NCBI GenBank assembly: GCA_963665295.1
Contig: OY762209.1
Span: 1,344,001-1,408,000 of the forward strand
DNA length: 64,000 nt
Direction of reading: 5' to 3'
Origin: Syntrophorhabdaceae bacterium
GTDB lineage: Bacteria; Desulfobacterota; Syntrophorhabdia; Syntrophorhabdales; Syntrophorhabdaceae
Both the position numbers and the translations under genes were made by a program. The first letter of the stretch is position 1; the number at the start of each line of letters is the position of its first letter. The notes beneath the pieces are model-generated. The model was given only the letters and a program-made list of their open reading frames with translations, did not search any database and was not told the origin of the DNA. Shown here piece after piece: positions 1-64,000 of this stretch.

Positions 1-664
1 TTGGGGTTTCATCCATACAGACCACCGGGAATCTTTTATCATACGGGCGTTTATATACATCGAGTACGTTCTCCATGGCGGCGACGAAATCAGCATTGCC
101 CTCCGGTGGAATGACCCATCCTTGCTGCTTCCAGGGTTTTGTTTCGTTTTTTTAAAACCCGACGCACGGTTTCATAGGAGATATTCTCGATATAATTGAG
201 CGCTACGGCCCGGTTCGCGAGCATACGCAAGGTCCACCTCGCAAAACCTTCTGGTGGTTCGCTACAGCTCAAGGCAATGAGGTGGGCCTCGAAATCGCCA
301 TCCGCCTTCTTCTCGTAGACTCGCTCTGCTTTGTGTCCGGTAAGGGCAGTCTCAAGTCCTTCTTCCACGAATCGCTTTTTTACTCTATCTATCTTACGCA
401 TGCTGATTCGCAACACTGCCGATATATCCTCGTTCTTCATCGGGTGGTCCTGGAACCGGCCCTGATCGCAATTGAGAAGAACCAGCGCATTGAGCACCTT
501 TTGGGCTTTATGATTTCCTTTTTGCACCACGCCTTCAAGTTCCTTTCGCTCTTCTTTTTCGAGCACCACCCTATATTTTATCATTCGGACCTCCCCATGG
601 TGAAATTTAACCCTTGAGGAGATTCTATATCATACTATACGACATTACAAGTGTGATGTGACAC
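1..664 (-). mobile_element. IS630-family element (partial, runs off the left edge)
   Basis: ORF 90-584 is an IS630-type HTH N-terminal half (PPEGFARWTLRML). An A8 run near 147-154 links to a second frame reading PWKQQGWVIPPEGNADFVAAMENVLDVY...VVCMDE. The element end ...GTGACAC is followed by TA (665-666), the IS630 target. Confidence 0.88.
90..584 (-). CDS. IS630 transposase, N-terminal HTH frame (probable programmed frameshift)
   Basis: Translation matches the IS630 winged-HTH pattern; slippery TTTTAAAAAAAAC near the ORF end. Confidence 0.85.
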   Translation of the reverse strand: MIKYRVVLEKEERKELEGVVQKGNHKAQKVLNALVLLNCDQGRFQDHPMKNEDISAVLRISMRKIDRVKKRFVEEGLETALTGHKAERVYEKKADGDFEAHLIALSCSEPPEGFARWTLRMLANRAVALNYIENISYETVRRVLKKRNKTLEAARMGHSTGGQC

Positions 665-743
665 TAGGTGTTCTACTGTGGTGGCTGAGTGCTGTCGAGG
701 GGGAATGTAACGAAAGAAAGAACCCTAATGTCAAGGACGTCCC

Positions 744-1175
744 CTAAAGGGCACCATGGCGCCCCCGTTCTTGTTTTCCTCTAGCAGAGTGTTGCCTTCT
801 GACAGTGGATTTTCCCAATAACCAAAAAGCAGCTGGGCCTAACGCCAGTGTTCCCAAAAGATAGGGCCCAATGTGTCGCGGCACTGGCAGATATTCAAGG
901 TAGTGAAGCACAAATATCGCGCCCAAAGGAATACCTACAACCATCAGGATGATCGAATATGCAGCCGTCCTTTTCTCTGGATGTTCCCTTATATACCTAA
1001 GCATGCCAGACCAGTATGCAGGAACTAATACTGTCGCGGTCCATAGACAAACTGCCCCAGCGAATGAGGCCCACTTTGTGAAGAGTCCAAAGTGATCTAA
1101 TGCGGCGTATACGAAAAAAAGGCCTGCCATGATGAATAGTCGTAATACTGGTGCTCTAAATTCTAGTAATCGCAT
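744..1175 (-). CDS. Small 4-TM membrane protein, candidate immunity cassette gene
   Basis: Hydrophobic segments. ATG at 1175 follows an upstream stop (1181-1183). Its TAG stop abuts the GGGGACGTCC boundary motif. Confidence 0.6.
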   Translation of the reverse strand: MRLLEFRAPVLRLFIMAGLFFVYAALDHFGLFTKWASFAGAVCLWTATVLVPAYWSGMLRYIREHPEKRTAAYSIILMVVGIPLGAIFVLHYLEYLPVPRHIGPYLLGTLALGPAAFWLLGKSTVRRQHSARGKQERGRHGAL

Positions 1176-1317
1176 TATACCTACCTGTTTGACATACTGG
1201 TTCGATCCTGATAATACCGATAAACGCACTTACTCGTCTGAACAATCAACGCTGTCCCAAAGGAATACGAACGAATCGCCATTCCGCTCCCAAATCCAGC
1301 GCGCACAGTAGATGATT

Positions 1318-1506
1318 TCAACGGGGAACGCAGATTTCGCGCTTGTTGTAGCGAACTTGATGGTCATACGTGATGCCGTTCTCGGCATAATGGAATGAAG
1401 GGGTCCAGTGAACCGACCGCACTATGGATTCAACTTCTTCGATTTCACTAGAAAGAGTTCGCTTGAGTTGGTCACCGCAATGATAAAATACCGTCTCAGA
1501 CTTCAT
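1318..1506 (-). pseudogene. Truncated N-terminal gene fragment, cut at a GGGGAAC motif
   Basis: 62-aa ORF with RBS-like GGGAG upstream, ending within the boundary motif at 1323-1331. Confidence 0.35.
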
Positions 1507-1860
1507 ATCGTAATGTGAATCTCCCTGCTAGCATTTCTAAAAGCAACGAATCACGTAATAGGCCCTTTGTCCCAATGATACAACCCCGGCTTCCGCATGG
1601 CAAGAGGATTCGCAGTCAGTTCCGAAAACCTGACGATAGACTTCGAGCCTAACCCACCCCAGCTTGGCCAATGATAGCCGCTCAAACAATAATTCCTTCT
1701 TGACAGTTAATTGAGATAATGTGAAAATGGGCCGTAGGCATGGAACTTTGCACAACCGAGAGGGGATTAGGTGGATGCAAGGCTCAGTATTATTCCATCA
1801 TGGCTTTTGCCTGATTATCTTAGACCCCTTTCAGCGCCAGGCGTTAACCTTCTTTTTAGC

Positions 1861-3781
1861 CCGAAGTTCCCCGCCCAATATTAACCCATCACCTTGATAT
1901 TCCAATGATTATGGCAGAAATTGATTTCCCGTTACTGGCTACAGTCCGAGGAGGGCAAGGGCGCGGGCCTGGAGAGGTGTCGGATCAGTAAGAAGGGTGA
2001 AGGCCGGGGCCATGGAGTCCAAAACCATCCTGCACCGGTTTTTGCATCGGGTCCCCAGTGCGGCAAGGAGGGTACGGAAGCTCTGGACGGGAAGGCCGTC
2101 AGGGGTGAGCTTGGTGGTCTTCTTTTTCTTTGCGGAAGAAGATGACTCCGCGGGCTTTACCGGGTCTCTCGTCGTTCGTGAGAGGGGAAGCTCCTCATCG
2201 TCGAAGAGCAGCGGCGTAAGGGCCTCCCTCATATGCCACTCTACGTAATAGGCGAGGGTGCAGAGAAAGATGTGGGCTCGCACGTGATCCTCGGTACGGT
2301 GGTGAATGGGACGGACGAGAAGATCGATGCCCTTCAAGGTCCTGAAGGCCCGCTCTACCCGGGCAAGGTTCTTGTAGTTCCGTACCACATCGGCGGGAGG
2401 AAGGGCTGGTTCACTCGTACGGATCACATAGATCCCGTCGAGGGCTTCTTCTTCGGTGATTGACTCCTCGTTCCGGGCGAATGAGAAGGACCCGTCTCCG
2501 ATGGTAAGGATAAAGTGCTTCGCCATCTTGTGATCGTTGACTACCGCGCCGACTTTCTTCCCTATCTCCGCTGCGGAAAGAGGCGTCCTTGTCCTTCTCC
2601 CGACCGCCCGTACAATGGAGGACAACTTCTTTTCCGTCACATCGAGGAGCGCGTTTCTTTTCCTCTTTCTCTCTTCGGCAAGAAGGGGGTTGAAGCAAGC
2701 GATGAGCCTTTCCCCCGGATACTCGGGAGAGGTGATTTCCGCAAAGTCCTGGGTATCGAAGAGGGACATCTGGATGCTCCCCTGTCCCACAAGCTCGCGT
2801 ATGGCGGAAGACCTGAGGGCCGATATCCACCCTATGCCGGGCATCTCCTTTATCTTTGTAATCTGTGTCTCCGTAAGCATGCCCCTGTCGCCCACGAGGA
2901 CGAGGTGATCGAGACCGAATCTTTCTTTGAGCTTTGCCGTCTGGTCGGGAATGGTAGAGGGATCGCCCGTATTCCCCGGATAGACGGTAACTGCAACAGG
3001 TCGGCCTTCGTGATCGGTGAGTACTCCATAGACGATGATCCTCTTTCCCTTTTCATCCCGGTCATGGCCGAACTGCGCAAGGGGACAGGTGTGGCCCTCG
3101 TAGTAACTGCTCGTCACATCGTAGAGCACGAGCGAGCCCTCGGTAAGGTGCTTATTCGCCAGCTTCTTCTCGATCCGCTCCTGTCTTGCCAAAAGCCAGT
3201 CCAGGGCATCATAGAGTTCGTCCTCATCGGCATCTGCAACCGAGAGTTCCTCCGCCACCGAAGTAGTATGCCAGAGCCTCGTAGTTGCTAATTTCGATGA
3301 GGGGTGGATGAGGCGTTCCACGATCATGGCGATTACGAGGTCTCTCTCCCTTCCAGGCTTCGAGGCAATGACCGTATCAAGGCCAAGCTTCTTTATTGTC
3401 CCGAGTATGGCCTCCACATGGCCGTGGGGGAGAGACTGCTCAACCTTAAAGGCTTCCTTCGGAGAGACGAGAGACTCCCCTTTCAATACACGCCTCAAGA
3501 GCTCGATCTTCTCTTCCGGCCAATCAGTGAGGTTTGCGACTGTCTTCTTCTTTATCTTTTTGCCTTCCCTCCATGCCTCCCTCAAGAGGATGGCGGGCCG
3601 GGAGTTGCGGTTGGGGATGCTTTCGATGTACATGGAACATATATAGCAAATAGCTTACCTACATGTCAAGTACATAATGCACTATTACATGGCAACAAGT
3701 AGAAGATATGATTATCACCCTATTCCCGTCATTTCAACGGGATAGAGTGATATTGGGGGGATTTCACAGGGGGAACTTCGG
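1861..3781 (-). mobile_element. IS1634-family element, copy 1 (1921 bp)
   Basis: Terminal IR CCGAAGTTCCCC/GGGGAACTTCGG; 6-bp target duplication TTTAGC. Confidence 0.95.
1939..3633 (-). CDS. IS1634-family DDE transposase
   Basis: 564 aa; LYDVTSSYYEG, VGDRGM and VERAFRTLK...RPIHH motifs. Confidence 0.93.
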   Translation of the reverse strand: MYIESIPNRNSRPAILLREAWREGKKIKKKTVANLTDWPEEKIELLRRVLKGESLVSPKEAFKVEQSLPHGHVEAILGTIKKLGLDTVIASKPGRERDLVIAMIVERLIHPSSKLATTRLWHTTSVAEELSVADADEDELYDALDWLLARQERIEKKLANKHLTEGSLVLYDVTSSYYEGHTCPLAQFGHDRDEKGKRIIVYGVLTDHEGRPVAVTVYPGNTGDPSTIPDQTAKLKERFGLDHLVLVGDRGMLTETQITKIKEMPGIGWISALRSSAIRELVGQGSIQMSLFDTQDFAEITSPEYPGERLIACFNPLLAEERKRKRNALLDVTEKKLSSIVRAVGRRTRTPLSAAEIGKKVGAVVNDHKMAKHFILTIGDGSFSFARNEESITEEEALDGIYVIRTSEPALPPADVVRNYKNLARVERAFRTLKGIDLLVRPIHHRTEDHVRAHIFLCTLAYYVEWHMREALTPLLFDDEELPLSRTTRDPVKPAESSSSAKKKKTTKLTPDGLPVQSFRTLLAALGTRCKNRCRMVLDSMAPAFTLLTDPTPLQARALALLGL

Positions 3782-3844
3782 TTTAGCGGGACATAAAGAT
3801 TAAACTACAAATTAAGGGTTCATTTTCAAGGGAGTGACTTAGCA

Positions 3845-4007
3845 GGGACGTCCATCAAGCTATCAAATCAGCCATGCTATAGCCTTCTGTACCCCTAAGA
3901 TGATGCACCGCCCCTGCGGCATCAATGCGAGCTTTTCTCGGCATGAAGATATGGTATCAGGGAGGGGTATGGATGTCAAGTGAATGTGATTATTTAATGG
4001 ACGTCCC
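3845..4007 (-). mobile_element. 163-bp MITE-like internal-deletion derivative of a RAYT/Y1 tyrosine transposase locus, copy A
   Basis: TIR GGGACGTCCATCAA...TTAATGGACGTCCC; minus-strand TTGACA-17-TACCAT promoter; mini-ORF 3944-3855 MPRKARIDAAGAVHHLRGTEGYSMADLIA; near-identical copy at 19446-19608. Confidence 0.8.
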
Positions 4008-4280
4008 TAATGTCCTATTCATAACGAGATATTGTATGATATGGGGGCTATAAAGGCCCAGTACATTCGTTATCCGGACCCTCACCGACTTCACGACCTG
4101 GCCTCACACCATAATGCATGGAGGTCTCATCGGCGACTGCTGGTTTCTCCTTTTGTTTGGAGTCGCGGACAGGGCCCCTGCTTGTCAATCGAAGTCCCCG
4201 GCTTATCCGTCTTTGTGAGAACATGATCGTGGGGGCGAAAAGTAAAAAGTAGCCCCCTCGACCGGCTTGCCCTCTGCCCA

Positions 4281-6947
4281 CTATCTTAAGGGCAGCCTGA
4301 TGCTTGTCGTCCCTCCCGCCAGCCACTTTCTTGTAAACCCCACCTTCGTGGCAAGGCCGAGCATTTTGTCATTTTCCGTCAATACTTCTCCGACGATCTC
4401 GTCCAGCCCCTTTTTCCTCGCTCTCTCGATGAGGATCTGCAAGAGCTTATGGCCCAACCCTTTTTTCTGAAAACTGTCGTGGACAAGCAGCCCGAATTCG
4501 CCCGAGTTCTTTTCAACATCCACATAGAGCCGCCCCACACCTATCATCTTCTTGTGACCGTTTTCCGTGATTTCCGCGACAATGGCCAGTTGCCGGTCGT
4601 AGTCTATGTTGCAAAAGAGGACGAGCCTGTCATGGCTTACGTTCCCGAAGAAAGAGAAGAACCTTGTCCTGCGCGATTCTTCCGACAAGCTCTCAAGCAG
4701 CTCACGCTCCATGGGCTCATCCTCGGGTTTTATGGGCCTCAGCACTACCTCGGTTCCATCCGTAAACTTCCAGTTCGTGATGAGACCTATCGGGTATGGG
4801 GTGATTACCAGGTGGGGATATTGCGAAGAATAATTGATGGGTTCCGTTTCGAGGACGATCCGGGCATCAAGTGCATGGGGCTTACCTCGTGACACGGCCA
4901 GCGGATTTATATCAATCTCTGCTATTTCAGGGAAGTCCACGAGAAGATTGGAGAAACTGACAAGGATCTCCTCGATCTCCTCTAAGTTCGCAGGCGCTTT
5001 ACCCCTGTAACCTTGAATCAACCTGTATGCCTTGGTCTCTTCGAGAAGCCGCTTTGCAAGAGTCTGGTTAAGCGGGGGCAAGGCTATGGAAAAATCCTTG
5101 ATAAGCTCCGCGGTTATCCCTCCCATCCCAAAGAGGATGACAGAACCGAAATCTTTATCCCTTTTTGACCCGAGGATAAGTTCGTAATCGATTGCCTGGA
5201 TCATCTTCTGGACAGTCACGCCTTCTATGGCAGCGCGAGGTGCACGCTCGTTAACCTCCCTCATCATTCTTGCATAGGCGTTCCTGAGATGATCACCTGA
5301 ATTGATCCCTGTGATGACGCCCCCTACGTCACTCTTGTGCGAGATGTCCGGGGACACTATCTTGATCACCACCGGGTAGCCAAGCTGCTTTGCCACATCT
5401 TCCGCCTCTTCAGAAGTACTGGCCAAACGGGGAACCGTTGTGGGAATGCCGTAACCGGCGATTAACTCTTTCGATTCCTTCTCGTTAAGAAGCGTCCTCC
5501 CCTCCAGAGCAGCTTTTTTGATGAGGTCCTTGAGCGGCCCTTTCTGCGGGGTTTTATGCTCCGACAATTCCGAAGGAGTCTCATAGAGCAACCCGAGGTT
5601 TCTCTTGTATCTGAACATATTGGCATAGGTCCTCACCGCTTTTTCCGGTGTTTCATACGTGGGAATATTGTTTTGAACCAGCATCTCTCTTGCGTTTCTC
5701 ACCTGCCTTCCGCCCATCCAGGCCGTGATGATGGGTTTCCCCGATTTTTTCGCGCTGTCGACAACCGCCCGGGCAACGTCTTCGGACCCCGCGATAGTCA
5801 TGGGGACGTAAATGACGAGAACACCGTCTACGCCCGGGTCAGCGAGACATGCATCGACTGCCTTCGCATATCTCGCGGTATCGGCATCCCCGAGCACGTC
5901 AACGGGATTGCCCTTGCTCCAGTGGGGCGGCAAGGCATTATTCAGCTTCCCGATAGTCTCTGGGGAAAGCCGGGCAAGTTCCCCTCCAAGATCGATAAGG
6001 GCATCGGTTGCCATGACGCCGGGCCCGCCTGCTGCCGTCACAATGGCAAGTCTCGGTCCGCCGGGCAGCTTCCGGGAATCGAGAACCTCGGCGGCGTCGA
6101 ACAAGTCCTCAATCTCTCTCACCCGTACGACGCCCACCCTCTTGAACGCGGCCTCATAGATGGTATCGTCTCCGGCCATCGCGCCCGTATGGGATCGGGC
6201 AGCCTTCGCGCTTTCGGCAAACCTTCCCGGCTTGAGGACTATTATGGGCTTGTGGAGCGAGAAGGCCCGGGCAGCGCTCATGAACTTTTTTGCATCGCCG
6301 ACTCCTTCCATGTAAATCAGGATGCTCTTTGTATCCCAGTCGTCTCCGAGAAAGTCTACGAGATCCCCAAACCCGACATCGATCATTGAACCAAGGGAGA
6401 CAAACATGCTGAATCCAACGTGGGCGTCCGCTGCCCAGTCGAGTATTGCATCGCCCAGCGCGCCGCTCTGTGAAATGAATGCAATATCCCCGGGCGGAGG
6501 AGTTGTTTCCATGAACGTGGTATTGAGTCCCGCATTGGGCCTTATAAAGCCCAGACAGTTTGCCCCCAGAATACGCATGCCGTAACGTTTTCTGATATCA
6601 GATATCTGTTCCTCAAGGAGTACTCCCTCGGCGCCCGTTTCCTTGAAGCCCGCGGAGATTATCACGGCGCCGCCCACACCGGCTTTCCCGCAATCTTCCA
6701 CCAGGCCGGGTACCCCCTTAGCGGGCGTGGCGATAACCGCGAGATCTAAATGCTCTGGAATGCTGCCGATATCCGGGTAGCATTCGTGTCCGAGCAGCGT
6801 CTTTTTGTGGGGGTTCACGGGGAAAATCTTTCTATCCCTGGAATTGAGCAGGTTCGTCAGGATTATCCGGCCGACAGCGCCATCTTTATCCGTTGCGCCG
6901 ATCAAAGCTATGCTTTTGGGGTCAAAAATACTGGAAAGAGTTGCCAT
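4281..6947 (-). CDS. Bifunctional acetate-CoA ligase (ADP-forming) family / GNAT N-acetyltransferase (Pat-like)
   Basis: CoA-binding N-terminus (PKSIALIGA), SQSGA, SHTG, NPVD, ATP-grasp HKSDVGGV, C-terminal GNAT domain. Confidence 0.92.
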   Translation of the reverse strand: MATLSSIFDPKSIALIGATDKDGAVGRIILTNLLNSRDRKIFPVNPHKKTLLGHECYPDIGSIPEHLDLAVIATPAKGVPGLVEDCGKAGVGGAVIISAGFKETGAEGVLLEEQISDIRKRYGMRILGANCLGFIRPNAGLNTTFMETTPPPGDIAFISQSGALGDAILDWAADAHVGFSMFVSLGSMIDVGFGDLVDFLGDDWDTKSILIYMEGVGDAKKFMSAARAFSLHKPIIVLKPGRFAESAKAARSHTGAMAGDDTIYEAAFKRVGVVRVREIEDLFDAAEVLDSRKLPGGPRLAIVTAAGGPGVMATDALIDLGGELARLSPETIGKLNNALPPHWSKGNPVDVLGDADTARYAKAVDACLADPGVDGVLVIYVPMTIAGSEDVARAVVDSAKKSGKPIITAWMGGRQVRNAREMLVQNNIPTYETPEKAVRTYANMFRYKRNLGLLYETPSELSEHKTPQKGPLKDLIKKAALEGRTLLNEKESKELIAGYGIPTTVPRLASTSEEAEDVAKQLGYPVVIKIVSPDISHKSDVGGVITGINSGDHLRNAYARMMREVNERAPRAAIEGVTVQKMIQAIDYELILGSKRDKDFGSVILFGMGGITAELIKDFSIALPPLNQTLAKRLLEETKAYRLIQGYRGKAPANLEEIEEILVSFSNLLVDFPEIAEIDINPLAVSRGKPHALDARIVLETEPINYSSQYPHLVITPYPIGLITNWKFTDGTEVVLRPIKPEDEPMERELLESLSEESRRTRFFSFFGNVSHDRLVLFCNIDYDRQLAIVAEITENGHKKMIGVGRLYVDVEKNSGEFGLLVHDSFQKKGLGHKLLQILIERARKKGLDEIVGEVLTENDKMLGLATKVGFTRKWLAGGTTSIRLPLR

Positions 6948-7909
6948 CGTTCGCCTCCGTACTATTCGGTTTCTGTACCCTTGCGGATGGTCTGCGACTC
7001 TCCGATAACCCGGCCTGATCCGGTCGCTTATTGTCTTTATGATGGCAACCTATGCATTATGAGCCTGTTGTGCAACCAGGAACAATAGGCCCAAATCCAC
7101 CGCCTACTCTTCCCTATCCCCCGCTTTATGATCCCTGAATCAGAATTTTGATCAACTCACCCTTTTTTGGGCATCAAAAAAGGTTCGTCCGCTGCCGTTC
7201 GTTTAAGGAGACACCGTTTATGTTCCTCCTAAGGGTATTTTGGCGCGCACCTCTCCTTTTGCAATGCGCCTTATGCTTCTCCTTCATCTCAGGGTTTTCC
7301 CACGCATGCTATCCCGACAGAGCCAGTCTCATGATTTTCTGCCGTGCTTCCGCAAGAAGAGCGAAGGAGGGATGGTACCTTGCAATCCTGATCACCAGTT
7401 GCCGGGCATGGTCGACGATCCGGCCGGGCAGGTTGATAAGACCGAAGCGGATTGCTTTTATCCGCTTTTGCACCCAGGAGCCTCCGAGGGCGAGTTGTTT
7501 CATGGCTGCATGAAGATTGAAAGCAAGGACCATGATCCACCACCATGCCGCATTCTCTCCGAAGTTCCCCGACGGGAGCTTTCCGCCTGCGAGGTCCTCT
7601 TTTAGGACGGCGTGGGCCTCCTCGCTCTTACCGCAACGTTCATAGGAGAAGGTAATGAGTCTCTCCCCTGCCCACTCCATGTTCGAGACGAGCCCCCGGA
7701 GCTTGTACTGCACGCCCTTGTGATCGAGGGTCGCAAAGGGAAGATCCATACCGGGCAGCACAGGTTGACGAAGCGGCTCGCGAATGACGAAGTAGCGGTA
7801 GGTTTGTCCCTTTTTTGAATGGGCGAGGGCATTGGGCACGAACTGAGTTAGGATGGATATAGTGGACACCATATGCGGTACAATATGGATACATAACGGA
7901 GGTGTCCGA

Positions 7910-8218
7910 GTGGCAAAGATTCCCAGAGGAGTGTTTACAAAAGAGTTCAAAGAGGAAGCGGTAAGAATGGTGACGGAGGGCGGTCTCGGCATACCTGAGG
8001 TAGGCAGAAGACTGTCACTTGCGAAGTCAACCCTCGCTCGGTGGGTAGCCCAGGCAAAAAGGGGCGGCCTTGTGGTAACGCGAGGTCAGGCGACGGACCA
8101 GGACATGGAAGTGGCCCGCCTGAAGCGTGAGATAGCTGAGCTCAAGATGGAGCGCGATATTTTAAAAAACGCGACCGCGTACTTTGCCAGAGAGTCGCTC
8201 AAAGGTACGCGATCGTGA
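7910..8218 (+). CDS. IS3 transposase OrfA
   Basis: FTKEFKEEAV HTH plus leucine zipper; GGAGG RBS before GTG 7910; A6C slippery site near 8164-8170. Confidence 0.88.
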   Translation: MAKIPRGVFTKEFKEEAVRMVTEGGLGIPEVGRRLSLAKSTLARWVAQAKRGGLVVTRGQATDQDMEVARLKREIAELKMERDILKNATAYFARESLKGTRS

Positions 8219-9075
8219 AAATCCTGCGACTCAAATATCCCCTTGCCCTTCTCTGTCAGGTACTCGAAGTATCTCGAAGCGGTTACTATGCATGGTTTAA
8301 CCGCCCGCTTTCGCGACGCGCCCAGGAGGAAGAACGGCTGGAGATAGAGATAAAAGCTGCTCACAAAAGAACCCGGAAGACCTGCGGTCCCGAGAGACTG
8401 CAAAAGGATCTTGCCGGGCATGGCGTAAAGGTGGGCATCTCAAGGATCAGACGGATAAGGAAGAGGCTCGGTATACGGTGTAAACAAGTGAAGAAGTACA
8501 AAACCACCACAGACTCGAATCATTCGCTCCCCGTGGCGGAGAACATCCTTGATCAGGATTTTACCGTGGAGGCTCCCGACGAGGTGTGGGTCAGCGATAT
8601 CACCTACATCCCTACCGATGAGGGCTGGCTCTACTGTGCCGCCCACAAGGACCTTTTTACCGGGGAGATCGTGGGCTACGCCCTGGGGGCGAGAATGACC
8701 AGGGAGCTTGTGCTTAGGTCTCTCATAAGAGCAGTGGCAGTAAGAAAGCCACCGAAAGGCCTGATCCACCACTCGGATCGGGGAAGCCAGTACTGCTCTA
8801 CTGAATATCAGAGACTACTCCTGCAGTTCGGCATGAAAGCTTCAATGAGCAGAAGGGGCAACTGCTACGACAACGCGCCCATGGAAAGCTTCTGGGGTAC
8901 GTTGAAAAATGAGCTTATCCATCACCGTAATTACCATACGAGGGATGAGGCGACCGGGGAGATTACCGAGTATATAGAAGTCTTCTATAACCGGGAGAGG
9001 CGCCAGAAACGGCTCGACTATTTATCTCCTGCGGCATACGCAAGAAGATACTATGCCCAGAAAAGGGCGGCGTGA
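8215..9075 (+). CDS. IS3 transposase OrfB (rve/DDE)
   Basis: WVSDITYI, HHSDRGSQY, CYDNAPMESFWGTLK. Confidence 0.95.
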   Translation: MKILRLKYPLALLCQVLEVSRSGYYAWFNRPLSRRAQEEERLEIEIKAAHKRTRKTCGPERLQKDLAGHGVKVGISRIRRIRKRLGIRCKQVKKYKTTTDSNHSLPVAENILDQDFTVEAPDEVWVSDITYIPTDEGWLYCAAHKDLFTGEIVGYALGARMTRELVLRSLIRAVAVRKPPKGLIHHSDRGSQYCSTEYQRLLLQFGMKASMSRRGNCYDNAPMESFWGTLKNELIHHRNYHTRDEATGEITEYIEVFYNRERRQKRLDYLSPAAYARRYYAQKRAA

Positions 9076-10089
9076 GAGACATTATTGGTGTCCACTATTG
9101 ACATCGGGGGTCAAACACCACCGTCGCCCACTGGCGGCGACTGTCAAGATTCTTCCATTCCTCATCGGGTACAAGAGAGACCTCGCGCTTGAACGCCTCG
9201 GTAACGGGACAACTGATCGCGAACTCTACCCTTCCGAATCGCGGATGCGCTCCTTTGTCGCAGTATGCGAGAAGATCATGGACATAGCCCGCACCGTCGG
9301 AGCGGAGGCGGACCTTCTTTACTCCTTGAGGCAGGCCGTCGAGGGTTTCCTTAAAAACCCTGAGAAGGTCATGGTTGGCGGGAGTATTGCCGTTTCGAAA
9401 CTCGGTATGGACAAGGAGTTCCTGTTCCGCCCAGAATACCTGAAGAGGCTGGTAGGCCTTATACCCCTCATATGAGAAGAAGGCATTCTTTTTTGCGGTC
9501 TCCACGAGGGTGGCATCCATGTCGAGTGTCGCAACAGATGAGGATCTTCTCCGTTGGAAGGACGCAGCGAGATCGCGGTTGATGCGCGTAAAGCCGTCAA
9601 GGAGCGAGGTATCGTGGAAAGCGGCGAGATAGCGGAATACGGATGAGGGAGAGGGAACAACGCGCGTCTTCTCTCTCCGAAAACGCAAAGAGAGCGTCGG
9701 TTCCATGCGCTCAAGGAGTCGGCAAAACCCTTTATCGGCTTCCAGCACTTTAAGGTCGTCGACACATTCCCCGCCTGCGAGAGCAAGCAGCATAAGAGAC
9801 ATGATCATCCGGGAGTCAGTCCACCCCTGATGCGGTCGAAGGGACAAATGATGCCCGATGCTCTCAGGTAGGCCAAGGGTAAAGGCCAGATCCAGGTAGA
9901 GGGGGAGTCCGGCGAGGGCGGTCATGGCCGAACCCTTTCTGTCTTCTTCATACTTGTAAGCGAGGAGACCTTGTGGCATAATTGATTCACCTCGTTGGTG
10001 ATAGATTTGGTTGGCTACCTTTATTCTATCATGCTGATTATTCAGCGCCAACGAGGTTTTCAATTATTTTTGGCGGTGGATCAGGGATA

Positions 10090-10183
10090 GGGACATCCAT
10101 TAAACCATCAAATCAGCCATGTATAGCCTTTCTCTCTCACCAAGGCTTCGCCTCTTGCGACTGCAATGCTTACTGCGGGCTGA
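10090..10183 (-). repeat. RAYT 3'-end remnant with terminal GGGACATCCATTAAA motif
   Basis: Homologous to the left arm of the 163-bp element. The minus strand reads QPAVSIAVARGEALVREKGY, like the C-terminal HTH end of RAYT-type Y1 transposases. Confidence 0.7.
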
Positions 10184-10184
10184 C

Positions 10185-10676
10185 CTATATCCCGTTGATC
10201 TCGGCCACCATCTTCTTGGTTATTCGTTTCCAATCATCGCTCTCCATTCCATCTACACGGTCATTTATGATCTTCATGAGTCCGCCATCTCTCGCAACAT
10301 TGTAGGCCTTATGCCTATTCATCTCCGAAAGGACAAAAACGATATCACAAATAGTCAAGTCATCCTTTGTCTGAAGCAATTTCGTTCTCAGGAAATCAAC
10401 TGCAGCCTTTCCCTCCATCGCAAAAGGTCTGGACAGGTATATCGCCGGAGGATGAAATACCTGATTTCCACAAATATATATGGAATACTGATCCTCAATC
10501 GTGTAACTACCAAATTTCCTGATTTGCTCGCTTGGCGGCATTTTGAAGAATGTTTCTATCCATTTGTTGCATTGCTTGCCTGATAATGACCCCATTCCTC
10601 TGCTATCGCCTAACGTAACGAGAAACAGAGTTGCGGAAAAAATGGTTGCTAAAAGAACCGTATTTGCCACTCGCAT
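10185..10676 (-). CDS. Exported hypothetical protein (candidate immunity protein)
   Basis: GAGG RBS plus ATG 10676; signal-peptide-like N-terminus; lower GC. Confidence 0.6.
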   Translation of the reverse strand: MRVANTVLLATIFSATLFLVTLGDSRGMGSLSGKQCNKWIETFFKMPPSEQIRKFGSYTIEDQYSIYICGNQVFHPPAIYLSRPFAMEGKAAVDFLRTKLLQTKDDLTICDIVFVLSEMNRHKAYNVARDGGLMKIINDRVDGMESDDWKRITKKMVAEINGI

Positions 10677-10719
10677 AACCCTCCTCTGGAGAAAGGCGAA
10701 CAGTGAGCGAACGGAGGGG

Positions 10720-11229
10720 TCAGTTGGATCCTCTGAGCATATCCAGCAGAAGCGCCTTCCCGTCTCGGACTTTTCGCCAGTAAAAAACCGAGAAGAAGAA
10801 ACCCATCCCCACGCATCCAAATCCTGCAATAAGAAATGCGATGCCTCCGGTAATGTTGGCATCTTCGAAAGCACATGACCAAGCCACATAGAATACGGCG
10901 AGGGTTGAAAGCCAAATGTATATAACGGCCAAGCTCATAATCGGGTTTGATGCCGTGACGCATACGCGCACGTCATCATTGTCTCCTTCCAACCGGCCAT
11001 GAAAGACCGGAAGCAGCGCCCATGTATAGCCGACCACTTCTCGGATGTCAAATCGATCGGAATTGACTTTGCCTTGAAAAAAGACATTCTCTGGAGAAGA
11101 GAAAACATGGGTCTTCGCGACCTTATTCTTTAGCATCTCACGCACCGCGTCCCTGGTCAAGTGCGTTTGAATTTCAAAGGTACCTTTACGAGGCATGATT
11201 CTCACTGAAACCACCTCCCCATCTATCAC
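10720..11229 (-). CDS. Hypothetical membrane protein (2 C-terminal TM helices)
   Basis: Open frame with two hydrophobic segments; start uncertain (may be 11196). Confidence 0.55.
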   Translation of the reverse strand: MIDGEVVSVRIMPRKGTFEIQTHLTRDAVREMLKNKVAKTHVFSSPENVFFQGKVNSDRFDIREVVGYTWALLPVFHGRLEGDNDDVRVCVTASNPIMSLAVIYIWLSTLAVFYVAWSCAFEDANITGGIAFLIAGFGCVGMGFFFSVFYWRKVRDGKALLLDMLRGSN

Positions 11230-11304
11230 AATTGAACTACTTCAGTCTGTTCCACCACCCTCATGCACACGAAGTCGCTCCAACCAGTCATGCGGGCGGG
11301 GTCG

Positions 11305-11733
11305 TCATGTGGCCGTTTTCGATTCAACAAGTGGTAATAAACGCGAATCTTCCAGCGCAGCCGTTCGATGCCCTATACCCGCCAAGTATTCTTTATTGGA
11401 GGAAAATGCAAGGAAGTCGGATAACGAGTTCTGGCGAACAAGCATCACAAGGTCCCACCGCTCTTCCTGAGGACCGATAAGGTATTTGCCACCTTTCCCT
11501 AAGAATACAAGATCACCACCGGTTTTCCTGAGAAACGGCAACGTGTGATCTATGTACTTTTGGTACGCCTCCGCACCGGATATGGGTTGGCTGGGCGTAA
11601 GCTCAGGATTAGCGGAATAATCGGCTACATCGCGAAATCGTAGCAGATTTAGCATAACGACTTCGCCAAGGATATTCCGGGTAAATAGTGCCGCCCCTGC
11701 CTCCTGTGTAACTTCCAGGAAATGTTCTGTCAT
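11305..11733 (-). CDS. DUF1330-family protein
   Basis: VVMLNLLRFR...SGAEAYQKY...WDLVMLV...HRTAALEDSRL pattern; RBS before ATG 11733. Confidence 0.8.
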   Translation of the reverse strand: MTEHFLEVTQEAGAALFTRNILGEVVMLNLLRFRDVADYSANPELTPSQPISGAEAYQKYIDHTLPFLRKTGGDLVFLGKGGKYLIGPQEERWDLVMLVRQNSLSDFLAFSSNKEYLAGIGHRTAALEDSRLLPLVESKTAT

Positions 11734-11858
11734 TACGATTCCCCTTTCTCTTTCATTGCAATGTGACGCAAAATGCAGCCGCCGGATGGAAGGACTGCTG
11801 CATTTTGCCAAGTTTGCGGATTCAGCCGCCATCGTTGTCGGCTTACTGCAGTGACATA

Positions 11859-12203
11859 TTAGAGACTCACAACGTGAGGCTCCGTTTTCTCCAGCCTCTC
11901 AATCCAAATCTGGGCAAGGACGCGTAGTTCCTGAATGTAGCTTACGTGGGAATTCTCTTCGGGAACGAGCTCGTCTAACACTTCAAACCGAAAAGATGAT
12001 TCTCCACAGGTTTTCCACTCTTCCTGCAACTCTCTGTTTCGATGATTTCCAAATTTCAACTCAGCCTTGTGTCTATTGAGTCTGGCACGCATATCAAGCC
12101 CGAAACCGATGTACGACCGGCCGTTTCCGATATTCCTGATTCTATATACCCCCATCGGCTGCTTGGCCTGCTTGTACTCCTTCTTTGCTGTTGATTTATC
12201 CAT
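11859..12203 (-). CDS. GIY-YIG nuclease family protein
   Basis: GVYRIRN...SYIG motif; LQEEW...G...F.FEVL; GAGG RBS before ATG 12203. Confidence 0.85.
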   Translation of the reverse strand: MDKSTAKKEYKQAKQPMGVYRIRNIGNGRSYIGFGLDMRARLNRHKAELKFGNHRNRELQEEWKTCGESSFRFEVLDELVPEENSHVSYIQELRVLAQIWIERLEKTEPHVVSL

Positions 12204-12239
12204 TGTCCTCTTTTCCACGTATATTAGGCGAACTACTCT

Positions 12240-12379
12240 GGGGACGCAATTGACCAGCTTGACAAAGGTCCCGCGTCTCCATTTTCGTCGATGCCATATT
12301 GTCCTCTTAATTGTCTTCCTTTGGAGAGGGGCATGTCAAGGGTTATTTACTTATTTACGGTCGTCCCCAATGCATCCCC
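12240..12379 (-). repeat. Diverged RAYT-end MITE-like element (GGGGACG...CGTCCCC)
   Basis: Right half GAGAGG..ATGTCAAGGG..TTATTTA.GG.CGTCCC.AATG aligns with the promoter arm of the 163-bp element; minus-strand TTGACA. Confidence 0.6.
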
Positions 12380-12515
12380 TAAGAATACAGTAACAGTTTA
12401 GTCCTCTCGGAACTTTTTCCAGCAAAATATTATGTCTAATTTGCACAACACCTTTGATTCCCTTGTTCCATGATGGTATTATAATAGAAGTACTACTACT
12501 CATGTGGAGGGTTCA

Positions 12516-12794
12516 ATGGAACAAATCGATCTTCTTAAAAGGCAGCGGGAGAGACTTAAGGAGGACATTGTCGCACAGCTGGATTTCTTCCTTATCGGGA
12601 CGGTGGCCAAGTCCCCTTCCATGACGGGCCACTCCCTTACCACAAAAGTGAAGGGGAAGACCGTAACCGTGTATGTGAGAAAACAGATTGCCGAGAAGGC
12701 GAAGGAGATGACGAAGCGGTACAAGATGATGTGGCTTCTCATACAGAAGCTTTCTAAGATCAACTGGGAGATACTGAAACAGGAGAGCGAGTGA
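12516..12794 (+). CDS. IS66 accessory ORF (DUF6788-like)
   Basis: 92 aa; GGAGG RBS; overlaps the transposase start (GTGA). Confidence 0.75.
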   Translation: MEQIDLLKRQRERLKEDIVAQLDFFLIGTVAKSPSMTGHSLTTKVKGKTVTVYVRKQIAEKAKEMTKRYKMMWLLIQKLSKINWEILKQESE

Positions 12795-14311
12795 AGAGGG
12801 TCTATCCTCCATACGGCTACGATTGTCTTTATAAGGACAATTGCCCCCATCTTAACTTTCTCTCCACCCTATGGGTCTTTGGAGAATATGAGCGGGCCCA
12901 TGAGGTGTACGAAGAGCATCTTCGGATTATCGATGTGTTCCGGGACAGGCTGGATGACACCATGAAGCGTATCCGTCTTTTAGAGAAGGAGAACGAGGAA
13001 CTGAAGGCGAAGAATACCGCATTGCATCGAAGACAGTTCAAGGCGAACAAAAAACCGGAGCATGCGGTCTCTTTGGCAGGGAGGAAGCGCGGCGCTCCGG
13101 TCGGACACCCCGGGTGGTTCAGGCCCGAGCCTGCCCGCGTGGATGCGACGGTTCACGTGCCCGCTCCCGATCGATGCCCCCATTGCGGGTCAGGCCCTCT
13201 TGTCCCCGGGGAAGGGATCCGTGAGCATGTGCAGGAAGACATTGTCATAAGACCCCGCACGGTGGTGAGACGGTATGTGCATAAGGAAGCATACTGTAGC
13301 CGTTGCGGGCGTTCTGTGGTGAAGGCGGCTCCCGACGAACTTCCGAATGCTCCTATCGGACCGGTTACGAAATCCGTTGCCTTATACTTGCGGTACAGGA
13401 TAGGTATGAGCTATCGAAAGGTAGAGGAAGTTATGAGGGAGATCTTCGGCCTTGCCTTTGTCCCTGCTTCGGCAGTGGGGTTTGACAGGGCTGCGGCGAA
13501 AAGGGGGGCGCCTCTTTATGAAGACCTCCGGGAGAAGATACGCGCCTCGGAAATAGTTCATGCCGATGAGACATCATGGAGGAACGACGGGACCGGTCAT
13601 TACGCGTGGTATGCGGGAAACGCCGATCTTGCCCTCTTCCATATCGACCGGCACCGCTCGACAGACGTGGCTCAACATCTTCTCGGGGACAACTTCGACG
13701 GGGTGCTCATCACCGACCGCTATGCCGCGTATAACGGAGTTCATGCGAGAGAAAGGCAGACATGCCTTGCCCACCTTATCACCAGGGCCAGGGAGTTGAC
13801 CCGGGAGCTCGTCCTCATGGAGACAAGAGATACAAAAGCGGAGGCGTTCTGTGATGCGGTCGGGAGGCTCTTCTCGGATGCCTGCGCCGCGGGCGGGGAT
13901 CTTCTTAAGGGAAAGAGAGAGTGGGGAGATGCTCCCCGCATCGAGAAGCAATTGAGAGCAACCCTCGGGAAGATATGTGCAAAGCCCCTCAAGTATAAGC
14001 CGGCGGAAGGGCTCCGTACCTTCCTTACCGGCAAAGACCGGAAGTTTCTCTTCACGTTCCTTCGCTATCCGGGAGTACCACCTACCAACAACCAGGCAGA
14101 ACAGTCGATCCGCTTCCTGGTGATCATGAGGAAGCTCATGTTCGGTACGCGGTCGGCAACGGGACTGAAGACCCACAGTATCCTGCCGAGTCTCATCATT
14201 ACTTCCATGAGGCAAGGGAACGATCCACGGAAGTTCCTGGAGACGCTCCTGGTGTCGGATACCATGACGGCACAGGCGGCACTGTATCGCAATGGGGCGA
14301 GGGCTCCGTGA
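12791..14311 (+). CDS. IS66 transposase TnpC
   Basis: GAPVGHPG, CxxC...CxxC zinc finger, HADETSW, TDRYAAY, QTCLAHL, TNNQAEQSIR. Confidence 0.95.
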   Translation: MKRVYPPYGYDCLYKDNCPHLNFLSTLWVFGEYERAHEVYEEHLRIIDVFRDRLDDTMKRIRLLEKENEELKAKNTALHRRQFKANKKPEHAVSLAGRKRGAPVGHPGWFRPEPARVDATVHVPAPDRCPHCGSGPLVPGEGIREHVQEDIVIRPRTVVRRYVHKEAYCSRCGRSVVKAAPDELPNAPIGPVTKSVALYLRYRIGMSYRKVEEVMREIFGLAFVPASAVGFDRAAAKRGAPLYEDLREKIRASEIVHADETSWRNDGTGHYAWYAGNADLALFHIDRHRSTDVAQHLLGDNFDGVLITDRYAAYNGVHARERQTCLAHLITRARELTRELVLMETRDTKAEAFCDAVGRLFSDACAAGGDLLKGKREWGDAPRIEKQLRATLGKICAKPLKYKPAEGLRTFLTGKDRKFLFTFLRYPGVPPTNNQAEQSIRFLVIMRKLMFGTRSATGLKTHSILPSLIITSMRQGNDPRKFLETLLVSDTMTAQAALYRNGARAP

Positions 14312-14463
14312 GGGGGACTAAACTGTTACAGAATACAGTAACAGTTTAGTCCCCCCGGAACTTTTTCCAGCAAAATATTATGTCTAATTTCCACAAAACC
14401 TTTGATTTCCTTGTTCCATGATGGTATTATAATAGGAGTACTACTACTCAGTCGGAGGGTTCA

Positions 14464-14742
14464 ATGGAACAAATCGATCTTCTTAAAAGGCAGCGGGAGA
14501 GACTTAAGGAGGACATTGTCGCACAGCTGGATTTCTTCCTTATCGGGACGGTGGCCAAGTCCCCTTCCATGACGGGCCACTCCCTTACCACAAAAGTGAA
14601 GGGGAAGACCGTAACCGTGTATGTGAGAAAACAGATTGCCGAGAAGGCGAAGGAGATGACGAAGCGGTACAAGATGATGTGGCTTCTCATACAGAAGCTT
14701 TCTAAGATCAACTGGGAGATACTGAAACAGGAGAGCGAGTGA
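14464..14742 (+). CDS. IS66 accessory ORF (DUF6788-like)
   Basis: Same protein as copy 1. Confidence 0.75.
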   Translation: MEQIDLLKRQRERLKEDIVAQLDFFLIGTVAKSPSMTGHSLTTKVKGKTVTVYVRKQIAEKAKEMTKRYKMMWLLIQKLSKINWEILKQESE

Positions 14743-16259
14743 AGAGGGTCTATCCTCCATACGGCTACGATTGTCTTTATAAGGACAATTGCCCCCATCT
14801 TAACTTTCTCTCCACCCTATGGGTCTTTGGAGAATATGAGCGGGCCCATGAGGTGTACGAAGAGCATCTTCGGATTATCGATGTGTTCCGGGACAGGCTG
14901 GATGACACCATGAAGCGTATCCGTCTTTTAGAGAAGGAGAACGAGGAACTGAAGGCGAAGAATACCGCATTGCATCGAAGACAGTTCAAGGCGAACAAAA
15001 AACCGGAGCATGCGGTCTCTTTGGCAGGGAGGAAGCGCGGCGCTCCGGTCGGACACCCCGGGTGGTTCAGGCCCGAGCCTGCCCGCGTGGATGCGACGGT
15101 TCACGTGCCCGCTCCCGATCGATGCCCCCATTGCGGGTCAGGCCCTCTTGTCCCCGGGGAAGGGATCCGTGAGCATGTGCAGGAAGACATTGTCATAAGA
15201 CCCCGCACGGTGGTGAGACGGTATGTGCATAAGGAAGCATACTGTAGCCGTTGCGGGCGTTCTGTGGTGAAGGCGGCTCCCGACGAACTTCCGAATGCTC
15301 CTATCGGACCGGTTACGAAATCCGTTGCCTTATACTTGCGGTACAGGATAGGTATGAGCTATCGAAAGGTAGAGGAAGTTATGAGGGAGATCTTCGGCCT
15401 TGCCTTTGTCCCTGCTTCGGCAGTGGGGTTTGACAGGGCTGCGGCGAAAAGGGGGACACCTCTTTATGAAGACCTCCGGGAGAAGATACGCGCCTCGGAA
15501 ATAGTTCATGCCGATGAGACATCATGGAGGAACGACGGGACCGGTCATTACGCGTGGTATGCGGGAAACGCCGATCTTGCCCTCTTCCATATCGACCGGC
15601 ACCGCTCGACAGACGTGGCTCAACATCTTCTCGGGGACAACTTCGACGGGGTGCTCATCACCGACCGCTATGCCGCGTATAACGGAGTTCATGCGAGAGA
15701 AAGGCAGACATGCCTTGCCCACCTTATCACCAGGGCCAGGGAGTTGACCCGGGAGCTCGTCCTCATGGAGACAAGAGATACAAAAGCGGAGGCGTTCTGT
15801 GATGCGGTCGGGAGGCTCTTCTCGGATGCCTGCGCCGCGGGCGGGGATCTTCTTAAGGGAAAGAGAGAGTGGGGAGATGCTCCCCGCATCGAGAAGCAAT
15901 TGAGAGCAACCCTCGGGAAGATATGTGCAAAGCCCCTCAAGTATAAGCCGGCGGAAGGGCTCCGTACCTTCCTTACCGGCAAAGACCGGAAGTTTCTCTT
16001 CACGTTCCTTCGCTATCCGGGAGTACCACCTACCAACAACCAGGCAGAACAGTCGATCCGCTTCCTGGTGATCATGAGGAAGCTCATGTTCGGTACGCGG
16101 TCGGCAACGGGACTGAAGACCCACAGTATCCTGCCGAGTCTCATCATTACTTCCATGAGGCAAGGGAACGATCCACGGAAGTTCCTGGAGACGCTTCTGG
16201 TGTCGGATACCATGACGGCACAGGCGGCACTGTATCGCAATGGGGCGAGGGCTCCGTGA
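14739..16259 (+). CDS. IS66 transposase TnpC
   Basis: As copy 1, with one visible A-to-T amino acid change. Confidence 0.95.
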   Translation: MKRVYPPYGYDCLYKDNCPHLNFLSTLWVFGEYERAHEVYEEHLRIIDVFRDRLDDTMKRIRLLEKENEELKAKNTALHRRQFKANKKPEHAVSLAGRKRGAPVGHPGWFRPEPARVDATVHVPAPDRCPHCGSGPLVPGEGIREHVQEDIVIRPRTVVRRYVHKEAYCSRCGRSVVKAAPDELPNAPIGPVTKSVALYLRYRIGMSYRKVEEVMREIFGLAFVPASAVGFDRAAAKRGTPLYEDLREKIRASEIVHADETSWRNDGTGHYAWYAGNADLALFHIDRHRSTDVAQHLLGDNFDGVLITDRYAAYNGVHARERQTCLAHLITRARELTRELVLMETRDTKAEAFCDAVGRLFSDACAAGGDLLKGKREWGDAPRIEKQLRATLGKICAKPLKYKPAEGLRTFLTGKDRKFLFTFLRYPGVPPTNNQAEQSIRFLVIMRKLMFGTRSATGLKTHSILPSLIITSMRQGNDPRKFLETLLVSDTMTAQAALYRNGARAP

Positions 16260-16410
16260 GGGGGACTAAACTGTTACGTCGTCCGTAACAGTTTAGTCCT
16301 CTCGGAACTTTTTCCAGCAAAATATTATGTCTAATTTGCACAACACCTTTGATTCCCTTGTTCCATGATGGTATTATAATAGAAGTACTACTACTCATGT
16401 GGAGGGTTCA

Positions 16411-16689
16411 ATGGAACAAATCGATCTTCTTAAAAGGCAGCGGGAGAGACTTAAGGAGGACATTGTCGCACAGCTGGATTTCTTCCTTATCGGGACGGTG
16501 GCCAAGTCCCCTTCCATGACGGGCCACTCCCTTACCACAAAAGTGAAGGGGAAGACCGTAACCGTGTATGTGAGAAAACAGATTGCCGAGAAGGCGAAGG
16601 AGATGACGAAGCGGTACAAGATGATGTGGCTTCTCATACAGAAGCTTTCTAAGATCAACTGGGAGATACTGAAACAGGAGAGCGAGTGA
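16411..16689 (+). CDS. IS66 accessory ORF (DUF6788-like)
   Basis: Same protein as copy 1. Confidence 0.75.
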   Translation: MEQIDLLKRQRERLKEDIVAQLDFFLIGTVAKSPSMTGHSLTTKVKGKTVTVYVRKQIAEKAKEMTKRYKMMWLLIQKLSKINWEILKQESE

Positions 16690-18206
16690 AGAGGGTCTAT
16701 CCTCCATACGGCTACGATTGTCTTTATAAGGACAATTGCCCCCATCTTAACTTTCTCTCCACCCTATGGGTCTTTGGAGAATATGAGCGGGCCCATGAGG
16801 TGTACGAAGAGCATCTTCGGATTATCGATGTGTTCCGGGACAGGCTGGATGACACCATGAAGCGTATCCGTCTTTTAGAGAAGGAGAACGAGGAACTGAA
16901 GGCGAAGAATACCGCATTGCATCGAAGACAGTTCAAGGCGAACAAAAAACCGGAGCATGCGGTCTCTTTGGCAGGGAGGAAGCGCGGCGCTCCGGTCGGA
17001 CACCCCGGGTGGTTCAGGCCCGAGCCTGCCCGCGTGGATGCGACGGTTCACGTGCCCGCTCCCGATCGATGCCCCCATTGCGGGTCAGGCCCTCTTGTCC
17101 CCGGGGAAGGGATCCGTGAGCATGTGCAGGAAGACATTGTCATAAGACCCCGCACGGTGGTGAGACGGTATGTGCATAAGGAAGCATACTGTAGCCGTTG
17201 CGGGCGTTCTGTGGTGAAGGCGGCTCCCGACGAACTTCCGAATGCTCCTATCGGACCGGTTACGAAATCCGTTGCCTTATACTTGCGGTACAGGATAGGT
17301 ATGAGCTATCGAAAGGTAGAGGAAGTTATGAGGGAGGTCTTTGGTATACCCTTTGTCCCTGCGTCGGCAGTGGGGTTTGACAGGGCTGCGGCGAAAAGGG
17401 GGACACCTCTTTATGAAGACCTCCGGGAGAAGATACGCGCCTCGGAAATAGTTCATGCCGATGAGACATCATGGAGGAACGACGGGACCGGTCATTACGC
17501 GTGGTATGCGGGAAACGCCGATCTTGCCCTCTTCCATATCGACCGGCACCGCTCGACAGAAGTGGCTCAACATCTTCTCGGGGACAACTTCGACGGGGTG
17601 CTCATCACCGACCGCTATGCCGCGTATAACGGAGTTCATGCGAGAGAAAGGCAGACATGCCTTGCCCACCTTATCACCAGGGCCGGAGAATTGACCCGGG
17701 ATCTCGTCCTCATGGAGACAAGAGATACAAAAGCGGAGGCGTTCTGTGATGCGGTCGGGAGGCTCTTCTCGGATGCCTGCGCCGCGGGCGGGGATCTTCT
17801 TAAGGGAAAGAGAGAGTGGGGAGATGCTCCCCGCATCGAGAAGCAATTGAGAGCAACCCTCGGGAAGATATGTGCAAAGCCCCTCAAGTATAAGCCGGCG
17901 GAAGTGCTCCGTACCTTCCTTACCGGCAAAGACCGGAAGTTTCTCTTCACGTTCCTTCGCTATCCGGGAGTACCACCTACCAACAACCAGGCAGAACAGT
18001 CGATCCGCTTCCTGGTGATCATGAGGAAGCTCATGTTCGGTACGCGGTCGGCAACGGGACTGAAGACCCACAGTATCCTGCCGAGTCTCATCATTACTTC
18101 CATGAGGCAAGGGAACGATCCACGGAAGTTCCTGGAGACGCTTCTGGTGTCGGATACCATGACGGCACAGGCGGCACTGTATCGCAATGGGGCGAGGGCT
18201 CCGTGA
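16686..18206 (+). CDS. IS66 transposase TnpC
   Basis: As copy 1 with a few substitutions (VFGIPF, STEV, AGELTRD, AEVL). Confidence 0.95.
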   Translation: MKRVYPPYGYDCLYKDNCPHLNFLSTLWVFGEYERAHEVYEEHLRIIDVFRDRLDDTMKRIRLLEKENEELKAKNTALHRRQFKANKKPEHAVSLAGRKRGAPVGHPGWFRPEPARVDATVHVPAPDRCPHCGSGPLVPGEGIREHVQEDIVIRPRTVVRRYVHKEAYCSRCGRSVVKAAPDELPNAPIGPVTKSVALYLRYRIGMSYRKVEEVMREVFGIPFVPASAVGFDRAAAKRGTPLYEDLREKIRASEIVHADETSWRNDGTGHYAWYAGNADLALFHIDRHRSTEVAQHLLGDNFDGVLITDRYAAYNGVHARERQTCLAHLITRAGELTRDLVLMETRDTKAEAFCDAVGRLFSDACAAGGDLLKGKREWGDAPRIEKQLRATLGKICAKPLKYKPAEVLRTFLTGKDRKFLFTFLRYPGVPPTNNQAEQSIRFLVIMRKLMFGTRSATGLKTHSILPSLIITSMRQGNDPRKFLETLLVSDTMTAQAALYRNGARAP

Positions 18207-18220
18207 GGGGGACTAAACTG

Positions 18221-18877
18221 TTACACTTTCTTTTGGACCGAGGGTGGAATCCTGTCGCTATCGAGTATCTGAAGGATTATCTTATTGATCTTTTCATCGG
18301 GTCTCTTTAGCAGCGCGACAAAAGCGTCTACGGTCTTCTTCTCGTTTGACAATCTCGTCAAAAGAAAGAGGTTCGTACCGAGAAGGAAAAGGTCTGTCTC
18401 ACGTGTCAGTAGCCCGACAAATTCATCTTCCACCGCGACAAAGATATCCTGATTTGACGCTCTCAGGCAAGAATATATCATTGCCCTTGTCGCCAAATCA
18501 GTCTGCGAACCGAACAGTACAGGAGATTTCCTGAGGAATGCCTTCCAACCAACGCCTTGAACAGATACTATCGTGAGGCCCACCTGCCTGTCATGCTGGA
18601 CAGAGGACGCAAGCAATTTTTCAATTGCCTCTTCGTCAGGCGGCAAAGAGTTAACCAAGTTTCGTCGAGCCTGTTCCAATCTGCCATAATCTTCGGGAAG
18701 TCTTCCTTGCTGATCCAGGTCGTTATGGGTCAACGCATCGCCCGCCTGGAGATACTCGCCGGCACATTTATACCAGGGCGCGGAGGTGTAGTTGCTTGCG
18801 AAACATTGGTTTGCTACCAGGACGAGGATTGCTATAGTAATCGCTTGACCTGCTCTTTTAGCCACAAGGCACCTCAC
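18221..18877 (-). CDS. Exported helical hypothetical protein, probably 3'-truncated by IS66
   Basis: Signal-peptide-like N-terminus; the TAA stop lies inside the IS66 right IR. Confidence 0.55.
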   Translation of the reverse strand: MRCLVAKRAGQAITIAILVLVANQCFASNYTSAPWYKCAGEYLQAGDALTHNDLDQQGRLPEDYGRLEQARRNLVNSLPPDEEAIEKLLASSVQHDRQVGLTIVSVQGVGWKAFLRKSPVLFGSQTDLATRAMIYSCLRASNQDIFVAVEDEFVGLLTRETDLFLLGTNLFLLTRLSNEKKTVDAFVALLKRPDEKINKIILQILDSDRIPPSVQKKV

Positions 18878-18974
18878 TCACCACCGCAGGTCGATAGCCG
18901 GCCTTTCCCGCGTGTAATATCATAACAACGCCCGGCACATAAATCGATCGCTCCTAATGTCCCCCCTGATGGTT

Positions 18975-19250
18975 TCACTTATCGAGAGGGAAACCACATT
19001 TGCTGCAATTTCGCGGGACCCACGGCGTGAATACCATCCCAAAGTCAAGGCCCAAGAAAGGGTTTTGGTACACTGATTTTCCGCAACTCGGGCATCTCAG
19101 ACGTTTTTTTACGATCATGTCCAAAGCAAGAATGGGAATCCATAGCAGGAGAATCAGCGCATTATTCAACGCGATTGCCAACAGGCCCATACCAAAAAAC
19201 ATGGCAATCCCACATGTTACCCAAAGGTGTGCCTTCGAACGCAAACTCAT
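18975..19250 (-). CDS. Small membrane protein with C-terminal zinc ribbon (CPSC...CSKC)
   Basis: Two TM helices, two CxxC pairs, GGAGG RBS. Confidence 0.7.
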   Translation of the reverse strand: MSLRSKAHLWVTCGIAMFFGMGLLAIALNNALILLLWIPILALDMIVKKRLRCPSCGKSVYQNPFLGLDFGMVFTPWVPRNCSKCGFPLDK

Positions 19251-19445
19251 CCAGATGGTCCCCTCCTATGGTCCCGGAGTGAAGTCAGAGGGAAGTTCGA
19301 CCTTTATACAGGAAATAAATCTCGTGGCACTAATAGAGCCTCCCGGAATCCCCGGGCCATAGTTAACAGTCAGTCCTGCCGGAGCGCTATCTGGTTTCAA
19401 TATAGCTGTGCCCCCCACGTCCCATTACTGACATTCACATTGCCA

Positions 19446-19608
19446 GGGACGTCCATTAAACTATCAAACCAGCCATACTATACCTTTCTGTACCCCTAAG
19501 ATGATGCACCGCCCCTGCGGCATCAATGCGAGCTTTTCCCGGCATGACGATATGGTATCAGGGAGAGGTACGGATGTCAAGGGAATGTGATTATTTAATG
19601 GACGTCCC
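19446..19608 (-). mobile_element. 163-bp RAYT-derived MITE-like element, copy B
   Basis: Perfect 15-bp TIR GGGACGTCCATTAAA/TTTAATGGACGTCCC; promoter TTGACA-17-TACCAT; mini-ORF 19545-19456 MPGKARIDAAGAVHHLRGTERYSMAGLIV. Confidence 0.8.
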
Positions 19609-20568
19609 TAATGTCCCACTGAACTTGAATTCACCGGAATCGCTCTTCTTCATCAGACATACGCCGTTTATTTCGCCACTGGTAGGCACTCGGATCAAGT
19701 GAATCTTCTCTGTCTTGAGATTGGCTACGCCGATATTATTCTTATATCTGCCTAAGCTGTCAATAAAGATTACTCGATCATCATCAATCCAACCGCCTAT
19801 TTCTTTGAATACGTGCCCGGTAAAGGATTGGACGGTTTTGCCCAACCTATCAGCGATAATCAAATGCCTGTTATCAGAGGAGGAATACGCTATAAGGTTC
19901 CCAGTTCTTGAAATGAAAGGCATTATCCCCTCAGCCCAGGGGGTAAGCACATGAGTCTCTGTATTCAAAAAATATATTCGAGGTGCTTCGCCCATTTTAG
20001 TCGCTCCCGACAAAGCCAATACTTTGCTGTCGGGACTCCATGACCAAGGAAATGCCCACCCTTCCTTAAACTCCCCGTAGTGCTCAAGAAGTCCATTTTT
20101 GAGATTCTTAACAAGAACCGACGCTCCATCTACCATTGCCAGCTTAGACCCATCCCTTGATAATACCGGGAACGCAGTCCAAGTATTGTCCAAATCTGCC
20201 AGACTTTCAAGCTTCATAGTAGCTGGGTTATACGTCTTTATGCGAACTCTATGTTCCATGTCGCCTGAAGAAAGCATTCTGGAGGTAAATATCTGATGAA
20301 ACATGAGCGTTTTGCCAGGCCCACATTTCAAGGCATTCAACTGGAAACTTCCATCTGGTTGTTGCCTCTTTGGCGCGGCATAAATTAATTCAGCTTTATC
20401 ATTTTCTGAACCAATTCTATATATCTTGTGGTTCGACAAATAGAATAGATCATTCCCAGGCGGCAAAATACTGCTCTTGTCCCCGTCAATGCCCACGCCC
20501 GTCGAACACCCCCCAATAAGACAGAATACACTAGTGATAAACACGAATGCTAATTGGCAAATCTTCAT
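19591..20568 (-). CDS. Lipoprotein with TolB-like beta-propeller repeats
   Basis: Lipobox IGGC; PVLSRDGSKLA and WSPDSKVLA repeats; the last residues GTLGTSIK* are encoded by the repeat element. Confidence 0.7.
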   Translation of the reverse strand: MKICQLAFVFITSVFCLIGGCSTGVGIDGDKSSILPPGNDLFYLSNHKIYRIGSENDKAELIYAAPKRQQPDGSFQLNALKCGPGKTLMFHQIFTSRMLSSGDMEHRVRIKTYNPATMKLESLADLDNTWTAFPVLSRDGSKLAMVDGASVLVKNLKNGLLEHYGEFKEGWAFPWSWSPDSKVLALSGATKMGEAPRIYFLNTETHVLTPWAEGIMPFISRTGNLIAYSSSDNRHLIIADRLGKTVQSFTGHVFKEIGGWIDDDRVIFIDSLGRYKNNIGVANLKTEKIHLIRVPTSGEINGVCLMKKSDSGEFKFSGTLGTSIK

Positions 20569-20694
20569 AGTACCTCACATCTCATTCAGGTATTTATTCC
20601 ACCCAGACACAGTACCATTTTGCATCTTATCCAGCGGTGAAGCAGTAGCAGAATTAAGCATCACCTTGGCCCAAGTTTGACAGTTAAACGTGAA

Positions 20695-20721
20695 GGGGAA
20701 CATTAGGGACGGGAACATTGG
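20695..20721. repeat. Cassette boundary motif GGGGAACATTAGGGAC-GGGAACATTGG
   Basis: Inverted match to GTCCCTAATGTCCC at 19604-19617. Confidence 0.65.
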
Positions 20722-20756
20722 CGAATTGTCCTGAGTCAAGGCTGACTCTTAATGGT

Positions 20757-21494
20757 TTACTCCAGTTTCCCCAAATAAGCATTAATTACTTCCAAGAAAT
20801 TATATACCCCGTGCGCAATGATGCAGGGGTATAGAGTACCCGACAGTTTATATAACAACCCAAGAAGCAAGCCGAAACCAAATGCCGAAACTAAATATGA
20901 CAGTAAGATTGTAACGTTCATGTGATGAATTTGGACTTGGGTCATGTGAAAAATGCTGAAGGCAGCGGCCTGAACAATTATGCCGAACGTCTCCCCCCAT
21001 TTTTTCCTCAGACCGGTGTACAAAAATCCCCTGCAGTAAATCTCCTCGGCTATCGGACCAAGAACGGTTAGAGGAAACCCGCTTATCGAAATTGGGACGG
21101 CTATAATCATGATAATATCCGATTTGCGTAACGCGGCCATAGAAGATAGCCTCCCGGACAGAAACGCGGCCATGCAAAAATATACGAGGCCGGATGCAAG
21201 TCCGATCCAGATGATTCTTTTCCTTCCCCAGTTTCCTTGCCTCAAACCTAATGATCGTAAGCCCAGACCGTACCGCTTTTTGATCCAGACCGTCGTGAGA
21301 AGGATAGAACTGACCGCTCCGAAGTACATTGCAACAGCCAACTGCGATCTATCGCTTAACCCGCTTCCCATGACAAGCAGAAGAATGGCGAAGACAATGT
21401 TTCCAACGAAAAGAATGGTTGACGCAGCTACAATATCACAGAGGCCCCATACCTTTGTGTCTTCAATTTCCACTATAGGCCCCAGACCATTCAT
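20757..21494 (-). CDS. CPBP/Abi (CAAX protease-like) intramembrane metalloprotease
   Basis: EEIYCRG, FSIFH and HGVYN motifs; ATG 21494 overlaps the upstream stop (ATGA). Confidence 0.88.
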   Translation of the reverse strand: MNGLGPIVEIEDTKVWGLCDIVAASTILFVGNIVFAILLLVMGSGLSDRSQLAVAMYFGAVSSILLTTVWIKKRYGLGLRSLGLRQGNWGRKRIIWIGLASGLVYFCMAAFLSGRLSSMAALRKSDIIMIIAVPISISGFPLTVLGPIAEEIYCRGFLYTGLRKKWGETFGIIVQAAAFSIFHMTQVQIHHMNVTILLSYLVSAFGFGLLLGLLYKLSGTLYPCIIAHGVYNFLEVINAYLGKLE

Positions 21495-21615
21495 CGCTGT
21501 TGCTCCGCCCTTCTCCTCTCCAATGCAGGCTGAATCCATCGGTTCCACACGTCCTTAAGTACGGTAAGAGCCTGCCCGTAAAATGTTAGACGAGCAGGCA
21601 CCCCTTCGGGTCCAT

Positions 21616-21682
21616 GGAACAATAGGGATATTAAACTATCAAATCAGCCATGCTATAGCCTTTCTCTCTCACCAAGGCTTCG
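21616..21682 (-). repeat. RAYT 3'-end remnant with GGAACAATAGGGA terminus
   Basis: Matches 10090-10150 and 3845-3885; minus strand reads EALVREKGYSMADLIV*. Confidence 0.7.
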
Positions 21683-21822
21683 TGGTTCCATTGTGAAATG
21701 ATGGCCTTAGTTCTTCCCGAGAGCTAATTGTCGAACATGGATAATACCTTTCGCATATCTGAATTGTGTTCTGATTTTTTCAATAATACAAGAAGAATTC
21801 TCTCAATGTCCCCAAAGTTCCT

Positions 21823-22269
21823 TCACCTGTTGCCCCGTTCAATACCTCCTCCGTCTCTAGTTTTAAGGAGTTTCTGATAGAGCATCGCTTCAATTCGGTC
21901 AATCTCAGCCTTTGTTACCGGTAAATCAGGTTTGGATGGATTAGCTATGATTATGCCAAAATTCACGCAAGTATCATTGTCCGAGCCGCGCTTGAAGTGC
22001 AACATTATTCGAATCTTCGCGCTATTATTGCCGTCCCTTGCAATTTTCTTCTGGTAGGCAGTAACCAACGCACCTGCATAGGGGTAACTATTTCCGCCGG
22101 TCCTTGCGTATCCGTTATCCTCGATCGTTCCTTTTATGGCATCCACTTCATTATTCGATATTTGCGATACAAGGAGTCTTTATTTTTGCGGGTCGAGCAG
22201 GGTGGCACATCCATAGGTAGAACTAATGAACCAAATACACAAAACCGTCACCGCAAGTATTCTCTTCAT
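21823..22269 (-). pseudogene. Lipoprotein with an in-frame TAA at codon 30
   Basis: MKRILAVTVLCIWFISSTYGC signal/lipobox; stop at 22180-22182; the same frame continues to 21823. Confidence 0.6.
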
Positions 22270-22524
22270 CGCGCGCCGTCACCCCGCCCGCCTTGTAGAA
22301 TACCGCCTTCTTCTGCTTGTTGAAAGCGTTAAAATCAGGGTACCTTGCGAGGGTCCCTATGGTTGAATCGGTGCGGGAAGGTTTAGGCACAGGGAATGGA
22401 TTTTCGTGACGCCCCTGCGCCCGTCATTCCACGGGGAGAGGGCCGGTGCGCGACGAGGGGATGGCAAAAAGGCTGTAATATGGCAGGGGGAAGGGGGCGC
22501 GGGTTGGGCGGCAGCAGTTCTTTC

Positions 22525-22551
22525 TTGACTTTTGACCGCTACATGTATAAT
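22525..22551 (+). promoter_or_regulatory. Probable sigma70 promoter of the rplU operon
   Basis: TTGACT (22525) and TATAAT (22546); spacing is short (15 bp). Confidence 0.45.
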
Positions 22552-22590
22552 ATAAGTAGTTTTTTTCTAAACTAAAGGAAGGAGTGTATC

Positions 22591-22920
22591 ATGTACGCCA
22601 TTATCCAGAACGGAGGCAAGCAGTACAGAATAGCGGAAGGAGAGAAGGTTAAACTCGAACTGTTCCCGGGTGCGGAAGGAGACGAGATTGACATAAGAGA
22701 AGTTCTCGCAGTGAACAACGGGGAGCAAATGCTGGTAGGCACTCCATATGTCGAGGGAGCAACGGTTCACGGGAAGGTACTCTCCCAGGGAAGGGCAAGA
22801 AAGGTTACGATCTTCAAGTACAAAAGAAGGAAAGACTACAAGAAAAAACAGGGACACCGCCAGGCGTACACTGAATTGTTTGTAGAAAAGATATTACTGG
22901 AGGCACCTCATGGCGCATAA
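22591..22920 (+). CDS. rplU: 50S ribosomal protein L21
   Basis: [12 protein letters not shown]...GHRQAYT. Confidence 0.98.
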
Positions 22921-23167
22921 AAAAGCAGGCGGAAGCTCAAGGAACGGAAGAGACTCGGACGGTCAGAGACTTGGCGTGAAGATATACGGCGGCCAGGCAA
23001 TCAAGGCGGGCAGCATCATCGTGAGGCAGCACGGCACGAAGATACACCCGGGGACAAACGTCGGCATGGGCAGGGATTTCACCCTTTTCTCACTGATCGA
23101 CGGTGTGGTAAAGTTCGACTCTTTTGGAGATGAAAGAAAGAGGGTGAATGTTTACCCTGCTGAATGA
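22910..23167 (+). CDS. rpmA: 50S ribosomal protein L27
   Basis: [16 protein letters not shown]. Confidence 0.99.
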
Positions 23168-24162
23168 AATTTGTTGATGAAGCACGCATCCATGTAGAAG
23201 CAGGGGGTGGGGGACAAGGCTCAGCGAGCTTTAGAAGAGAGAAATTCGTTCCGAGAGGCGGACCGGATGGCGGTGATGGCGGAAAAGGGGGGGATGTAGT
23301 TATAACGGGGAAATCACACCTCACGAGTCTTCTGGATTTCCGATATAAACGCATCTACAGAGCAGAAAAAGGCAAAAACGGTAGTGGGGGAAACAAGAAG
23401 GGCAGGGACGGCAAGGACATATACGTCTCTGTGCCCCTGGGCACTATCGTGTATGATGAAAAGGATAACTCCATCCTTTGCGATATCACGAAGGATGGGG
23501 AGCTTTTTGTTGTCGCGAGGGGTGGCAGAGGGGGAAAAGGAAACTCCCATTTTGCATCTCCGACGCGCAGGGCTCCGACAATATTCCAACATGGTGAAGA
23601 AGGCGAAAAGAGGGACTTGAACCTTGTCCTCAAACTTCTCGCCGACGTGGGAATTGTGGGTCTGCCCAATGCGGGAAAATCGACCCTTATTGCGAAACTC
23701 ACGGACGCAAAACCGAAGATAGGGGATTACCCGTTTACTACATTGACGCCCACACTCGGCGTGTGCCGGGAGGGCGACGACATGTTTGTCATTGCCGATA
23801 TTCCCGGTCTTGTGGGGGGGGCTTCCCAAGGCAGGGGTCTCGGTATTACATTTTTAAGGCATATCGAACGGACGAACATGATACTGCTTGTCCTCGATGC
23901 CACCTCTCCCGACGTGGAGGGGGATTACGAGGTGTTGCGCCACGAGCTTTCGTCCTACAGGGAAGAGATACTTGAGCGGAAAAGGATCGTGGTGATCAAC
24001 AAGATAGACCTTGTTTCTCCGGAGGAGGCCGAAAAATGGGAATCCGCCTTTGCGGCCAGAGGGGAACAGGTGATGAAGGTAAGCGCTCTTAACGGATGGG
24101 GCATTGAGGCCCTTGAAGAAACGATAAGGGAGAAGGGGACCCAAAGGGTTACAGATGGCTGA
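23164..24162 (+). CDS. obgE: GTPase ObgE
   Basis: FVDEA, Gly-rich Obg domain, [21 protein letters not shown]. Confidence 0.98.
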
Positions 24163-25267
24163 CACGGCAACGGTAAAAAGGGTTGTAGTAAAGATAGGCA
24201 CCTCCGTCCTGCTCGACATGGAGAACAAGGTCTCCATCGGCAAGATAGAGAGTATCGCAAAGCAGATAAAGGCCATACGGGACATGGGCATAGACGTGGC
24301 CATCGTATCGAGCGGGGCCGTGGCCTGCGGGATGGAAACCCTGCACCTGAAAAAGAAACCCCGGGAGATCGAAAAAAGGCAGGCCCTCGCATCTATCGGC
24401 CAGGTCTCTCTCATGAGGATGTACAAAGAGACCTTTGAACGGGAAAGGATGAACGTGGGCCAGATACTCCTCACCCACGAAGACATAAAGAGCAAAACCA
24501 GGTGCCTCAACCTGATGAACACGATGAACGCCCTTCTCGGCATGGACATCGTGCCCGTGATAAACGAGAACGACGCCCTGTCGTTCAAGGAAATAAAGTT
24601 CGGGGACAACGACAACCTTTCGGCCCTCATCGCCCAGATATGCGACGCCGACCTCCTGCTCCTCCTCTCCGATGTGGAGGGCCTGTATGACAAGGACCCC
24701 ACCAAGGAGCCTTTGGCCAGGATGATCGAGGTGGTGCCGAAAATAGACGCGGATATCGAGAAGCTCGCCGAAGGGACCAAGAGCGAGAAAAGCATCGGGG
24801 GCATGGTAAGCAAGCTGGAGGCGGCCAAGAAGGCGGGTTGTTACGGCATCTGCACGAGGATCGTGGGCGGCGGCGTGAAAAACATCATAGTGAGGACCGT
24901 CAAGGGGGAGCAGCTCGGGACCCTTTTCCTCCCCGGGAAGAAGCTGGGAAGAAGCAAATGGTGGACCGCCTTTGCCTTCAAGCCGAGGGGAGAGCTATGG
25001 ATCGACGACGGGGCTGAGAGCGCCATACTCCACCATGGAAAGAGCCTTCTGCCTTCGGGGGTCGTGAGACTCGAAGGGGATTTCAGGCAAGGCGACTGCG
25101 TGGAAGTGGAGAACACCAAAGGCGAGGTTATCGCGAAAGGCATCACGAACTACTCCTCGTCGGACCTGACCAGGATCAAAGGACTGAAAAGCCGGGAGAT
25201 AGAAAAGAAGCTTGGCTATAAATATACGGAAGAAGTGATTCACAGAGACCACATGGTGATTATATGA
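24155..25267 (+). CDS. proB: Glutamate 5-kinase
   Basis: [24 protein letters not shown] domain. Confidence 0.97.
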
Positions 25268-26508
25268 AACCCGAAGAACTCGCATACGCGGCAAAACAGG
25301 CGTCCAATGTGTGCGCCCATATCCCGACGGAACAGAAAGACCGGGCCCTTCTCGCCCTGAAGAGGATGATAGTCGAGAATAAGGAGTACCTCTTTGAAGA
25401 GAACCGGAAGGACATAAGGGAAGCCGAGGAAGCGGGCCTTCAGCGAGCCATGGTAGACCGGCTCCGGATCGACGGAAAGATTATCGACGAGATGGCGGCG
25501 AGCCTTGCCGATGTAGCAGCCCTTCCCGACCCCGTCGGCGAGATCGTGAAGATGTGGAAGAGACCGAACGGACTGAGGGTCGGCAGGATGAGGATACCCA
25601 TAGGGGTGATCCTCGTTATCTACGAATCCCGCCCCAATGTCACTGTGGAGGCCTTCTCCCTTTGCCTGAAGAGCGGCAACTGCGTAATCCTGAAAGGCGG
25701 CTCCGAAGCCCATAATTCCAACATGGCCCTCTATCGCCTGATCGGTGAGGCCCTCGCGGAGGCAGGCATCCCCACGGACGTGGCGCAACTGGTGCCGACA
25801 AGGGACAGGGCTTACGTGTATAATCTCCTGAAAATGGACGAACAGATCGACCTCGTCATCCCGAGGGGCGGCGAGGCGCTCATAAGAAGCGTGGTCGCCG
25901 AGTCCCGTATTCCCGTGCTGAAGCACTACAAGGGCGTGTGTCACACCTTTGTCGACGCGTCGGCGGAAATGGAGATGGCCCTCGCCCTATGCCTCAACGC
26001 AAAGGCGCAGAAGCCGGCCACGTGCAATGCCGTGGAAACCCTTCTCGTCCATGCAGGGATCGCCCATGCCTTCCTTCCCCCCATGGCAGCGCTTTTTGAA
26101 AAACACGGGGTGACCTTGAAGGGTTGTGAAAAGACAAGGCAGATCGTGAAGGGGATAGAGGAAGCGACCGAGGCGGACTGGTACGAGGAGTACCTTGACC
26201 TCACCCTTGCGGTAAAGGTAGTGGAGGATATGGACGAGGCAATCGCCCATATACGGAAATACGGCTCGGACCATACGGAAGCGATAATCACCTCCGACTA
26301 CCGCAGTTCATGGCGTTTTCTCCAGGAGGTAAACTCTTCCCTCGTGCTTGTCAACGCATCCACGAGATTGAACGACGGCTTTCAACTCGGCCTCGGGGCG
26401 GAGATGGGCATCAGCACCACAAGACTGCACGCCTTCGGACCCATGGGGCTCGAAGAACTGACGGTGACAAAGTTCATCGGCCTCGGGGAGGGCCAACTGA
26501 GGGTATAA
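25264..26508 (+). CDS. proA: Glutamate-5-semialdehyde dehydrogenase
   Basis: [27 protein letters not shown]. Confidence 0.98.
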
Positions 26509-27143
26509 TGGGCATCGGCATATTCGGCGGCACCTTCGACCCGGTCCACATAGGACATCTCAGGGCAGCAGAGGAGATAAGGGAATCCTTCGGCCTCGAA
26601 AAGATCTTCTTCGTGCCCGCCTACATCCCGCCCCACAAAAGGGGCAAGCGGATTGCGGATATCGACGAGAGGGTGGGGATGCTTAAGACGGCGATCAGGG
26701 GCAATGCATACCTGCGCTTCTCCGATCTGGAGATAAAGCGGGGTGGCGTCTCTTATTCCATAGATACCATAGAGACTTTTGAAAAGAGATACGGGGAGGT
26801 TTACTTTATAGTGGGGCTCGACGCCTTTCTGGAAGTGGATACATGGCACCGTTACGGGGAGCTTTTTTCCCATGCGAATTTTATCGTCATGCTCCGGCCG
26901 GGAGAGCGCGAGGAGTCCGGCCTCGATGCGTTGCCCAGGGACCTTTTGGACATGGTCACAAGGATCGACGAGTCCACCCTGCTCCATGCCTCGGGGAGAA
27001 AGATATACTTCCCGCGGATTACTCAGCTTGATATTTCGTCAACACGCATACGGGAGGCGTCGAAAAATCAAAAATCGATCAAATATCTTGTTCCCGACAG
27101 GGTAGAGCGGTTCATACAACAGAGGGGGTTATACAATACATAG
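26508..27143 (+). CDS. nadD: Nicotinate-nucleotide adenylyltransferase
   Basis: GGTFDPVHIGH, ISST; ATG overlaps the proA stop (TAATG). Confidence 0.96.
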   Translation: MGIGIFGGTFDPVHIGHLRAAEEIRESFGLEKIFFVPAYIPPHKRGKRIADIDERVGMLKTAIRGNAYLRFSDLEIKRGGVSYSIDTIETFEKRYGEVYFIVGLDAFLEVDTWHRYGELFSHANFIVMLRPGEREESGLDALPRDLLDMVTRIDESTLLHASGRKIYFPRITQLDISSTRIREASKNQKSIKYLVPDRVERFIQQRGLYNT

Positions 27144-27520
27144 TGGATACTAAGGAAAAGGCCCTGCTTGCAGGGAAGTACGCGGATGAGAAAAAGGGAC
27201 TCGATATCTCGGTGATCGAGCTTACAGGCCTCACGGACATTGCCGATTATTTCGTCATCGTGAGCGGCACGAGCGACAGGCACGTAAGAACCCTCGCCGA
27301 CCATGTGGAAAAGAGCCTGAAGGACGCGGGCGTAAAGCCCTACTCCGTTGAGGGGCACCAGCTTGGAAGATGGGTGATTATCGACTACCAGAATGTGATC
27401 GTTCACATTTTTCTCGAGCAGTTAAGAGAGCTTTACGACCTCGAAAGCCTGTGGATTGAGGCAAAGAAATACAGGATTGAAAGAGAAAATACGCAATTAG
27501 AGGTGCAAAATGGAGAATGA
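27143..27520 (+). CDS. rsfS: Ribosome silencing factor
   Basis: DYFVIVSG...WVIIDY...YDLESLW; typical nadD-rsfS synteny. Confidence 0.95.
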   Translation: MDTKEKALLAGKYADEKKGLDISVIELTGLTDIADYFVIVSGTSDRHVRTLADHVEKSLKDAGVKPYSVEGHQLGRWVIIDYQNVIVHIFLEQLRELYDLESLWIEAKKYRIERENTQLEVQNGE

Positions 27521-27878
27521 GAGACTCGAATACTTTAGGAAGAGACTGCTGAAGATGCGTGCGGACATCCTGAACAAGGCCAAGAAGCTCAAGGAAGATT
27601 CCTATTCACTGGGAACGGACGGCATCCAGGATATGGCCGATGCCGCAAGCAACTCATACACGTCGGACATACTTATGAGTATAAGTGACAATGACCTGCA
27701 TCTTCTCAAGGACATCGACAGCGCCCTCGACAAGATAGCCCACGGGACATACGGCGTCTGCGAAGAATGCGAAGAAAAGATAAACGAGAAAAGACTTGAA
27801 GCAAATCCAGTAGCGCGCTATTGTATTACATGTAAGAGACAAATGGAAGAAAAAGGAGCGGAAAGGCGGGGCGTTTAA
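27510..27878 (+). CDS. dksA: DksA/TraR family C4 zinc-finger protein
   Basis: DMADAA coiled-coil tip; CEEC...CITC. Confidence 0.85.
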   Translation: MENERLEYFRKRLLKMRADILNKAKKLKEDSYSLGTDGIQDMADAASNSYTSDILMSISDNDLHLLKDIDSALDKIAHGTYGVCEECEEKINEKRLEANPVARYCITCKRQMEEKGAERRGV

Positions 27879-29252
27879 GTGAAATACAAGTTATTCTTCT
27901 TCCTCTTTTTGCTGTTCTTTATCCTCTATCTGGGAGTCTCCCATCTTAACCCGGAAAACGTACGTTTCTATGTAGGATTCGGTAAAAGTTACGAAGACAG
28001 CGTTGCGCACTTCGTGGCCATATCCTTTGCCCTCGGCATGCTCGTCGCTTTTGTCATCGGTTTTTTTCACGACATAAGGAATTCACTGGTGGCGTGGAGG
28101 GGACGGAGGAAGGACAAGAGGTTCGATGAGTACCGTGACGTCATAGAGAAGGCAAGGGCATACGACCTCAGAGGAGACAGGGAAAAGGCAGTGGAGAGTA
28201 TGAGCCGCCTTGTAAAGAGGGGGCCCGACATGGAAGAACCCTATCTGGTTCTTGCGGATATGTACTCCTCCATGAAAGAGTACAACAAGGCGATCGAGAC
28301 CCTCGACTTCGCCCAGGTACACCTGGGCCGGAAGGAGAAGGTCCTGCTCAGGACGGTGAAGGCCCGCCTTGCCGCGAAGAATCTGCAGAAGGTCGAATCG
28401 GGGCTGAAGGAGATTGTAAGCCTCAACGAATCGAACCTGGAGGCCCTGGGTCTTCTCAGGGACTACTACATAGACAAGAGGGAGTGGGATAAGGCCCTCG
28501 ACGTGGAGAAAAGGCTTCAGAAGTTCATCAAGACCGATGACGAGAAGGGAAGGCTTCTCGGCATCAGGTATGAGATATCGAGAACCCTCTTCGACAAGAA
28601 GGACGTGGATTCCTATGAGACCATCACCACGGACCTGAAAGAGATCATCAACGAAAACAAGCGGTTCGTACCGGCCTATGTCCTTCTCGCGGATACGTAC
28701 AAATGCATGCAGAAAACCAACGACGCCGCAAGGGTCTATGCGAGGGGTTGGGCGAAGACAGGTCACATGGTCTTCCTCCTCAAGATGGAGGACCTTTACA
28801 TCGACCGGGGCGACCCCGGTGTCATACTGAAGATCTACCGGCGGATACTCGACGTGTCCCCCAAGAACCACCTCACCTCTTTTCTTTACGCCCGCCTTTG
28901 CCTGAGGCTCGAAATGATCGATGAGGCCATAGACACACTCAACCTCCTTATCGGGGAAGGGCAGGAGTTCAGAGGGCTCCACAGGGCCATGGCGGAGGCG
29001 TATTTTCACAGGGGCATGATGGAAAAGGCAATCGAGGAGTTCAGGACCGCCTTCCCCATGAAACAGGTCTATATCCCCTTCACGTGTAACAATTGCGGGT
29101 CCGTCAAAGAGGAGTGGATGGATTTCTGCGAGAGTTGCCTGAGCTGGAACACGATCCGCGTGAACCAGGACGAGTTCATGTCTGCCGAACCCCAGGAGAT
29201 CAGGATGCTGTCGCAAAGGGAAGACTGGGAAGAGGGAGGACAGGTGCTATGA
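27879..29252 (+). CDS. TPR membrane protein, LapA/LapB-like, with C-terminal rubredoxin-like CxxC pairs
   Basis: Two N-terminal TM helices, TPR-like helices, CNNC...CESC. Confidence 0.7.
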   Translation: MKYKLFFFLFLLFFILYLGVSHLNPENVRFYVGFGKSYEDSVAHFVAISFALGMLVAFVIGFFHDIRNSLVAWRGRRKDKRFDEYRDVIEKARAYDLRGDREKAVESMSRLVKRGPDMEEPYLVLADMYSSMKEYNKAIETLDFAQVHLGRKEKVLLRTVKARLAAKNLQKVESGLKEIVSLNESNLEALGLLRDYYIDKREWDKALDVEKRLQKFIKTDDEKGRLLGIRYEISRTLFDKKDVDSYETITTDLKEIINENKRFVPAYVLLADTYKCMQKTNDAARVYARGWAKTGHMVFLLKMEDLYIDRGDPGVILKIYRRILDVSPKNHLTSFLYARLCLRLEMIDEAIDTLNLLIGEGQEFRGLHRAMAEAYFHRGMMEKAIEEFRTAFPMKQVYIPFTCNNCGSVKEEWMDFCESCLSWNTIRVNQDEFMSAEPQEIRMLSQREDWEEGGQVL

Positions 29253-30445
29253 TGGAAGAGCTTATCCTCGCAAATGATCAGAAGATCATTTTTCTCATAC
29301 TCGATGGGCTCGGAGACATTCCGAACCCCCTTTTTTCGTATCGCACCCCCCTCGAAGCCGCAGTGAAGCCCCATATGGACGACATGGCCATCAAAGCGGG
29401 CGTCCTTGGGCGCATCATGCCGGTGGACGTGGGAGTGACCCCCGGCAGCGGCCCCGGACACCTGAGCCTTTTCGGCTATGATCCCGTCAAGTCGGAGATA
29501 GGGCGGGGGGTCCTGGAAGTGCTGGGCCTTGACATGGACCTCCAGGAAGGGGACCTTGCCGCACGGGCGAACTTCTGCACCGTGAAGGATGGTGTGGTGA
29601 CGGACCGCAGGGCGGGCAGGATTCCCACGGAGGAGACCCGGCGGATATGCGCGATCCTTGAAGATGCGGTGCCTGAAGTGGAAGGCGTGAAGGTGATCCT
29701 TAAGCCCGGAGAATCTCACCGGTTCGCGGTGATATTCAGGGGAAAAGGCCTTTCCGACGCGGTAACGGACGCGGACCCCCATAAGGACAACAAACCTTTC
29801 GCATTGGCCCGGCCCAAGGATGACACGGGCGCCTTTGCCGCGAAGGTGATCAACGGGTTCATCGCAAAGGCGATGGAAGCCATTAAAGGCGAGAAAAGGG
29901 CAAACGGCTGCCTCCTCAGGGGTTTTTCCGCGAAGCCCGCAATTCCCGCGTTCCCGGCGAAGTACAAGATGAATGCCCTTGCCATTGCCGCCTATCCCAT
30001 GTACAGGGGGATCGCGAAGGTGCTCGGCATGGACGTGTTGGAAGAGCCCGGGAGCTATGAAGACTCGGTAAGGATACTGAAGGCCAATTACGACGCCTAC
30101 CGGTTCTTCTTCGTCCACATAAAGGAAACGGACATCGCGGGGGAAGACGGCAATTTTCCCGCGAAGGTGAAAGCCATTGAAGAGGTGGACCGGATTATTT
30201 CCGATATTTACGGCCTCGACCCCGCGGTCATGGTAGTCACGGGCGACCATTCCACGCCGTGCCCCATGAAAGGCCATAGCTGGCATCCCGTGCCGCTCCT
30301 TCTCCTCACGAAAACAGGTGAGAGGGACGGACTCGCGTTTCATGAAAAAAACTGTATAGCCGGTAGTATCGGGACCATACACAGCACACAGCTCATGTCT
30401 CTAGCCCTTGCCCATGCGATGAAGCTGGACAAGTACGGTGCCTGA
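29249..30445 (+). CDS. apgM: 2,3-bisphosphoglycerate-independent phosphoglycerate mutase (archaeal type)
   Basis: LDGLGD, TPLEAA, PGSGPGHL, TGDHSTP. Confidence 0.92.
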   Translation: MMEELILANDQKIIFLILDGLGDIPNPLFSYRTPLEAAVKPHMDDMAIKAGVLGRIMPVDVGVTPGSGPGHLSLFGYDPVKSEIGRGVLEVLGLDMDLQEGDLAARANFCTVKDGVVTDRRAGRIPTEETRRICAILEDAVPEVEGVKVILKPGESHRFAVIFRGKGLSDAVTDADPHKDNKPFALARPKDDTGAFAAKVINGFIAKAMEAIKGEKRANGCLLRGFSAKPAIPAFPAKYKMNALAIAAYPMYRGIAKVLGMDVLEEPGSYEDSVRILKANYDAYRFFFVHIKETDIAGEDGNFPAKVKAIEEVDRIISDIYGLDPAVMVVTGDHSTPCPMKGHSWHPVPLLLLTKTGERDGLAFHEKNCIAGSIGTIHSTQLMSLALAHAMKLDKYGA

Positions 30446-31133
30446 TGTTTTACGAAACGTACTAGACATTCTTTTCCCCCGGCTTTGCGGAGGATGCGGC
30501 GCCCGCGGGTTCGTACTCTGCGGGGAATGTTTTGAAAACCTCCGGATGGTCGAAGAGGCATTCACCTGTCCCGTTTGTGGAAGGTGGATAGGCAGAAGAA
30601 CCATGTGCGGCGAATGCATCGTCGAAGAAAGAGGATTCCGGGAAGGCCATTACGGCTTCTACTTCGAGAACAGGCTGAGGGACGCGATCCACGCCTTCAA
30701 GTTCCAGAAAAGGAAGGACGTGGGTAGATACCTTGTTTCGCTTATAAGAGAGAAAGTGGCCGCCCTTTCCGAAAAGGTAGACGCCATAATCCCCGTCCCC
30801 ATCACCGAGAAGCGGTTGCGGGAGAGGGGCTTCAACCAATCTTTCATCATCGGCGAAGAAATATCCGGAATAACGGGTTGCCCCGTCCTCCATGCGACAC
30901 TCCTCAAGACAAGGGAGACAAAAGACCAGTACAGTCTTTCAAAGGATGAAAGACGCACGAACATAAAAGGTGTGTTTGCGGTGAAGGACAAGATATCCAT
31001 ACAAGGAAAAAGACTTCTCCTCGTGGACGACCTTTTCACCACGGGCTATACGGTGCGCGAGGCCTCCCGGGTCCTGCTCAAGGCCGGGGCGGCAGAGGTG
31101 ATCGTGTTCGCCCTCGCGAGGGCGGGGACATGA
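30438..31133 (+). CDS. comF: ComF family protein (zinc ribbon plus PRTase)
   Basis: Cys pairs, RGFNQ, VDDLFTTG. Confidence 0.9.
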   Translation: MPDVLRNVLDILFPRLCGGCGARGFVLCGECFENLRMVEEAFTCPVCGRWIGRRTMCGECIVEERGFREGHYGFYFENRLRDAIHAFKFQKRKDVGRYLVSLIREKVAALSEKVDAIIPVPITEKRLRERGFNQSFIIGEEISGITGCPVLHATLLKTRETKDQYSLSKDERRTNIKGVFAVKDKISIQGKRLLLVDDLFTTGYTVREASRVLLKAGAAEVIVFALARAGT

Positions 31134-34100
31134 AAAAGCTCCTTTGCGCTTTCGTGGTTCTCGCGGGCATTTTTGTGGTGGCCGTCCTCTCCCTGTGGTG
31201 GAACCTCCCCTCCGTAAGTTCTTATGTCATAGGAAGGCTCGCGGGCGGCGAAGTCAGGATCGAGCAGATGGGCTTCGGCTATAAGGAGGGTATCGTCACT
31301 GTCGCCCTCGAGGGCGTGCACCTGAAAGGAAGGATCACGGGTGACGCAAATACGTGGAATCTGGCCTTCGACATCAGAAAAGGTCTTTATCTCAAATATA
31401 TAACCCTGTCCGGCTTCGATTTCACCATCACGACTCCTGCGAAAAAAGCGAAGAAAGAGTATCGCATGGTGCCTACGGACCTGCTCGAAGCACGGGACGG
31501 CATCATACGGTACGGGGATCAGGTGTTCACCCTCAAGGAACTGGTTGTCGAGCACCTCAGGGTGGGAAAGCCCTTCCTCTTCCGCATCGACGTGACCAAT
31601 ACCCAGTGGTTCGGCAACCTCAAGGCGGAAGGTGAAGGACTCATGAAGGGCAAGCCCGTCTATTTCAAAGGCCGCGCATCGGTTGCCGGCATGGACATGG
31701 GGCAGTGGACCCCGAAGATGGCGGGCATCACGGACGCCCGGGGTGACTTCATCTATGAAAAGAACAAGTTGTCCGTGGACGGCTCCTTCGAAGTGGTCAA
31801 ATATGCGCTCAGGATATCCGAACTCAAGGAGCACCGCTTCCCCGGAGTGCTCGCGGGCAAGGTCCGGCTCACCCACGCCAAGAACATAACCGACATCGCG
31901 GTAAAGGGCGTGCGCTTCAAGGGAACACCTTTTGATGTCGATATCCGGCTGAACAGGGATGACGTGTCCCGCGTGGAGATTTCGTCCGGACAGGTAGACA
32001 TGGATGTAGTGAAGGAGTATGTCAACTTCGAAGATATCGAGAAAGGCTCGTCGCGGGTATGGGATTACGTGGAAGACGGCCGGGTGAGGATAAAGAAACT
32101 GAGCTATGCCCTGAAGGGTAAGACCTTCGTGGACTTTTACGTGACCGGCACCCGGGCGGTGTACAAGGATGTGACCTTCAACGGCATCGAAGCGTTCATC
32201 CACCTCGATGAAAGGAACCTCGACATCTCGGCCATGAGCGGCCGTTTCAAAGGGAGCGCTTTCCACGATGTTTCCGCCAGGTTTACCCTTTCCAATGGGA
32301 AGATTGCCGCAAAGGGCGCGTATTCCCTCGACCTTAAGGATATCGGCGCCATCGCCAAGGTGAGCGATCTCACGTTTAAGGACGGCCTCACCACCGGTGT
32401 GGTTGCCATGGAGCGAAGAAAGGACGGGAAGTTCGACTTCAGCGGCAGCGGCGCGCTGGAAAACGGCGAAATCGTGTGGAAGGAGATACCCCTCCATTCG
32501 AAGGGCACGTACCGGTTCACCAACTCGACCCTCACCTTCGAGTCCCTCAATGTAAGCCGTGACGGCACGGACCTCGACATTACCGGACTTTTGACCGCGA
32601 AAGAGATGAAGCTCAACCTGAAAGGCCGCCTCGACGCGGCCCACGTGGAGCGGATTTATCCCTTGCCATTCAAGGCGGCAGGGGCCGCGGACCTCGACGT
32701 GCTGATCGACCGCACCGGCGAAGGCTTTCATGCCGCAGGCTCCCTCGGCATGAACGATGTGGCCTACGAGTTCCCGGACCTCATGAAGAAAGGGAAAGGG
32801 ATAGCGAATATGGTCCGGTTCGACATTTCCCAGGGGGACGAGGGGGTCCATATCGCCCGACTCAAATATGACCTCGATGTCATTGACCTCGATGTCACCG
32901 GCGACATAAGAAAGAACAGGAAGATGGACCTCGACGTTTCCATGAAGGTGGACGGGTTCGAGAGGGTGGCAAAGCTCTTCCTGGTGAACGATGACGGCGC
33001 CAGGGGAGACGCGCAGGCCGTCCTGTCCATCAGGGGCGTGGACCTCGTGAACAGGAGGACGTCATCCATAAAGGGCTACATGCACGTGAACAACGGGTTT
33101 GTGAGGCTCCCGGGGATGACGAAACCCTTCAAGGAGATAAACCTCACCGCAGACTTCAACGGCAACAACTTCGACATCCATATGACCCGGTTCAGGTGCG
33201 GGAACACGGTGCTCAAGGGGGGCGACCTCCATGTTGAGGGCCTTGAATCCCCCCGTTTTGTCCTTTCCCTCAATATGGACATGCTCGACCTTGCCGATTT
33301 CGAGGGCCGGTCGGAGTTCAAAATGAGCGGGCTCCGGCAGAATAACTCCTTTGCCCGTGCAAACGGACGCATCAGCTTCCTGGCAAGGGAGATGAGGGCG
33401 GGAAAATTCACTGCCAAAGACCTCACCCTTGCGGGCGTTATGGCGGACAGGAAGATCAATATCTCGGAATTCAAGGCGGACCTCTTCGGCGGCAGCGCCG
33501 ACGTGCACGGCACCATGGATTTTTCGGGTCCCGCCCCGCGGTTCTATGCGAGCGGCAGGATCGACAGGATAAAGGCCGGACTGTTGCTCGCGGCCTTCGA
33601 CGCCAATGCCCATATCTTTGACAGTACCGGGCTCGCGTACGGGAGCCTGAGCGCCCGGGGCGAGAAGCCGGAGGAGTGGCTGAAGAGCTTGAACGGCGAT
33701 CTGACCCTTTACAGCAAAGACGGGGTGATCAAGAAGTGGGACCTCCTTTCGAAGATCTTCGGGGTCCTCAACATCTACGATCTCGTGAGGGGCAAGGTCG
33801 ATCTCAGGGCCGACGGGCTTCCGTACAACAAAATGGGGGCGAGCTTCCGCGTGAAAGACGGCGTGTTCCGGACGGATAACTTCATCATCGACAGCTATGC
33901 CATGGTGATTACCGGGGCGGGGGACGTGAATGCGAGCAAGAAGGAGATCGCGGCGAGCATCACCGTGTCGCCCCTCGTGGCCATCGACACCTTTCTGGAC
34001 AAGATACCCATCATAAGGAGCGTTTTGAGAGGGAAGAAGAAGGGGTTCCTTTACGTGTCCTATGACGTGAAAGGCCCCATGGACGACCCGGACGTGAGCG

Positions 34101-34183
34101 TGAGCTTCATCGACAGCATCGGGACGAAGCCCCTCCAGATCATAAGAAATATACTGACTTTGCCTAAAGAGGTGTTCGAGTGA
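31130..34183 (+). CDS. AsmA-like C-terminal domain protein
   Basis: N-terminal TM anchor, beta-rich body, C-terminal KIPII...VKGPMDDP. Confidence 0.75.
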   Translation: MKKLLCAFVVLAGIFVVAVLSLWWNLPSVSSYVIGRLAGGEVRIEQMGFGYKEGIVTVALEGVHLKGRITGDANTWNLAFDIRKGLYLKYITLSGFDFTITTPAKKAKKEYRMVPTDLLEARDGIIRYGDQVFTLKELVVEHLRVGKPFLFRIDVTNTQWFGNLKAEGEGLMKGKPVYFKGRASVAGMDMGQWTPKMAGITDARGDFIYEKNKLSVDGSFEVVKYALRISELKEHRFPGVLAGKVRLTHAKNITDIAVKGVRFKGTPFDVDIRLNRDDVSRVEISSGQVDMDVVKEYVNFEDIEKGSSRVWDYVEDGRVRIKKLSYALKGKTFVDFYVTGTRAVYKDVTFNGIEAFIHLDERNLDISAMSGRFKGSAFHDVSARFTLSNGKIAAKGAYSLDLKDIGAIAKVSDLTFKDGLTTGVVAMERRKDGKFDFSGSGALENGEIVWKEIPLHSKGTYRFTNSTLTFESLNVSRDGTDLDITGLLTAKEMKLNLKGRLDAAHVERIYPLPFKAAGAADLDVLIDRTGEGFHAAGSLGMNDVAYEFPDLMKKGKGIANMVRFDISQGDEGVHIARLKYDLDVIDLDVTGDIRKNRKMDLDVSMKVDGFERVAKLFLVNDDGARGDAQAVLSIRGVDLVNRRTSSIKGYMHVNNGFVRLPGMTKPFKEINLTADFNGNNFDIHMTRFRCGNTVLKGGDLHVEGLESPRFVLSLNMDMLDLADFEGRSEFKMSGLRQNNSFARANGRISFLAREMRAGKFTAKDLTLAGVMADRKINISEFKADLFGGSADVHGTMDFSGPAPRFYASGRIDRIKAGLLLAAFDANAHIFDSTGLAYGSLSARGEKPEEWLKSLNGDLTLYSKDGVIKKWDLLSKIFGVLNIYDLVRGKVDLRADGLPYNKMGASFRVKDGVFRTDNFIIDSYAMVITGAGDVNASKKEIAASITVSPLVAIDTFLDKIPIIRSVLRGKKKGFLYVSYDVKGPMDDPDVSVSFIDSIGTKPLQIIRNILTLPKEVFE

Positions 34184-35043
34184 AAATAGGGATTATCGGC
34201 GCGGGAAAAGTGGGAACGGCCATAGGCCATGCCATGAAGGACAGAGGCCTCGATGTGGTGGCCATATCGGATGTAAGAGACGAGTCCCTGGAGGCAGCGG
34301 GACGGTATCTGGGGAAGGGGTGCCTTTATACCCACCATAACCGGGCAGTGGTAGAGGCGTCGGACGTGATCGCCGTGACGACTCAGGACAGGGAAATACG
34401 AAGGGTGGCGCGGGAGGTTTACGAGGCCCCGACCGAAGTGAGGGGCAAGCTCTTCTTCCACACGAGCGGTGCCCATCCGTCGTCCATACTGTCCCCCCTT
34501 GACGAAAGAGGGGCAATCCTGGGCTCCCTCCATCCCCTGCAGACCTTCCCGGATATCGAGAGCGCTATAAGGGTGCTTCCGAGCACCTATGTATTCATCG
34601 AAGGCGACGAAGCCGCCCTGGGGACGCTACGGACCCTGGGTGCTGCGATAGGCTATCAGGCGGTAGTGATCGAAGGCCCTCAGAAGGTCCTCTATCACCT
34701 CTCCGCGGTCTTTGTCTGCAACCTCCTCTGTGCCCTCTTCTACAATGCGGAAGGAGTTATGGAAAAAATAGGCATAGACCTGGTCCCCTTTCACCCCATT
34801 ATCAACGCGACGTTAAAGAACATAGAAGAAAAAGGCCCGTTACTGTCCCTCACCGGCCCCATAGCGAGAGGCGACGCGGAAACGGTCCAAGACCACCTGA
34901 CCGCAATGAAAGGAATGGAATCCCAGCAGCGCACCTACAAGTCCCTGTCCCTTGTAGCGTTAGAAATGGCCGAAAGAAGAAATATCCTCGACAAAGAAAC
35001 CCTGGAAAAACTGCAAGCCGTCCTGAAAACCATAAAAGAGTAA
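34180..35043 (+). CDS. Rossmann-like plus DUF2520 oxidoreductase (PanG-like)
   Basis: GAGKVG, HTSGA, HPLQTF, YH...N, LTGPIARGD. Confidence 0.88.
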   Translation: MKIGIIGAGKVGTAIGHAMKDRGLDVVAISDVRDESLEAAGRYLGKGCLYTHHNRAVVEASDVIAVTTQDREIRRVAREVYEAPTEVRGKLFFHTSGAHPSSILSPLDERGAILGSLHPLQTFPDIESAIRVLPSTYVFIEGDEAALGTLRTLGAAIGYQAVVIEGPQKVLYHLSAVFVCNLLCALFYNAEGVMEKIGIDLVPFHPIINATLKNIEEKGPLLSLTGPIARGDAETVQDHLTAMKGMESQQRTYKSLSLVALEMAERRNILDKETLEKLQAVLKTIKE

Positions 35044-35828
35044 AGCGTCCGGCGCGAGCGAAGGCGGCGAGCAGGCAGCCGGTCGGGCAGTGCGGCGTGG
35101 TAGAGCGAAAGGAAAGGTCCGGTGCGATTGGGAGTCCGTTCACGAGGTGACGGGCAGCGTCGGTGCGGGCCGCGTTGGAGGGATGAGCGTCGGTGCGGGC
35201 CGCGAGGCTTTGGGAGCGGGAGGTTATTGTCTTCCCGTTGTTTGTTGGTGTGAATGGTGCAGTGGATAGGTGGGGGCATGAAGCGAAGACTCCATATGCA
35301 CCCCTCTGCAAAGGGGCGAGCCCTCCTCCGTACGAGAGTACGGCTCCGGTCCACACCCCTTCACAGCCGGGCACATCTGAAGCCTTCACTCCATGCCCCC
35401 GCCTACTCCACCCGGCACATCTTATTTATTTTTAATCAATGGATGCCGGAAATAAAGGCCCAGTTGAAGAAGGGAGTATCACAAGTACTTTTGTTCCTTA
35501 CCCATAAGGAAGGCCCGTAGGGTTTCAGAGGGTTTATGGGTGTGGGGGGACGTCTTAAATATTTCAATCGACAATGTGACCTCGAGACTAGAGGGGCATC
35601 CTGTGGCGCGGTCTGGCACGTTGAAACAGAAGCCTTTGGCGCGAATAAACGCACGCGTGAAGTAATGTGTCTTTACAAATCAGCGTGGCGCAAGATATTG
35701 AAAATGAATCCAGGTAGTAAGACTATGGGGGCGTGGGAACGTAGTTTCTTTTGTTACACCTAAGCTTTTGTTATGCCTCTATACTCTCAGCCGGTGCATC
35801 TTTAGGCACCGGCTCGTGACGTGAAAAA

Positions 35829-35857
35829 TTGACACGAAACCGCGTTTGCGGTAAGAT
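35829..35857 (+). promoter_or_regulatory. sigma70 promoter of hicBA with a palindromic spacer
   Basis: TTGACA-17-TAAGAT; CCGC-GTTT-GCGG within the spacer. Confidence 0.65.
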
Positions 35858-35886
35858 TTCGTCATAGTACGAGAGCGTATCAAGCG

Positions 35887-36099
35887 GTGGAGGGCAGAAT
35901 GATCTACCATATTCTTATCGAACAGGACGAAGAAGGGTATTACGTGGTGAGCGTTCCGGCCCTGCCCGGGTGCGCCTCTCAGGGTAAAACCAAGGAAGAA
36001 GCGGTCCGGAATATACGGGAGGCCATCGCGGGATGGTTCGAAGTTATGGAAATGAAGAGCTGCGCGGACACTTCCCGCCTTATCGAAATCGCGGTTTAA
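35887..36099 (+). CDS. hicB: HicB family antitoxin (short, no DNA-binding domain)
   Basis: VPALPGCASQGKTKEEAVRNIREAI; start may be ATG 35899. Confidence 0.9.
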   Translation: MEGRMIYHILIEQDEEGYYVVSVPALPGCASQGKTKEEAVRNIREAIAGWFEVMEMKSCADTSRLIEIAV

Positions 36100-36102
36100 G
36101 GA

Positions 36103-36321
36103 ATGACCGGATTAAAGTTATGCTCCGGGTCCGAGACAGTTAAGAAACTGAAACGGGCCGGGTGGAGCATCGCAAGGCAAAGAGGATCGCACGTAATGAT
36201 GGTAAAAGAGGGCTACGAGTGGACCCTTTCAATACCACAACACGCCGAACTTGGGCCGGGTTTGCTTAAGAAATTAATCGAGCAGGCAGGCATTAGCGTC
36301 GAAGAATTTAACGAACTATAG
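36103..36321 (+). CDS. hicA: HicA family toxin
   Basis: RQRGSH...IPQH.EL.PG.L. Confidence 0.9.
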   Translation: MTGLKLCSGSETVKKLKRAGWSIARQRGSHVMMVKEGYEWTLSIPQHAELGPGLLKKLIEQAGISVEEFNEL

Positions 36322-36875
36322 TTAGACCTCCCGGCCGAGGCGCAGCTAACGAAACGCGACAAAGAAAAACGGGGTTGACAAACTAATAAACCGGGGTCAA
36401 AATTTACGGTCGGTTGCCGGAGAACACTGACCGGAAAGCATGTCTGGAAACGCTTTGGTGAAAGCTCGTACCCAGCCTCAATAACGATTCAAGACCCAAT
36501 ATTCCTCATGGTCGGACCTACTAATCTCCATGCAATAGACGCATCGGAGAAGTAGGCTGGACGACCATTTACTATTTGCTTTGCATAATCTAATCTTATT
36601 GAAATGTCGCGACGAGTACCGGGCAAGCCAGGGGGCAGGTATGCGTCAGAGTGCGAAGGTCTTATTGAGCAGATGAGGAATGCGACGTCTGACGAACTGC
36701 GAGTGTCGGTGGCCTTTCCGGTTTGGTCAACCAAGAAGCGAGTAAGTATCTGGAAACCCTGTTATGCCTCTATACTCTCAAGAGGTGCGTCTTTAGGTAC
36801 CGGCTCAAGACGGAGAATGACAGTGACGGTGCGGTGTGCTATACTTCGCCAAAGGATGAAAAGGAGGTTTTTGCC

Positions 36876-37952
36876 ATGACACTGCGACATGCAGCAGTCC
36901 TTTGCCGGCGCGCGCTTACATTCCTGGTGGTTCTTATGCTGCCCGTGTGCTTTCACGCCATGCCCGTATTTGCCGATGCCTCCGACGATATGGAGGCGGC
37001 CGCCAAGCCGACTGAAATGACCACGTCGAAAGGACGGGCCTGCTATGACACCTCACGCCACAAAGTGCTGTCCGTCCCCGTGGCGCGGGGGGTCCATGTC
37101 GAGGTGCTCGATTGGGGCGGTTCCGGAGATCCCCTGGTGTTTCTTGCGGGACTCGGCAACAGCGCCCACATCTTCGATGAGTTCGCCTATCAGTTTACCG
37201 ACAAGTTCAGGGTCATCGGCATCACGCGGCGGGGATACGGCCAGTCGAGCAGGCCAAAGCAGGGTCCCGAGCCGAATACAGGCTACGATATCACGACAAG
37301 GGCAGCGGACGACATCAAGGTCCTCGATCACTTCAAGTTCCAGAAGGCGATCTTTGTGGGGCACTCCGTTGCGGGGGTCGAGTTGGGCCGCCTCGGTGCG
37401 GTATATCCGGACCGGGTGATCAAGCTTGCATTCCTGGATGCTTACGACTACGGCCCCCTCCACGAGAAAATCCCCACCGATATCCCCGGCCCTCCGGGTC
37501 AGGCGCGCGACCTTTACTCCCCGCAGCACCTTGACGCCTATACCGTCCGCAACATGGGCTACCGGGGTGTGGCCGCCGATACCTGCAATGTCTTCAACAT
37601 CAACGGTGCGGGAAACGTGCTCGCCAACAAGACGACCAGGGAGATAGGCGACGCCGTCATAAAAGGTTCCGGCCTTGCGGACTTTGCGAGCATCACCGCG
37701 CCCACCCTGGGCATATTCACCTATCCGCAGGCGACTCCGCCCTATTATTATTTCCTGACCGCCGAGCAGCAGAAGACATTCGATGACGCCATGGCCCTGC
37801 TGGCCGTGTGGAAAGACGACGTAATCGACCGTTTCAGCGCGGGCATCAAGGATGTACAGGTAGTAAAGATACCCAATGCCCCCCACTATATCTTTCGGAG
37901 CAACGAGGCCGAAGTGGTGCACCTCCTCAGGACGTTCCTGCTAGGGGGATGA
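36876..37952 (+). CDS. Exported alpha/beta hydrolase
   Basis: AGGAGG RBS plus ATG 36876; signal peptide; TRRGYGQS, GHSVAG, C-terminal His. Confidence 0.85.
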   Translation: MTLRHAAVLCRRALTFLVVLMLPVCFHAMPVFADASDDMEAAAKPTEMTTSKGRACYDTSRHKVLSVPVARGVHVEVLDWGGSGDPLVFLAGLGNSAHIFDEFAYQFTDKFRVIGITRRGYGQSSRPKQGPEPNTGYDITTRAADDIKVLDHFKFQKAIFVGHSVAGVELGRLGAVYPDRVIKLAFLDAYDYGPLHEKIPTDIPGPPGQARDLYSPQHLDAYTVRNMGYRGVAADTCNVFNINGAGNVLANKTTREIGDAVIKGSGLADFASITAPTLGIFTYPQATPPYYYFLTAEQQKTFDDAMALLAVWKDDVIDRFSAGIKDVQVVKIPNAPHYIFRSNEAEVVHLLRTFLLGG

Positions 37953-38019
37953 GCCGCGCTTTTCAAGGGGGGCTCCAGGGAGGCGTGGGCCTACTACGTG
38001 GACGACGGACAATAACCCC

Positions 38020-38497
38020 TCGCCGTCAGGCCGGAGGCACTGTCGCCGGTGGCGTAGCGGCTAGCGAAATGAGATCAGCAATGATCGAACAATCATGTCT
38101 CGATGAGAGAAATGGCCGTGGTGGGAGTGTAGGCTTTAATGGGGATCATTACAAATTGGGCGGTAGCCGTTTTGATGAAGCTAATCCCAATGCTCTCAGT
38201 TGGCTTGGAGGGCAGCAGGGTGGCAGGGGCTCTTTGTTTGGTATGATTCACTATTCACCCGGACCATTTTGGGATCATGTGGTTGAAACGTTCGCAGGGC
38301 CTCATGATTTCCTCAACTGGTATTGGTATAATGCCACGGGAACTATACGGCAAGGTATGAGCTGTCTCGAGGTAGCTATCGGTGAAGTCATAAATGCAGT
38401 CGATATACCTCTTGCCGCTCCTTTTGCGGCCGCAAGCATCACTCCCTCTCCCGTAGGAGGATTTATTGCGGCCCATATCGTGACTGATAGGCGATAA
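38020..38497 (+). pseudogene. Headless C-terminal fragment of a polymorphic (Rhs/FHA-like) toxin
   Basis: LGGQQGG.GSLFG...Y.PG...VETFAGPHDFLN pattern recalled from Rhs-type C-termini; GC drop; no credible start. Confidence 0.55.
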
Positions 38498-38509
38498 GGA
38501 GATTGCGCT

Positions 38510-38824
38510 GTGAAGGTAAAGATATTTTTGACTGCGATATTTACGTTTGGAATCTTGAGCTCATGTATCTCACATGAACGGGCAAAGCAATTGTTTGTTT
38601 ATGAAAGAAACTACGATGTGGGGAGAGCAGTCACCGTAGTTCCTCTTCCAAAACCCACTAAAATAGTACCGATTGATACGGAAAGCAGTCTTTATGTATA
38701 TGAATTCCAGAATACTGGTTGCCAATGGTCATACGTAGTCGATGACTCGACCAAAAGCATTCTTTCATGGAAGTTCATTAGCGACCCCGACCTGTGCTAC
38801 ATGAAGTTGCGAGCGGGTTATTAG
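38510..38824 (+). CDS. Small lipoprotein, candidate immunity protein
   Basis: AGGAG RBS, lipobox LSSC, directly after the toxin-like tail; followed by CATTAGGGACATCC (38830-38843). Confidence 0.7.
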   Translation: MKVKIFLTAIFTFGILSSCISHERAKQLFVYERNYDVGRAVTVVPLPKPTKIVPIDTESSLYVYEFQNTGCQWSYVVDDSTKSILSWKFISDPDLCYMKLRAGY

Positions 38825-39288
38825 GAAACCATTAGGGACATCCGTTGAATAGTACCCCTCAGGTTCAATTGAAAAGGGTCTTCCTAAGGGAGTATGGCAG
38901 GGAAGTCGGCGTCCCTGGTTCGCAGGGGTTTACTCGGTATGAAAACAAAGAGTTACGTTTCCGGTCGCATTTAGAGGCGTGAAAGACGTCCTCAAACATT
39001 CCAATTGACAATGTGACCTCAAAACCGGAGGGACATCCTGTGCTGCGGCCTGGCACGTAGAAACAGAAGCCCTTGACGCAGGGCAAGAGTGCCCCCACAT
39101 GGTTTGATTGTGTCCGATGCGTCCTATCCTTTGCCATTTTCGCTATAAGTCCTCATAGCTATCCCGACTCAATAATAATTCTCACATGATATAACTGTGA
39201 TTCATCAGATTCACATTTTCGCTTGGACAGAAGACGATCCGGTAGTGTATCTTGCAACAGGTTAAAAGATTAATCGGACGGGAGGTTT

Positions 39289-41151
39289 TTGATGAGGGTA
39301 AGACATGGCTTCAATTCCATAATGAAACTGATGCTGATCGGAGTTTTCTCCATATTCGGCATGGTGGTGACGGACGCATGCGGGGCGGGTCACGATCTGG
39401 TGAATCCGCCTGTTAAGGGTTATCCCAACGGTCACCTGCTTGTTTCAACCGGGTGGGTGCAGAAAAACATCGGGGCAAAGGATCTCGTTATCATTGACGT
39501 GCGTACGAGCGGGTACGAGGCGTCTCATATCCCGGGCGCCATCAACCTTGTCCAGGACCGGTTCAAGACGGGAGGCAAGCTGCGAAGCCTGAAGGACCTG
39601 GAAGCCGGGCTCACCTCGGCAGGCCTCAGCAAGGACATGAAATTCGTCATCTACGACGACCCGTCCAAGCCTTTGGGAACCGCGGGGTGGTTCTTCTGGC
39701 TGTTAGAGTATCTCGGCTGCACGGACGTACACGTGCTGGACGGAGGTTGGGCGAAATGGCTCGCCGATGGCGGGGCGAAACAGGCGGAGGTAGCGCACAG
39801 ACCGAAGGCGGGAAGATTCGTAGCGAAGTCGAATGGGTCCGTCTCCGCCCGGGCCGCGCATATCGCCGCAAAATCGAAAAGCACGGATTTTGCCCTGATC
39901 GATGCGCGATCTCCGGAGGAGTTTAACGGCTGGCAGCTTTACGGCGAGTCACGCGGGGGTCATATTCCGGAGGCCGTCAATATAAATTACCTGTCTTTTT
40001 ACAATCCCGACAAGACCGTTATGGAGTATAAGGAGGTGAAAAGCCTTCTTGAGTCACGGGGCATCACGCCCGACAAGGAGGTTGTTTCCTACTCCACCGA
40101 CGGCATTCGTAGCGGCAGCGTTTACTTTGTTCTGAGATTGGCGGGATACGAACGGTCCTCCAACTATGACGGGTCCATACGTGAGTGGTCTCAGGACGCA
40201 GCCCTTCCAATGGAGAAACTCGCCCGTTATGAGAGACTTGTGTACCCCGCATGGGTAAAGGACCTGATCGACGGTAAAAACCCTCCCACTTACTCGGGCA
40301 AAAGATTTGTAATTCTTGAGACCCGATATACCGGCTTTTCCATCTCGCAGCTCACATCGTCCAAGCAGACAGGCTACATCCCCGGGGCCGTATCCGTTCA
40401 CCCGTGTTATGTCGAGCACGGAAACGACACGGCGAAATATTACCCCCATTATTCCGTACCGGGCGACGCGAAGCTCCTACCTGCCGACCGGCTTCAGACC
40501 GCCCTCGCCAACCTCGGGATCACGAAGGACACCACGATCGTCGTGTATGGCAACGGCATGATCATTCCCATGACCGCCGCGCGCGTGGCATGGGCATTGA
40601 TGTATGCGGGCGTTAAGGACGTGAGGGTTCTTAACGGCGGTTTCACCGCATGGCAAGCAGCGGGCTACCCCGTGGCCCCGGCGCCTGCCGCTTTGACGCC
40701 TGCAAAAGACTTCGGTGCGCAGGTTCCCCTCAACCCTGAATTTTACGCAACAGCCGACTATGTGCGGTCGGTGGTTAACCACCAGAAACCCGCCGTGGTG
40801 ATGGTTGATGTGCGGAAGAGAGAGGAATTTGACGGCAAAACATGCCCATACCCCTTCTTTAACAGAAAAGGGCGAATACCGGGCGCAGTATGGCAGGGCG
40901 ATTGGGATGCCCTGGTGAACACAAAGGACGACACCTTCAAAAGCTATCCGGAGGTGCGGAAAATGTGGCAAAACCTGGGGATCACGTCTGACAGGGAACC
41001 TGTTTTTTACTGCGGCACCGGCTGGCGTTCCACGATCGGATTTTTTCAAGCCTATTTGATGGGGTTTCAGAAACTGAGAAACTATGACGGCAGTTTTTAT
41101 GACTGGAGCTCAAATGCCGGCAATCCCATTGCCGACGGCAGCACAAAGTGA
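39289..41151 (+). CDS. Exported multi-domain rhodanese/sulfurtransferase (4 domains)
   Basis: HIPGA, LDGG, YDGS repeats; active loops YSTDGIRS and YCGTGWRS; signal peptide. Confidence 0.9.
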   Translation: MMRVRHGFNSIMKLMLIGVFSIFGMVVTDACGAGHDLVNPPVKGYPNGHLLVSTGWVQKNIGAKDLVIIDVRTSGYEASHIPGAINLVQDRFKTGGKLRSLKDLEAGLTSAGLSKDMKFVIYDDPSKPLGTAGWFFWLLEYLGCTDVHVLDGGWAKWLADGGAKQAEVAHRPKAGRFVAKSNGSVSARAAHIAAKSKSTDFALIDARSPEEFNGWQLYGESRGGHIPEAVNINYLSFYNPDKTVMEYKEVKSLLESRGITPDKEVVSYSTDGIRSGSVYFVLRLAGYERSSNYDGSIREWSQDAALPMEKLARYERLVYPAWVKDLIDGKNPPTYSGKRFVILETRYTGFSISQLTSSKQTGYIPGAVSVHPCYVEHGNDTAKYYPHYSVPGDAKLLPADRLQTALANLGITKDTTIVVYGNGMIIPMTAARVAWALMYAGVKDVRVLNGGFTAWQAAGYPVAPAPAALTPAKDFGAQVPLNPEFYATADYVRSVVNHQKPAVVMVDVRKREEFDGKTCPYPFFNRKGRIPGAVWQGDWDALVNTKDDTFKSYPEVRKMWQNLGITSDREPVFYCGTGWRSTIGFFQAYLMGFQKLRNYDGSFYDWSSNAGNPIADGSTK

Positions 41152-41172
41152 GAAGGTTTCGTTGAAAGCCAT

Positions 41173-41201
41173 GGGTCAAACCGTTTCTGAAGGTTTGACC
41201 C
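41173..41201. terminator. Hairpin GGGTCAAACC-N9-GGTTTGACCC (terminator or REP-like)
   Basis: Perfect 10-bp IR about 20 bp after the stop codon; no U-tract. Confidence 0.45.
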
Positions 41202-41406
41202 TGACCTCCTATGAAGTCTGTCAATGAGAGGATTCTCGGTTCCGGGGCGTTTGCAGGAAAGCACGTGAACGAAAAACGATATCCCGTCGGTATGAAAGGA
41301 TGAAGGAGACTATGGAATCCCGCCGCAAGGAAGGGGTGTCATGCCGCGAAGGGAGGCTGAGTCACGATAGTCGAATATGTCTCCCAAGGGGCCGGTTCGC
41401 CGGGGT

Positions 41407-41601
41407 TTACTCTGTATGAAAACAGAGAGTTACGTTCCCGGTCGCATTTATCGTGGTGCCATCCGTCAATTCGATTTCCCAGAACGGTTTTTCTGCATCG
41501 GGATAGGAAACCTTGCTCACGCTATCCTCGTAATAGACGTCGTCATTGACACTCAACCTGACTAATTTCCTCTCCCCGAGTCCTTCAATTTCAATCTTCA
41601 T
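41407..41601 (-). CDS. Small hypothetical protein
   Basis: GGAGG RBS; its 3' end is duplicated at 38925-38973. Confidence 0.6.
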   Translation of the reverse strand: MKIEIEGLGERKLVRLSVNDDVYYEDSVSKVSYPDAEKPFWEIELTDGTTINATGNVTLCFHTE

Positions 41602-41846
41602 ATTCCCTCCTGAACGTTATCAACCGGGTGCCCATATTTCACATATCTAAGACAATGGCCTCTCTAAGTAGAGCGCGAAGTGCCCGGGTTATCCTCTCCG
41701 ATCATTTACCGGGAAGGCGTAACCCCCTCCGGAAGCTCCGGGAAGGCGGAAGAGTCGATAATACCATTCCCTGATATTCGTGAGAAATATGGTCAATGCA
41801 GGGCGATGTGGACCTTGTCCAATAGCCACAGGCGCACATCCTTCAC

Positions 41847-42098
41847 CTAAATACATTCTTCCAGCGGAAAAGTAAAGGCCCTTAAGCTGACAGTGGGATG
41901 GGTCGCTTTCAGCTCCCGGACAAGCTCGATGAGGTGAGGAATCTCCTCATCGGACACAGGCACGAAAAGGGCATCGGCCCTGCCGGACGGCCTCGTTCCG
42001 TGATGTAATTTCAGATACGACGTGCAACCGGCTTGCGTGAAGGCGTTTGTGATGGATTCATCGAAGTAATCGTCATAACCAACAAAAAACATCTTCAT
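41847..42098 (-). CDS. PII-like small protein (PG0541-type)
   Basis: MKMFFVGY...LFVPV...LRAFTFPLEE; GAGGGAG RBS. Confidence 0.6.
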   Translation of the reverse strand: MKMFFVGYDDYFDESITNAFTQAGCTSYLKLHHGTRPSGRADALFVPVSDEEIPHLIELVRELKATHPTVSLRAFTFPLEECI

Positions 42099-42389
42099 GA
42101 TTTCTCCCTCTTTTAAAGAAACGTTTTGAAATATTGAAAACACGGTTTTGCCGTTTATTTCAAATTATAACAAATATTCTCAGGAAACAACACCGTCACA
42201 AGACGGTCATGCCTGCCAATCTTACCGGGACCGCAACGGCGGGCGAAGGCTTCCGGAAGGCGGGCCCGCCTTCCTCGGCCGGTCAACCGTAGAAGTCTCC
42301 CTTGAACCCACCTATCTCCGATGGGTGCTCAGGCAGAGAATTATCGGGAAAGCTCTTGTTGTTTATCTTTCAGAGATATAATATTTAAT

Positions 42390-44310
42390 CCGAAGTTCCC
42401 CGCCCAATATTAACCCATCACCTTGATATTCCAATGATTATGGCAGAAATTGATTTCCCGTTACTGGCTACAGTCCGAGGAGGGCAAGGGCGCGGGCCTG
42501 GAGAGGTGTCGGATCAGTAAGAAGGGTGAAGGCCGGGGCCATGGAGTCCAAAACCATCCTGCACCGGTTTTTGCATCGGGTCCCCAGTGCGGCAAGGAGG
42601 GTACGGAAGCTCTGGACGGGAAGGCCGTCAGGGGTGAGCTTGGTGGTCTTCTTTTTCTTTGCGGAAGAAGATGACTCCGCGGGCTTTACCGGGTCTCTCG
42701 TCGTTCGTGAGAGGGGAAGCTCCTCATCGTCGAAGAGCAGCGGCGTAAGGGCCTCCCTCATATGCCACTCTACGTAATAGGCGAGGGTGCAGAGAAAGAT
42801 GTGGGCTCGCACGTGATCCTCGGTACGGTGGTGAATGGGACGGACGAGAAGATCGATGCCCTTCAAGGTCCTGAAGGCCCGCTCTACCCGGGCAAGGTTC
42901 TTGTAGTTCCGTACCACATCGGCGGGAGGAAGGGCTGGTTCACTCGTACGGATCACATAGATCCCGTCGAGGGCTTCTTCTTCGGTGATTGACTCCTCGT
43001 TCCGGGCGAATGAGAAGGACCCGTCTCCGATGGTAAGGATAAAGTGCTTCGCCATCTTGTGATCGTTGACTACCGCGCCGACTTTCTTCCCTATCTCCGC
43101 TGCGGAAAGAGGCGTCCTTGTCCTTCTCCCGACCGCCCGTACAATGGAGGACAACTTCTTTTCCGTCACATCGAGGAGCGCGTTTCTTTTCCTCTTTCTC
43201 TCTTCGGCAAGAAGGGGGTTGAAGCAAGCGATGAGCCTTTCCCCCGGATACTCGGGAGAGGTGATTTCCGCAAAGTCCTGGGTATCGAAGAGGGACATCT
43301 GGATGCTCCCCTGTCCCACAAGCTCGCGTATGGCGGAAGACCTGAGGGCCGATATCCACCCTATGCCGGGCATCTCCTTTATCTTTGTAATCTGTGTCTC
43401 CGTAAGCATGCCCCTGTCGCCCACGAGGACGAGGTGATCGAGACCGAATCTTTCTTTGAGCTTTGCCGTCTGGTCGGGAATGGTAGAGGGATCGCCCGTA
43501 TTCCCCGGATAGACGGTAACTGCAACAGGTCGGCCTTCGTGATCGGTGAGTACTCCATAGACGATGATCCTCTTTCCCTTTTCATCCCGGTCATGGCCGA
43601 ACTGCGCAAGGGGACAGGTGTGGCCCTCGTAGTAACTGCTCGTCACATCGTAGAGCACGAGCGAGCCCTCGGTAAGGTGCTTATTCGCCAGCTTCTTCTC
43701 GATCCGCTCCTGTCTTGCCAAAAGCCAGTCCAGGGCATCATAGAGTTCGTCCTCATCGGCATCTGCAACCGAGAGTTCCTCCGCCACCGAAGTAGTATGC
43801 CAGAGCCTCGTAGTTGCTAATTTCGATGAGGGGTGGATGAGGCGTTCCACGATCATGGCGATTACGAGGTCTCTCTCCCTTCCAGGCTTCGAGGCAATGA
43901 CCGTATCAAGGCCAAGCTTCTTTATTGTCCCGAGTATGGCCTCCACATGGCCGTGGGGGAGAGACTGCTCAACCTTAAAGGCTTCCTTCGGAGAGACGAG
44001 AGACTCCCCTTTCAATACACGCCTCAAGAGCTCGATCTTCTCTTCCGGCCAATCAGTGAGGTTTGCGACTGTCTTCTTCTTTATCTTTTTGCCTTCCCTC
44101 CATGCCTCCCTCAAGAGGATGGCGGGCCGGGAGTTGCGGTTGGGGATGCTTTCGATGTACATGGAACATATATAGCAAATAGCTTACCTACATGTCAAGT
44201 ACATAATGCACTATTACATGGCAACAAGTAGAAGATATGATTATCACCCTATTCCCGTCATTTCAACGGGATAGAGTGATATTGGGGGGATTTCACAGGG
44301 GGAACTTCGG
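42390..44310 (-). mobile_element. IS1634-family element, copy 2
   Basis: Same IRs; duplication TTTAAT. Confidence 0.95.
42468..44162 (-). CDS. IS1634-family transposase
   Basis: Protein identical to copy 1. Confidence 0.93.
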   Translation of the reverse strand: MYIESIPNRNSRPAILLREAWREGKKIKKKTVANLTDWPEEKIELLRRVLKGESLVSPKEAFKVEQSLPHGHVEAILGTIKKLGLDTVIASKPGRERDLVIAMIVERLIHPSSKLATTRLWHTTSVAEELSVADADEDELYDALDWLLARQERIEKKLANKHLTEGSLVLYDVTSSYYEGHTCPLAQFGHDRDEKGKRIIVYGVLTDHEGRPVAVTVYPGNTGDPSTIPDQTAKLKERFGLDHLVLVGDRGMLTETQITKIKEMPGIGWISALRSSAIRELVGQGSIQMSLFDTQDFAEITSPEYPGERLIACFNPLLAEERKRKRNALLDVTEKKLSSIVRAVGRRTRTPLSAAEIGKKVGAVVNDHKMAKHFILTIGDGSFSFARNEESITEEEALDGIYVIRTSEPALPPADVVRNYKNLARVERAFRTLKGIDLLVRPIHHRTEDHVRAHIFLCTLAYYVEWHMREALTPLLFDDEELPLSRTTRDPVKPAESSSSAKKKKTTKLTPDGLPVQSFRTLLAALGTRCKNRCRMVLDSMAPAFTLLTDPTPLQARALALLGL

Positions 44311-44328
44311 TTTAATAGAGGCGCAACC

Positions 44329-44727
44329 ATGAATCGTTCGCAAGACACTCATCTTAAGTCGATCGGCTACATCCTGTGGATCTTCGGTTTCACGGGCTCC
44401 CACCGGTTTTACTACGGCAAGCCCGTTACGGGCACCATCTGGTTCTTTACTTTAGGCCTTCTGGGCATCGGGTGGATCATCGACTTTTTCCTCATTCCGT
44501 CCATGGACCGTCAGGCCGATTTCAGGTATCGCAGTGGCAACCTTGATTACACGGTAGCCTGGATTCTGCTGACATTCCTGGGAATCTTCGGCATACACCG
44601 TTTCTATATGGGAAAGTGGGTTACGGGCGTGGTATACTTGGTGACGGGGGGTATATTCGGCCTGGGGTATCTCTATGACCTGTGGACCCTCAATGATCAG
44701 GTCTCGCGGATAAACAGCGGGTCCTGA
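44329..44727 (+). CDS. TM2 (NINE) domain protein
   Basis: Two G.HRFY.GK repeats. Confidence 0.88.
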   Translation: MNRSQDTHLKSIGYILWIFGFTGSHRFYYGKPVTGTIWFFTLGLLGIGWIIDFFLIPSMDRQADFRYRSGNLDYTVAWILLTFLGIFGIHRFYMGKWVTGVVYLVTGGIFGLGYLYDLWTLNDQVSRINSGS

Positions 44728-44775
44728 CTCCGCAGAAGTTGACATTTCCTTACGTTTACCGTCGCAGGAGGGCGT

Positions 44776-45252
44776 ATGTTACCCCATAACCTGGAAGAAC
44801 TGGAGAAGATAAGGAGGGATTGCCTTCGCATGTCCCGCAGGCGAGCCTTTCTCTCGGCGGCCGCCTCGGTCGTTCCCGTCCCCTTCGCCGACATCGCCAC
44901 CGACGTAGTCCTTCTCAAACAGATCATACCGGGAATCAGCACCAAATTCGGCCTCTCGAAGGACCAGATCGATGGGTACAATCCCCAGGCGGCGATCTTT
45001 ATCTATGATGCCGCAAAAAGGTTCGGCACGAAGATGATCGGCAAGTACGTCACGAAAGAGTTGATACTACAGGTTTCGAAAATGGTGGGAGCCCGGTTCA
45101 CCACAAAACAGGTGGCCAGGTATGTGCCTGTTATAGGACAGGCGATCTCCGCCGGTATAAGCTTTACAGCAATGAGATTCATTATCCATTGCCATATCAA
45201 CGAGTGCTATAAGGTTGCCGGGGCAGCCATGGAGGCAAGACACCCAACCTGA
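44776..45252 (+). CDS. Hypothetical protein (DUF697-like)
   Basis: SVVPVPFAD...KQVARYVPVIGQ; GGAGG RBS. Confidence 0.7.
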   Translation: MLPHNLEELEKIRRDCLRMSRRRAFLSAAASVVPVPFADIATDVVLLKQIIPGISTKFGLSKDQIDGYNPQAAIFIYDAAKRFGTKMIGKYVTKELILQVSKMVGARFTTKQVARYVPVIGQAISAGISFTAMRFIIHCHINECYKVAGAAMEARHPT

Positions 45253-45417
45253 CACATCCTCGAAAGGCATTCCCCCGTGACACGCAGGCAGCCATGAACC
45301 CCGGTCCATCCTTTGCTGCGCCGAATCACCGGCAGCCCCGGTTCTTCGTCGCAGAGGGGCCCTATGGGCTTTGCCACGACATGGATGCCCTCCGCGTTAT
45401 CGGCAATATCCATATTT

Positions 45418-47841
45418 TCAATCCGACAAATGTCTTTTCGTCGCATACTCCCTGTGGAGCCTGTCCTGCTCTTCCCGATCCACTTTCTCCGTTTTGCCGA
45501 GGTCTATGACGACCTTGTCTATGACGCCGGTGAAGTTATAGGGCGCGGGGATTCCGTAGTCCTCCACCACAGGGGTCTCGCCGTCCCGGCCGACATCGGC
45601 TCCTTCGTCCGGCGAAAAGATGAAGCTGTGGGTCTTTTCGATGCGCCCCTCGGCAACCGTCTCGCCGTTGACCATGAGACGGCCTGAACCGCCCTTGCCG
45701 AACCCGTTGCCGTCATAGGCGAATTCGTAGCGGATACGCGCTTTTCCGGGAGGGAGGCTTTTTCCGGAGGCAATGGTGTAACGGCTGAGACCAAGCCAAT
45801 TGTAGGTGAATGTCGGCTTTCCGTCTTTCAGATAGAGACTCCATCCGCCGAAACGTCCTCCCTGGGCGAGGATGACCCCCCGGGCGCCTTCACGGGGTAC
45901 CTGCACCTCGGCGGTGACGGAGTGGGTCCGGTTTTTCACATTGATGAATACGTTTTCCGACATCCCGATCATTCCATCGTAGACCGTGAGCGATGTCCGG
46001 CCGGCCATCAGGTCCGGACGGCCCGCGATGGCCGCGTTCATCCGTTCCTGGATACGGTCGTCAATCGGCAGGACCCGGTATTTTATTGCTTCCGCCATGA
46101 AGAGGTCCTGCATCTCCTTGAGTTTGCCGGGAAATTTTGCCGCCACGTCGTCTGCGAGGCTGAAATCGGTCCGCGTGTCATATAATTCCCATTTGTCCTT
46201 ATCCAGAGATGCCCTGGGAACGCTCTCCCACACGGCCCTGTGCACGGTGCCCGCAAGCCAGCCGTCATGGTAAACGCCGCGATTGCCGACAATCTCAAAA
46301 TACTGGGTCCCATGGCGGTCTTTTGCCCGGGCATCGTTAAAAGTGTAAAGAAGGCTTACGCCTTCGATAGGGGTCTGTTCGATGCCGTCCACCTTCTTCG
46401 GTTCGGGCAGGCCCGCGGCCTCAAGGATGGTAGGGGCAATGTCGATCACATGGTGCCACTGGGAGCGGAGTTCGCCTTTGCCCTTGATCCCTTTGGGCCA
46501 GCGAATAACCATCCCGTTGCGCGTACCCCCGTAGTTGGAGGCAACCGCCTTTGTCCACGTGAAGGGAGTGTCTCCCGCAACCGCCCAACCTGCGGCATAG
46601 TGCCCGTAGGTCTTGGGTCCGCCCAGGTCGTCGATGTGCTTCAGGATATCGGCAAGATTCTCCTCTACCTTGTTGAAGAAGGTCATCTCGTTAAAAAGGC
46701 CGTTCATGCCTCCGTCGGCGCTGGCGCCGTTATCGCCGGGTATGTAGAAGACGAGGGTGTTATCAAGTTGGCCCATGTCGTCGATCGCCTGAACAAGCCG
46801 TCCGATCTCAAAATCGGCATACTCGCCGAAGGCGGCATATATTTCCATCTGGCGGGCAAAGAGCGTTTTCTCGTCCGCCGTCAGTGTATCCCAATCCTTG
46901 ATGGCTTCGGGTTTGGCCGCCAGTTTCGTGTCCGGAGGCACCACCCCCAGCTTCTTTTGCCGCGCCAGCGTCTCTTCGCGCAATTTGTCCCAGCCCTGGT
47001 CGAATTTGCCTTTGTATTTCGCAATCCACTCCTTGGGCACGTGGTGGGGCGCATGGGTTGCGCCGGGGGCGAAATAGAGGAAGAAGGGTTTGTCGGGGGT
47101 AAGGGATTTCTCCGCCCGCACCCATTTGATCGCCTGATTCGTCATGTCGGTCATGAGATGGTAATTCGGGTCCTTCGGGGCTTCTATCCTGGTCATGCCG
47201 TCATAGAGAGAGGGCGACCACTGGTTTGCTTCACCGCCTATGAAACCGTAGAATTTGTCAAAGCCGCTGCGGGTCGGCCAACGATCCGTCGGCCCTGAGG
47301 GACTGACCTCCCACGGGGCGGTTTCGTGGCTCTTGCCGAAGGCCGCGGTTGCGTAGCCGTTATAGCGTAACATGGTTGCCAAAGGGGCCACACTGACCGG
47401 ACGCCGGCCGGTGGCTCCCGGGAACGCCGTCGCCATCTCCATCACCAGGGAGGTGTTGCAGGTGTGGTGGTTACGCCCGGTGAGAAGGGCGGCCCGTGTC
47501 GGTGAACTGACACCCGTGGTGTGAAAGTTGTTGTAGCGCAAGCCTTGATCCGCCATGAGCTGAAGGGTGGGCATGTGAATCGGTCCGCCGAAGGTGCCCG
47601 GCTGGCTGAATCCCATGTCGTCGAGGAGTATGATGAGCACGTTGGGAGCGCCCGCGGGCGTCTTCACTTCAAATCCGGGCGGGGGCGTCGCGTTTCTCAC
47701 ATCCAGTACGGTGCTGTGGGGATATTCAGGCTCCGGAATGGGAAGATTGGTGCGATCGGTGGTGCTCTCGGCCCCGGTCGTTGCGGCAAGGGTGGCGCCA
47801 AGGGCAAGGCCGAGTGTGGCCTGCATGGTCTTTCGTTTCAT
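45418..47841 (-). CDS. Exported arylsulfatase (Ser-type)
   Basis: PNVLIILLDDMG, SSPTRAALLTG, GKSH, GATHAPH, GDNG; GGAGG RBS before ATG 47841. Confidence 0.92.
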   Translation of the reverse strand: MKRKTMQATLGLALGATLAATTGAESTTDRTNLPIPEPEYPHSTVLDVRNATPPPGFEVKTPAGAPNVLIILLDDMGFSQPGTFGGPIHMPTLQLMADQGLRYNNFHTTGVSSPTRAALLTGRNHHTCNTSLVMEMATAFPGATGRRPVSVAPLATMLRYNGYATAAFGKSHETAPWEVSPSGPTDRWPTRSGFDKFYGFIGGEANQWSPSLYDGMTRIEAPKDPNYHLMTDMTNQAIKWVRAEKSLTPDKPFFLYFAPGATHAPHHVPKEWIAKYKGKFDQGWDKLREETLARQKKLGVVPPDTKLAAKPEAIKDWDTLTADEKTLFARQMEIYAAFGEYADFEIGRLVQAIDDMGQLDNTLVFYIPGDNGASADGGMNGLFNEMTFFNKVEENLADILKHIDDLGGPKTYGHYAAGWAVAGDTPFTWTKAVASNYGGTRNGMVIRWPKGIKGKGELRSQWHHVIDIAPTILEAAGLPEPKKVDGIEQTPIEGVSLLYTFNDARAKDRHGTQYFEIVGNRGVYHDGWLAGTVHRAVWESVPRASLDKDKWELYDTRTDFSLADDVAAKFPGKLKEMQDLFMAEAIKYRVLPIDDRIQERMNAAIAGRPDLMAGRTSLTVYDGMIGMSENVFINVKNRTHSVTAEVQVPREGARGVILAQGGRFGGWSLYLKDGKPTFTYNWLGLSRYTIASGKSLPPGKARIRYEFAYDGNGFGKGGSGRLMVNGETVAEGRIEKTHSFIFSPDEGADVGRDGETPVVEDYGIPAPYNFTGVIDKVVIDLGKTEKVDREEQDRLHREYATKRHLSD

Positions 47842-48068
47842 GGTCGGGTTCCTCCAGTAATGGTCGGGCGCGGTAGTTCCTCCTAAATCTATACAATACT
47901 TGGCGCTGTCTTTGAAAGGATTTTCGCGGGGCAGAATCATCCCGGTCGTTCTTCCGACGCATGGGAATACATAGTGTCGGTAAGGGAGAGTAAAAAGGCT
48001 CGGACCCACGCGTGTTCGCAAAGGAGAACCACGGCATGTCGAAATCTTTCATGGGGGAACGTATGGGA

Positions 48069-50627
48069 TCACTCTTTGTACAATCGATAGCTGTTTCTTC
48101 CCGTCCTCTTCGCTTCATACATGGCGATGTCGGCCTTTTTTACCAGCGTGTCGATGTCATTGCCGTCCTGCGGGTAAAGGGAGACCCCAACGCTGGTGGT
48201 GACGGACACCTCATGGCCGGTCAGGGCAAAGGGGCTGCGGAATGTTTCAACAATCTTCCCCGCGATCACGTCTGCATAACCTTCCCACCCCACATCAGGG
48301 ATTATCACAAGATACTCATCTCCGCCCATGCGCGCTACCGTATCACCCCTTCTCAAAAGGTCGGTAAGGCGTTGCGCAACATTTATGAGCAGTGCGTCTC
48401 CTACATCATGACCGAGGGTGTCATTAATGTCCTTGAATCTATCAAGATCGAGAAGCATTACGGCGACTTTGTCTTTGTTGCGGTCGGCATTTGTCATTGC
48501 CAGAGTGAGCCTGTCGTTGAAAAGGGGGCGGTTGGGCAGTCCCGTCAGGGCATCATGGTAAGCGAGCCTTCTGATTGTTTGCTCCGCATCCTTACGGGCC
48601 GTGATATTTTCCATGGTTCCCTCGTAGTAAAGGATGTTTCCCGACTCGTCGCGAACGGACCTGGCGTTGATGGATGCCCAGATGGCGCTCCCATCTCTTC
48701 TGTGCAGCCTCGTTTCGAAGGCTTGTATGGTGTTGTTGTTTTCGAGGTTTTGCAGGTACTGCAAACGATCGGAAGGGTCCATATAGACCTCGCGGGCAAT
48801 ATCCGCACAGGCTTTGACCATCTCTTCCGGGGATGAGAATCCCAGCATTTTTGCCAGCGCCGGATTTGCGCTGAGAACACGTCCGTCCACGGTGGTCTGG
48901 AATATCCCCTCGATGGTATTTTCAAATATCTTCCGGTATTTTTCTTCGCTCCCCTTGAGCGCTTCTTCTGTTTCCTTCTTCCCCGTAATATCCCTCAAGG
49001 ATTCGATTGCGCCGATAGCATTCCCCTCTTTATCAAAGAGCAGCGAGGCGATTCCCCAACAATATGCCCCTTTACCATTGTATACGTTAGGCAGGTGGAT
49101 TTCGCCGTAGGTAGTCTTCCCTTTTCTTTCCACGAGGTCGTATAGCTTGTTGATCTCGGAATCAGGAGAAAACAGGAGATCGATGAGCATCGGCCTCCTT
49201 TTGCCGTAGAAAGGAACAGCGTAGTCATGATTGCCCTTCCCGAGCATGTCCTCCTTTCTTGTACCCGTCATTTCCTCCAGGGTTCTGTTCCAGGCAACCA
49301 CCTTCTTCTCGTTGTCGATGACAAAGGTTGCATCGGGGAGGAATTCGATAATATCGTGGAGCTTTCGGGAGGAGGTCTCCAGTTCCGCTGTCCGTTCCCT
49401 GACGCGGTTTTCCAACTCGCTATGAGCCTTGCGGAGGGCGCCTTCTGCTTCCTTCCGTCTCGTAATGTCTTCGTTTGTTCCCTCATAGTAGAGGACTGCG
49501 CCATCCCCGTCACGAACCACACGGGCATTAATCGAAATCCAGAATATGCCCCCATCCTTCCGGTACACCTCGGTTTCGAAACCTCTAATGGCGCCCTGCC
49601 CGGCAAGCAGGTTCTTAAATCTCCGCCTGTCTTCGGCGTTCACGTATATCTGGTTGCCTACGTCCGTAACGCCGGCCATCATCTCTTCTGGGGATGCAAA
49701 ACCAAACATCCGGGCAAGTGCGGGGTTGACGACAATAAGATGATCATCAACGGAGATCTGGAAGATCCCTTCTGCGGAGTTTTCGAAAATACTGCGATAC
49801 TTTTGTTCGGCCTGCCTTGCCGCTTGTTCTGCGTGTTTTCGTTCCGTCATATCCCGGAAGTACCAGACTCTCCCGTAATAATGGGCATCAGGCCCGAACA
49901 TGGGCGCCGAGTAGCGGTCAAATATTCTGCCGTCCTTGAGGAATATCTCGTCGCGGCTTGTTTCCTCTTTGTGGGCATAGAGTGCATTTACCCTGCAAAG
50001 AAACTCTTCGGGGTCCGCCAGTTTTTCAAACACGGACTGCAGGGTAAGTTCATCGGACCTTGTCTCCATGACATCGGGGGGAATCCCCCACATTTTGACG
50101 AATTGCCCGTTGTAAGAGAGAATCCTGCCGGTTCCGTCCACTACGAGAATCCCGTCGATAGATGCCTCCTGCTGCGTGGAGAGAAGTATGTTCCTGAATG
50201 CAAGCTCCGCCTCTGCTTTTTTGCTCTCAGTGATGTCTTCGCAGCTTACGAGTGTCTCGCCGGCGGCGAGTTCGACAGGGATGAAGCTGATGATCTTTTC
50301 TGCCCCGTCTTTGCACGTAACGGTAAAGATGCAGGGGGTCCTTTCGCCCTTTACGTGGGCGCGCCGATGCTTTTTCAGGTCATCATGCCACATGGAGACA
50401 ACCTTTCGTCGGTATTTTATATCAGGGTACGCTTTTCTGAACCACGTCCTCCCGTCGGGTATATCAGAAAGGTCATAGCCGAAAGTCTCCGTGAATTTGC
50501 TGTTGAGATACGTGTAGGTCCCATCCCTCGCAATAACCGCGATGCCGAAAGGCGCATTTTCGGTGAGAATATGGAAATCGTTCCGTCCGGAAGGGAGAAT
50601 ACCTTCTCCTCCCTGGTTTCTCGTCAT
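48069..50627 (-). CDS. Multi-PAS diguanylate cyclase
   Basis: About five PAS domains; DALTGLPNR, RRGD I-site, GGDEY; start uncertain. Confidence 0.9.
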   Translation of the reverse strand: MTRNQGGEGILPSGRNDFHILTENAPFGIAVIARDGTYTYLNSKFTETFGYDLSDIPDGRTWFRKAYPDIKYRRKVVSMWHDDLKKHRRAHVKGERTPCIFTVTCKDGAEKIISFIPVELAAGETLVSCEDITESKKAEAELAFRNILLSTQQEASIDGILVVDGTGRILSYNGQFVKMWGIPPDVMETRSDELTLQSVFEKLADPEEFLCRVNALYAHKEETSRDEIFLKDGRIFDRYSAPMFGPDAHYYGRVWYFRDMTERKHAEQAARQAEQKYRSIFENSAEGIFQISVDDHLIVVNPALARMFGFASPEEMMAGVTDVGNQIYVNAEDRRRFKNLLAGQGAIRGFETEVYRKDGGIFWISINARVVRDGDGAVLYYEGTNEDITRRKEAEGALRKAHSELENRVRERTAELETSSRKLHDIIEFLPDATFVIDNEKKVVAWNRTLEEMTGTRKEDMLGKGNHDYAVPFYGKRRPMLIDLLFSPDSEINKLYDLVERKGKTTYGEIHLPNVYNGKGAYCWGIASLLFDKEGNAIGAIESLRDITGKKETEEALKGSEEKYRKIFENTIEGIFQTTVDGRVLSANPALAKMLGFSSPEEMVKACADIAREVYMDPSDRLQYLQNLENNNTIQAFETRLHRRDGSAIWASINARSVRDESGNILYYEGTMENITARKDAEQTIRRLAYHDALTGLPNRPLFNDRLTLAMTNADRNKDKVAVMLLDLDRFKDINDTLGHDVGDALLINVAQRLTDLLRRGDTVARMGGDEYLVIIPDVGWEGYADVIAGKIVETFRSPFALTGHEVSVTTSVGVSLYPQDGNDIDTLVKKADIAMYEAKRTGRNSYRLYKE

Positions 50628-51029
50628 ATTTCGTCCCTCTGTCACGTTCGTGTCGTCAGGCGCCGGACAACGGTTTTCCGTTTCAAGTCCCTCCACCTTG
50701 ACGGTTCTACGTGTTATATTCGCACAAACAGGCAAAAGATTAAAGAGGCAAGGAGAACCCCGGGACCGCCTGCTGCGGTCCTCAAAGCTTCTCTCCCGGG
50801 GAGCTGCACGAACCGACTGCCGCACTATCGGCGTGTCAAGGGGTGGACAACCATGAGGAAGAACCGGGCGTCCTGTGCCCGGACATGGAGAAGCAATTGA
50901 CCATCAAGGGTGACCCGAAAGGCACAGCACGTCCTCTTCGATACGCACGGGGGTTGCCGAATTGACATTTGTGCTATATTTATTGGTAGGGATCGTCTTA
51001 AGATAATCCTGCTTCAGGGGAGGTACACC

Positions 51030-51692
51030 TTGGAACAAATCATAAGGGAATACAATGAAGCCATATTCGACACCGACCGTGAAAAGGCGCTGAAGGTTGT
51101 CCGTGACGCCCTTGATAAAGGCGTCAGTCCCGAACAGGTGGTGTTCAAGCTCGTCATCCCCGCCATCGAATCGATGATCAAGTCTATCAGCGAAGATGGC
51201 GATGCGAGTCTCGCCCAACACTTTATGGCCTCCCAGATAGGGGCGGAAGTGGTTGAAGAGATGATCCCCAGATTCGAACGTCGCCCGGACGTTATCGGTC
51301 GCGTGGTGATCGGGACATCCCAGGGGGACTTTCACGGACTGGGTAAGCGGATTGTCACCGGATGTCTGAGGGTCTACATGATCGAGGTTACCGACCTTGG
51401 ACTCAACGTTTCACCCGCGCGTTTCGTCGATGAGGCTGTTGTGCGCAACGCGCAAGTGATCGGCGTATCTTCCATGATGGTGCATACTGCCAGGGGGGAG
51501 AACGGATGTCTCAAAGTACGGCAGATTCTCGAAGAACGAGGTCTCGAGGACAGGATCAAGGTAGTTGTCGGCGGAGCGCCTTACCGTTTTGACCACGAGT
51601 TATATAAGACGGTGCATGCGGATGCCTGGGCAGAGAACGGCATCGTAGCGGGGAGAGTCATCACGGACCTCATCAGGGAGGTGAGCAGATGA
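51030..51692 (+). CDS. Corrinoid (B12-binding) protein with cap domain
   Basis: GDFHGLGK (DxHxxG), SSMM, VGGAP; GGAGG RBS before TTG 51030. Confidence 0.9.
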   Translation: MEQIIREYNEAIFDTDREKALKVVRDALDKGVSPEQVVFKLVIPAIESMIKSISEDGDASLAQHFMASQIGAEVVEEMIPRFERRPDVIGRVVIGTSQGDFHGLGKRIVTGCLRVYMIEVTDLGLNVSPARFVDEAVVRNAQVIGVSSMMVHTARGENGCLKVRQILEERGLEDRIKVVVGGAPYRFDHELYKTVHADAWAENGIVAGRVITDLIREVSR

Positions 51693-52732
51693 TTACGGGA
51701 ATGGAAAGGCTTGTTGCCGCAGTGAATGGAGAGCCATCGGACCGCATTCCCGTATTCTGCAACCTTTTGGACCAGGGGGCGAGGGAATTGGGTTTGTCTC
51801 TGAAAGAATATTACTCGAAAGGCGAGTATGTTGCGGAAGGGCAACTCAGGATGCGAGAAAAATATGGGTACGACAATCTATGGAGCCTCTTTTATGTGGG
51901 GAAGGAAGCCGAACTTCTGGGGTGCAGGAAGATAGTCTTCGCAGAGGACGGCCCACCCAACGTAGGGCAAATGGTGATCAGGACCTACGACGATGTAGAA
52001 AGACTGGAGATCCCCAATGATGTATCCGGCCATCCCGCCTTCCAGGAATCGTTAAAATGCCTTAGAATCCTTCGCGCCGAAGCAGGGGGCAAGTATCCTA
52101 TCTGCGCATACATCACTGCATCCATGACCCTTCCGGCCATCCTTATGGGAATGGAACGATGGATCGAACTGCTCCTCATGGGTCCGGTTGACGTTCGCGA
52201 CGAACTTCTCGCGAAATGCTCGGACTTCTTCCGAAAGGAAATCGCGGCCTATCGAGATGCCGGTGCGGACGTGTTCGTCTATTCAAACCCCTTCGGCTCC
52301 ACCGACTTCATCTCCATGAAGTTCTTCAAGGAGGTCTCCCTCCCGTGGATGGAGCGGGACTTCAAGGGGGTAGACACGGGGGGCGTGGTTTATTACTGCG
52401 GCAGCTCACCGTTCAACAACGTGATCGACACGGTGATTGAACGACTTGGCATAACGGCCTTTTATCTGAGTCCTATGGATGACATCGTCGAGGCAAAGCG
52501 GATAATCGCGGGAAGAGGGCTATGCTGCGGCGTTATCAACGATATCAAGCTCATCGACTGGTCAAAAGAGGAGATAAGAGGCGAGGTCCGCAGGATGATT
52601 GACCAGGGTATGCCGGGAGGGCGGTTCCTCTTTGGAACGCTGGTCATGCCTTATGGTATCCCCGAAGAGAACATCAGGACCATGCTCGGAGCGGCCTACG
52701 AATTCGGAAGCTGCAAGAACGGGCGGCAATGA
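51689..52732 (+). CDS. UroD / MtaA-CmuA family protein
   Basis: ERL.AA..G...DRIPV, EAELLG, P.ENI; ATGA overlap. Confidence 0.85.
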   Translation: MITGMERLVAAVNGEPSDRIPVFCNLLDQGARELGLSLKEYYSKGEYVAEGQLRMREKYGYDNLWSLFYVGKEAELLGCRKIVFAEDGPPNVGQMVIRTYDDVERLEIPNDVSGHPAFQESLKCLRILRAEAGGKYPICAYITASMTLPAILMGMERWIELLLMGPVDVRDELLAKCSDFFRKEIAAYRDAGADVFVYSNPFGSTDFISMKFFKEVSLPWMERDFKGVDTGGVVYYCGSSPFNNVIDTVIERLGITAFYLSPMDDIVEAKRIIAGRGLCCGVINDIKLIDWSKEEIRGEVRRMIDQGMPGGRFLFGTLVMPYGIPEENIRTMLGAAYEFGSCKNGRQ

Positions 52733-53301
52733 TGGCCGAGGAGCGGCTTCTCCTTGCGGGGTGCGGCATTCTGCGCAAAGAGATCAGGTTTCTCATTAAA
52801 AAGAACGGATGGCCCCTCGATGTATCCTTTCTTGATTCCGCCCTCCATGTCGACTTCGAGGCCCTCTCGAAGGGCTTGATAAGCGTCCTTGGAAGGCATG
52901 CAGGACGAAGAGTGATCGTTTTCTACGGCGCATGTCATCCCCTCATGGAGAGGATACTCGACGAGGCAAAAGTGTGCAGAACTCCAGGGCAGAACTGCGT
53001 GGAAATGCTCCTTGGCCACGAACTGTTTACCCGGGAGCTGTCGCAGGGCGCCTTTTTCCTCCTGAAAGACTGGGCGCGGAGATTTGACGTTATTCTGAAA
53101 AGAACATTAGGAAATAACGAAGCAGTCTGGAAAGCCGTGTATCAGGAGGACAGAAAATACCTTGCCTGTATCCGCACGCCCTGTTCCGGGGATTTCAGTA
53201 TTGAAGCCGAAGCGGCAGGCGAGAAGGTGGGGCTGCCCCTCAAGTGGATGGATGCTTCCCTCGATCACCTTGAATCGGTGTTGCACGCAATGGTAACATA
53301 G
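52729..53301 (+). CDS. DUF1638 domain protein
   Basis: GCGILRKE, LH, YGAC, NCVEMLLG. Confidence 0.82.
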   Translation: MMAEERLLLAGCGILRKEIRFLIKKNGWPLDVSFLDSALHVDFEALSKGLISVLGRHAGRRVIVFYGACHPLMERILDEAKVCRTPGQNCVEMLLGHELFTRELSQGAFFLLKDWARRFDVILKRTLGNNEAVWKAVYQEDRKYLACIRTPCSGDFSIEAEAAGEKVGLPLKWMDASLDHLESVLHAMVT

Positions 53302-53318
53302 CAACGAAAAGGGACTTC

Positions 53319-54860
53319 ATGACCGAAATGATACACATAGGCAAAGATGAACTGAAGAGCCTGAAGGATCGTCTCGAAAAGCTGGCTTCGGAAAAATCGT
53401 ATCTCAATCTGCTTATCCACATGATGAGCAGATTAGGGACTGTGTCCGGCCTTGAAAACACGGTGGAAGCCATGTTGCAGGTGATTCTGAACAATATTGG
53501 CGGAACGAATCTTATCCTGTATTACTTTATTGACGATAGTATTTACTTCGCTGATGTTTTCGGTAAGAGGATGAAGCTCGATGTAATCGAGGACGCCTCT
53601 GTGAAGGAAGTCTTCCTGAGCCGGGAACCTGTCGTGCATGAACATGATTTCAACGACACGATGATGATGACTCCGGAATTTACAAAGGCAATGACCTGGA
53701 TATTTCCTCTTCTTGTAGGCTCCGATCTTGTGGGGATTTTGAAGATGGACGGAATGCACATGGGGACCGGCGCCTTGAGGCAACAATTGCCCACCTTCTT
53801 CAGCTATGCGGCCCTCATACTGAAAAACGTGATACTTGGGCACACGAGGCTCCGGAAGGCCTATGACGAGGCGCGGCAGACAAACGCGGAACTCATGAAA
53901 GAGATTGCCGAACGCAGGCGGGCAGAAGAAGCGTTGCTGAACAGCGAGGAGAAACTCAAAGCTGTTGTTTACGGGTCCCCGATCCCCCAATTCGTCATTG
54001 ACTCGGATCATGCGGTCGTCTATTGGAATAAAGCGCTGGAAGAAGTCACGGGAATCAGGGCATCGGAAGTGGTAGGCACAAGCCAGCACTGGCAGGCGTT
54101 CTACGGTACGGAGAGGCCCTGCATGGTTGACTTGATGGTAGAAGAAAGAGTTGAAGAAATCACCGAACTCTATGGGGAGAAGTGTACCACGTCAAAATTG
54201 GTGACCGGCGCATTTGAGGTTACGGACTATTTCCCCGCCCTCGGCGAGGGGGGGAAGTGGTTATATTTTACCGGCGTGGCCATTCGGGACGCCGGTGGGC
54301 GGATTATCGGCGCCCTGGAGACCCTGGAAGACATCACCGAGCGCAAACGACTTGAAGAGAAGTTGCTTGCCCAGTCAATTATTGACGAACTTACCGGACT
54401 ATATAACCGACGGGGATTCCTGACCCTTGCCCAGCAGCAGTTGAACCTGGCGGAAAGGGCGAAGAAACGGATCGTCCTCTTCTTTATGGACCTGGACCGC
54501 ATGAAGTGGATCAATGACACGCTGGGTCACCAGACGGGCGATGCGGCGTTGGTTGAAGTTGCGTCGGCCCTCCGGCAGACATTCAGAAAATCGGACATTA
54601 TCGGTCGGATGGGAGGAGATGAATTTGCGGTCCTTGCCATAGATGCCGCCCCTCACGTGGAAGAGACCGTCACACGTTTGCGCAAGTGTCTCGACAATCG
54701 CGCCGGGCCGGGAACAAGCGGATACAGACTCTCCTTGAGCGTGGGCGCGGCGCATTTCGACGCCCACAGCCCAACTTCTCTCGACGACCTCATTTGCGAA
54801 GCGGATAACCTTATGTATGGGGAGAAAAGAATGAAACAGACGGTAACCCCTCTTTCGTAG
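53319..54860 (+). CDS. Sensor diguanylate cyclase (GAF-like, PAS, GGDEF)
   Basis: DELTGLYNRR, RKSD I-site, GGDEF. Confidence 0.92.
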   Translation: MTEMIHIGKDELKSLKDRLEKLASEKSYLNLLIHMMSRLGTVSGLENTVEAMLQVILNNIGGTNLILYYFIDDSIYFADVFGKRMKLDVIEDASVKEVFLSREPVVHEHDFNDTMMMTPEFTKAMTWIFPLLVGSDLVGILKMDGMHMGTGALRQQLPTFFSYAALILKNVILGHTRLRKAYDEARQTNAELMKEIAERRRAEEALLNSEEKLKAVVYGSPIPQFVIDSDHAVVYWNKALEEVTGIRASEVVGTSQHWQAFYGTERPCMVDLMVEERVEEITELYGEKCTTSKLVTGAFEVTDYFPALGEGGKWLYFTGVAIRDAGGRIIGALETLEDITERKRLEEKLLAQSIIDELTGLYNRRGFLTLAQQQLNLAERAKKRIVLFFMDLDRMKWINDTLGHQTGDAALVEVASALRQTFRKSDIIGRMGGDEFAVLAIDAAPHVEETVTRLRKCLDNRAGPGTSGYRLSLSVGAAHFDAHSPTSLDDLICEADNLMYGEKRMKQTVTPLS

Positions 54861-54942
54861 CTCCCGGACCCTTTGCCGTAATAGCGAGCGTCTCCGGGCA
54901 TCTTTGAAGGGGAACCTGAAGCGCCGCATAGCGCCTTCTAAG

Positions 54943-56863
54943 CCGAAGTTCCCCGCCCAATATTAACCCATCACCTTGATATTCCAATGATTATGGCAGA
55001 AATTGATTTCCCGTTACTGGCTACAGTCCGAGGAGGGCAAGGGCGCGGGCCTGGAGAGGTGTCGGATCAGTAAGAAGGGTGAAGGCCGGGGCCATGGAGT
55101 CCAAAACCATCCTGCACCGGTTTTTGCATCGGGTCCCCAGTGCGGCAAGGAGGGTACGGAAGCTCTGGACGGGAAGGCCGTCAGGGGTGAGCTTGGTGGT
55201 CTTCTTTTTCTTTGCGGAAGAAGATGACTCCGCGGGCTTTACCGGGTCTCTCGTCGTTCGTGAGAGGGGAAGCTCCTCATCGTCGAAGAGCAGCGGCGTA
55301 AGGGCCTCCCTCATATGCCACTCTACGTAATAGGCGAGGGTGCAGAGAAAGATGTGGGCTCGCACGTGATCCTCGGTACGGTGGTGAATGGGACGGACGA
55401 GAAGATCGATGCCCTTCAAGGTCCTGAAGGCCCGCTCTACCCGGGCAAGGTTCTTGTAGTTCCGTACCACATCGGCGGGAGGAAGGGCTGGTTCACTCGT
55501 ACGGATCACATAGATCCCGTCGAGGGCTTCTTCTTCGGTGATTGACTCCTCGTTCCGGGCGAATGAGAAGGACCCGTCTCCGATGGTAAGGATAAAGTGC
55601 TTCGCCATCTTGTGATCGTTGACTACCGCGCCGACTTTCTTCCCTATCTCCGCTGCGGAAAGAGGCGTCCTTGTCCTTCTCCCGACCGCCCGTACAATGG
55701 AGGACAACTTCTTTTCCGTCACATCGAGGAGCGCGTTTCTTTTCCTCTTTCTCTCTTCGGCAAGAAGGGGGTTGAAGCAAGCGATGAGCCTTTCCCCCGG
55801 ATACTCGGGAGAGGTGATTTCCGCAAAGTCCTGGGTATCGAAGAGGGACATCTGGATGCTCCCCTGTCCCACAAGCTCGCGTATGGCGGAAGACCTGAGG
55901 GCCGATATCCACCCTATGCCGGGCATCTCCTTTATCTTTGTAATCTGTGTCTCCGTAAGCATGCCCCTGTCGCCCACGAGGACGAGGTGATCGAGACCGA
56001 ATCTTTCTTTGAGCTTTGCCGTCTGGTCGGGAATGGTAGAGGGATCGCCCGTATTCCCCGGATAGACGGTAACTGCAACAGGTCGGCCTTCGTGATCGGT
56101 GAGTACTCCATAGACGATGATCCTCTTTCCCTTTTCATCCCGGTCATGGCCGAACTGCGCAAGGGGACAGGTGTGGCCCTCGTAGTAACTGCTCGTCACA
56201 TCGTAGAGCACGAGCGAGCCCTCGGTAAGGTGCTTATTCGCCAGCTTCTTCTCGATCCGCTCCTGTCTTGCCAAAAGCCAGTCCAGGGCATCATAGAGTT
56301 CGTCCTCATCGGCATCTGCAACCGAGAGTTCCTCCGCCACCGAAGTAGTATGCCAGAGCCTCGTAGTTGCTAATTTCGATGAGGGGTGGATGAGGCGTTC
56401 CACGATCATGGCGATTACGAGGTCTCTCTCCCTTCCAGGCTTCGAGGCAATGACCGTATCAAGGCCAAGCTTCTTTATTGTCCCGAGTATGGCCTCCACA
56501 TGGCCGTGGGGGAGAGACTGCTCAACCTTAAAGGCTTCCTTCGGAGAGACGAGAGACTCCCCTTTCAATACACGCCTCAAGAGCTCGATCTTCTCTTCCG
56601 GCCAATCAGTGAGGTTTGCGACTGTCTTCTTCTTTATCTTTTTGCCTTCCCTCCATGCCTCCCTCAAGAGGATGGCGGGCCGGGAGTTGCGGTTGGGGAT
56701 GCTTTCGATGTACATGGAACATATATAGCAAATAGCTTACCTACATGTCAAGTACATAATGCACTATTACATGGCAACAAGTAGAAGATATGATTATCAC
56801 CAACTTTACATAATTTCAACGGGATAGAGTGATATTGGGGGGATTTCACAGGGGGAACTTCGG
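54943..56863 (-). mobile_element. IS1634-family element, copy 3
   Basis: Same IRs; duplication TCTAAG overlapping the MFS stop codon. Confidence 0.95.
55021..56715 (-). CDS. IS1634-family transposase
   Basis: Protein identical to copy 1. Confidence 0.93.
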   Translation of the reverse strand: MYIESIPNRNSRPAILLREAWREGKKIKKKTVANLTDWPEEKIELLRRVLKGESLVSPKEAFKVEQSLPHGHVEAILGTIKKLGLDTVIASKPGRERDLVIAMIVERLIHPSSKLATTRLWHTTSVAEELSVADADEDELYDALDWLLARQERIEKKLANKHLTEGSLVLYDVTSSYYEGHTCPLAQFGHDRDEKGKRIIVYGVLTDHEGRPVAVTVYPGNTGDPSTIPDQTAKLKERFGLDHLVLVGDRGMLTETQITKIKEMPGIGWISALRSSAIRELVGQGSIQMSLFDTQDFAEITSPEYPGERLIACFNPLLAEERKRKRNALLDVTEKKLSSIVRAVGRRTRTPLSAAEIGKKVGAVVNDHKMAKHFILTIGDGSFSFARNEESITEEEALDGIYVIRTSEPALPPADVVRNYKNLARVERAFRTLKGIDLLVRPIHHRTEDHVRAHIFLCTLAYYVEWHMREALTPLLFDDEELPLSRTTRDPVKPAESSSSAKKKKTTKLTPDGLPVQSFRTLLAALGTRCKNRCRMVLDSMAPAFTLLTDPTPLQARALALLGL

Positions 56864-56864
56864 T

Positions 56865-58052
56865 CTAAGCCGTTGGCATCCCCTTACGTCTTTTCCTCAC
56901 AAAGAACTGAAAATAACCGAGATTAACGAAACTTATGGAAGCGAGAATGAGAAACATTGCGGGGTAGCCCGTGAGAGGGACGACAAGGCCCATGACGGCC
57001 GGTCCGAGGGCCATTCCCAGATCGTAGGACGCGTTGAAGGTCGCCACCGCAGGACCATCCGGGGAACCCGCGTACTCAAGGGCATACACCATGGATGCAG
57101 GCATGAAAAAGGCCAGCCCCGTTCCGAACAATAACCCTACGAAGATGAACATGGAAAGGTTTGTGGAGAAGGAGAGTATCGCCATTGCCGCCATCATGAT
57201 TGAAATGAGCGTCACAATCACCTTTTCCTTGTCGCAGGTATCGAGGATTTGCCCTCCAAACACCCGGCCCGCGACAACGACTACCGCGCTCGCAGTAAAA
57301 AAGAGGCCGGGGTTCGTTACCCCGCACTGAAGCGCATAGAGGGGGAAGAAGGCAACGAGGGCTCCATAGACAAACATTTGCAGGAAGGCGGAAATACCGG
57401 GGACAACAACCTTCCATTCAATGAAAACGGCGTTGCGGGGCCGGGTACTCTGTTGAGGTGCGCCTGCCGCCTTCCCCTCCTTCGCGCTCCACGACAGAAA
57501 TAAGGAACATACACACAGGCTCGCGAATGTGAGAAAGAATACGGTGAAGTTGTAGCGGTTGACGAGAAAGATTCCAAAAGGAGCGGCCATGGCCATGGCA
57601 AGATAGGTTGCCAGGGTGAAGTACGCGAGACCCTGACCCCGATGGGCCGGTGAGATCGTCTTCACCGCATAGGTGAAGGCAGCGGTATGGACGGACGCAA
57701 AGGAGATGCCTTGAACGGCCATCACGACAAAAAGAGGCCAAAAAGGCCGGAACACGGTAAAAGCAAGGAGGGCGAGGGTGAAGAGCGTAGTGCCGAAGAG
57801 CATGACCTTTTTCTCGGAGTACTTCGTCAGGACCGCCCCCACAAAGAACCGGGAAACAAGCGCCGCGATACCCATGATACTGACAAGCGCGCCGACCTGG
57901 CTTTCGTTGGAGCCAGACCGTGTAAAATAGATGGGAACGGCGGGCATGAGGGCGAAGTAGGCAGCCTGAAAAGAGAAGAAGGCCACAAAGACGAGAACGA
58001 AATCGCGGGTGAACATCCGCGCATATTGTGAAATCCTCCCCTCATTGTCCAT
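56865..58052 (-). CDS. MFS transporter
   Basis: About 12 hydrophobic segments, 395 aa, D.GMALGP motif. Confidence 0.9.
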   Translation of the reverse strand: MDNEGRISQYARMFTRDFVLVFVAFFSFQAAYFALMPAVPIYFTRSGSNESQVGALVSIMGIAALVSRFFVGAVLTKYSEKKVMLFGTTLFTLALLAFTVFRPFWPLFVVMAVQGISFASVHTAAFTYAVKTISPAHRGQGLAYFTLATYLAMAMAAPFGIFLVNRYNFTVFFLTFASLCVCSLFLSWSAKEGKAAGAPQQSTRPRNAVFIEWKVVVPGISAFLQMFVYGALVAFFPLYALQCGVTNPGLFFTASAVVVVAGRVFGGQILDTCDKEKVIVTLISIMMAAMAILSFSTNLSMFIFVGLLFGTGLAFFMPASMVYALEYAGSPDGPAVATFNASYDLGMALGPAVMGLVVPLTGYPAMFLILASISFVNLGYFQFFVRKRRKGMPTA

Positions 58053-58582
58053 GGCGTCTCAGTCTCCCATGGGAGCGAAGGGAGGTACGGTCAATAGCTG
58101 GTCCCGGAAATATTTCCGACTTATGCCCTCTCTCCATTCTTGTGCTGCCCGTTCCTCCCCTCTTCCGACGGTTCCCCGTCGGCGGATGTGACGGCCGGCA
58201 CACGCAAAGCCATAGAGGTCAAAGCGGCATGATCCGGGTCCGTTTATGGTATATTACATACCAAACGGTATTAATGCAAGCTGTTTTCCATGGGACTGCA
58301 AGGGGTTTTCGTGATTGATGCAAAGCACTGTGTCTATTATATTATGAACGTTATATGCCATGACCGTCATCTCCCGGTACCATGGGTTATGTTTGAAATC
58401 GATCGGTAATAGTATGGAAGAGACTGTCAACCCCTTCAATACGGCCCGGGTCGGAGAACCGGTCCCCCCACGGTCGCGGCATGGCGACACGCGTATGCTG
58501 CCCCATAGGCGGTTGCGCGCCCCAAGGGTAACGAAAAATTAGGCATAATACAAACCAAAACAGCTCCCTGTAAGAATATTCA

Positions 58583-58611
58583 TTGACATGTCGTACAGAA
58601 ATCTATACAAT
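58583..58611 (+). promoter_or_regulatory. sigma70 promoter
   Basis: TTGACA-17-TACAAT immediately upstream of the riboswitch. Confidence 0.8.
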
Positions 58612-58614
58612 CGA

Positions 58615-58708
58615 AAGGTGAAAAGGGCAAACTCGCCGAAAGACGGGGGCGCAAAGCCGATGGCCTAAGGGGGTGAAGGGATTCTACCTATGGCGGCAGG
58701 GCTGCCGG
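58615..58708 (+). ncRNA. Cyclic di-GMP-I (GEMM) riboswitch
   Basis: GGGCAAAC...GAAA tetraloop...GCGCAAAGCC...GGCCTAA (receptor)...ATGGCGGC.GGGCTGCC follows the GEMM-I layout; between a promoter and a c-di-GMP gene pair. Confidence 0.88.
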
Positions 58709-58905
58709 TTCCCTTTGCCGGTTTCGCATTCCTCCTTGCTATCGATAGTATTCCCTAGGATATAACGGTATGAGCGTCGGCCAACGCCGGAAAAGCGGTG
58801 CTTTGTGGAGATAACGTGACCGGCGGAGTCGCTCTTGACATCCGCGCCCTGAGCCGGAATGGCAGTGAACTTGACTAATGACTGATTGATGGAGAATGTT
58901 TATCC

Positions 58906-59760
58906 ATGAAACTCGACTCATGGTATTTCAACCTTGCCTTTGCCGTTCTTGTATCCGTCTTCTTCGTTGCGGTGGCGCCCGTTTCCGGCTATCCGGAAGA
59001 GACGCTCCTTATCGGAGGCGCGGGGACAAACACCGGCGCCATGAAACTGATGGCCGAGGACTTTCGAAAGCGCCGTCCCCGTGCGACGATCGTGGTGCTC
59101 CCGAGTATCGGCACTTCCGGGGCCATCAAGGCCGTGGCCGAAGACAGGATTGATATCGGACTGACCAGTCGTGCCCTGAACCCGGAGGAGCGCGACGCGG
59201 AAATCATCGAGGAACCTTACGGTCAGACCGCCCTGATCTTCGGAGTGCCCCAGTCAAATCCGGCTGAAGGGCTGACCCTTGCGGAGATTGAGGACATATA
59301 TGCGCGGAAGCGTACTGCCTGGCCGGACGGAACGCCCATAAGGCTTATTCTTCGTCCCCAAAAGGATACCCTTTCCATATACCTTGCAGGCATCAGTCCC
59401 GGGCTGAAGTCTGCGTCCGAAAAGGCCCGCTCCGTGCCCGGGGTCTTTGTGGGAATGACCGACCAGGATGCGGCCGCTCAGATCGAGAAGACGCCGGGCG
59501 CCTTCGGGGTAATGAGCGCCTCTCTTATCTCATCGGAAAACAGAAGGATCAAGGCCCTCTCCGTCCAGGGGACAGCCCCTACACCCTCCAATGTGGCCGC
59601 CGGCAAGTATCCGTACGTCCTGACACTGTTCCTGATTTACAAGAGGGACAGGTGTAAGGGGGCGGTGAAGGACTTTGTGGAGCTTGTCTTTTCGAAGACC
59701 GGCAGGAACCGCCTCTATGAAACCAATCATGTCGCCCTGCCGCGAGCTACCAGGAAGTGA
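58906..59760 (+). CDS. PstS-like substrate-binding protein
   Basis: Signal peptide; IGGAGT, SIGTSGAIKAV, DIGLTSR, GKYP. Confidence 0.82.
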   Translation: MKLDSWYFNLAFAVLVSVFFVAVAPVSGYPEETLLIGGAGTNTGAMKLMAEDFRKRRPRATIVVLPSIGTSGAIKAVAEDRIDIGLTSRALNPEERDAEIIEEPYGQTALIFGVPQSNPAEGLTLAEIEDIYARKRTAWPDGTPIRLILRPQKDTLSIYLAGISPGLKSASEKARSVPGVFVGMTDQDAAAQIEKTPGAFGVMSASLISSENRRIKALSVQGTAPTPSNVAAGKYPYVLTLFLIYKRDRCKGAVKDFVELVFSKTGRNRLYETNHVALPRATRK

Positions 59761-59772
59761 GGTGACAGCCCT

Positions 59773-61257
59773 TTGAACCTACAGCAGCCAAGACCGCCCA
59801 TTACAAGACTTATGAGCCATCTGGGAGCTTTGGCGGCGGCCGTTTTCGCCGTCACAATACCCCTTATATACTACTATTCCACTGTCGTTGAGATGCGCCA
59901 TGCCCTTGCGATAGAAACTGCCTTCTTCGCAAAGTCCGTTGAAAAGACTATTCAGGACAGCCCCGATATGTGGAGGTTCGAGAAGGCAAGACTGACGGAA
60001 CTTGCGTCGCAACCCTCTTTCTCGGGGAAACAGGATGAAAGGGAGATATGGACTTCAGGGGGCGCAATGCTGGTAAAGACCGATTTCGTCGCACAACGTC
60101 CTTGTGTGACTGTCCTGTCAACCCTATTTGACTCGGGGGTGCCTGTCGGTGAGGTCCGGGCGAGACGATCGATTCGCACCCCGACGCTCTACACCGCCCT
60201 GTTGGGAATCTTCAGCTTCTTCTTCGGTTATTTCATATATCTTATCTTCCGTACCTATCCCATCAGAACCCTCGATGGAGTCCTGGCCGACCTTCGCCTT
60301 GAAAAGGAAAGGACGGAAAAGACCCTCCAGGCCATCGGCGACGGGGTTATTTCAGTTGACTCCAGGGGAAGGATCAGCTTGATGAACAGAATGGCGGGAT
60401 CCCTTGTGGGTTGGGACGCCTCCGAGGCAATGGGGCGGCCTCTGGAAGACGTGTACGTCTTGCGTGACAGCCAGGAAGGCCTGCGCGGAGGGAAGGGCGG
60501 TCTCAATATTCTCGTGAGCAAGGAAGGAATCGAGTATGTTATTGAAGAACTCCGCACGCCCGTACCGGAGATGGAGACAGGCAAGGAAGGGACCGTCATT
60601 ATTTTCAAAGACATCTCCGGACGCGATGAGGCTGCCCAGGTGCGACAGAACAACGAACGGAGCATCGCGCGGTTGAGAAAAGGCCTGGGTGCGACGGTCG
60701 AGGCCATTGCCGCGATCGTCGAGACGAGGGACCCCTATACGGCGGGTCACCAGCGGAGGGTAGCCGATCTGGCGAGGGCCATTGCCACGGCCATGGGCCT
60801 CTCGGCCGACCGGATCGACGGCATCCGTATGGCGGCGAGCATTCACGACATAGGGAAGATATCCATCCCTGCGGAAATCCTCAGTAAACCGACGAAGCTG
60901 AGAAACACGGAATCCGAATTGATCAAAGAGCACCCCCGGGCGGGCTACGAAATATTGAAGGATATCGACTTTCCGTGGCCCATTGCGAGGATGGTTTTGG
61001 AGCACCATGAGAGGGTAGACGGGTCGGGATATCCGGAGGGATTGACGGGAGAGCACGTCCTCGTGGAGTCAAGGATTATCGCGGTCGCCGATGTGGTGGA
61101 GGCGATCGCCTCACATCGTCCCTATCGGCCCGCACTCGGGATCGACGCCGCACTGCAGGAAATCGTCAGGAACAAAGGCGTCTTCTATGATCCTGACGTA
61201 GTCGATACGTGCATTCAACTCATAAAGGAAAAGGGCTACAAGATGAAGGAGGATTGA
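59773..61257 (+). CDS. Membrane PAS / HD-GYP phosphodiesterase
   Basis: 2 TM helices, PAS, RDPYTAGH, HDIGK, HHER.DGSGYP. Confidence 0.92.
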   Translation: MNLQQPRPPITRLMSHLGALAAAVFAVTIPLIYYYSTVVEMRHALAIETAFFAKSVEKTIQDSPDMWRFEKARLTELASQPSFSGKQDEREIWTSGGAMLVKTDFVAQRPCVTVLSTLFDSGVPVGEVRARRSIRTPTLYTALLGIFSFFFGYFIYLIFRTYPIRTLDGVLADLRLEKERTEKTLQAIGDGVISVDSRGRISLMNRMAGSLVGWDASEAMGRPLEDVYVLRDSQEGLRGGKGGLNILVSKEGIEYVIEELRTPVPEMETGKEGTVIIFKDISGRDEAAQVRQNNERSIARLRKGLGATVEAIAAIVETRDPYTAGHQRRVADLARAIATAMGLSADRIDGIRMAASIHDIGKISIPAEILSKPTKLRNTESELIKEHPRAGYEILKDIDFPWPIARMVLEHHERVDGSGYPEGLTGEHVLVESRIIAVADVVEAIASHRPYRPALGIDAALQEIVRNKGVFYDPDVVDTCIQLIKEKGYKMKED

Positions 61258-61545
61258 AGGCGCACGTTAAGGAAGCATTAACCGTCGCACATACGTAATG
61301 CGCGGAAGAACAACCCTCTTCCGGGCACAGGTCCGCGGAATGCGGTGTCCGATACATGGTGCAACCTTCCATGGAACCCCGAGCCGCCCGGACCGGTCAT
61401 TAACTTCTCCACAATTTTGCCGATAACAGTGCAGGAGCGCTTGAGGAGCACGACGCAGGAAGGCAGGTGAGGGGCATGGTCTGTCTGAATACATGGACGC
61501 GAGCGCCCTTTCCCGCAAAGGGACATTACCGGTTTGGGGTTGAGA

Positions 61546-63030
61546 ATGAAGACAAAGAGTTTCACTGAAGCAGAGCGTCTGGAGGACCCGGGAGCAGGGA
61601 ACGGCGGCCTCGCGGACGAAACGGACGACAACGGTTTTTCTCCCGGGTATCCTGAGGATGAACCGGACCTTTTTTCAGAGTCCGATATGGACATGGTTGA
61701 AACGATATGCATAAAGGCTGAGTCGTACGAGGAAGAGGGCACAAGCCAGGGCGAAGGGTCGGAAAGAAACGACAGCATAATCTGGGCCTACCTGAAAGAT
61801 ATCGGACACCTATCACTCCTCACCCCCGACGAGGAATACCGGATTGCGAACACGATAGAAGCAGGCGACACCATGGCAAAGAATATTCTCTTCGGGTTGT
61901 CCCGGGCGGTGAAGGAACTCGTGCAAGTCGGCCGGCAGTTGGAGGAAGAGAGCGTAAGGGTAGTGGATATTATCAACGTCAACGGTGTCGGGTTGACCCA
62001 GGAAGATGAGGAGCGATACAAGGCGGAAACCATATCGTCCATCAATACCATCAAAAGCCTTCATGACTCGAGGGCGGAGATAAAGAGGAATATGGCGGAA
62101 ACGGTGGAACCGGCCGGGAAGGAATGGGAGAAAGACCTGGAGGTGATCGGGGACAAGGCGGAAGCAGTCCTCCGCAATCTTAAACTCAGCAAGAAGGTCC
62201 TCACGGACATTATCGGGAAGGTTGCAGGGCAGATGGATTCAAGGGGTGATGACGAAGCAAGGGCGGTACAGCACGGATTGAACCAACTCGCAAAGATCGA
62301 CCATGACCAGAAGGCTGCCAGGGACAGGCTGGTTCAGGCAAACCTGAGGCTCGTCATCAATATCGCCAAGAGATACACAAACAGGGGCCTTCCTCTTCTC
62401 GACCTTATCCAGGAAGGCAACATGGGCATCATGAAAGCGGCGGAGAAGTACGATTATCGAAGGGGCTACAAGTTCTCCACATATGCGACGTGGTGGATCA
62501 GGCAGGCAATAACACGGGCAATCGCCGACTGCGCGCGGAACATCAGGGTGCCGGTCCATATGCTCGAAGCAGCGAACAAGATCGACAAAGTGACCAAGGC
62601 CCTCAACCAGGAACTCGGAAGAAGGCCGGACCCCGAAGAGATAGCACGGGAAGCCGGGCTTCCCCTGGAGAAGGTACGGAAAGTCATGAAGATTCGAGAT
62701 GGGACAGTATCCCTTGAAACCCCGATCGGAGACGACGAAGGTACCCTCGGGGATCTCATGGTGGATAGTGAAGCTTCTTCGCCTTTTGACGAGTTTGAAG
62801 GCGCGTCTCTTAAGGAAGAGGTAGACAAAGTCCTGTCCACTCTCACACCGAGAGAAGAGAAGATCATACGGATGAGACTCGGCATCAACGAGGAGACCGA
62901 ATATACCCTGGAAGAAGTGGGCGATCTCTTTGGAGTTACCCGTGAACGCATCCGCCAGATCGAACTCAAGGCCCTGAACAAGCTGAAACACCGCTCACGG
63001 CGAAGTATGCTGGAGAGCTTCCGGGAATAA
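61546..63030 (+). CDS. RpoD-like sigma-70 factor paralogue lacking region 1.1
   Basis: Regions 1.2 (YLKDIG), 2 (NLRLV...[14 protein letters not shown]), 3 and 4 ([10 protein letters not shown]). Confidence 0.92.
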
Positions 63031-63037
63031 CCCCGCG

Positions 63038-64000
63038 CTACACGACTACGTTTTGCGCATACCTGCCCAGTATTCTCTTTATCACGTAGCTGGAGATAAA
63101 GGATAGCACTACAATGCTCAGGAATATCACAGGCAGCATATTCTGCCCCGTCAAGTGCAACATGCGAAAGACCACGGTGCATACAGCCGCGATTACAAGG
63201 TGAACGCAGAAGACTCCCAATGTCAGTTGGGACAATCCGGTGATCACTGCGGCGGATCGTTCACTCTTGAAAATATCCAAGGTCAAAGAGAAATAGAGAA
63301 CCAGGACTGTCGCGAGGAAGAGTCCAAATCCATTATAACCGAAGCCATAGGCGGGGTTATCGACAGCAGAGAAATAATATCCCAGCCCATACGCCGCGAT
63401 TATCGCACAGTACGACAGAGCCTTTTGCGGATCGAACTGCTTTCCATACCTTTTATAGCGATTTAACAATAATCCCGCGGAAAAATATGGAACGAATTCG
63501 ATAAACCTTCCCAGGGTGAACCGGACCCGATAGTCCATATCTCCGAACAGGAGATAATTGATCCGACTGTATTGGACCAGAAAGCTCACCAGGATCAATG
63601 CCGTGCAGACTATTATGTTCGTTTTGACAGTCTTCGTCATAACGACATAGAAGAATAGATTGAGCCACAGCAGGTCTATAAAATAATACCCTATGGCAGA
63701 GATGGAGTGGCCGAAAAATAGCTGCCAGGCAATATTCGGGAGGTTGACAATCTGATATTCAGGAAGCGTCTTGCCGCCGATCCTTGACGATGCGGCCATG
63801 AACATCAGGTTGGCGAGGCAGTAGACGAGGCTCCACGCGAGTACGGGGGTGTAGAGGCGCTTCAGTCTCGAAATGACAAAAGGCTTGAAAGTCAGGGACT
63901 TCGAGAAGAAATATTCCGACGTGAGATATGACGATATCATTATGAAGGTCGGCACGGCAGTCCGCTTCAGAAACCCGAGGAATGGCGCAAAATTCTCAAA
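63038..64000 (-). CDS. Acyltransferase family 3 membrane protein (5' end outside window)
   Basis: AVPTFIMIS, RLKRLYTP, TLGVFCVH; many TM helices. Confidence 0.75.
   Translation of the reverse strand, partial: FENFAPFLGFLKRTAVPTFIMISSYLTSEYFFSKSLTFKPFVISRLKRLYTPVLAWSLVYCLANLMFMAASSRIGGKTLPEYQIVNLPNIAWQLFFGHSISAIGYYFIDLLWLNLFFYVVMTKTVKTNIIVCTALILVSFLVQYSRINYLLFGDMDYRVRFTLGRFIEFVPYFSAGLLLNRYKRYGKQFDPQKALSYCAIIAAYGLGYYFSAVDNPAYGFGYNGFGLFLATVLVLYFSLTLDIFKSERSAAVITGLSQLTLGVFCVHLVIAAVCTVVFRMLHLTGQNMLPVIFLSIVVLSFISSYVIKRILGRYAQNVVV

Follow-up and report, generated by a model that had tools for sequence, protein, structure and literature searches.

Organization of the locus

The window, i.e., the whole stretch of 64,000 nucleotides of Syntrophorhabdaceae DNA that we analyzed, contains a cassette of four genes, all on the + strand, which encode a corrinoid protein of 220 aa (51030-51692), a URO-D-fold, MtaA-like protein of 347 aa (51689-52732), a DUF1638 protein of 190 aa (52729-53301), and a GAF-PAS-GGDEF signalling protein of 513 aa (53319-54860) assigned by Pfam and NCBIfam. 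The initial annotation had described the locus as four co-oriented genes ending in a GAF/PAS/GGDEF protein, and inspection of the open reading frames together with Pfam searches confirmed this description. The ATGA overlaps at the corrinoid/URO-D and URO-D/DUF1638 junctions can both be read in the sequence, as can the gap of 17 nt between the TAG of the DUF1638 gene and the ATG of the cyclase gene. The same approach bore out that neither a RamA/RACo gene nor a second methyltransferase gene is adjacent to the cassette in the window. The cassette is flanked upstream by a divergent PAS-GGDEF gene and downstream by a gene for a DDE transposase (Pfam). Because an IS element adjoins the cassette, the latter may be a recent arrival in its host. 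The URO-D and DUF1638 genes are each the sole copy in the host genome, whose single RACo gene lies about 3.5 Mb from the cassette, inside a CODH/ACS cluster.

Recurrence of the cassette across genomes

Using the URO-D-like protein, we retrieved 41 related loci, 40 of which are close relatives; the contigs of 36 of these 40 continue past the trio formed by the corrinoid, URO-D-like and DUF1638 genes. A protein with the GAF domain is encoded, in the same order, at all 36 informative loci, and it is the product of the next gene in 34 of them. This recurrence shows that the arrangement is not due to chance. It also agrees with the expectation of a recurring trio whose signalling partner keeps its N-terminal domain while the output (GGDEF, kinase, HD-GYP) varies. 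Furthermore, in a reciprocal search with a profile of the GAF domain, the trio was present directly upstream in 4/4 other genomes (one of which, G099, is the genome of locus L022), and in the loci examined this GAF domain is never seen apart from the corrinoid trio, which it either adjoins or is fused to. The spacing is tight: in 26 of 29 loci the GAF gene is estimated to start within 30 nt of the DUF1638 stop, with a median of -1, and the corrinoid/URO-D junctions are mostly overlaps of 4 nt. Sequence comparison shows, then, that the GAF protein is inherited together with the trio, that the genes are translationally coupled, that the DUF1638 and GAF domains are occasionally fused, and that the outputs behind the GAF domain are interchangeable. 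The alternative situation, a trio that in most cases lacks a signalling gene, does not apply to the cassette subfamily; it does describe DUF1638 proteins in general.

The commonest output behind the GAF domain is a histidine kinase (29 of 37 proteins). GGDEF outputs are found in 5 of 162 family proteins and an HD-GYP output at locus L085 and in 1 of 149 representatives; further outputs are SpoIIE domains and lone receivers. Outputs can switch over short evolutionary distances, as the GAF domains of a kinase (P0122) and of a receiver protein (P0127) are 81% and 64% identical, respectively, to that of the window. The window thus contains a rare cyclase-output form of a cassette that otherwise mostly feeds histidine kinases. 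With a first-look filter that scored at most seven candidates per genome, 5 of the 401 genomes sampled from the phylum proved to carry the cassette, and the same sampling revealed it in 0/11 genomes of the same family and not in the genome of the same genus. All carriers named in record titles are anaerobic or microaerophilic and come from sediments, digesters and groundwater.

A RACo/RamA-like gene is located directly upstream of the cassette, in the same orientation, at 7 (by Pfam) to 9 (by sequence cluster) of the 41 loci, which points to Co(I) chemistry. No other protein cluster recurs across phyla beside these loci, from which it follows that a second methyltransferase is not part of the cassette. 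The neighbours are mostly additional signalling proteins. At one locus (L027) the cassette adjoins the cobalamin synthesis genes CbiG/CbiJ, which would suit a sensor of cobamide supply, in which the apo or holo state of the corrinoid protein, the most obvious ligand binder, reports B12 availability to the signalling protein. However, just one of the 32 upstream neighbours that were examined is a B12 synthesis gene, a search of the window for a cobalamin riboswitch found none, and the conserved URO-D-like enzyme, DUF1638 and the RACo genes would all be left unexplained, so that we consider such a function highly unlikely.

The corrinoid protein

The most probable start codon of the corrinoid gene is the TTG at position 51030, which is preceded by the ribosome binding site GGGGAGG and results in a protein of 220 aa, matching the length of its homologues. 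The protein consists of a four-helix cap (B12-binding_2, PF02607, 25.2 bits) and a Rossmann B12 domain (B12-binding, PF02310, 72.9 bits), both scoring above the Pfam cut-offs. It retains all B12 motifs; the DxHxxG motif already noted in the initial annotation reads DFHGLG and is present in 40/40 family members. The cap contains a cassette-specific motif, SLAQHF, whose core L[AS]QH is found in 36 of the 40. Its relatives in the PDB are MttC, MtmC and MtaC. The best NCBIfam match, TIGR02370, reaches 97.1 bits, below its cut-off of 215.3, and the protein stays far under the cut-offs of all equivalog models.

The combination of a B12-binding domain and a four-helix cap would also be expected of a B12 light sensor of the CarH/AerR/photocobilin kind driving a diguanylate cyclase. 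The protein shows weak sequence similarity to a CarH model (E 8e-5) and to the photocobilin chains 8j2w/x/y (E 3e-5 to 5e-5), which include a GGDEF protein. This is in line with a light sensor, as are the cassette-specific His of the cap and the existence of B12 photoreceptor-cyclase fusions, reported in two studies (PMC10979010, PMC11796333). In the second of these, the light signature is given as GxxW, EH, GxxH and GxxxP (PMC11796333). Inspection of the corrinoid family shows that the upper-ligand elements of this signature are missing: the cap EH is present in 0/40 members and the cap GxxW in 1/40, and neither is present in the window protein. GxxH does occur in 40/40 members, but it is the lower-ligand motif common to all such domains. 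In addition, the nearest families are corrinoid proteins of methyltransferases, a URO-D-like partner and a RACo activator would be superfluous for a light sensor, and the habitats given in the record titles are mostly dark and anoxic. The cassette shares with CarH, AerR and the photocobilins, among them the cyclase-linked AbDPcob, weak sequence similarity and a B12-binding domain tied to a signalling output (PMC10979010, PMC11796333), which in one photoreceptor case is a GGDEF domain. Yet the cassette possesses neither the adenosyl-contact signature nor a bilin-binding domain, and its B12 domain and its output reside in different proteins, the former accompanied by DUF1638, a partner that resembles an enzyme and, in some cases, RACo. 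The presence of RACo next to some cassettes, together with the absence of a CarH signature, favours cobalt redox or methyl chemistry over light, and light sensing is therefore very improbable.

The URO-D-like protein

The fold of the second protein is clear from its match to the Pfam URO-D model (PF01208, E 1.7e-47, 162.5 bits, positions 3-345 of 346) and its alignment to Methanosarcina mazei MtaA (4ay7, E 8e-13). The score against TIGR01463 (MtaA/CmuA), on the other hand, is 94.9 bits, under the cut-off of 235.4. The zinc ligands of MtaA-type enzymes are H-x-C ... C. In the alignment to 4ay7, from which the ligand positions were taken, 'VLHICGN' is aligned over 'VVYYCGS' and 'PGCGIAP' over 'FGTLVMP'. 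Both substitutions had been spotted before, i.e., YYCG in place of HxC and the lack of the late Cys (TLV instead of GCG), and the alignment supports them; two of the three zinc ligands are thus missing. The remaining Cys of 'YYCG' is not conserved across the clade (it reads 'YFNG' at L033, for example), and neither the alignment nor family conservation identified replacement catalytic residues. Without a zinc site or such residues, methyl transfer by this protein is not assured. Nevertheless, it would be wrong to call the protein degenerate, as the initial annotation did, because the cassette proteins form a distinct clade (SH-aLRT 98) whose members are 53-84% identical across phyla; the clade is under strong constraint.

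The DUF1638 protein

The DUF1638 protein matches PF07796 over positions 1-161 of 161 with an E-value of 1.3e-26 and a score of 93.9 bits, above the gathering threshold of 27. It belongs to a divergent subfamily: cassette members match the Pfam model at about 1e-25 to 1e-30, versus 1e-41 to 1e-49 for the common type in the same phylum. Its AlphaFold2 (AF2) model has a pLDDT of 93.2, and our search for a solved structure specifically related to it found none. In the family alignment, C12, C69, H70 and C90 are invariant and H40 and C152 nearly so.

Fusions of DUF1638 to the cassette GAF domain occur in L031/P0249 and P0137 (both kinases), P0126 (PAS-GGDEF) and L085 (HD-GYP); P0126 is 69% identical to the window DUF1638 and 47% identical to the window cyclase over 368 residues. 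Eight relatives of the window DUF1638 are longer than it is; six of these carry signalling domains and two have no further Pfam domain. DUF1638 is absent, however, from six loci with complete context (L007, L008, L011, L014, L024 and L041), and therefore it cannot be the sole link to the GAF domain.

The invariant cysteines and histidine are compatible with the cassette being a redox or oxygen sensor, in which the signal would be the conversion of Co(I) to inactive Co(II), or oxidation of the DUF1638 Cys/His residues, rather than a methyl donor of any sort, and the URO-D-like protein would do no more than hold the corrinoid protein or open its cap. Co(II) corrinoid proteins are what activators of the RACo type recognise. 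The adjacency of such activators in 7-9 of the 41 loci, the anaerobic or microaerophilic nature of all named carriers and the absence of the zinc site from the URO-D-like protein fit with this possibility. It is, nonetheless, an unlikely one, as a mere holder would hardly be expected to remain 53-84% identical across phyla, and DUF1638 is dispensable at the six loci just mentioned.

The GAF domain and the cyclase

The N-terminus of the signalling protein (aa 1-215; 53319-53963) had been called GAF-like, and structure prediction upholds this: the AF2 model of the first 215 aa folds as a GAF domain (pLDDT 86.8) with a long N-terminal helix, an alpha/beta core and a long C-terminal helix. Foldseek matched it to the GAF domains of PDE5A, Nlh and phytochromes with a probability of 1.0 and returned 284 PDB matches at E<=0.001, almost all GAF domains among the matches listed; the nearest ESM Atlas clusters are all GAF as well. 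No Pfam GAF model matches the window protein at E<=0.01 (residues 1-200 have no Pfam match), and Pfam gave no match over the N-terminal domain in 37 relatives either. The domain has 367 representatives at E<=1e-30. In 159 of 162 proteins it starts no later than residue 30, and in the other three it lies behind DUF1638. The family alignment contains no conserved Cys or His, and hence no hint of a cofactor or methyl acceptor.

It is followed by a PAS domain (aa 212-344; 53952-54350; Pfam PAS, PAS_4 and PAS_9) and a GGDEF domain (aa 354-506; 54378-54836), the latter matching PF00990 (E 8.9e-36, 123.5 bits) and TIGR00254 (128 bits versus a cut-off of 37). The GGDEF active-site motif and the RxxD inhibition site (RKSD) are intact, the translation reading 'RKSDIIGRMGGDEF', and the protein is predicted to have cyclase activity.

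GAF domains are mostly small-molecule binders (PDE5A, NifA, phytochrome), and the cassette GAF contains a conserved 'TPEFTKA' loop of low model confidence, which in the model is poorly ordered and would lie near the pocket region. It is conceivable, then, that the corrinoid/URO-D-like pair adds a methyl group to a small molecule, or removes one from it, and that the product binds the GAF pocket, in which case no protein contact would be needed; the six loci with a cassette lacking DUF1638 would be in accordance with this. The repeated DUF1638-GAF fusions and the strictly N-terminal position of the GAF domain suggest protein-protein coupling instead, and tight gene coupling is not needed for a diffusible product, which makes this scenario quite improbable.

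A proposed sensory unit versus a metabolic methyltransferase

The arrow could also be reversed or absent, with the trio being a metabolic methyltransferase and the GAF protein its dedicated regulator or merely co-expressed. At 14 of 40 other DUF1638 loci, corrinoid and URO-D-like genes are both present, often in multiple copies, in catabolic-looking clusters; L060 and L064 encode DUF1638 fused to a hydantoinase-type ASKHA ATPase beside such genes, and L076 has the same fusion with no corrinoid or URO-D-like gene within 6 kb. None of these 40 loci matches the cassette GAF profile, and one of them, L085, is a divergent cassette. Moreover, the one paper found to mention the putative Geobacter orthologues treats them as possible components of the acetyl-CoA pathway (PMC7894505). 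Against a metabolic role, recurrent neighbours of the cassette do not include a second methyltransferase, a transporter or a C1 enzyme, and most genes beside it encode signalling proteins; no DNA-binding output was found among the proteins checked; outputs as diverse as kinase, cyclase, HD-GYP and PP2C phosphatase are easier to reconcile with a common input than with a common target; and the cassette URO-D clade is distinct from the catabolic-looking paralogues. Thus, we assign little probability to it.

The trio precedes the same sensor domain in many phyla, and hence the cassette is probably an undescribed route from B12 chemistry to a cellular signal, judging from comparative sequence data; our literature search found no published description of it. 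We put the probability at roughly 45% that c-di-GMP synthesis is controlled by the state of the corrinoid protein, which the URO-D-like partner would set and which would be read via DUF1638 and the GAF domain. The four genes would then form one sensory unit with the corrinoid protein as receptor. The URO-D-like partner may transfer a methyl group between a small-molecule donor and Co(I), and thereby set the cobamide state, or, as a minimal alternative, may simply bind one state of the corrinoid protein. The cobalt would be kept reducible by a RamA/RACo-type activator, whose gene is part of the cassette in some genomes but lies outside it in the genome of the window. DUF1638 might dock on the corrinoid protein and relay its methyl-Co(III), Co(I) or inactive Co(II) state to the N-terminal GAF domain, from which the PAS domain and dimeric helices would switch the GGDEF domain and change c-di-GMP. 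The proposal of the initial annotation that the module had been repurposed as a sensor controlling c-di-GMP gains from the recurrence with GAF signalling proteins, whereas light, one of the signals it listed, is disfavoured.

It should be noted that RACo is absent from most cassettes, that of the window included, which counts against this reading. So does a G. sulfurreducens proteome in which GSU2386/2387, if they are orthologues, escaped detection (PMC7894505). Similarly, a methyl-based state would have no evident route for being reset without a second methyltransferase.

Relationship to known systems

The cassette resembles the methylotrophic corrinoid systems (MtaC/MtaA, MtbC/MtbA and MtsA/B in methanogens, and the bacterial O-demethylases, which have a RamA-type activator) in combining a cap-plus-Rossmann DxHxxG protein with a coupled URO-D-fold partner and, in some genomes, with a RamA/RACo-type activator in the cluster. 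It differs from them in lacking the HxC...C zinc site, a second methyltransferase and C1 pathway genes, in the separate URO-D clade, in scores well below the NCBIfam cut-offs of these families (97 vs 215 and 95 vs 235 bits), and in always being joined to a GAF signalling protein.

A second parallel is the split methionine synthase of Phaeobacter inhibens, where a stand-alone DUF1638 protein (PGA1_c13340) ends the cap-plus-B12-domain operon and is functionally linked to corrinoid reactivation (PMC5764234, PMC12478193). Price et al. 2018 likewise state that the split B12 methionine synthase requires DUF1638 and that a RamA-like protein co-occurs with it (PMC5764234). The output of that system is methionine synthesis, whereas the partner in the cassette is a signalling protein and its DUF1638 is divergent.

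Finally, compared with GAF sensors in general, the cassette GAF is set apart by its lack of a Pfam GAF match and of conserved Cys/His residues, and by its confinement to corrinoid trios in the loci examined. Like phytochrome-linked diguanylate cyclases, PDE GAFs and other GAF sensor kinases and cyclases, it is N-terminal and has a long helical linker, and the window protein shares with GAF-linked cyclases the PAS domain and the dimeric GGDEF output.

A four-gene cassette among c-di-GMP genes

The initial annotation had described four co-oriented genes, joined by two ATGA overlaps and then a 17-nt gap and ending in a GAF/PAS/GGDEF protein, and the open reading frames, Pfam matches and junctions bear this out. 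The first gene (51030-51692, + strand) encodes a corrinoid protein of 220 aa with a B12-binding_2 cap and a B12-binding domain (Pfam); its likely start is the TTG at 51030, which is preceded by GGGGAGG, and its DxHxxG motif is kept, reading DFHGLG, as had been noted. Its best NCBIfam model is TIGR02370 (methyltransferase-cognate corrinoid), at 97 bits against a cut-off of 215, and its nearest solved relatives are MttC, the Moorella cobalamin-binding protein (1y80), MtmC and MtaC. It is followed on the same strand by a URO-D-fold protein (51689-52732; full-length Pfam URO-D match, E 1.7e-47), a DUF1638 protein (52729-53301; Pfam) and a signalling protein (53319-54860), in which about 200 N-terminal residues without a Pfam match precede a PAS and a GGDEF domain. 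Read off the translation, the GGDEF motif and the RxxD site of this cyclase are both intact. The genome, one contig of 5.5 Mb, holds a single copy of the URO-D gene and of the DUF1638 gene. Thus, judged by gene calls, domains, motifs, junctions and copy numbers, the original observation was right in every detail.

The surroundings of the cassette, by which we mean this trio of genes together with the signalling gene, are a stretch rich in c-di-GMP genes. A PAS(x4)-GGDEF protein of 918 aa (48069-50825, - strand; Pfam) is encoded divergently, about 200 bp from the start of the cassette; by eye, one of its PAS domains resembles that of the cassette cyclase in an 'FYG..RP..DL' stretch. A c-di-GMP-I riboswitch (58616-58709, + strand; Rfam RF01051, 65.9 bits) lies 3.7 kb downstream, and behind it are a PBP_like_2 gene (58906-59760, +) and a PAS-HD_5 gene of the HD-GYP type (59773-61257, +); together they could form a c-di-GMP feedback unit downstream of the cassette cyclase. 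A scan of 50700-55100 gave counts of promoters and terminators not above those in shuffled sequence. According to Rfam, the window contains no cobalamin riboswitch, and it is highly improbable that the B12-binding protein serves to report on B12 supply.

The trio and the GAF domain occur together

When one genome per species was searched with the URO-D-like protein, 41 loci emerged, 40 of them at 53-80% identity. The carriers include Smithella, Geobacter, Desulfuromonadaceae, Desulfobacteraceae, Nitrospirota/Thermodesulfovibrio, Acidobacteriota, Bacteroidota, Ignavibacteriota, Planctomycetota, Hydrogenedentes, Methylococcaceae, Alphaproteobacteria and others. The corrinoid gene lies directly upstream of the URO-D-like gene in all 41 loci, in most of them with a 4-nt overlap. 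Five loci are uninformative as to what follows, four because they stop at a contig edge (L004, L027, L034, L040) and one because it is an outlier of 30% identity (L042). Every one of the 36 informative loci encodes a protein that begins with the N-terminal domain of the window cyclase, here called the cassette GAF; its gene is the next one in 34 of them, and comes after one to three other signalling genes in L008 and L041. In 26 of 29 loci, no more than 30 nt separate the DUF1638 stop from the estimated start of the GAF gene; the median distance is -1. Recurrence of the trio with the same N-terminal domain and interchangeable outputs had been named beforehand as support, and it is what we observed, the outputs across the family being kinase, receiver, GGDEF, HD-GYP and SpoIIE. 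In two metagenome bins the URO-D-like gene is interrupted, giving two ORFs (L019:4594-5631 and L038:8001-9034).

The association also holds in the reverse direction. When 401 genomes of the window's phylum were searched with a GAF profile, with at most seven candidates scored per genome, the cassette GAF was found in at least five, the window's own among them; in the other four, one of which is the genome of L022, the corrinoid, URO-D-like and DUF1638 genes are directly upstream (4/4). No cassette was found in the 11 same-family genomes examined, and a DDE transposase gene (DDE_Tnp_1; 55021-56715, - strand; Pfam) starts 160 bp past the end of the cyclase gene. Taken together, these two observations suggest that the cassette in the window is a recent acquisition.

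A GAF domain of its own kind with exchangeable outputs

Neither Pfam nor NCBIfam has a name for the N-terminal domain of the window protein, and Pfam has none for it in the relatives either. An AF2 model built from an alignment of 38 such domains (pLDDT 86.8) has a six-stranded alpha/beta core between two long helices, one N-terminal and one C-terminal. Foldseek matched the model to the GAF domains of PDE5A, Aquifex Nlh, NifA and phytochromes (probability 1.0, 10-16% identity), and its ESM Atlas neighbours are GAF clusters throughout. On the strength of this model, we regard the domain as a predicted GAF of its own kind. The same 38 domains have no conserved Cys or His; the best-conserved stretch outside the GAF core is the loop 'TPEFTKA', which is modelled with low confidence. 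The pocket of the GAF might bind a ligand made by the corrinoid/URO-D-like pair, a reading that we consider decidedly unlikely.

Searched with a profile of the domain, 1.84 billion representatives gave 545 proteins at E<=0.001, 367 of them at E<=1e-30. Of 162 family proteins, 159 have the domain beginning among their first 30 residues, and in the other three it stands behind a DUF1638 domain. By Pfam, 29 of the 37 GAF proteins of the loci are histidine kinases, many of them hybrid; the remaining eight comprise one with a receiver only, one bare GAF domain and six with PAS or GAF repeats only, two of which are cut by the end of the locus. A similar picture emerges from the best 149 GAF representatives (the window protein left out, and many being contig fragments): HATPase_c is present in 105, Response_reg in 43, PocR in three, GGDEF and DUF1638 in two each, and HD_5 (HD-GYP type) and SpoIIE in one each. 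GGDEF outputs occur in five of the 162 family proteins, namely the window protein, P0126, P0131, P0184 and P0195. Hence, the cassette in the window has an uncommon cyclase output, most of its relatives feeding phosphorelays. Outputs have been exchanged at short evolutionary distance, since a GAF 81% identical to that of the window is joined to a kinase (P0122) and one 64% identical to a receiver (P0127).

The genes near the cassettes are mostly signalling genes as well: lone receivers, a receiver-HD-GYP gene (L039), kinases, an MCP, and SpoIIE phosphatases. No DNA-binding output was found among the GAF proteins and neighbours checked. That the trio is a metabolic module equipped with its own regulator is in our view very doubtful. 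MEDS is the methanogen/methylotroph DcmR sensory domain, and in L018 a MEDS-domain histidine kinase (11931-14237) is encoded directly downstream of the cassette kinase.

The URO-D-like protein belongs to a constrained clade without the zinc site

Alignment to MtaA of M. mazei (4ay7) confirmed that the zinc-binding motif is altered, 'HIC' becoming 'YYC' (YYCG in the window protein), and that the late Cys is gone, 'GCG' becoming 'TLV'. The best 120 database matches have 72-84% identity and come from many phyla. In a tree of 50 URO-D-like sequences (a quick search, with long-branch warnings for the outsiders and L042 entered twice), the 38 sequences of GAF-linked loci form one clade with an SH-aLRT of 98, a stem length of 1.24 and short tips. 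The Cys of the window's 'YYCG' is unconserved in this clade, and the zinc site is truly absent from it. The protein had been called a degenerate MtaA/UroD; the loss of the zinc ligands stands, but 'degenerate' does not fit a protein that forms a constrained clade of its own, and for this reason we rejected the idea of a degenerate pseudo-enzyme. Taxa are mixed within the clade, with Acidobacteriota among Desulfuromonadales and a Patescibacteria-labelled bin paired with an alphaproteobacterium. This mixing and the patchy distribution point to spread of the cassette by gene transfer.

DUF1638 as a likely corrinoid module

DUF1638 is fused N-terminally to the GAF in two kinases (L031/P0249 and P0137), in the PAS-PAS-GGDEF protein P0126 and, with a weak GAF, in the PAS-PAS-HD-GYP protein of L085. 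The DUF1638 part of P0126 is 69% identical to that of the window over 189 residues, and its GAF begins ten residues further on, the alignment starting at residue 10 of the window cyclase; two genes that are 17 nt apart in the window are thus one gene in this relative. Six of eight longer relatives of the window DUF1638 carry signalling domains (GGDEF in one, a kinase in four, one of these with a receiver, and SpoIIE with HATPase_c_2 in one), and two have no further Pfam domain. On the other hand, DUF1638 is absent from six loci with complete context (L007, L008, L011 and L014, all from Nitrospirota, as well as L024 and L041), so that the GAF must be able to take input without it. We infer that DUF1638 is a bridge to the GAF, presumably through physical contact, in most lineages but not in all.

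In the family alignment C12, C69, H70 and C90 are invariant and H40 and C152 nearly so, a set that looks like a metal site. The DUF1638 model has a pLDDT of 93.2. A PDB sequence search for a solved relative gave nothing at E<=1, the best TM-scores of the model against the PDB by Foldseek were only 0.25-0.41, and a wide VIA search reached at best Z 8.6 over about 98 of 190 residues, matching Toprim, receiver and LacI/PBP halves. These matches are generically Rossmann-like and point to no specific structural relative.

By Pfam, DUF1638 occurs in 101 of the 401 phylum-sample genomes as against 5 for the cassette GAF, and none of 40 other DUF1638 loci that we fetched matched the GAF profile. Corrinoid and URO-D-like genes lie within 6 kb in 14 of these 40, often in multiple copies, an arrangement like that of catabolic clusters. 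Three of the 40 (L060:5840-8776; L064:3817-6684, - strand; L076:5871-8726) encode proteins of 951-978 aa in which DUF1638 is joined to Hydant_A_N and Hydantoinase_A. The fusion partner belongs to the hydantoinase-type ASKHA ATPases and weakly resembles the mutase reactivase MutL, and the fusions of L060 and L064 adjoin corrinoid and URO-D-like genes, a hint that DUF1638 acts together with ATP-dependent activators of corrinoid proteins. Passages of Price et al. (2018; PMC5764234) describe DUF1638 as needed for a split B12 methionine synthase and as co-occurring with a RamA-like activator, and part of a 2025 paper (PMC12478193) repeats a proposed role in recharging cobalamin. Based on the family alignment, the other DUF1638 loci, the ASKHA fusions and the study of Price et al. 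together, DUF1638 looks like a module acting on corrinoid proteins alongside ATP-dependent activators, which the cassette joins to a signalling protein.

Clues to the signal

In 7 to 9 of the 41 loci, the corrinoid gene is immediately preceded by a co-oriented gene for a RACo/RamA-like protein (Fer2, Raco_middle, RACo_C_ter); seven of these cases are confirmed by Pfam (L004, L005, L011, L014, L017, L032, L041) and two were added by sequence clustering (L012, L030). Activators of this type serve to regenerate Co(I), and their presence beside cassettes implies that the cobalt most likely cycles chemically. The only RACo in the window's genome sits inside a CODH/ACS cluster. We rejected the possibility that the pair is part of the Wood-Ljungdahl pathway because that cluster, with its own RACo, lies elsewhere in the genome, and because the cassette is found in Bacteroidota, Ignavibacteriota and Methylococcaceae. 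For GSU2386/2387, the putative Geobacter sulfurreducens counterparts, the one paper found to mention them regards them as possible acetyl-CoA-pathway parts that were undetected in the proteome (PMC7894505).

Light had been among the cues proposed for the cassette. The CarH-type light signature, as published (PMC11796333), consists of GxxW, EH, GxxH and GxxxP; of its adenosyl-contact elements among these, EH occurs in none of 40 cassette caps and GxxW in one, and we hold a light sensor to be extremely unlikely. Of 40 cassette corrinoid proteins, 36 carry a different cap motif, L[AS]QH (SLAQH in the window, residues 61-65, 51210-51224). Its His position is V, I or G in the solved MttC, MtmC and 1y80 and in two outgroup paralogues, and the His of SLAQHF might be a state-dependent upper axial ligand.

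The reading that we rate highest, with a probability of roughly 0.45, is that the cassette senses the state of the corrinoid protein. The URO-D-like partner and the activator would set the state of its bound cobalt, DUF1638 and the GAF would read that state through direct contacts, and the GGDEF domain would respond, the signal flowing from corrinoid to cyclase. The comparisons establish the anatomy, the co-occurrence seen from either side, the fusions, the exchange of outputs and the link with RACo; cofactor binding, methyl transfer, physical contacts, the direction of signalling and control of the cyclase are inferred. The main sub-alternative, a sensor of redox or oxygen pure and simple, we deem unlikely. 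A more far-reaching version of the corrinoid-state reading, possible though short of probable, is that the receptor derives from an entire corrinoid methyl-transfer half-reaction, made up of the corrinoid protein, a URO-D-fold methyltransferase and DUF1638 as adaptor, with a RamA-type activase keeping it reducible; the cobalt would hold a molecular memory in its methylation or oxidation state, which a dedicated GAF would read and convert into two-component phosphorylation or, in the window, into c-di-GMP. If so, enzyme chemistry serving as the sensor would constitute a new signal-input class, transferred across more than ten named bacterial lineages.

Relation to known systems

The cassette shares its component proteins with methylotrophic corrinoid systems; however, it falls below their family cut-offs and lacks both their zinc site and their second methyltransferase. 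Its sole likeness to B12 photoreceptors is the use of a B12 domain for signalling. To our knowledge, protein-based B12 signalling has so far meant light sensing (CarH, AerR, photocobilins), the only roles known for corrinoid methyltransferase pairs are catabolic or biosynthetic, and DUF1638 has no known function. Our literature searches, which covered few subscription journals, found no description of the cassette. If the corrinoid-state reading is correct, bacterial signalling would gain a new input class in a conserved cassette that couples the pair to kinases, cyclases, HD-GYP phosphodiesterases and PP2C phosphatases, and that would point to a small molecule or redox cue monitored by anaerobes of many phyla. 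It would also provide a role for DUF1638, a family genetically required for a split methionine synthase, and with the GGDEF version in the window the cue could be sought by simply measuring c-di-GMP synthesis in vitro.

Divergent variants

Outside the cassette clade, on long branches, are catabolic-looking paralogues, L042, L085 and a second copy from L007. In L007, a Nitrospirota bin, this second, divergent corrinoid/URO-D-like pair (15212-16902) lies 6 kb downstream of the cassette. It is preceded by a Cache kinase and a lone receiver, and the sequence at its zinc-motif position is 'FHHGG'. L085 (4205-8486), where corrinoid and URO-D-like genes are followed by an 855-aa DUF1638/weak GAF/PAS/PAS/HD_5 (HD-GYP) protein, is a version with a phosphodiesterase output. 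In L042 (7330-10035), the distant pair (30% identity) is followed by a GGDEF-matching ORF without the cassette GAF, and this may be an independent link of a corrinoid/URO-D-like pair to c-di-GMP.
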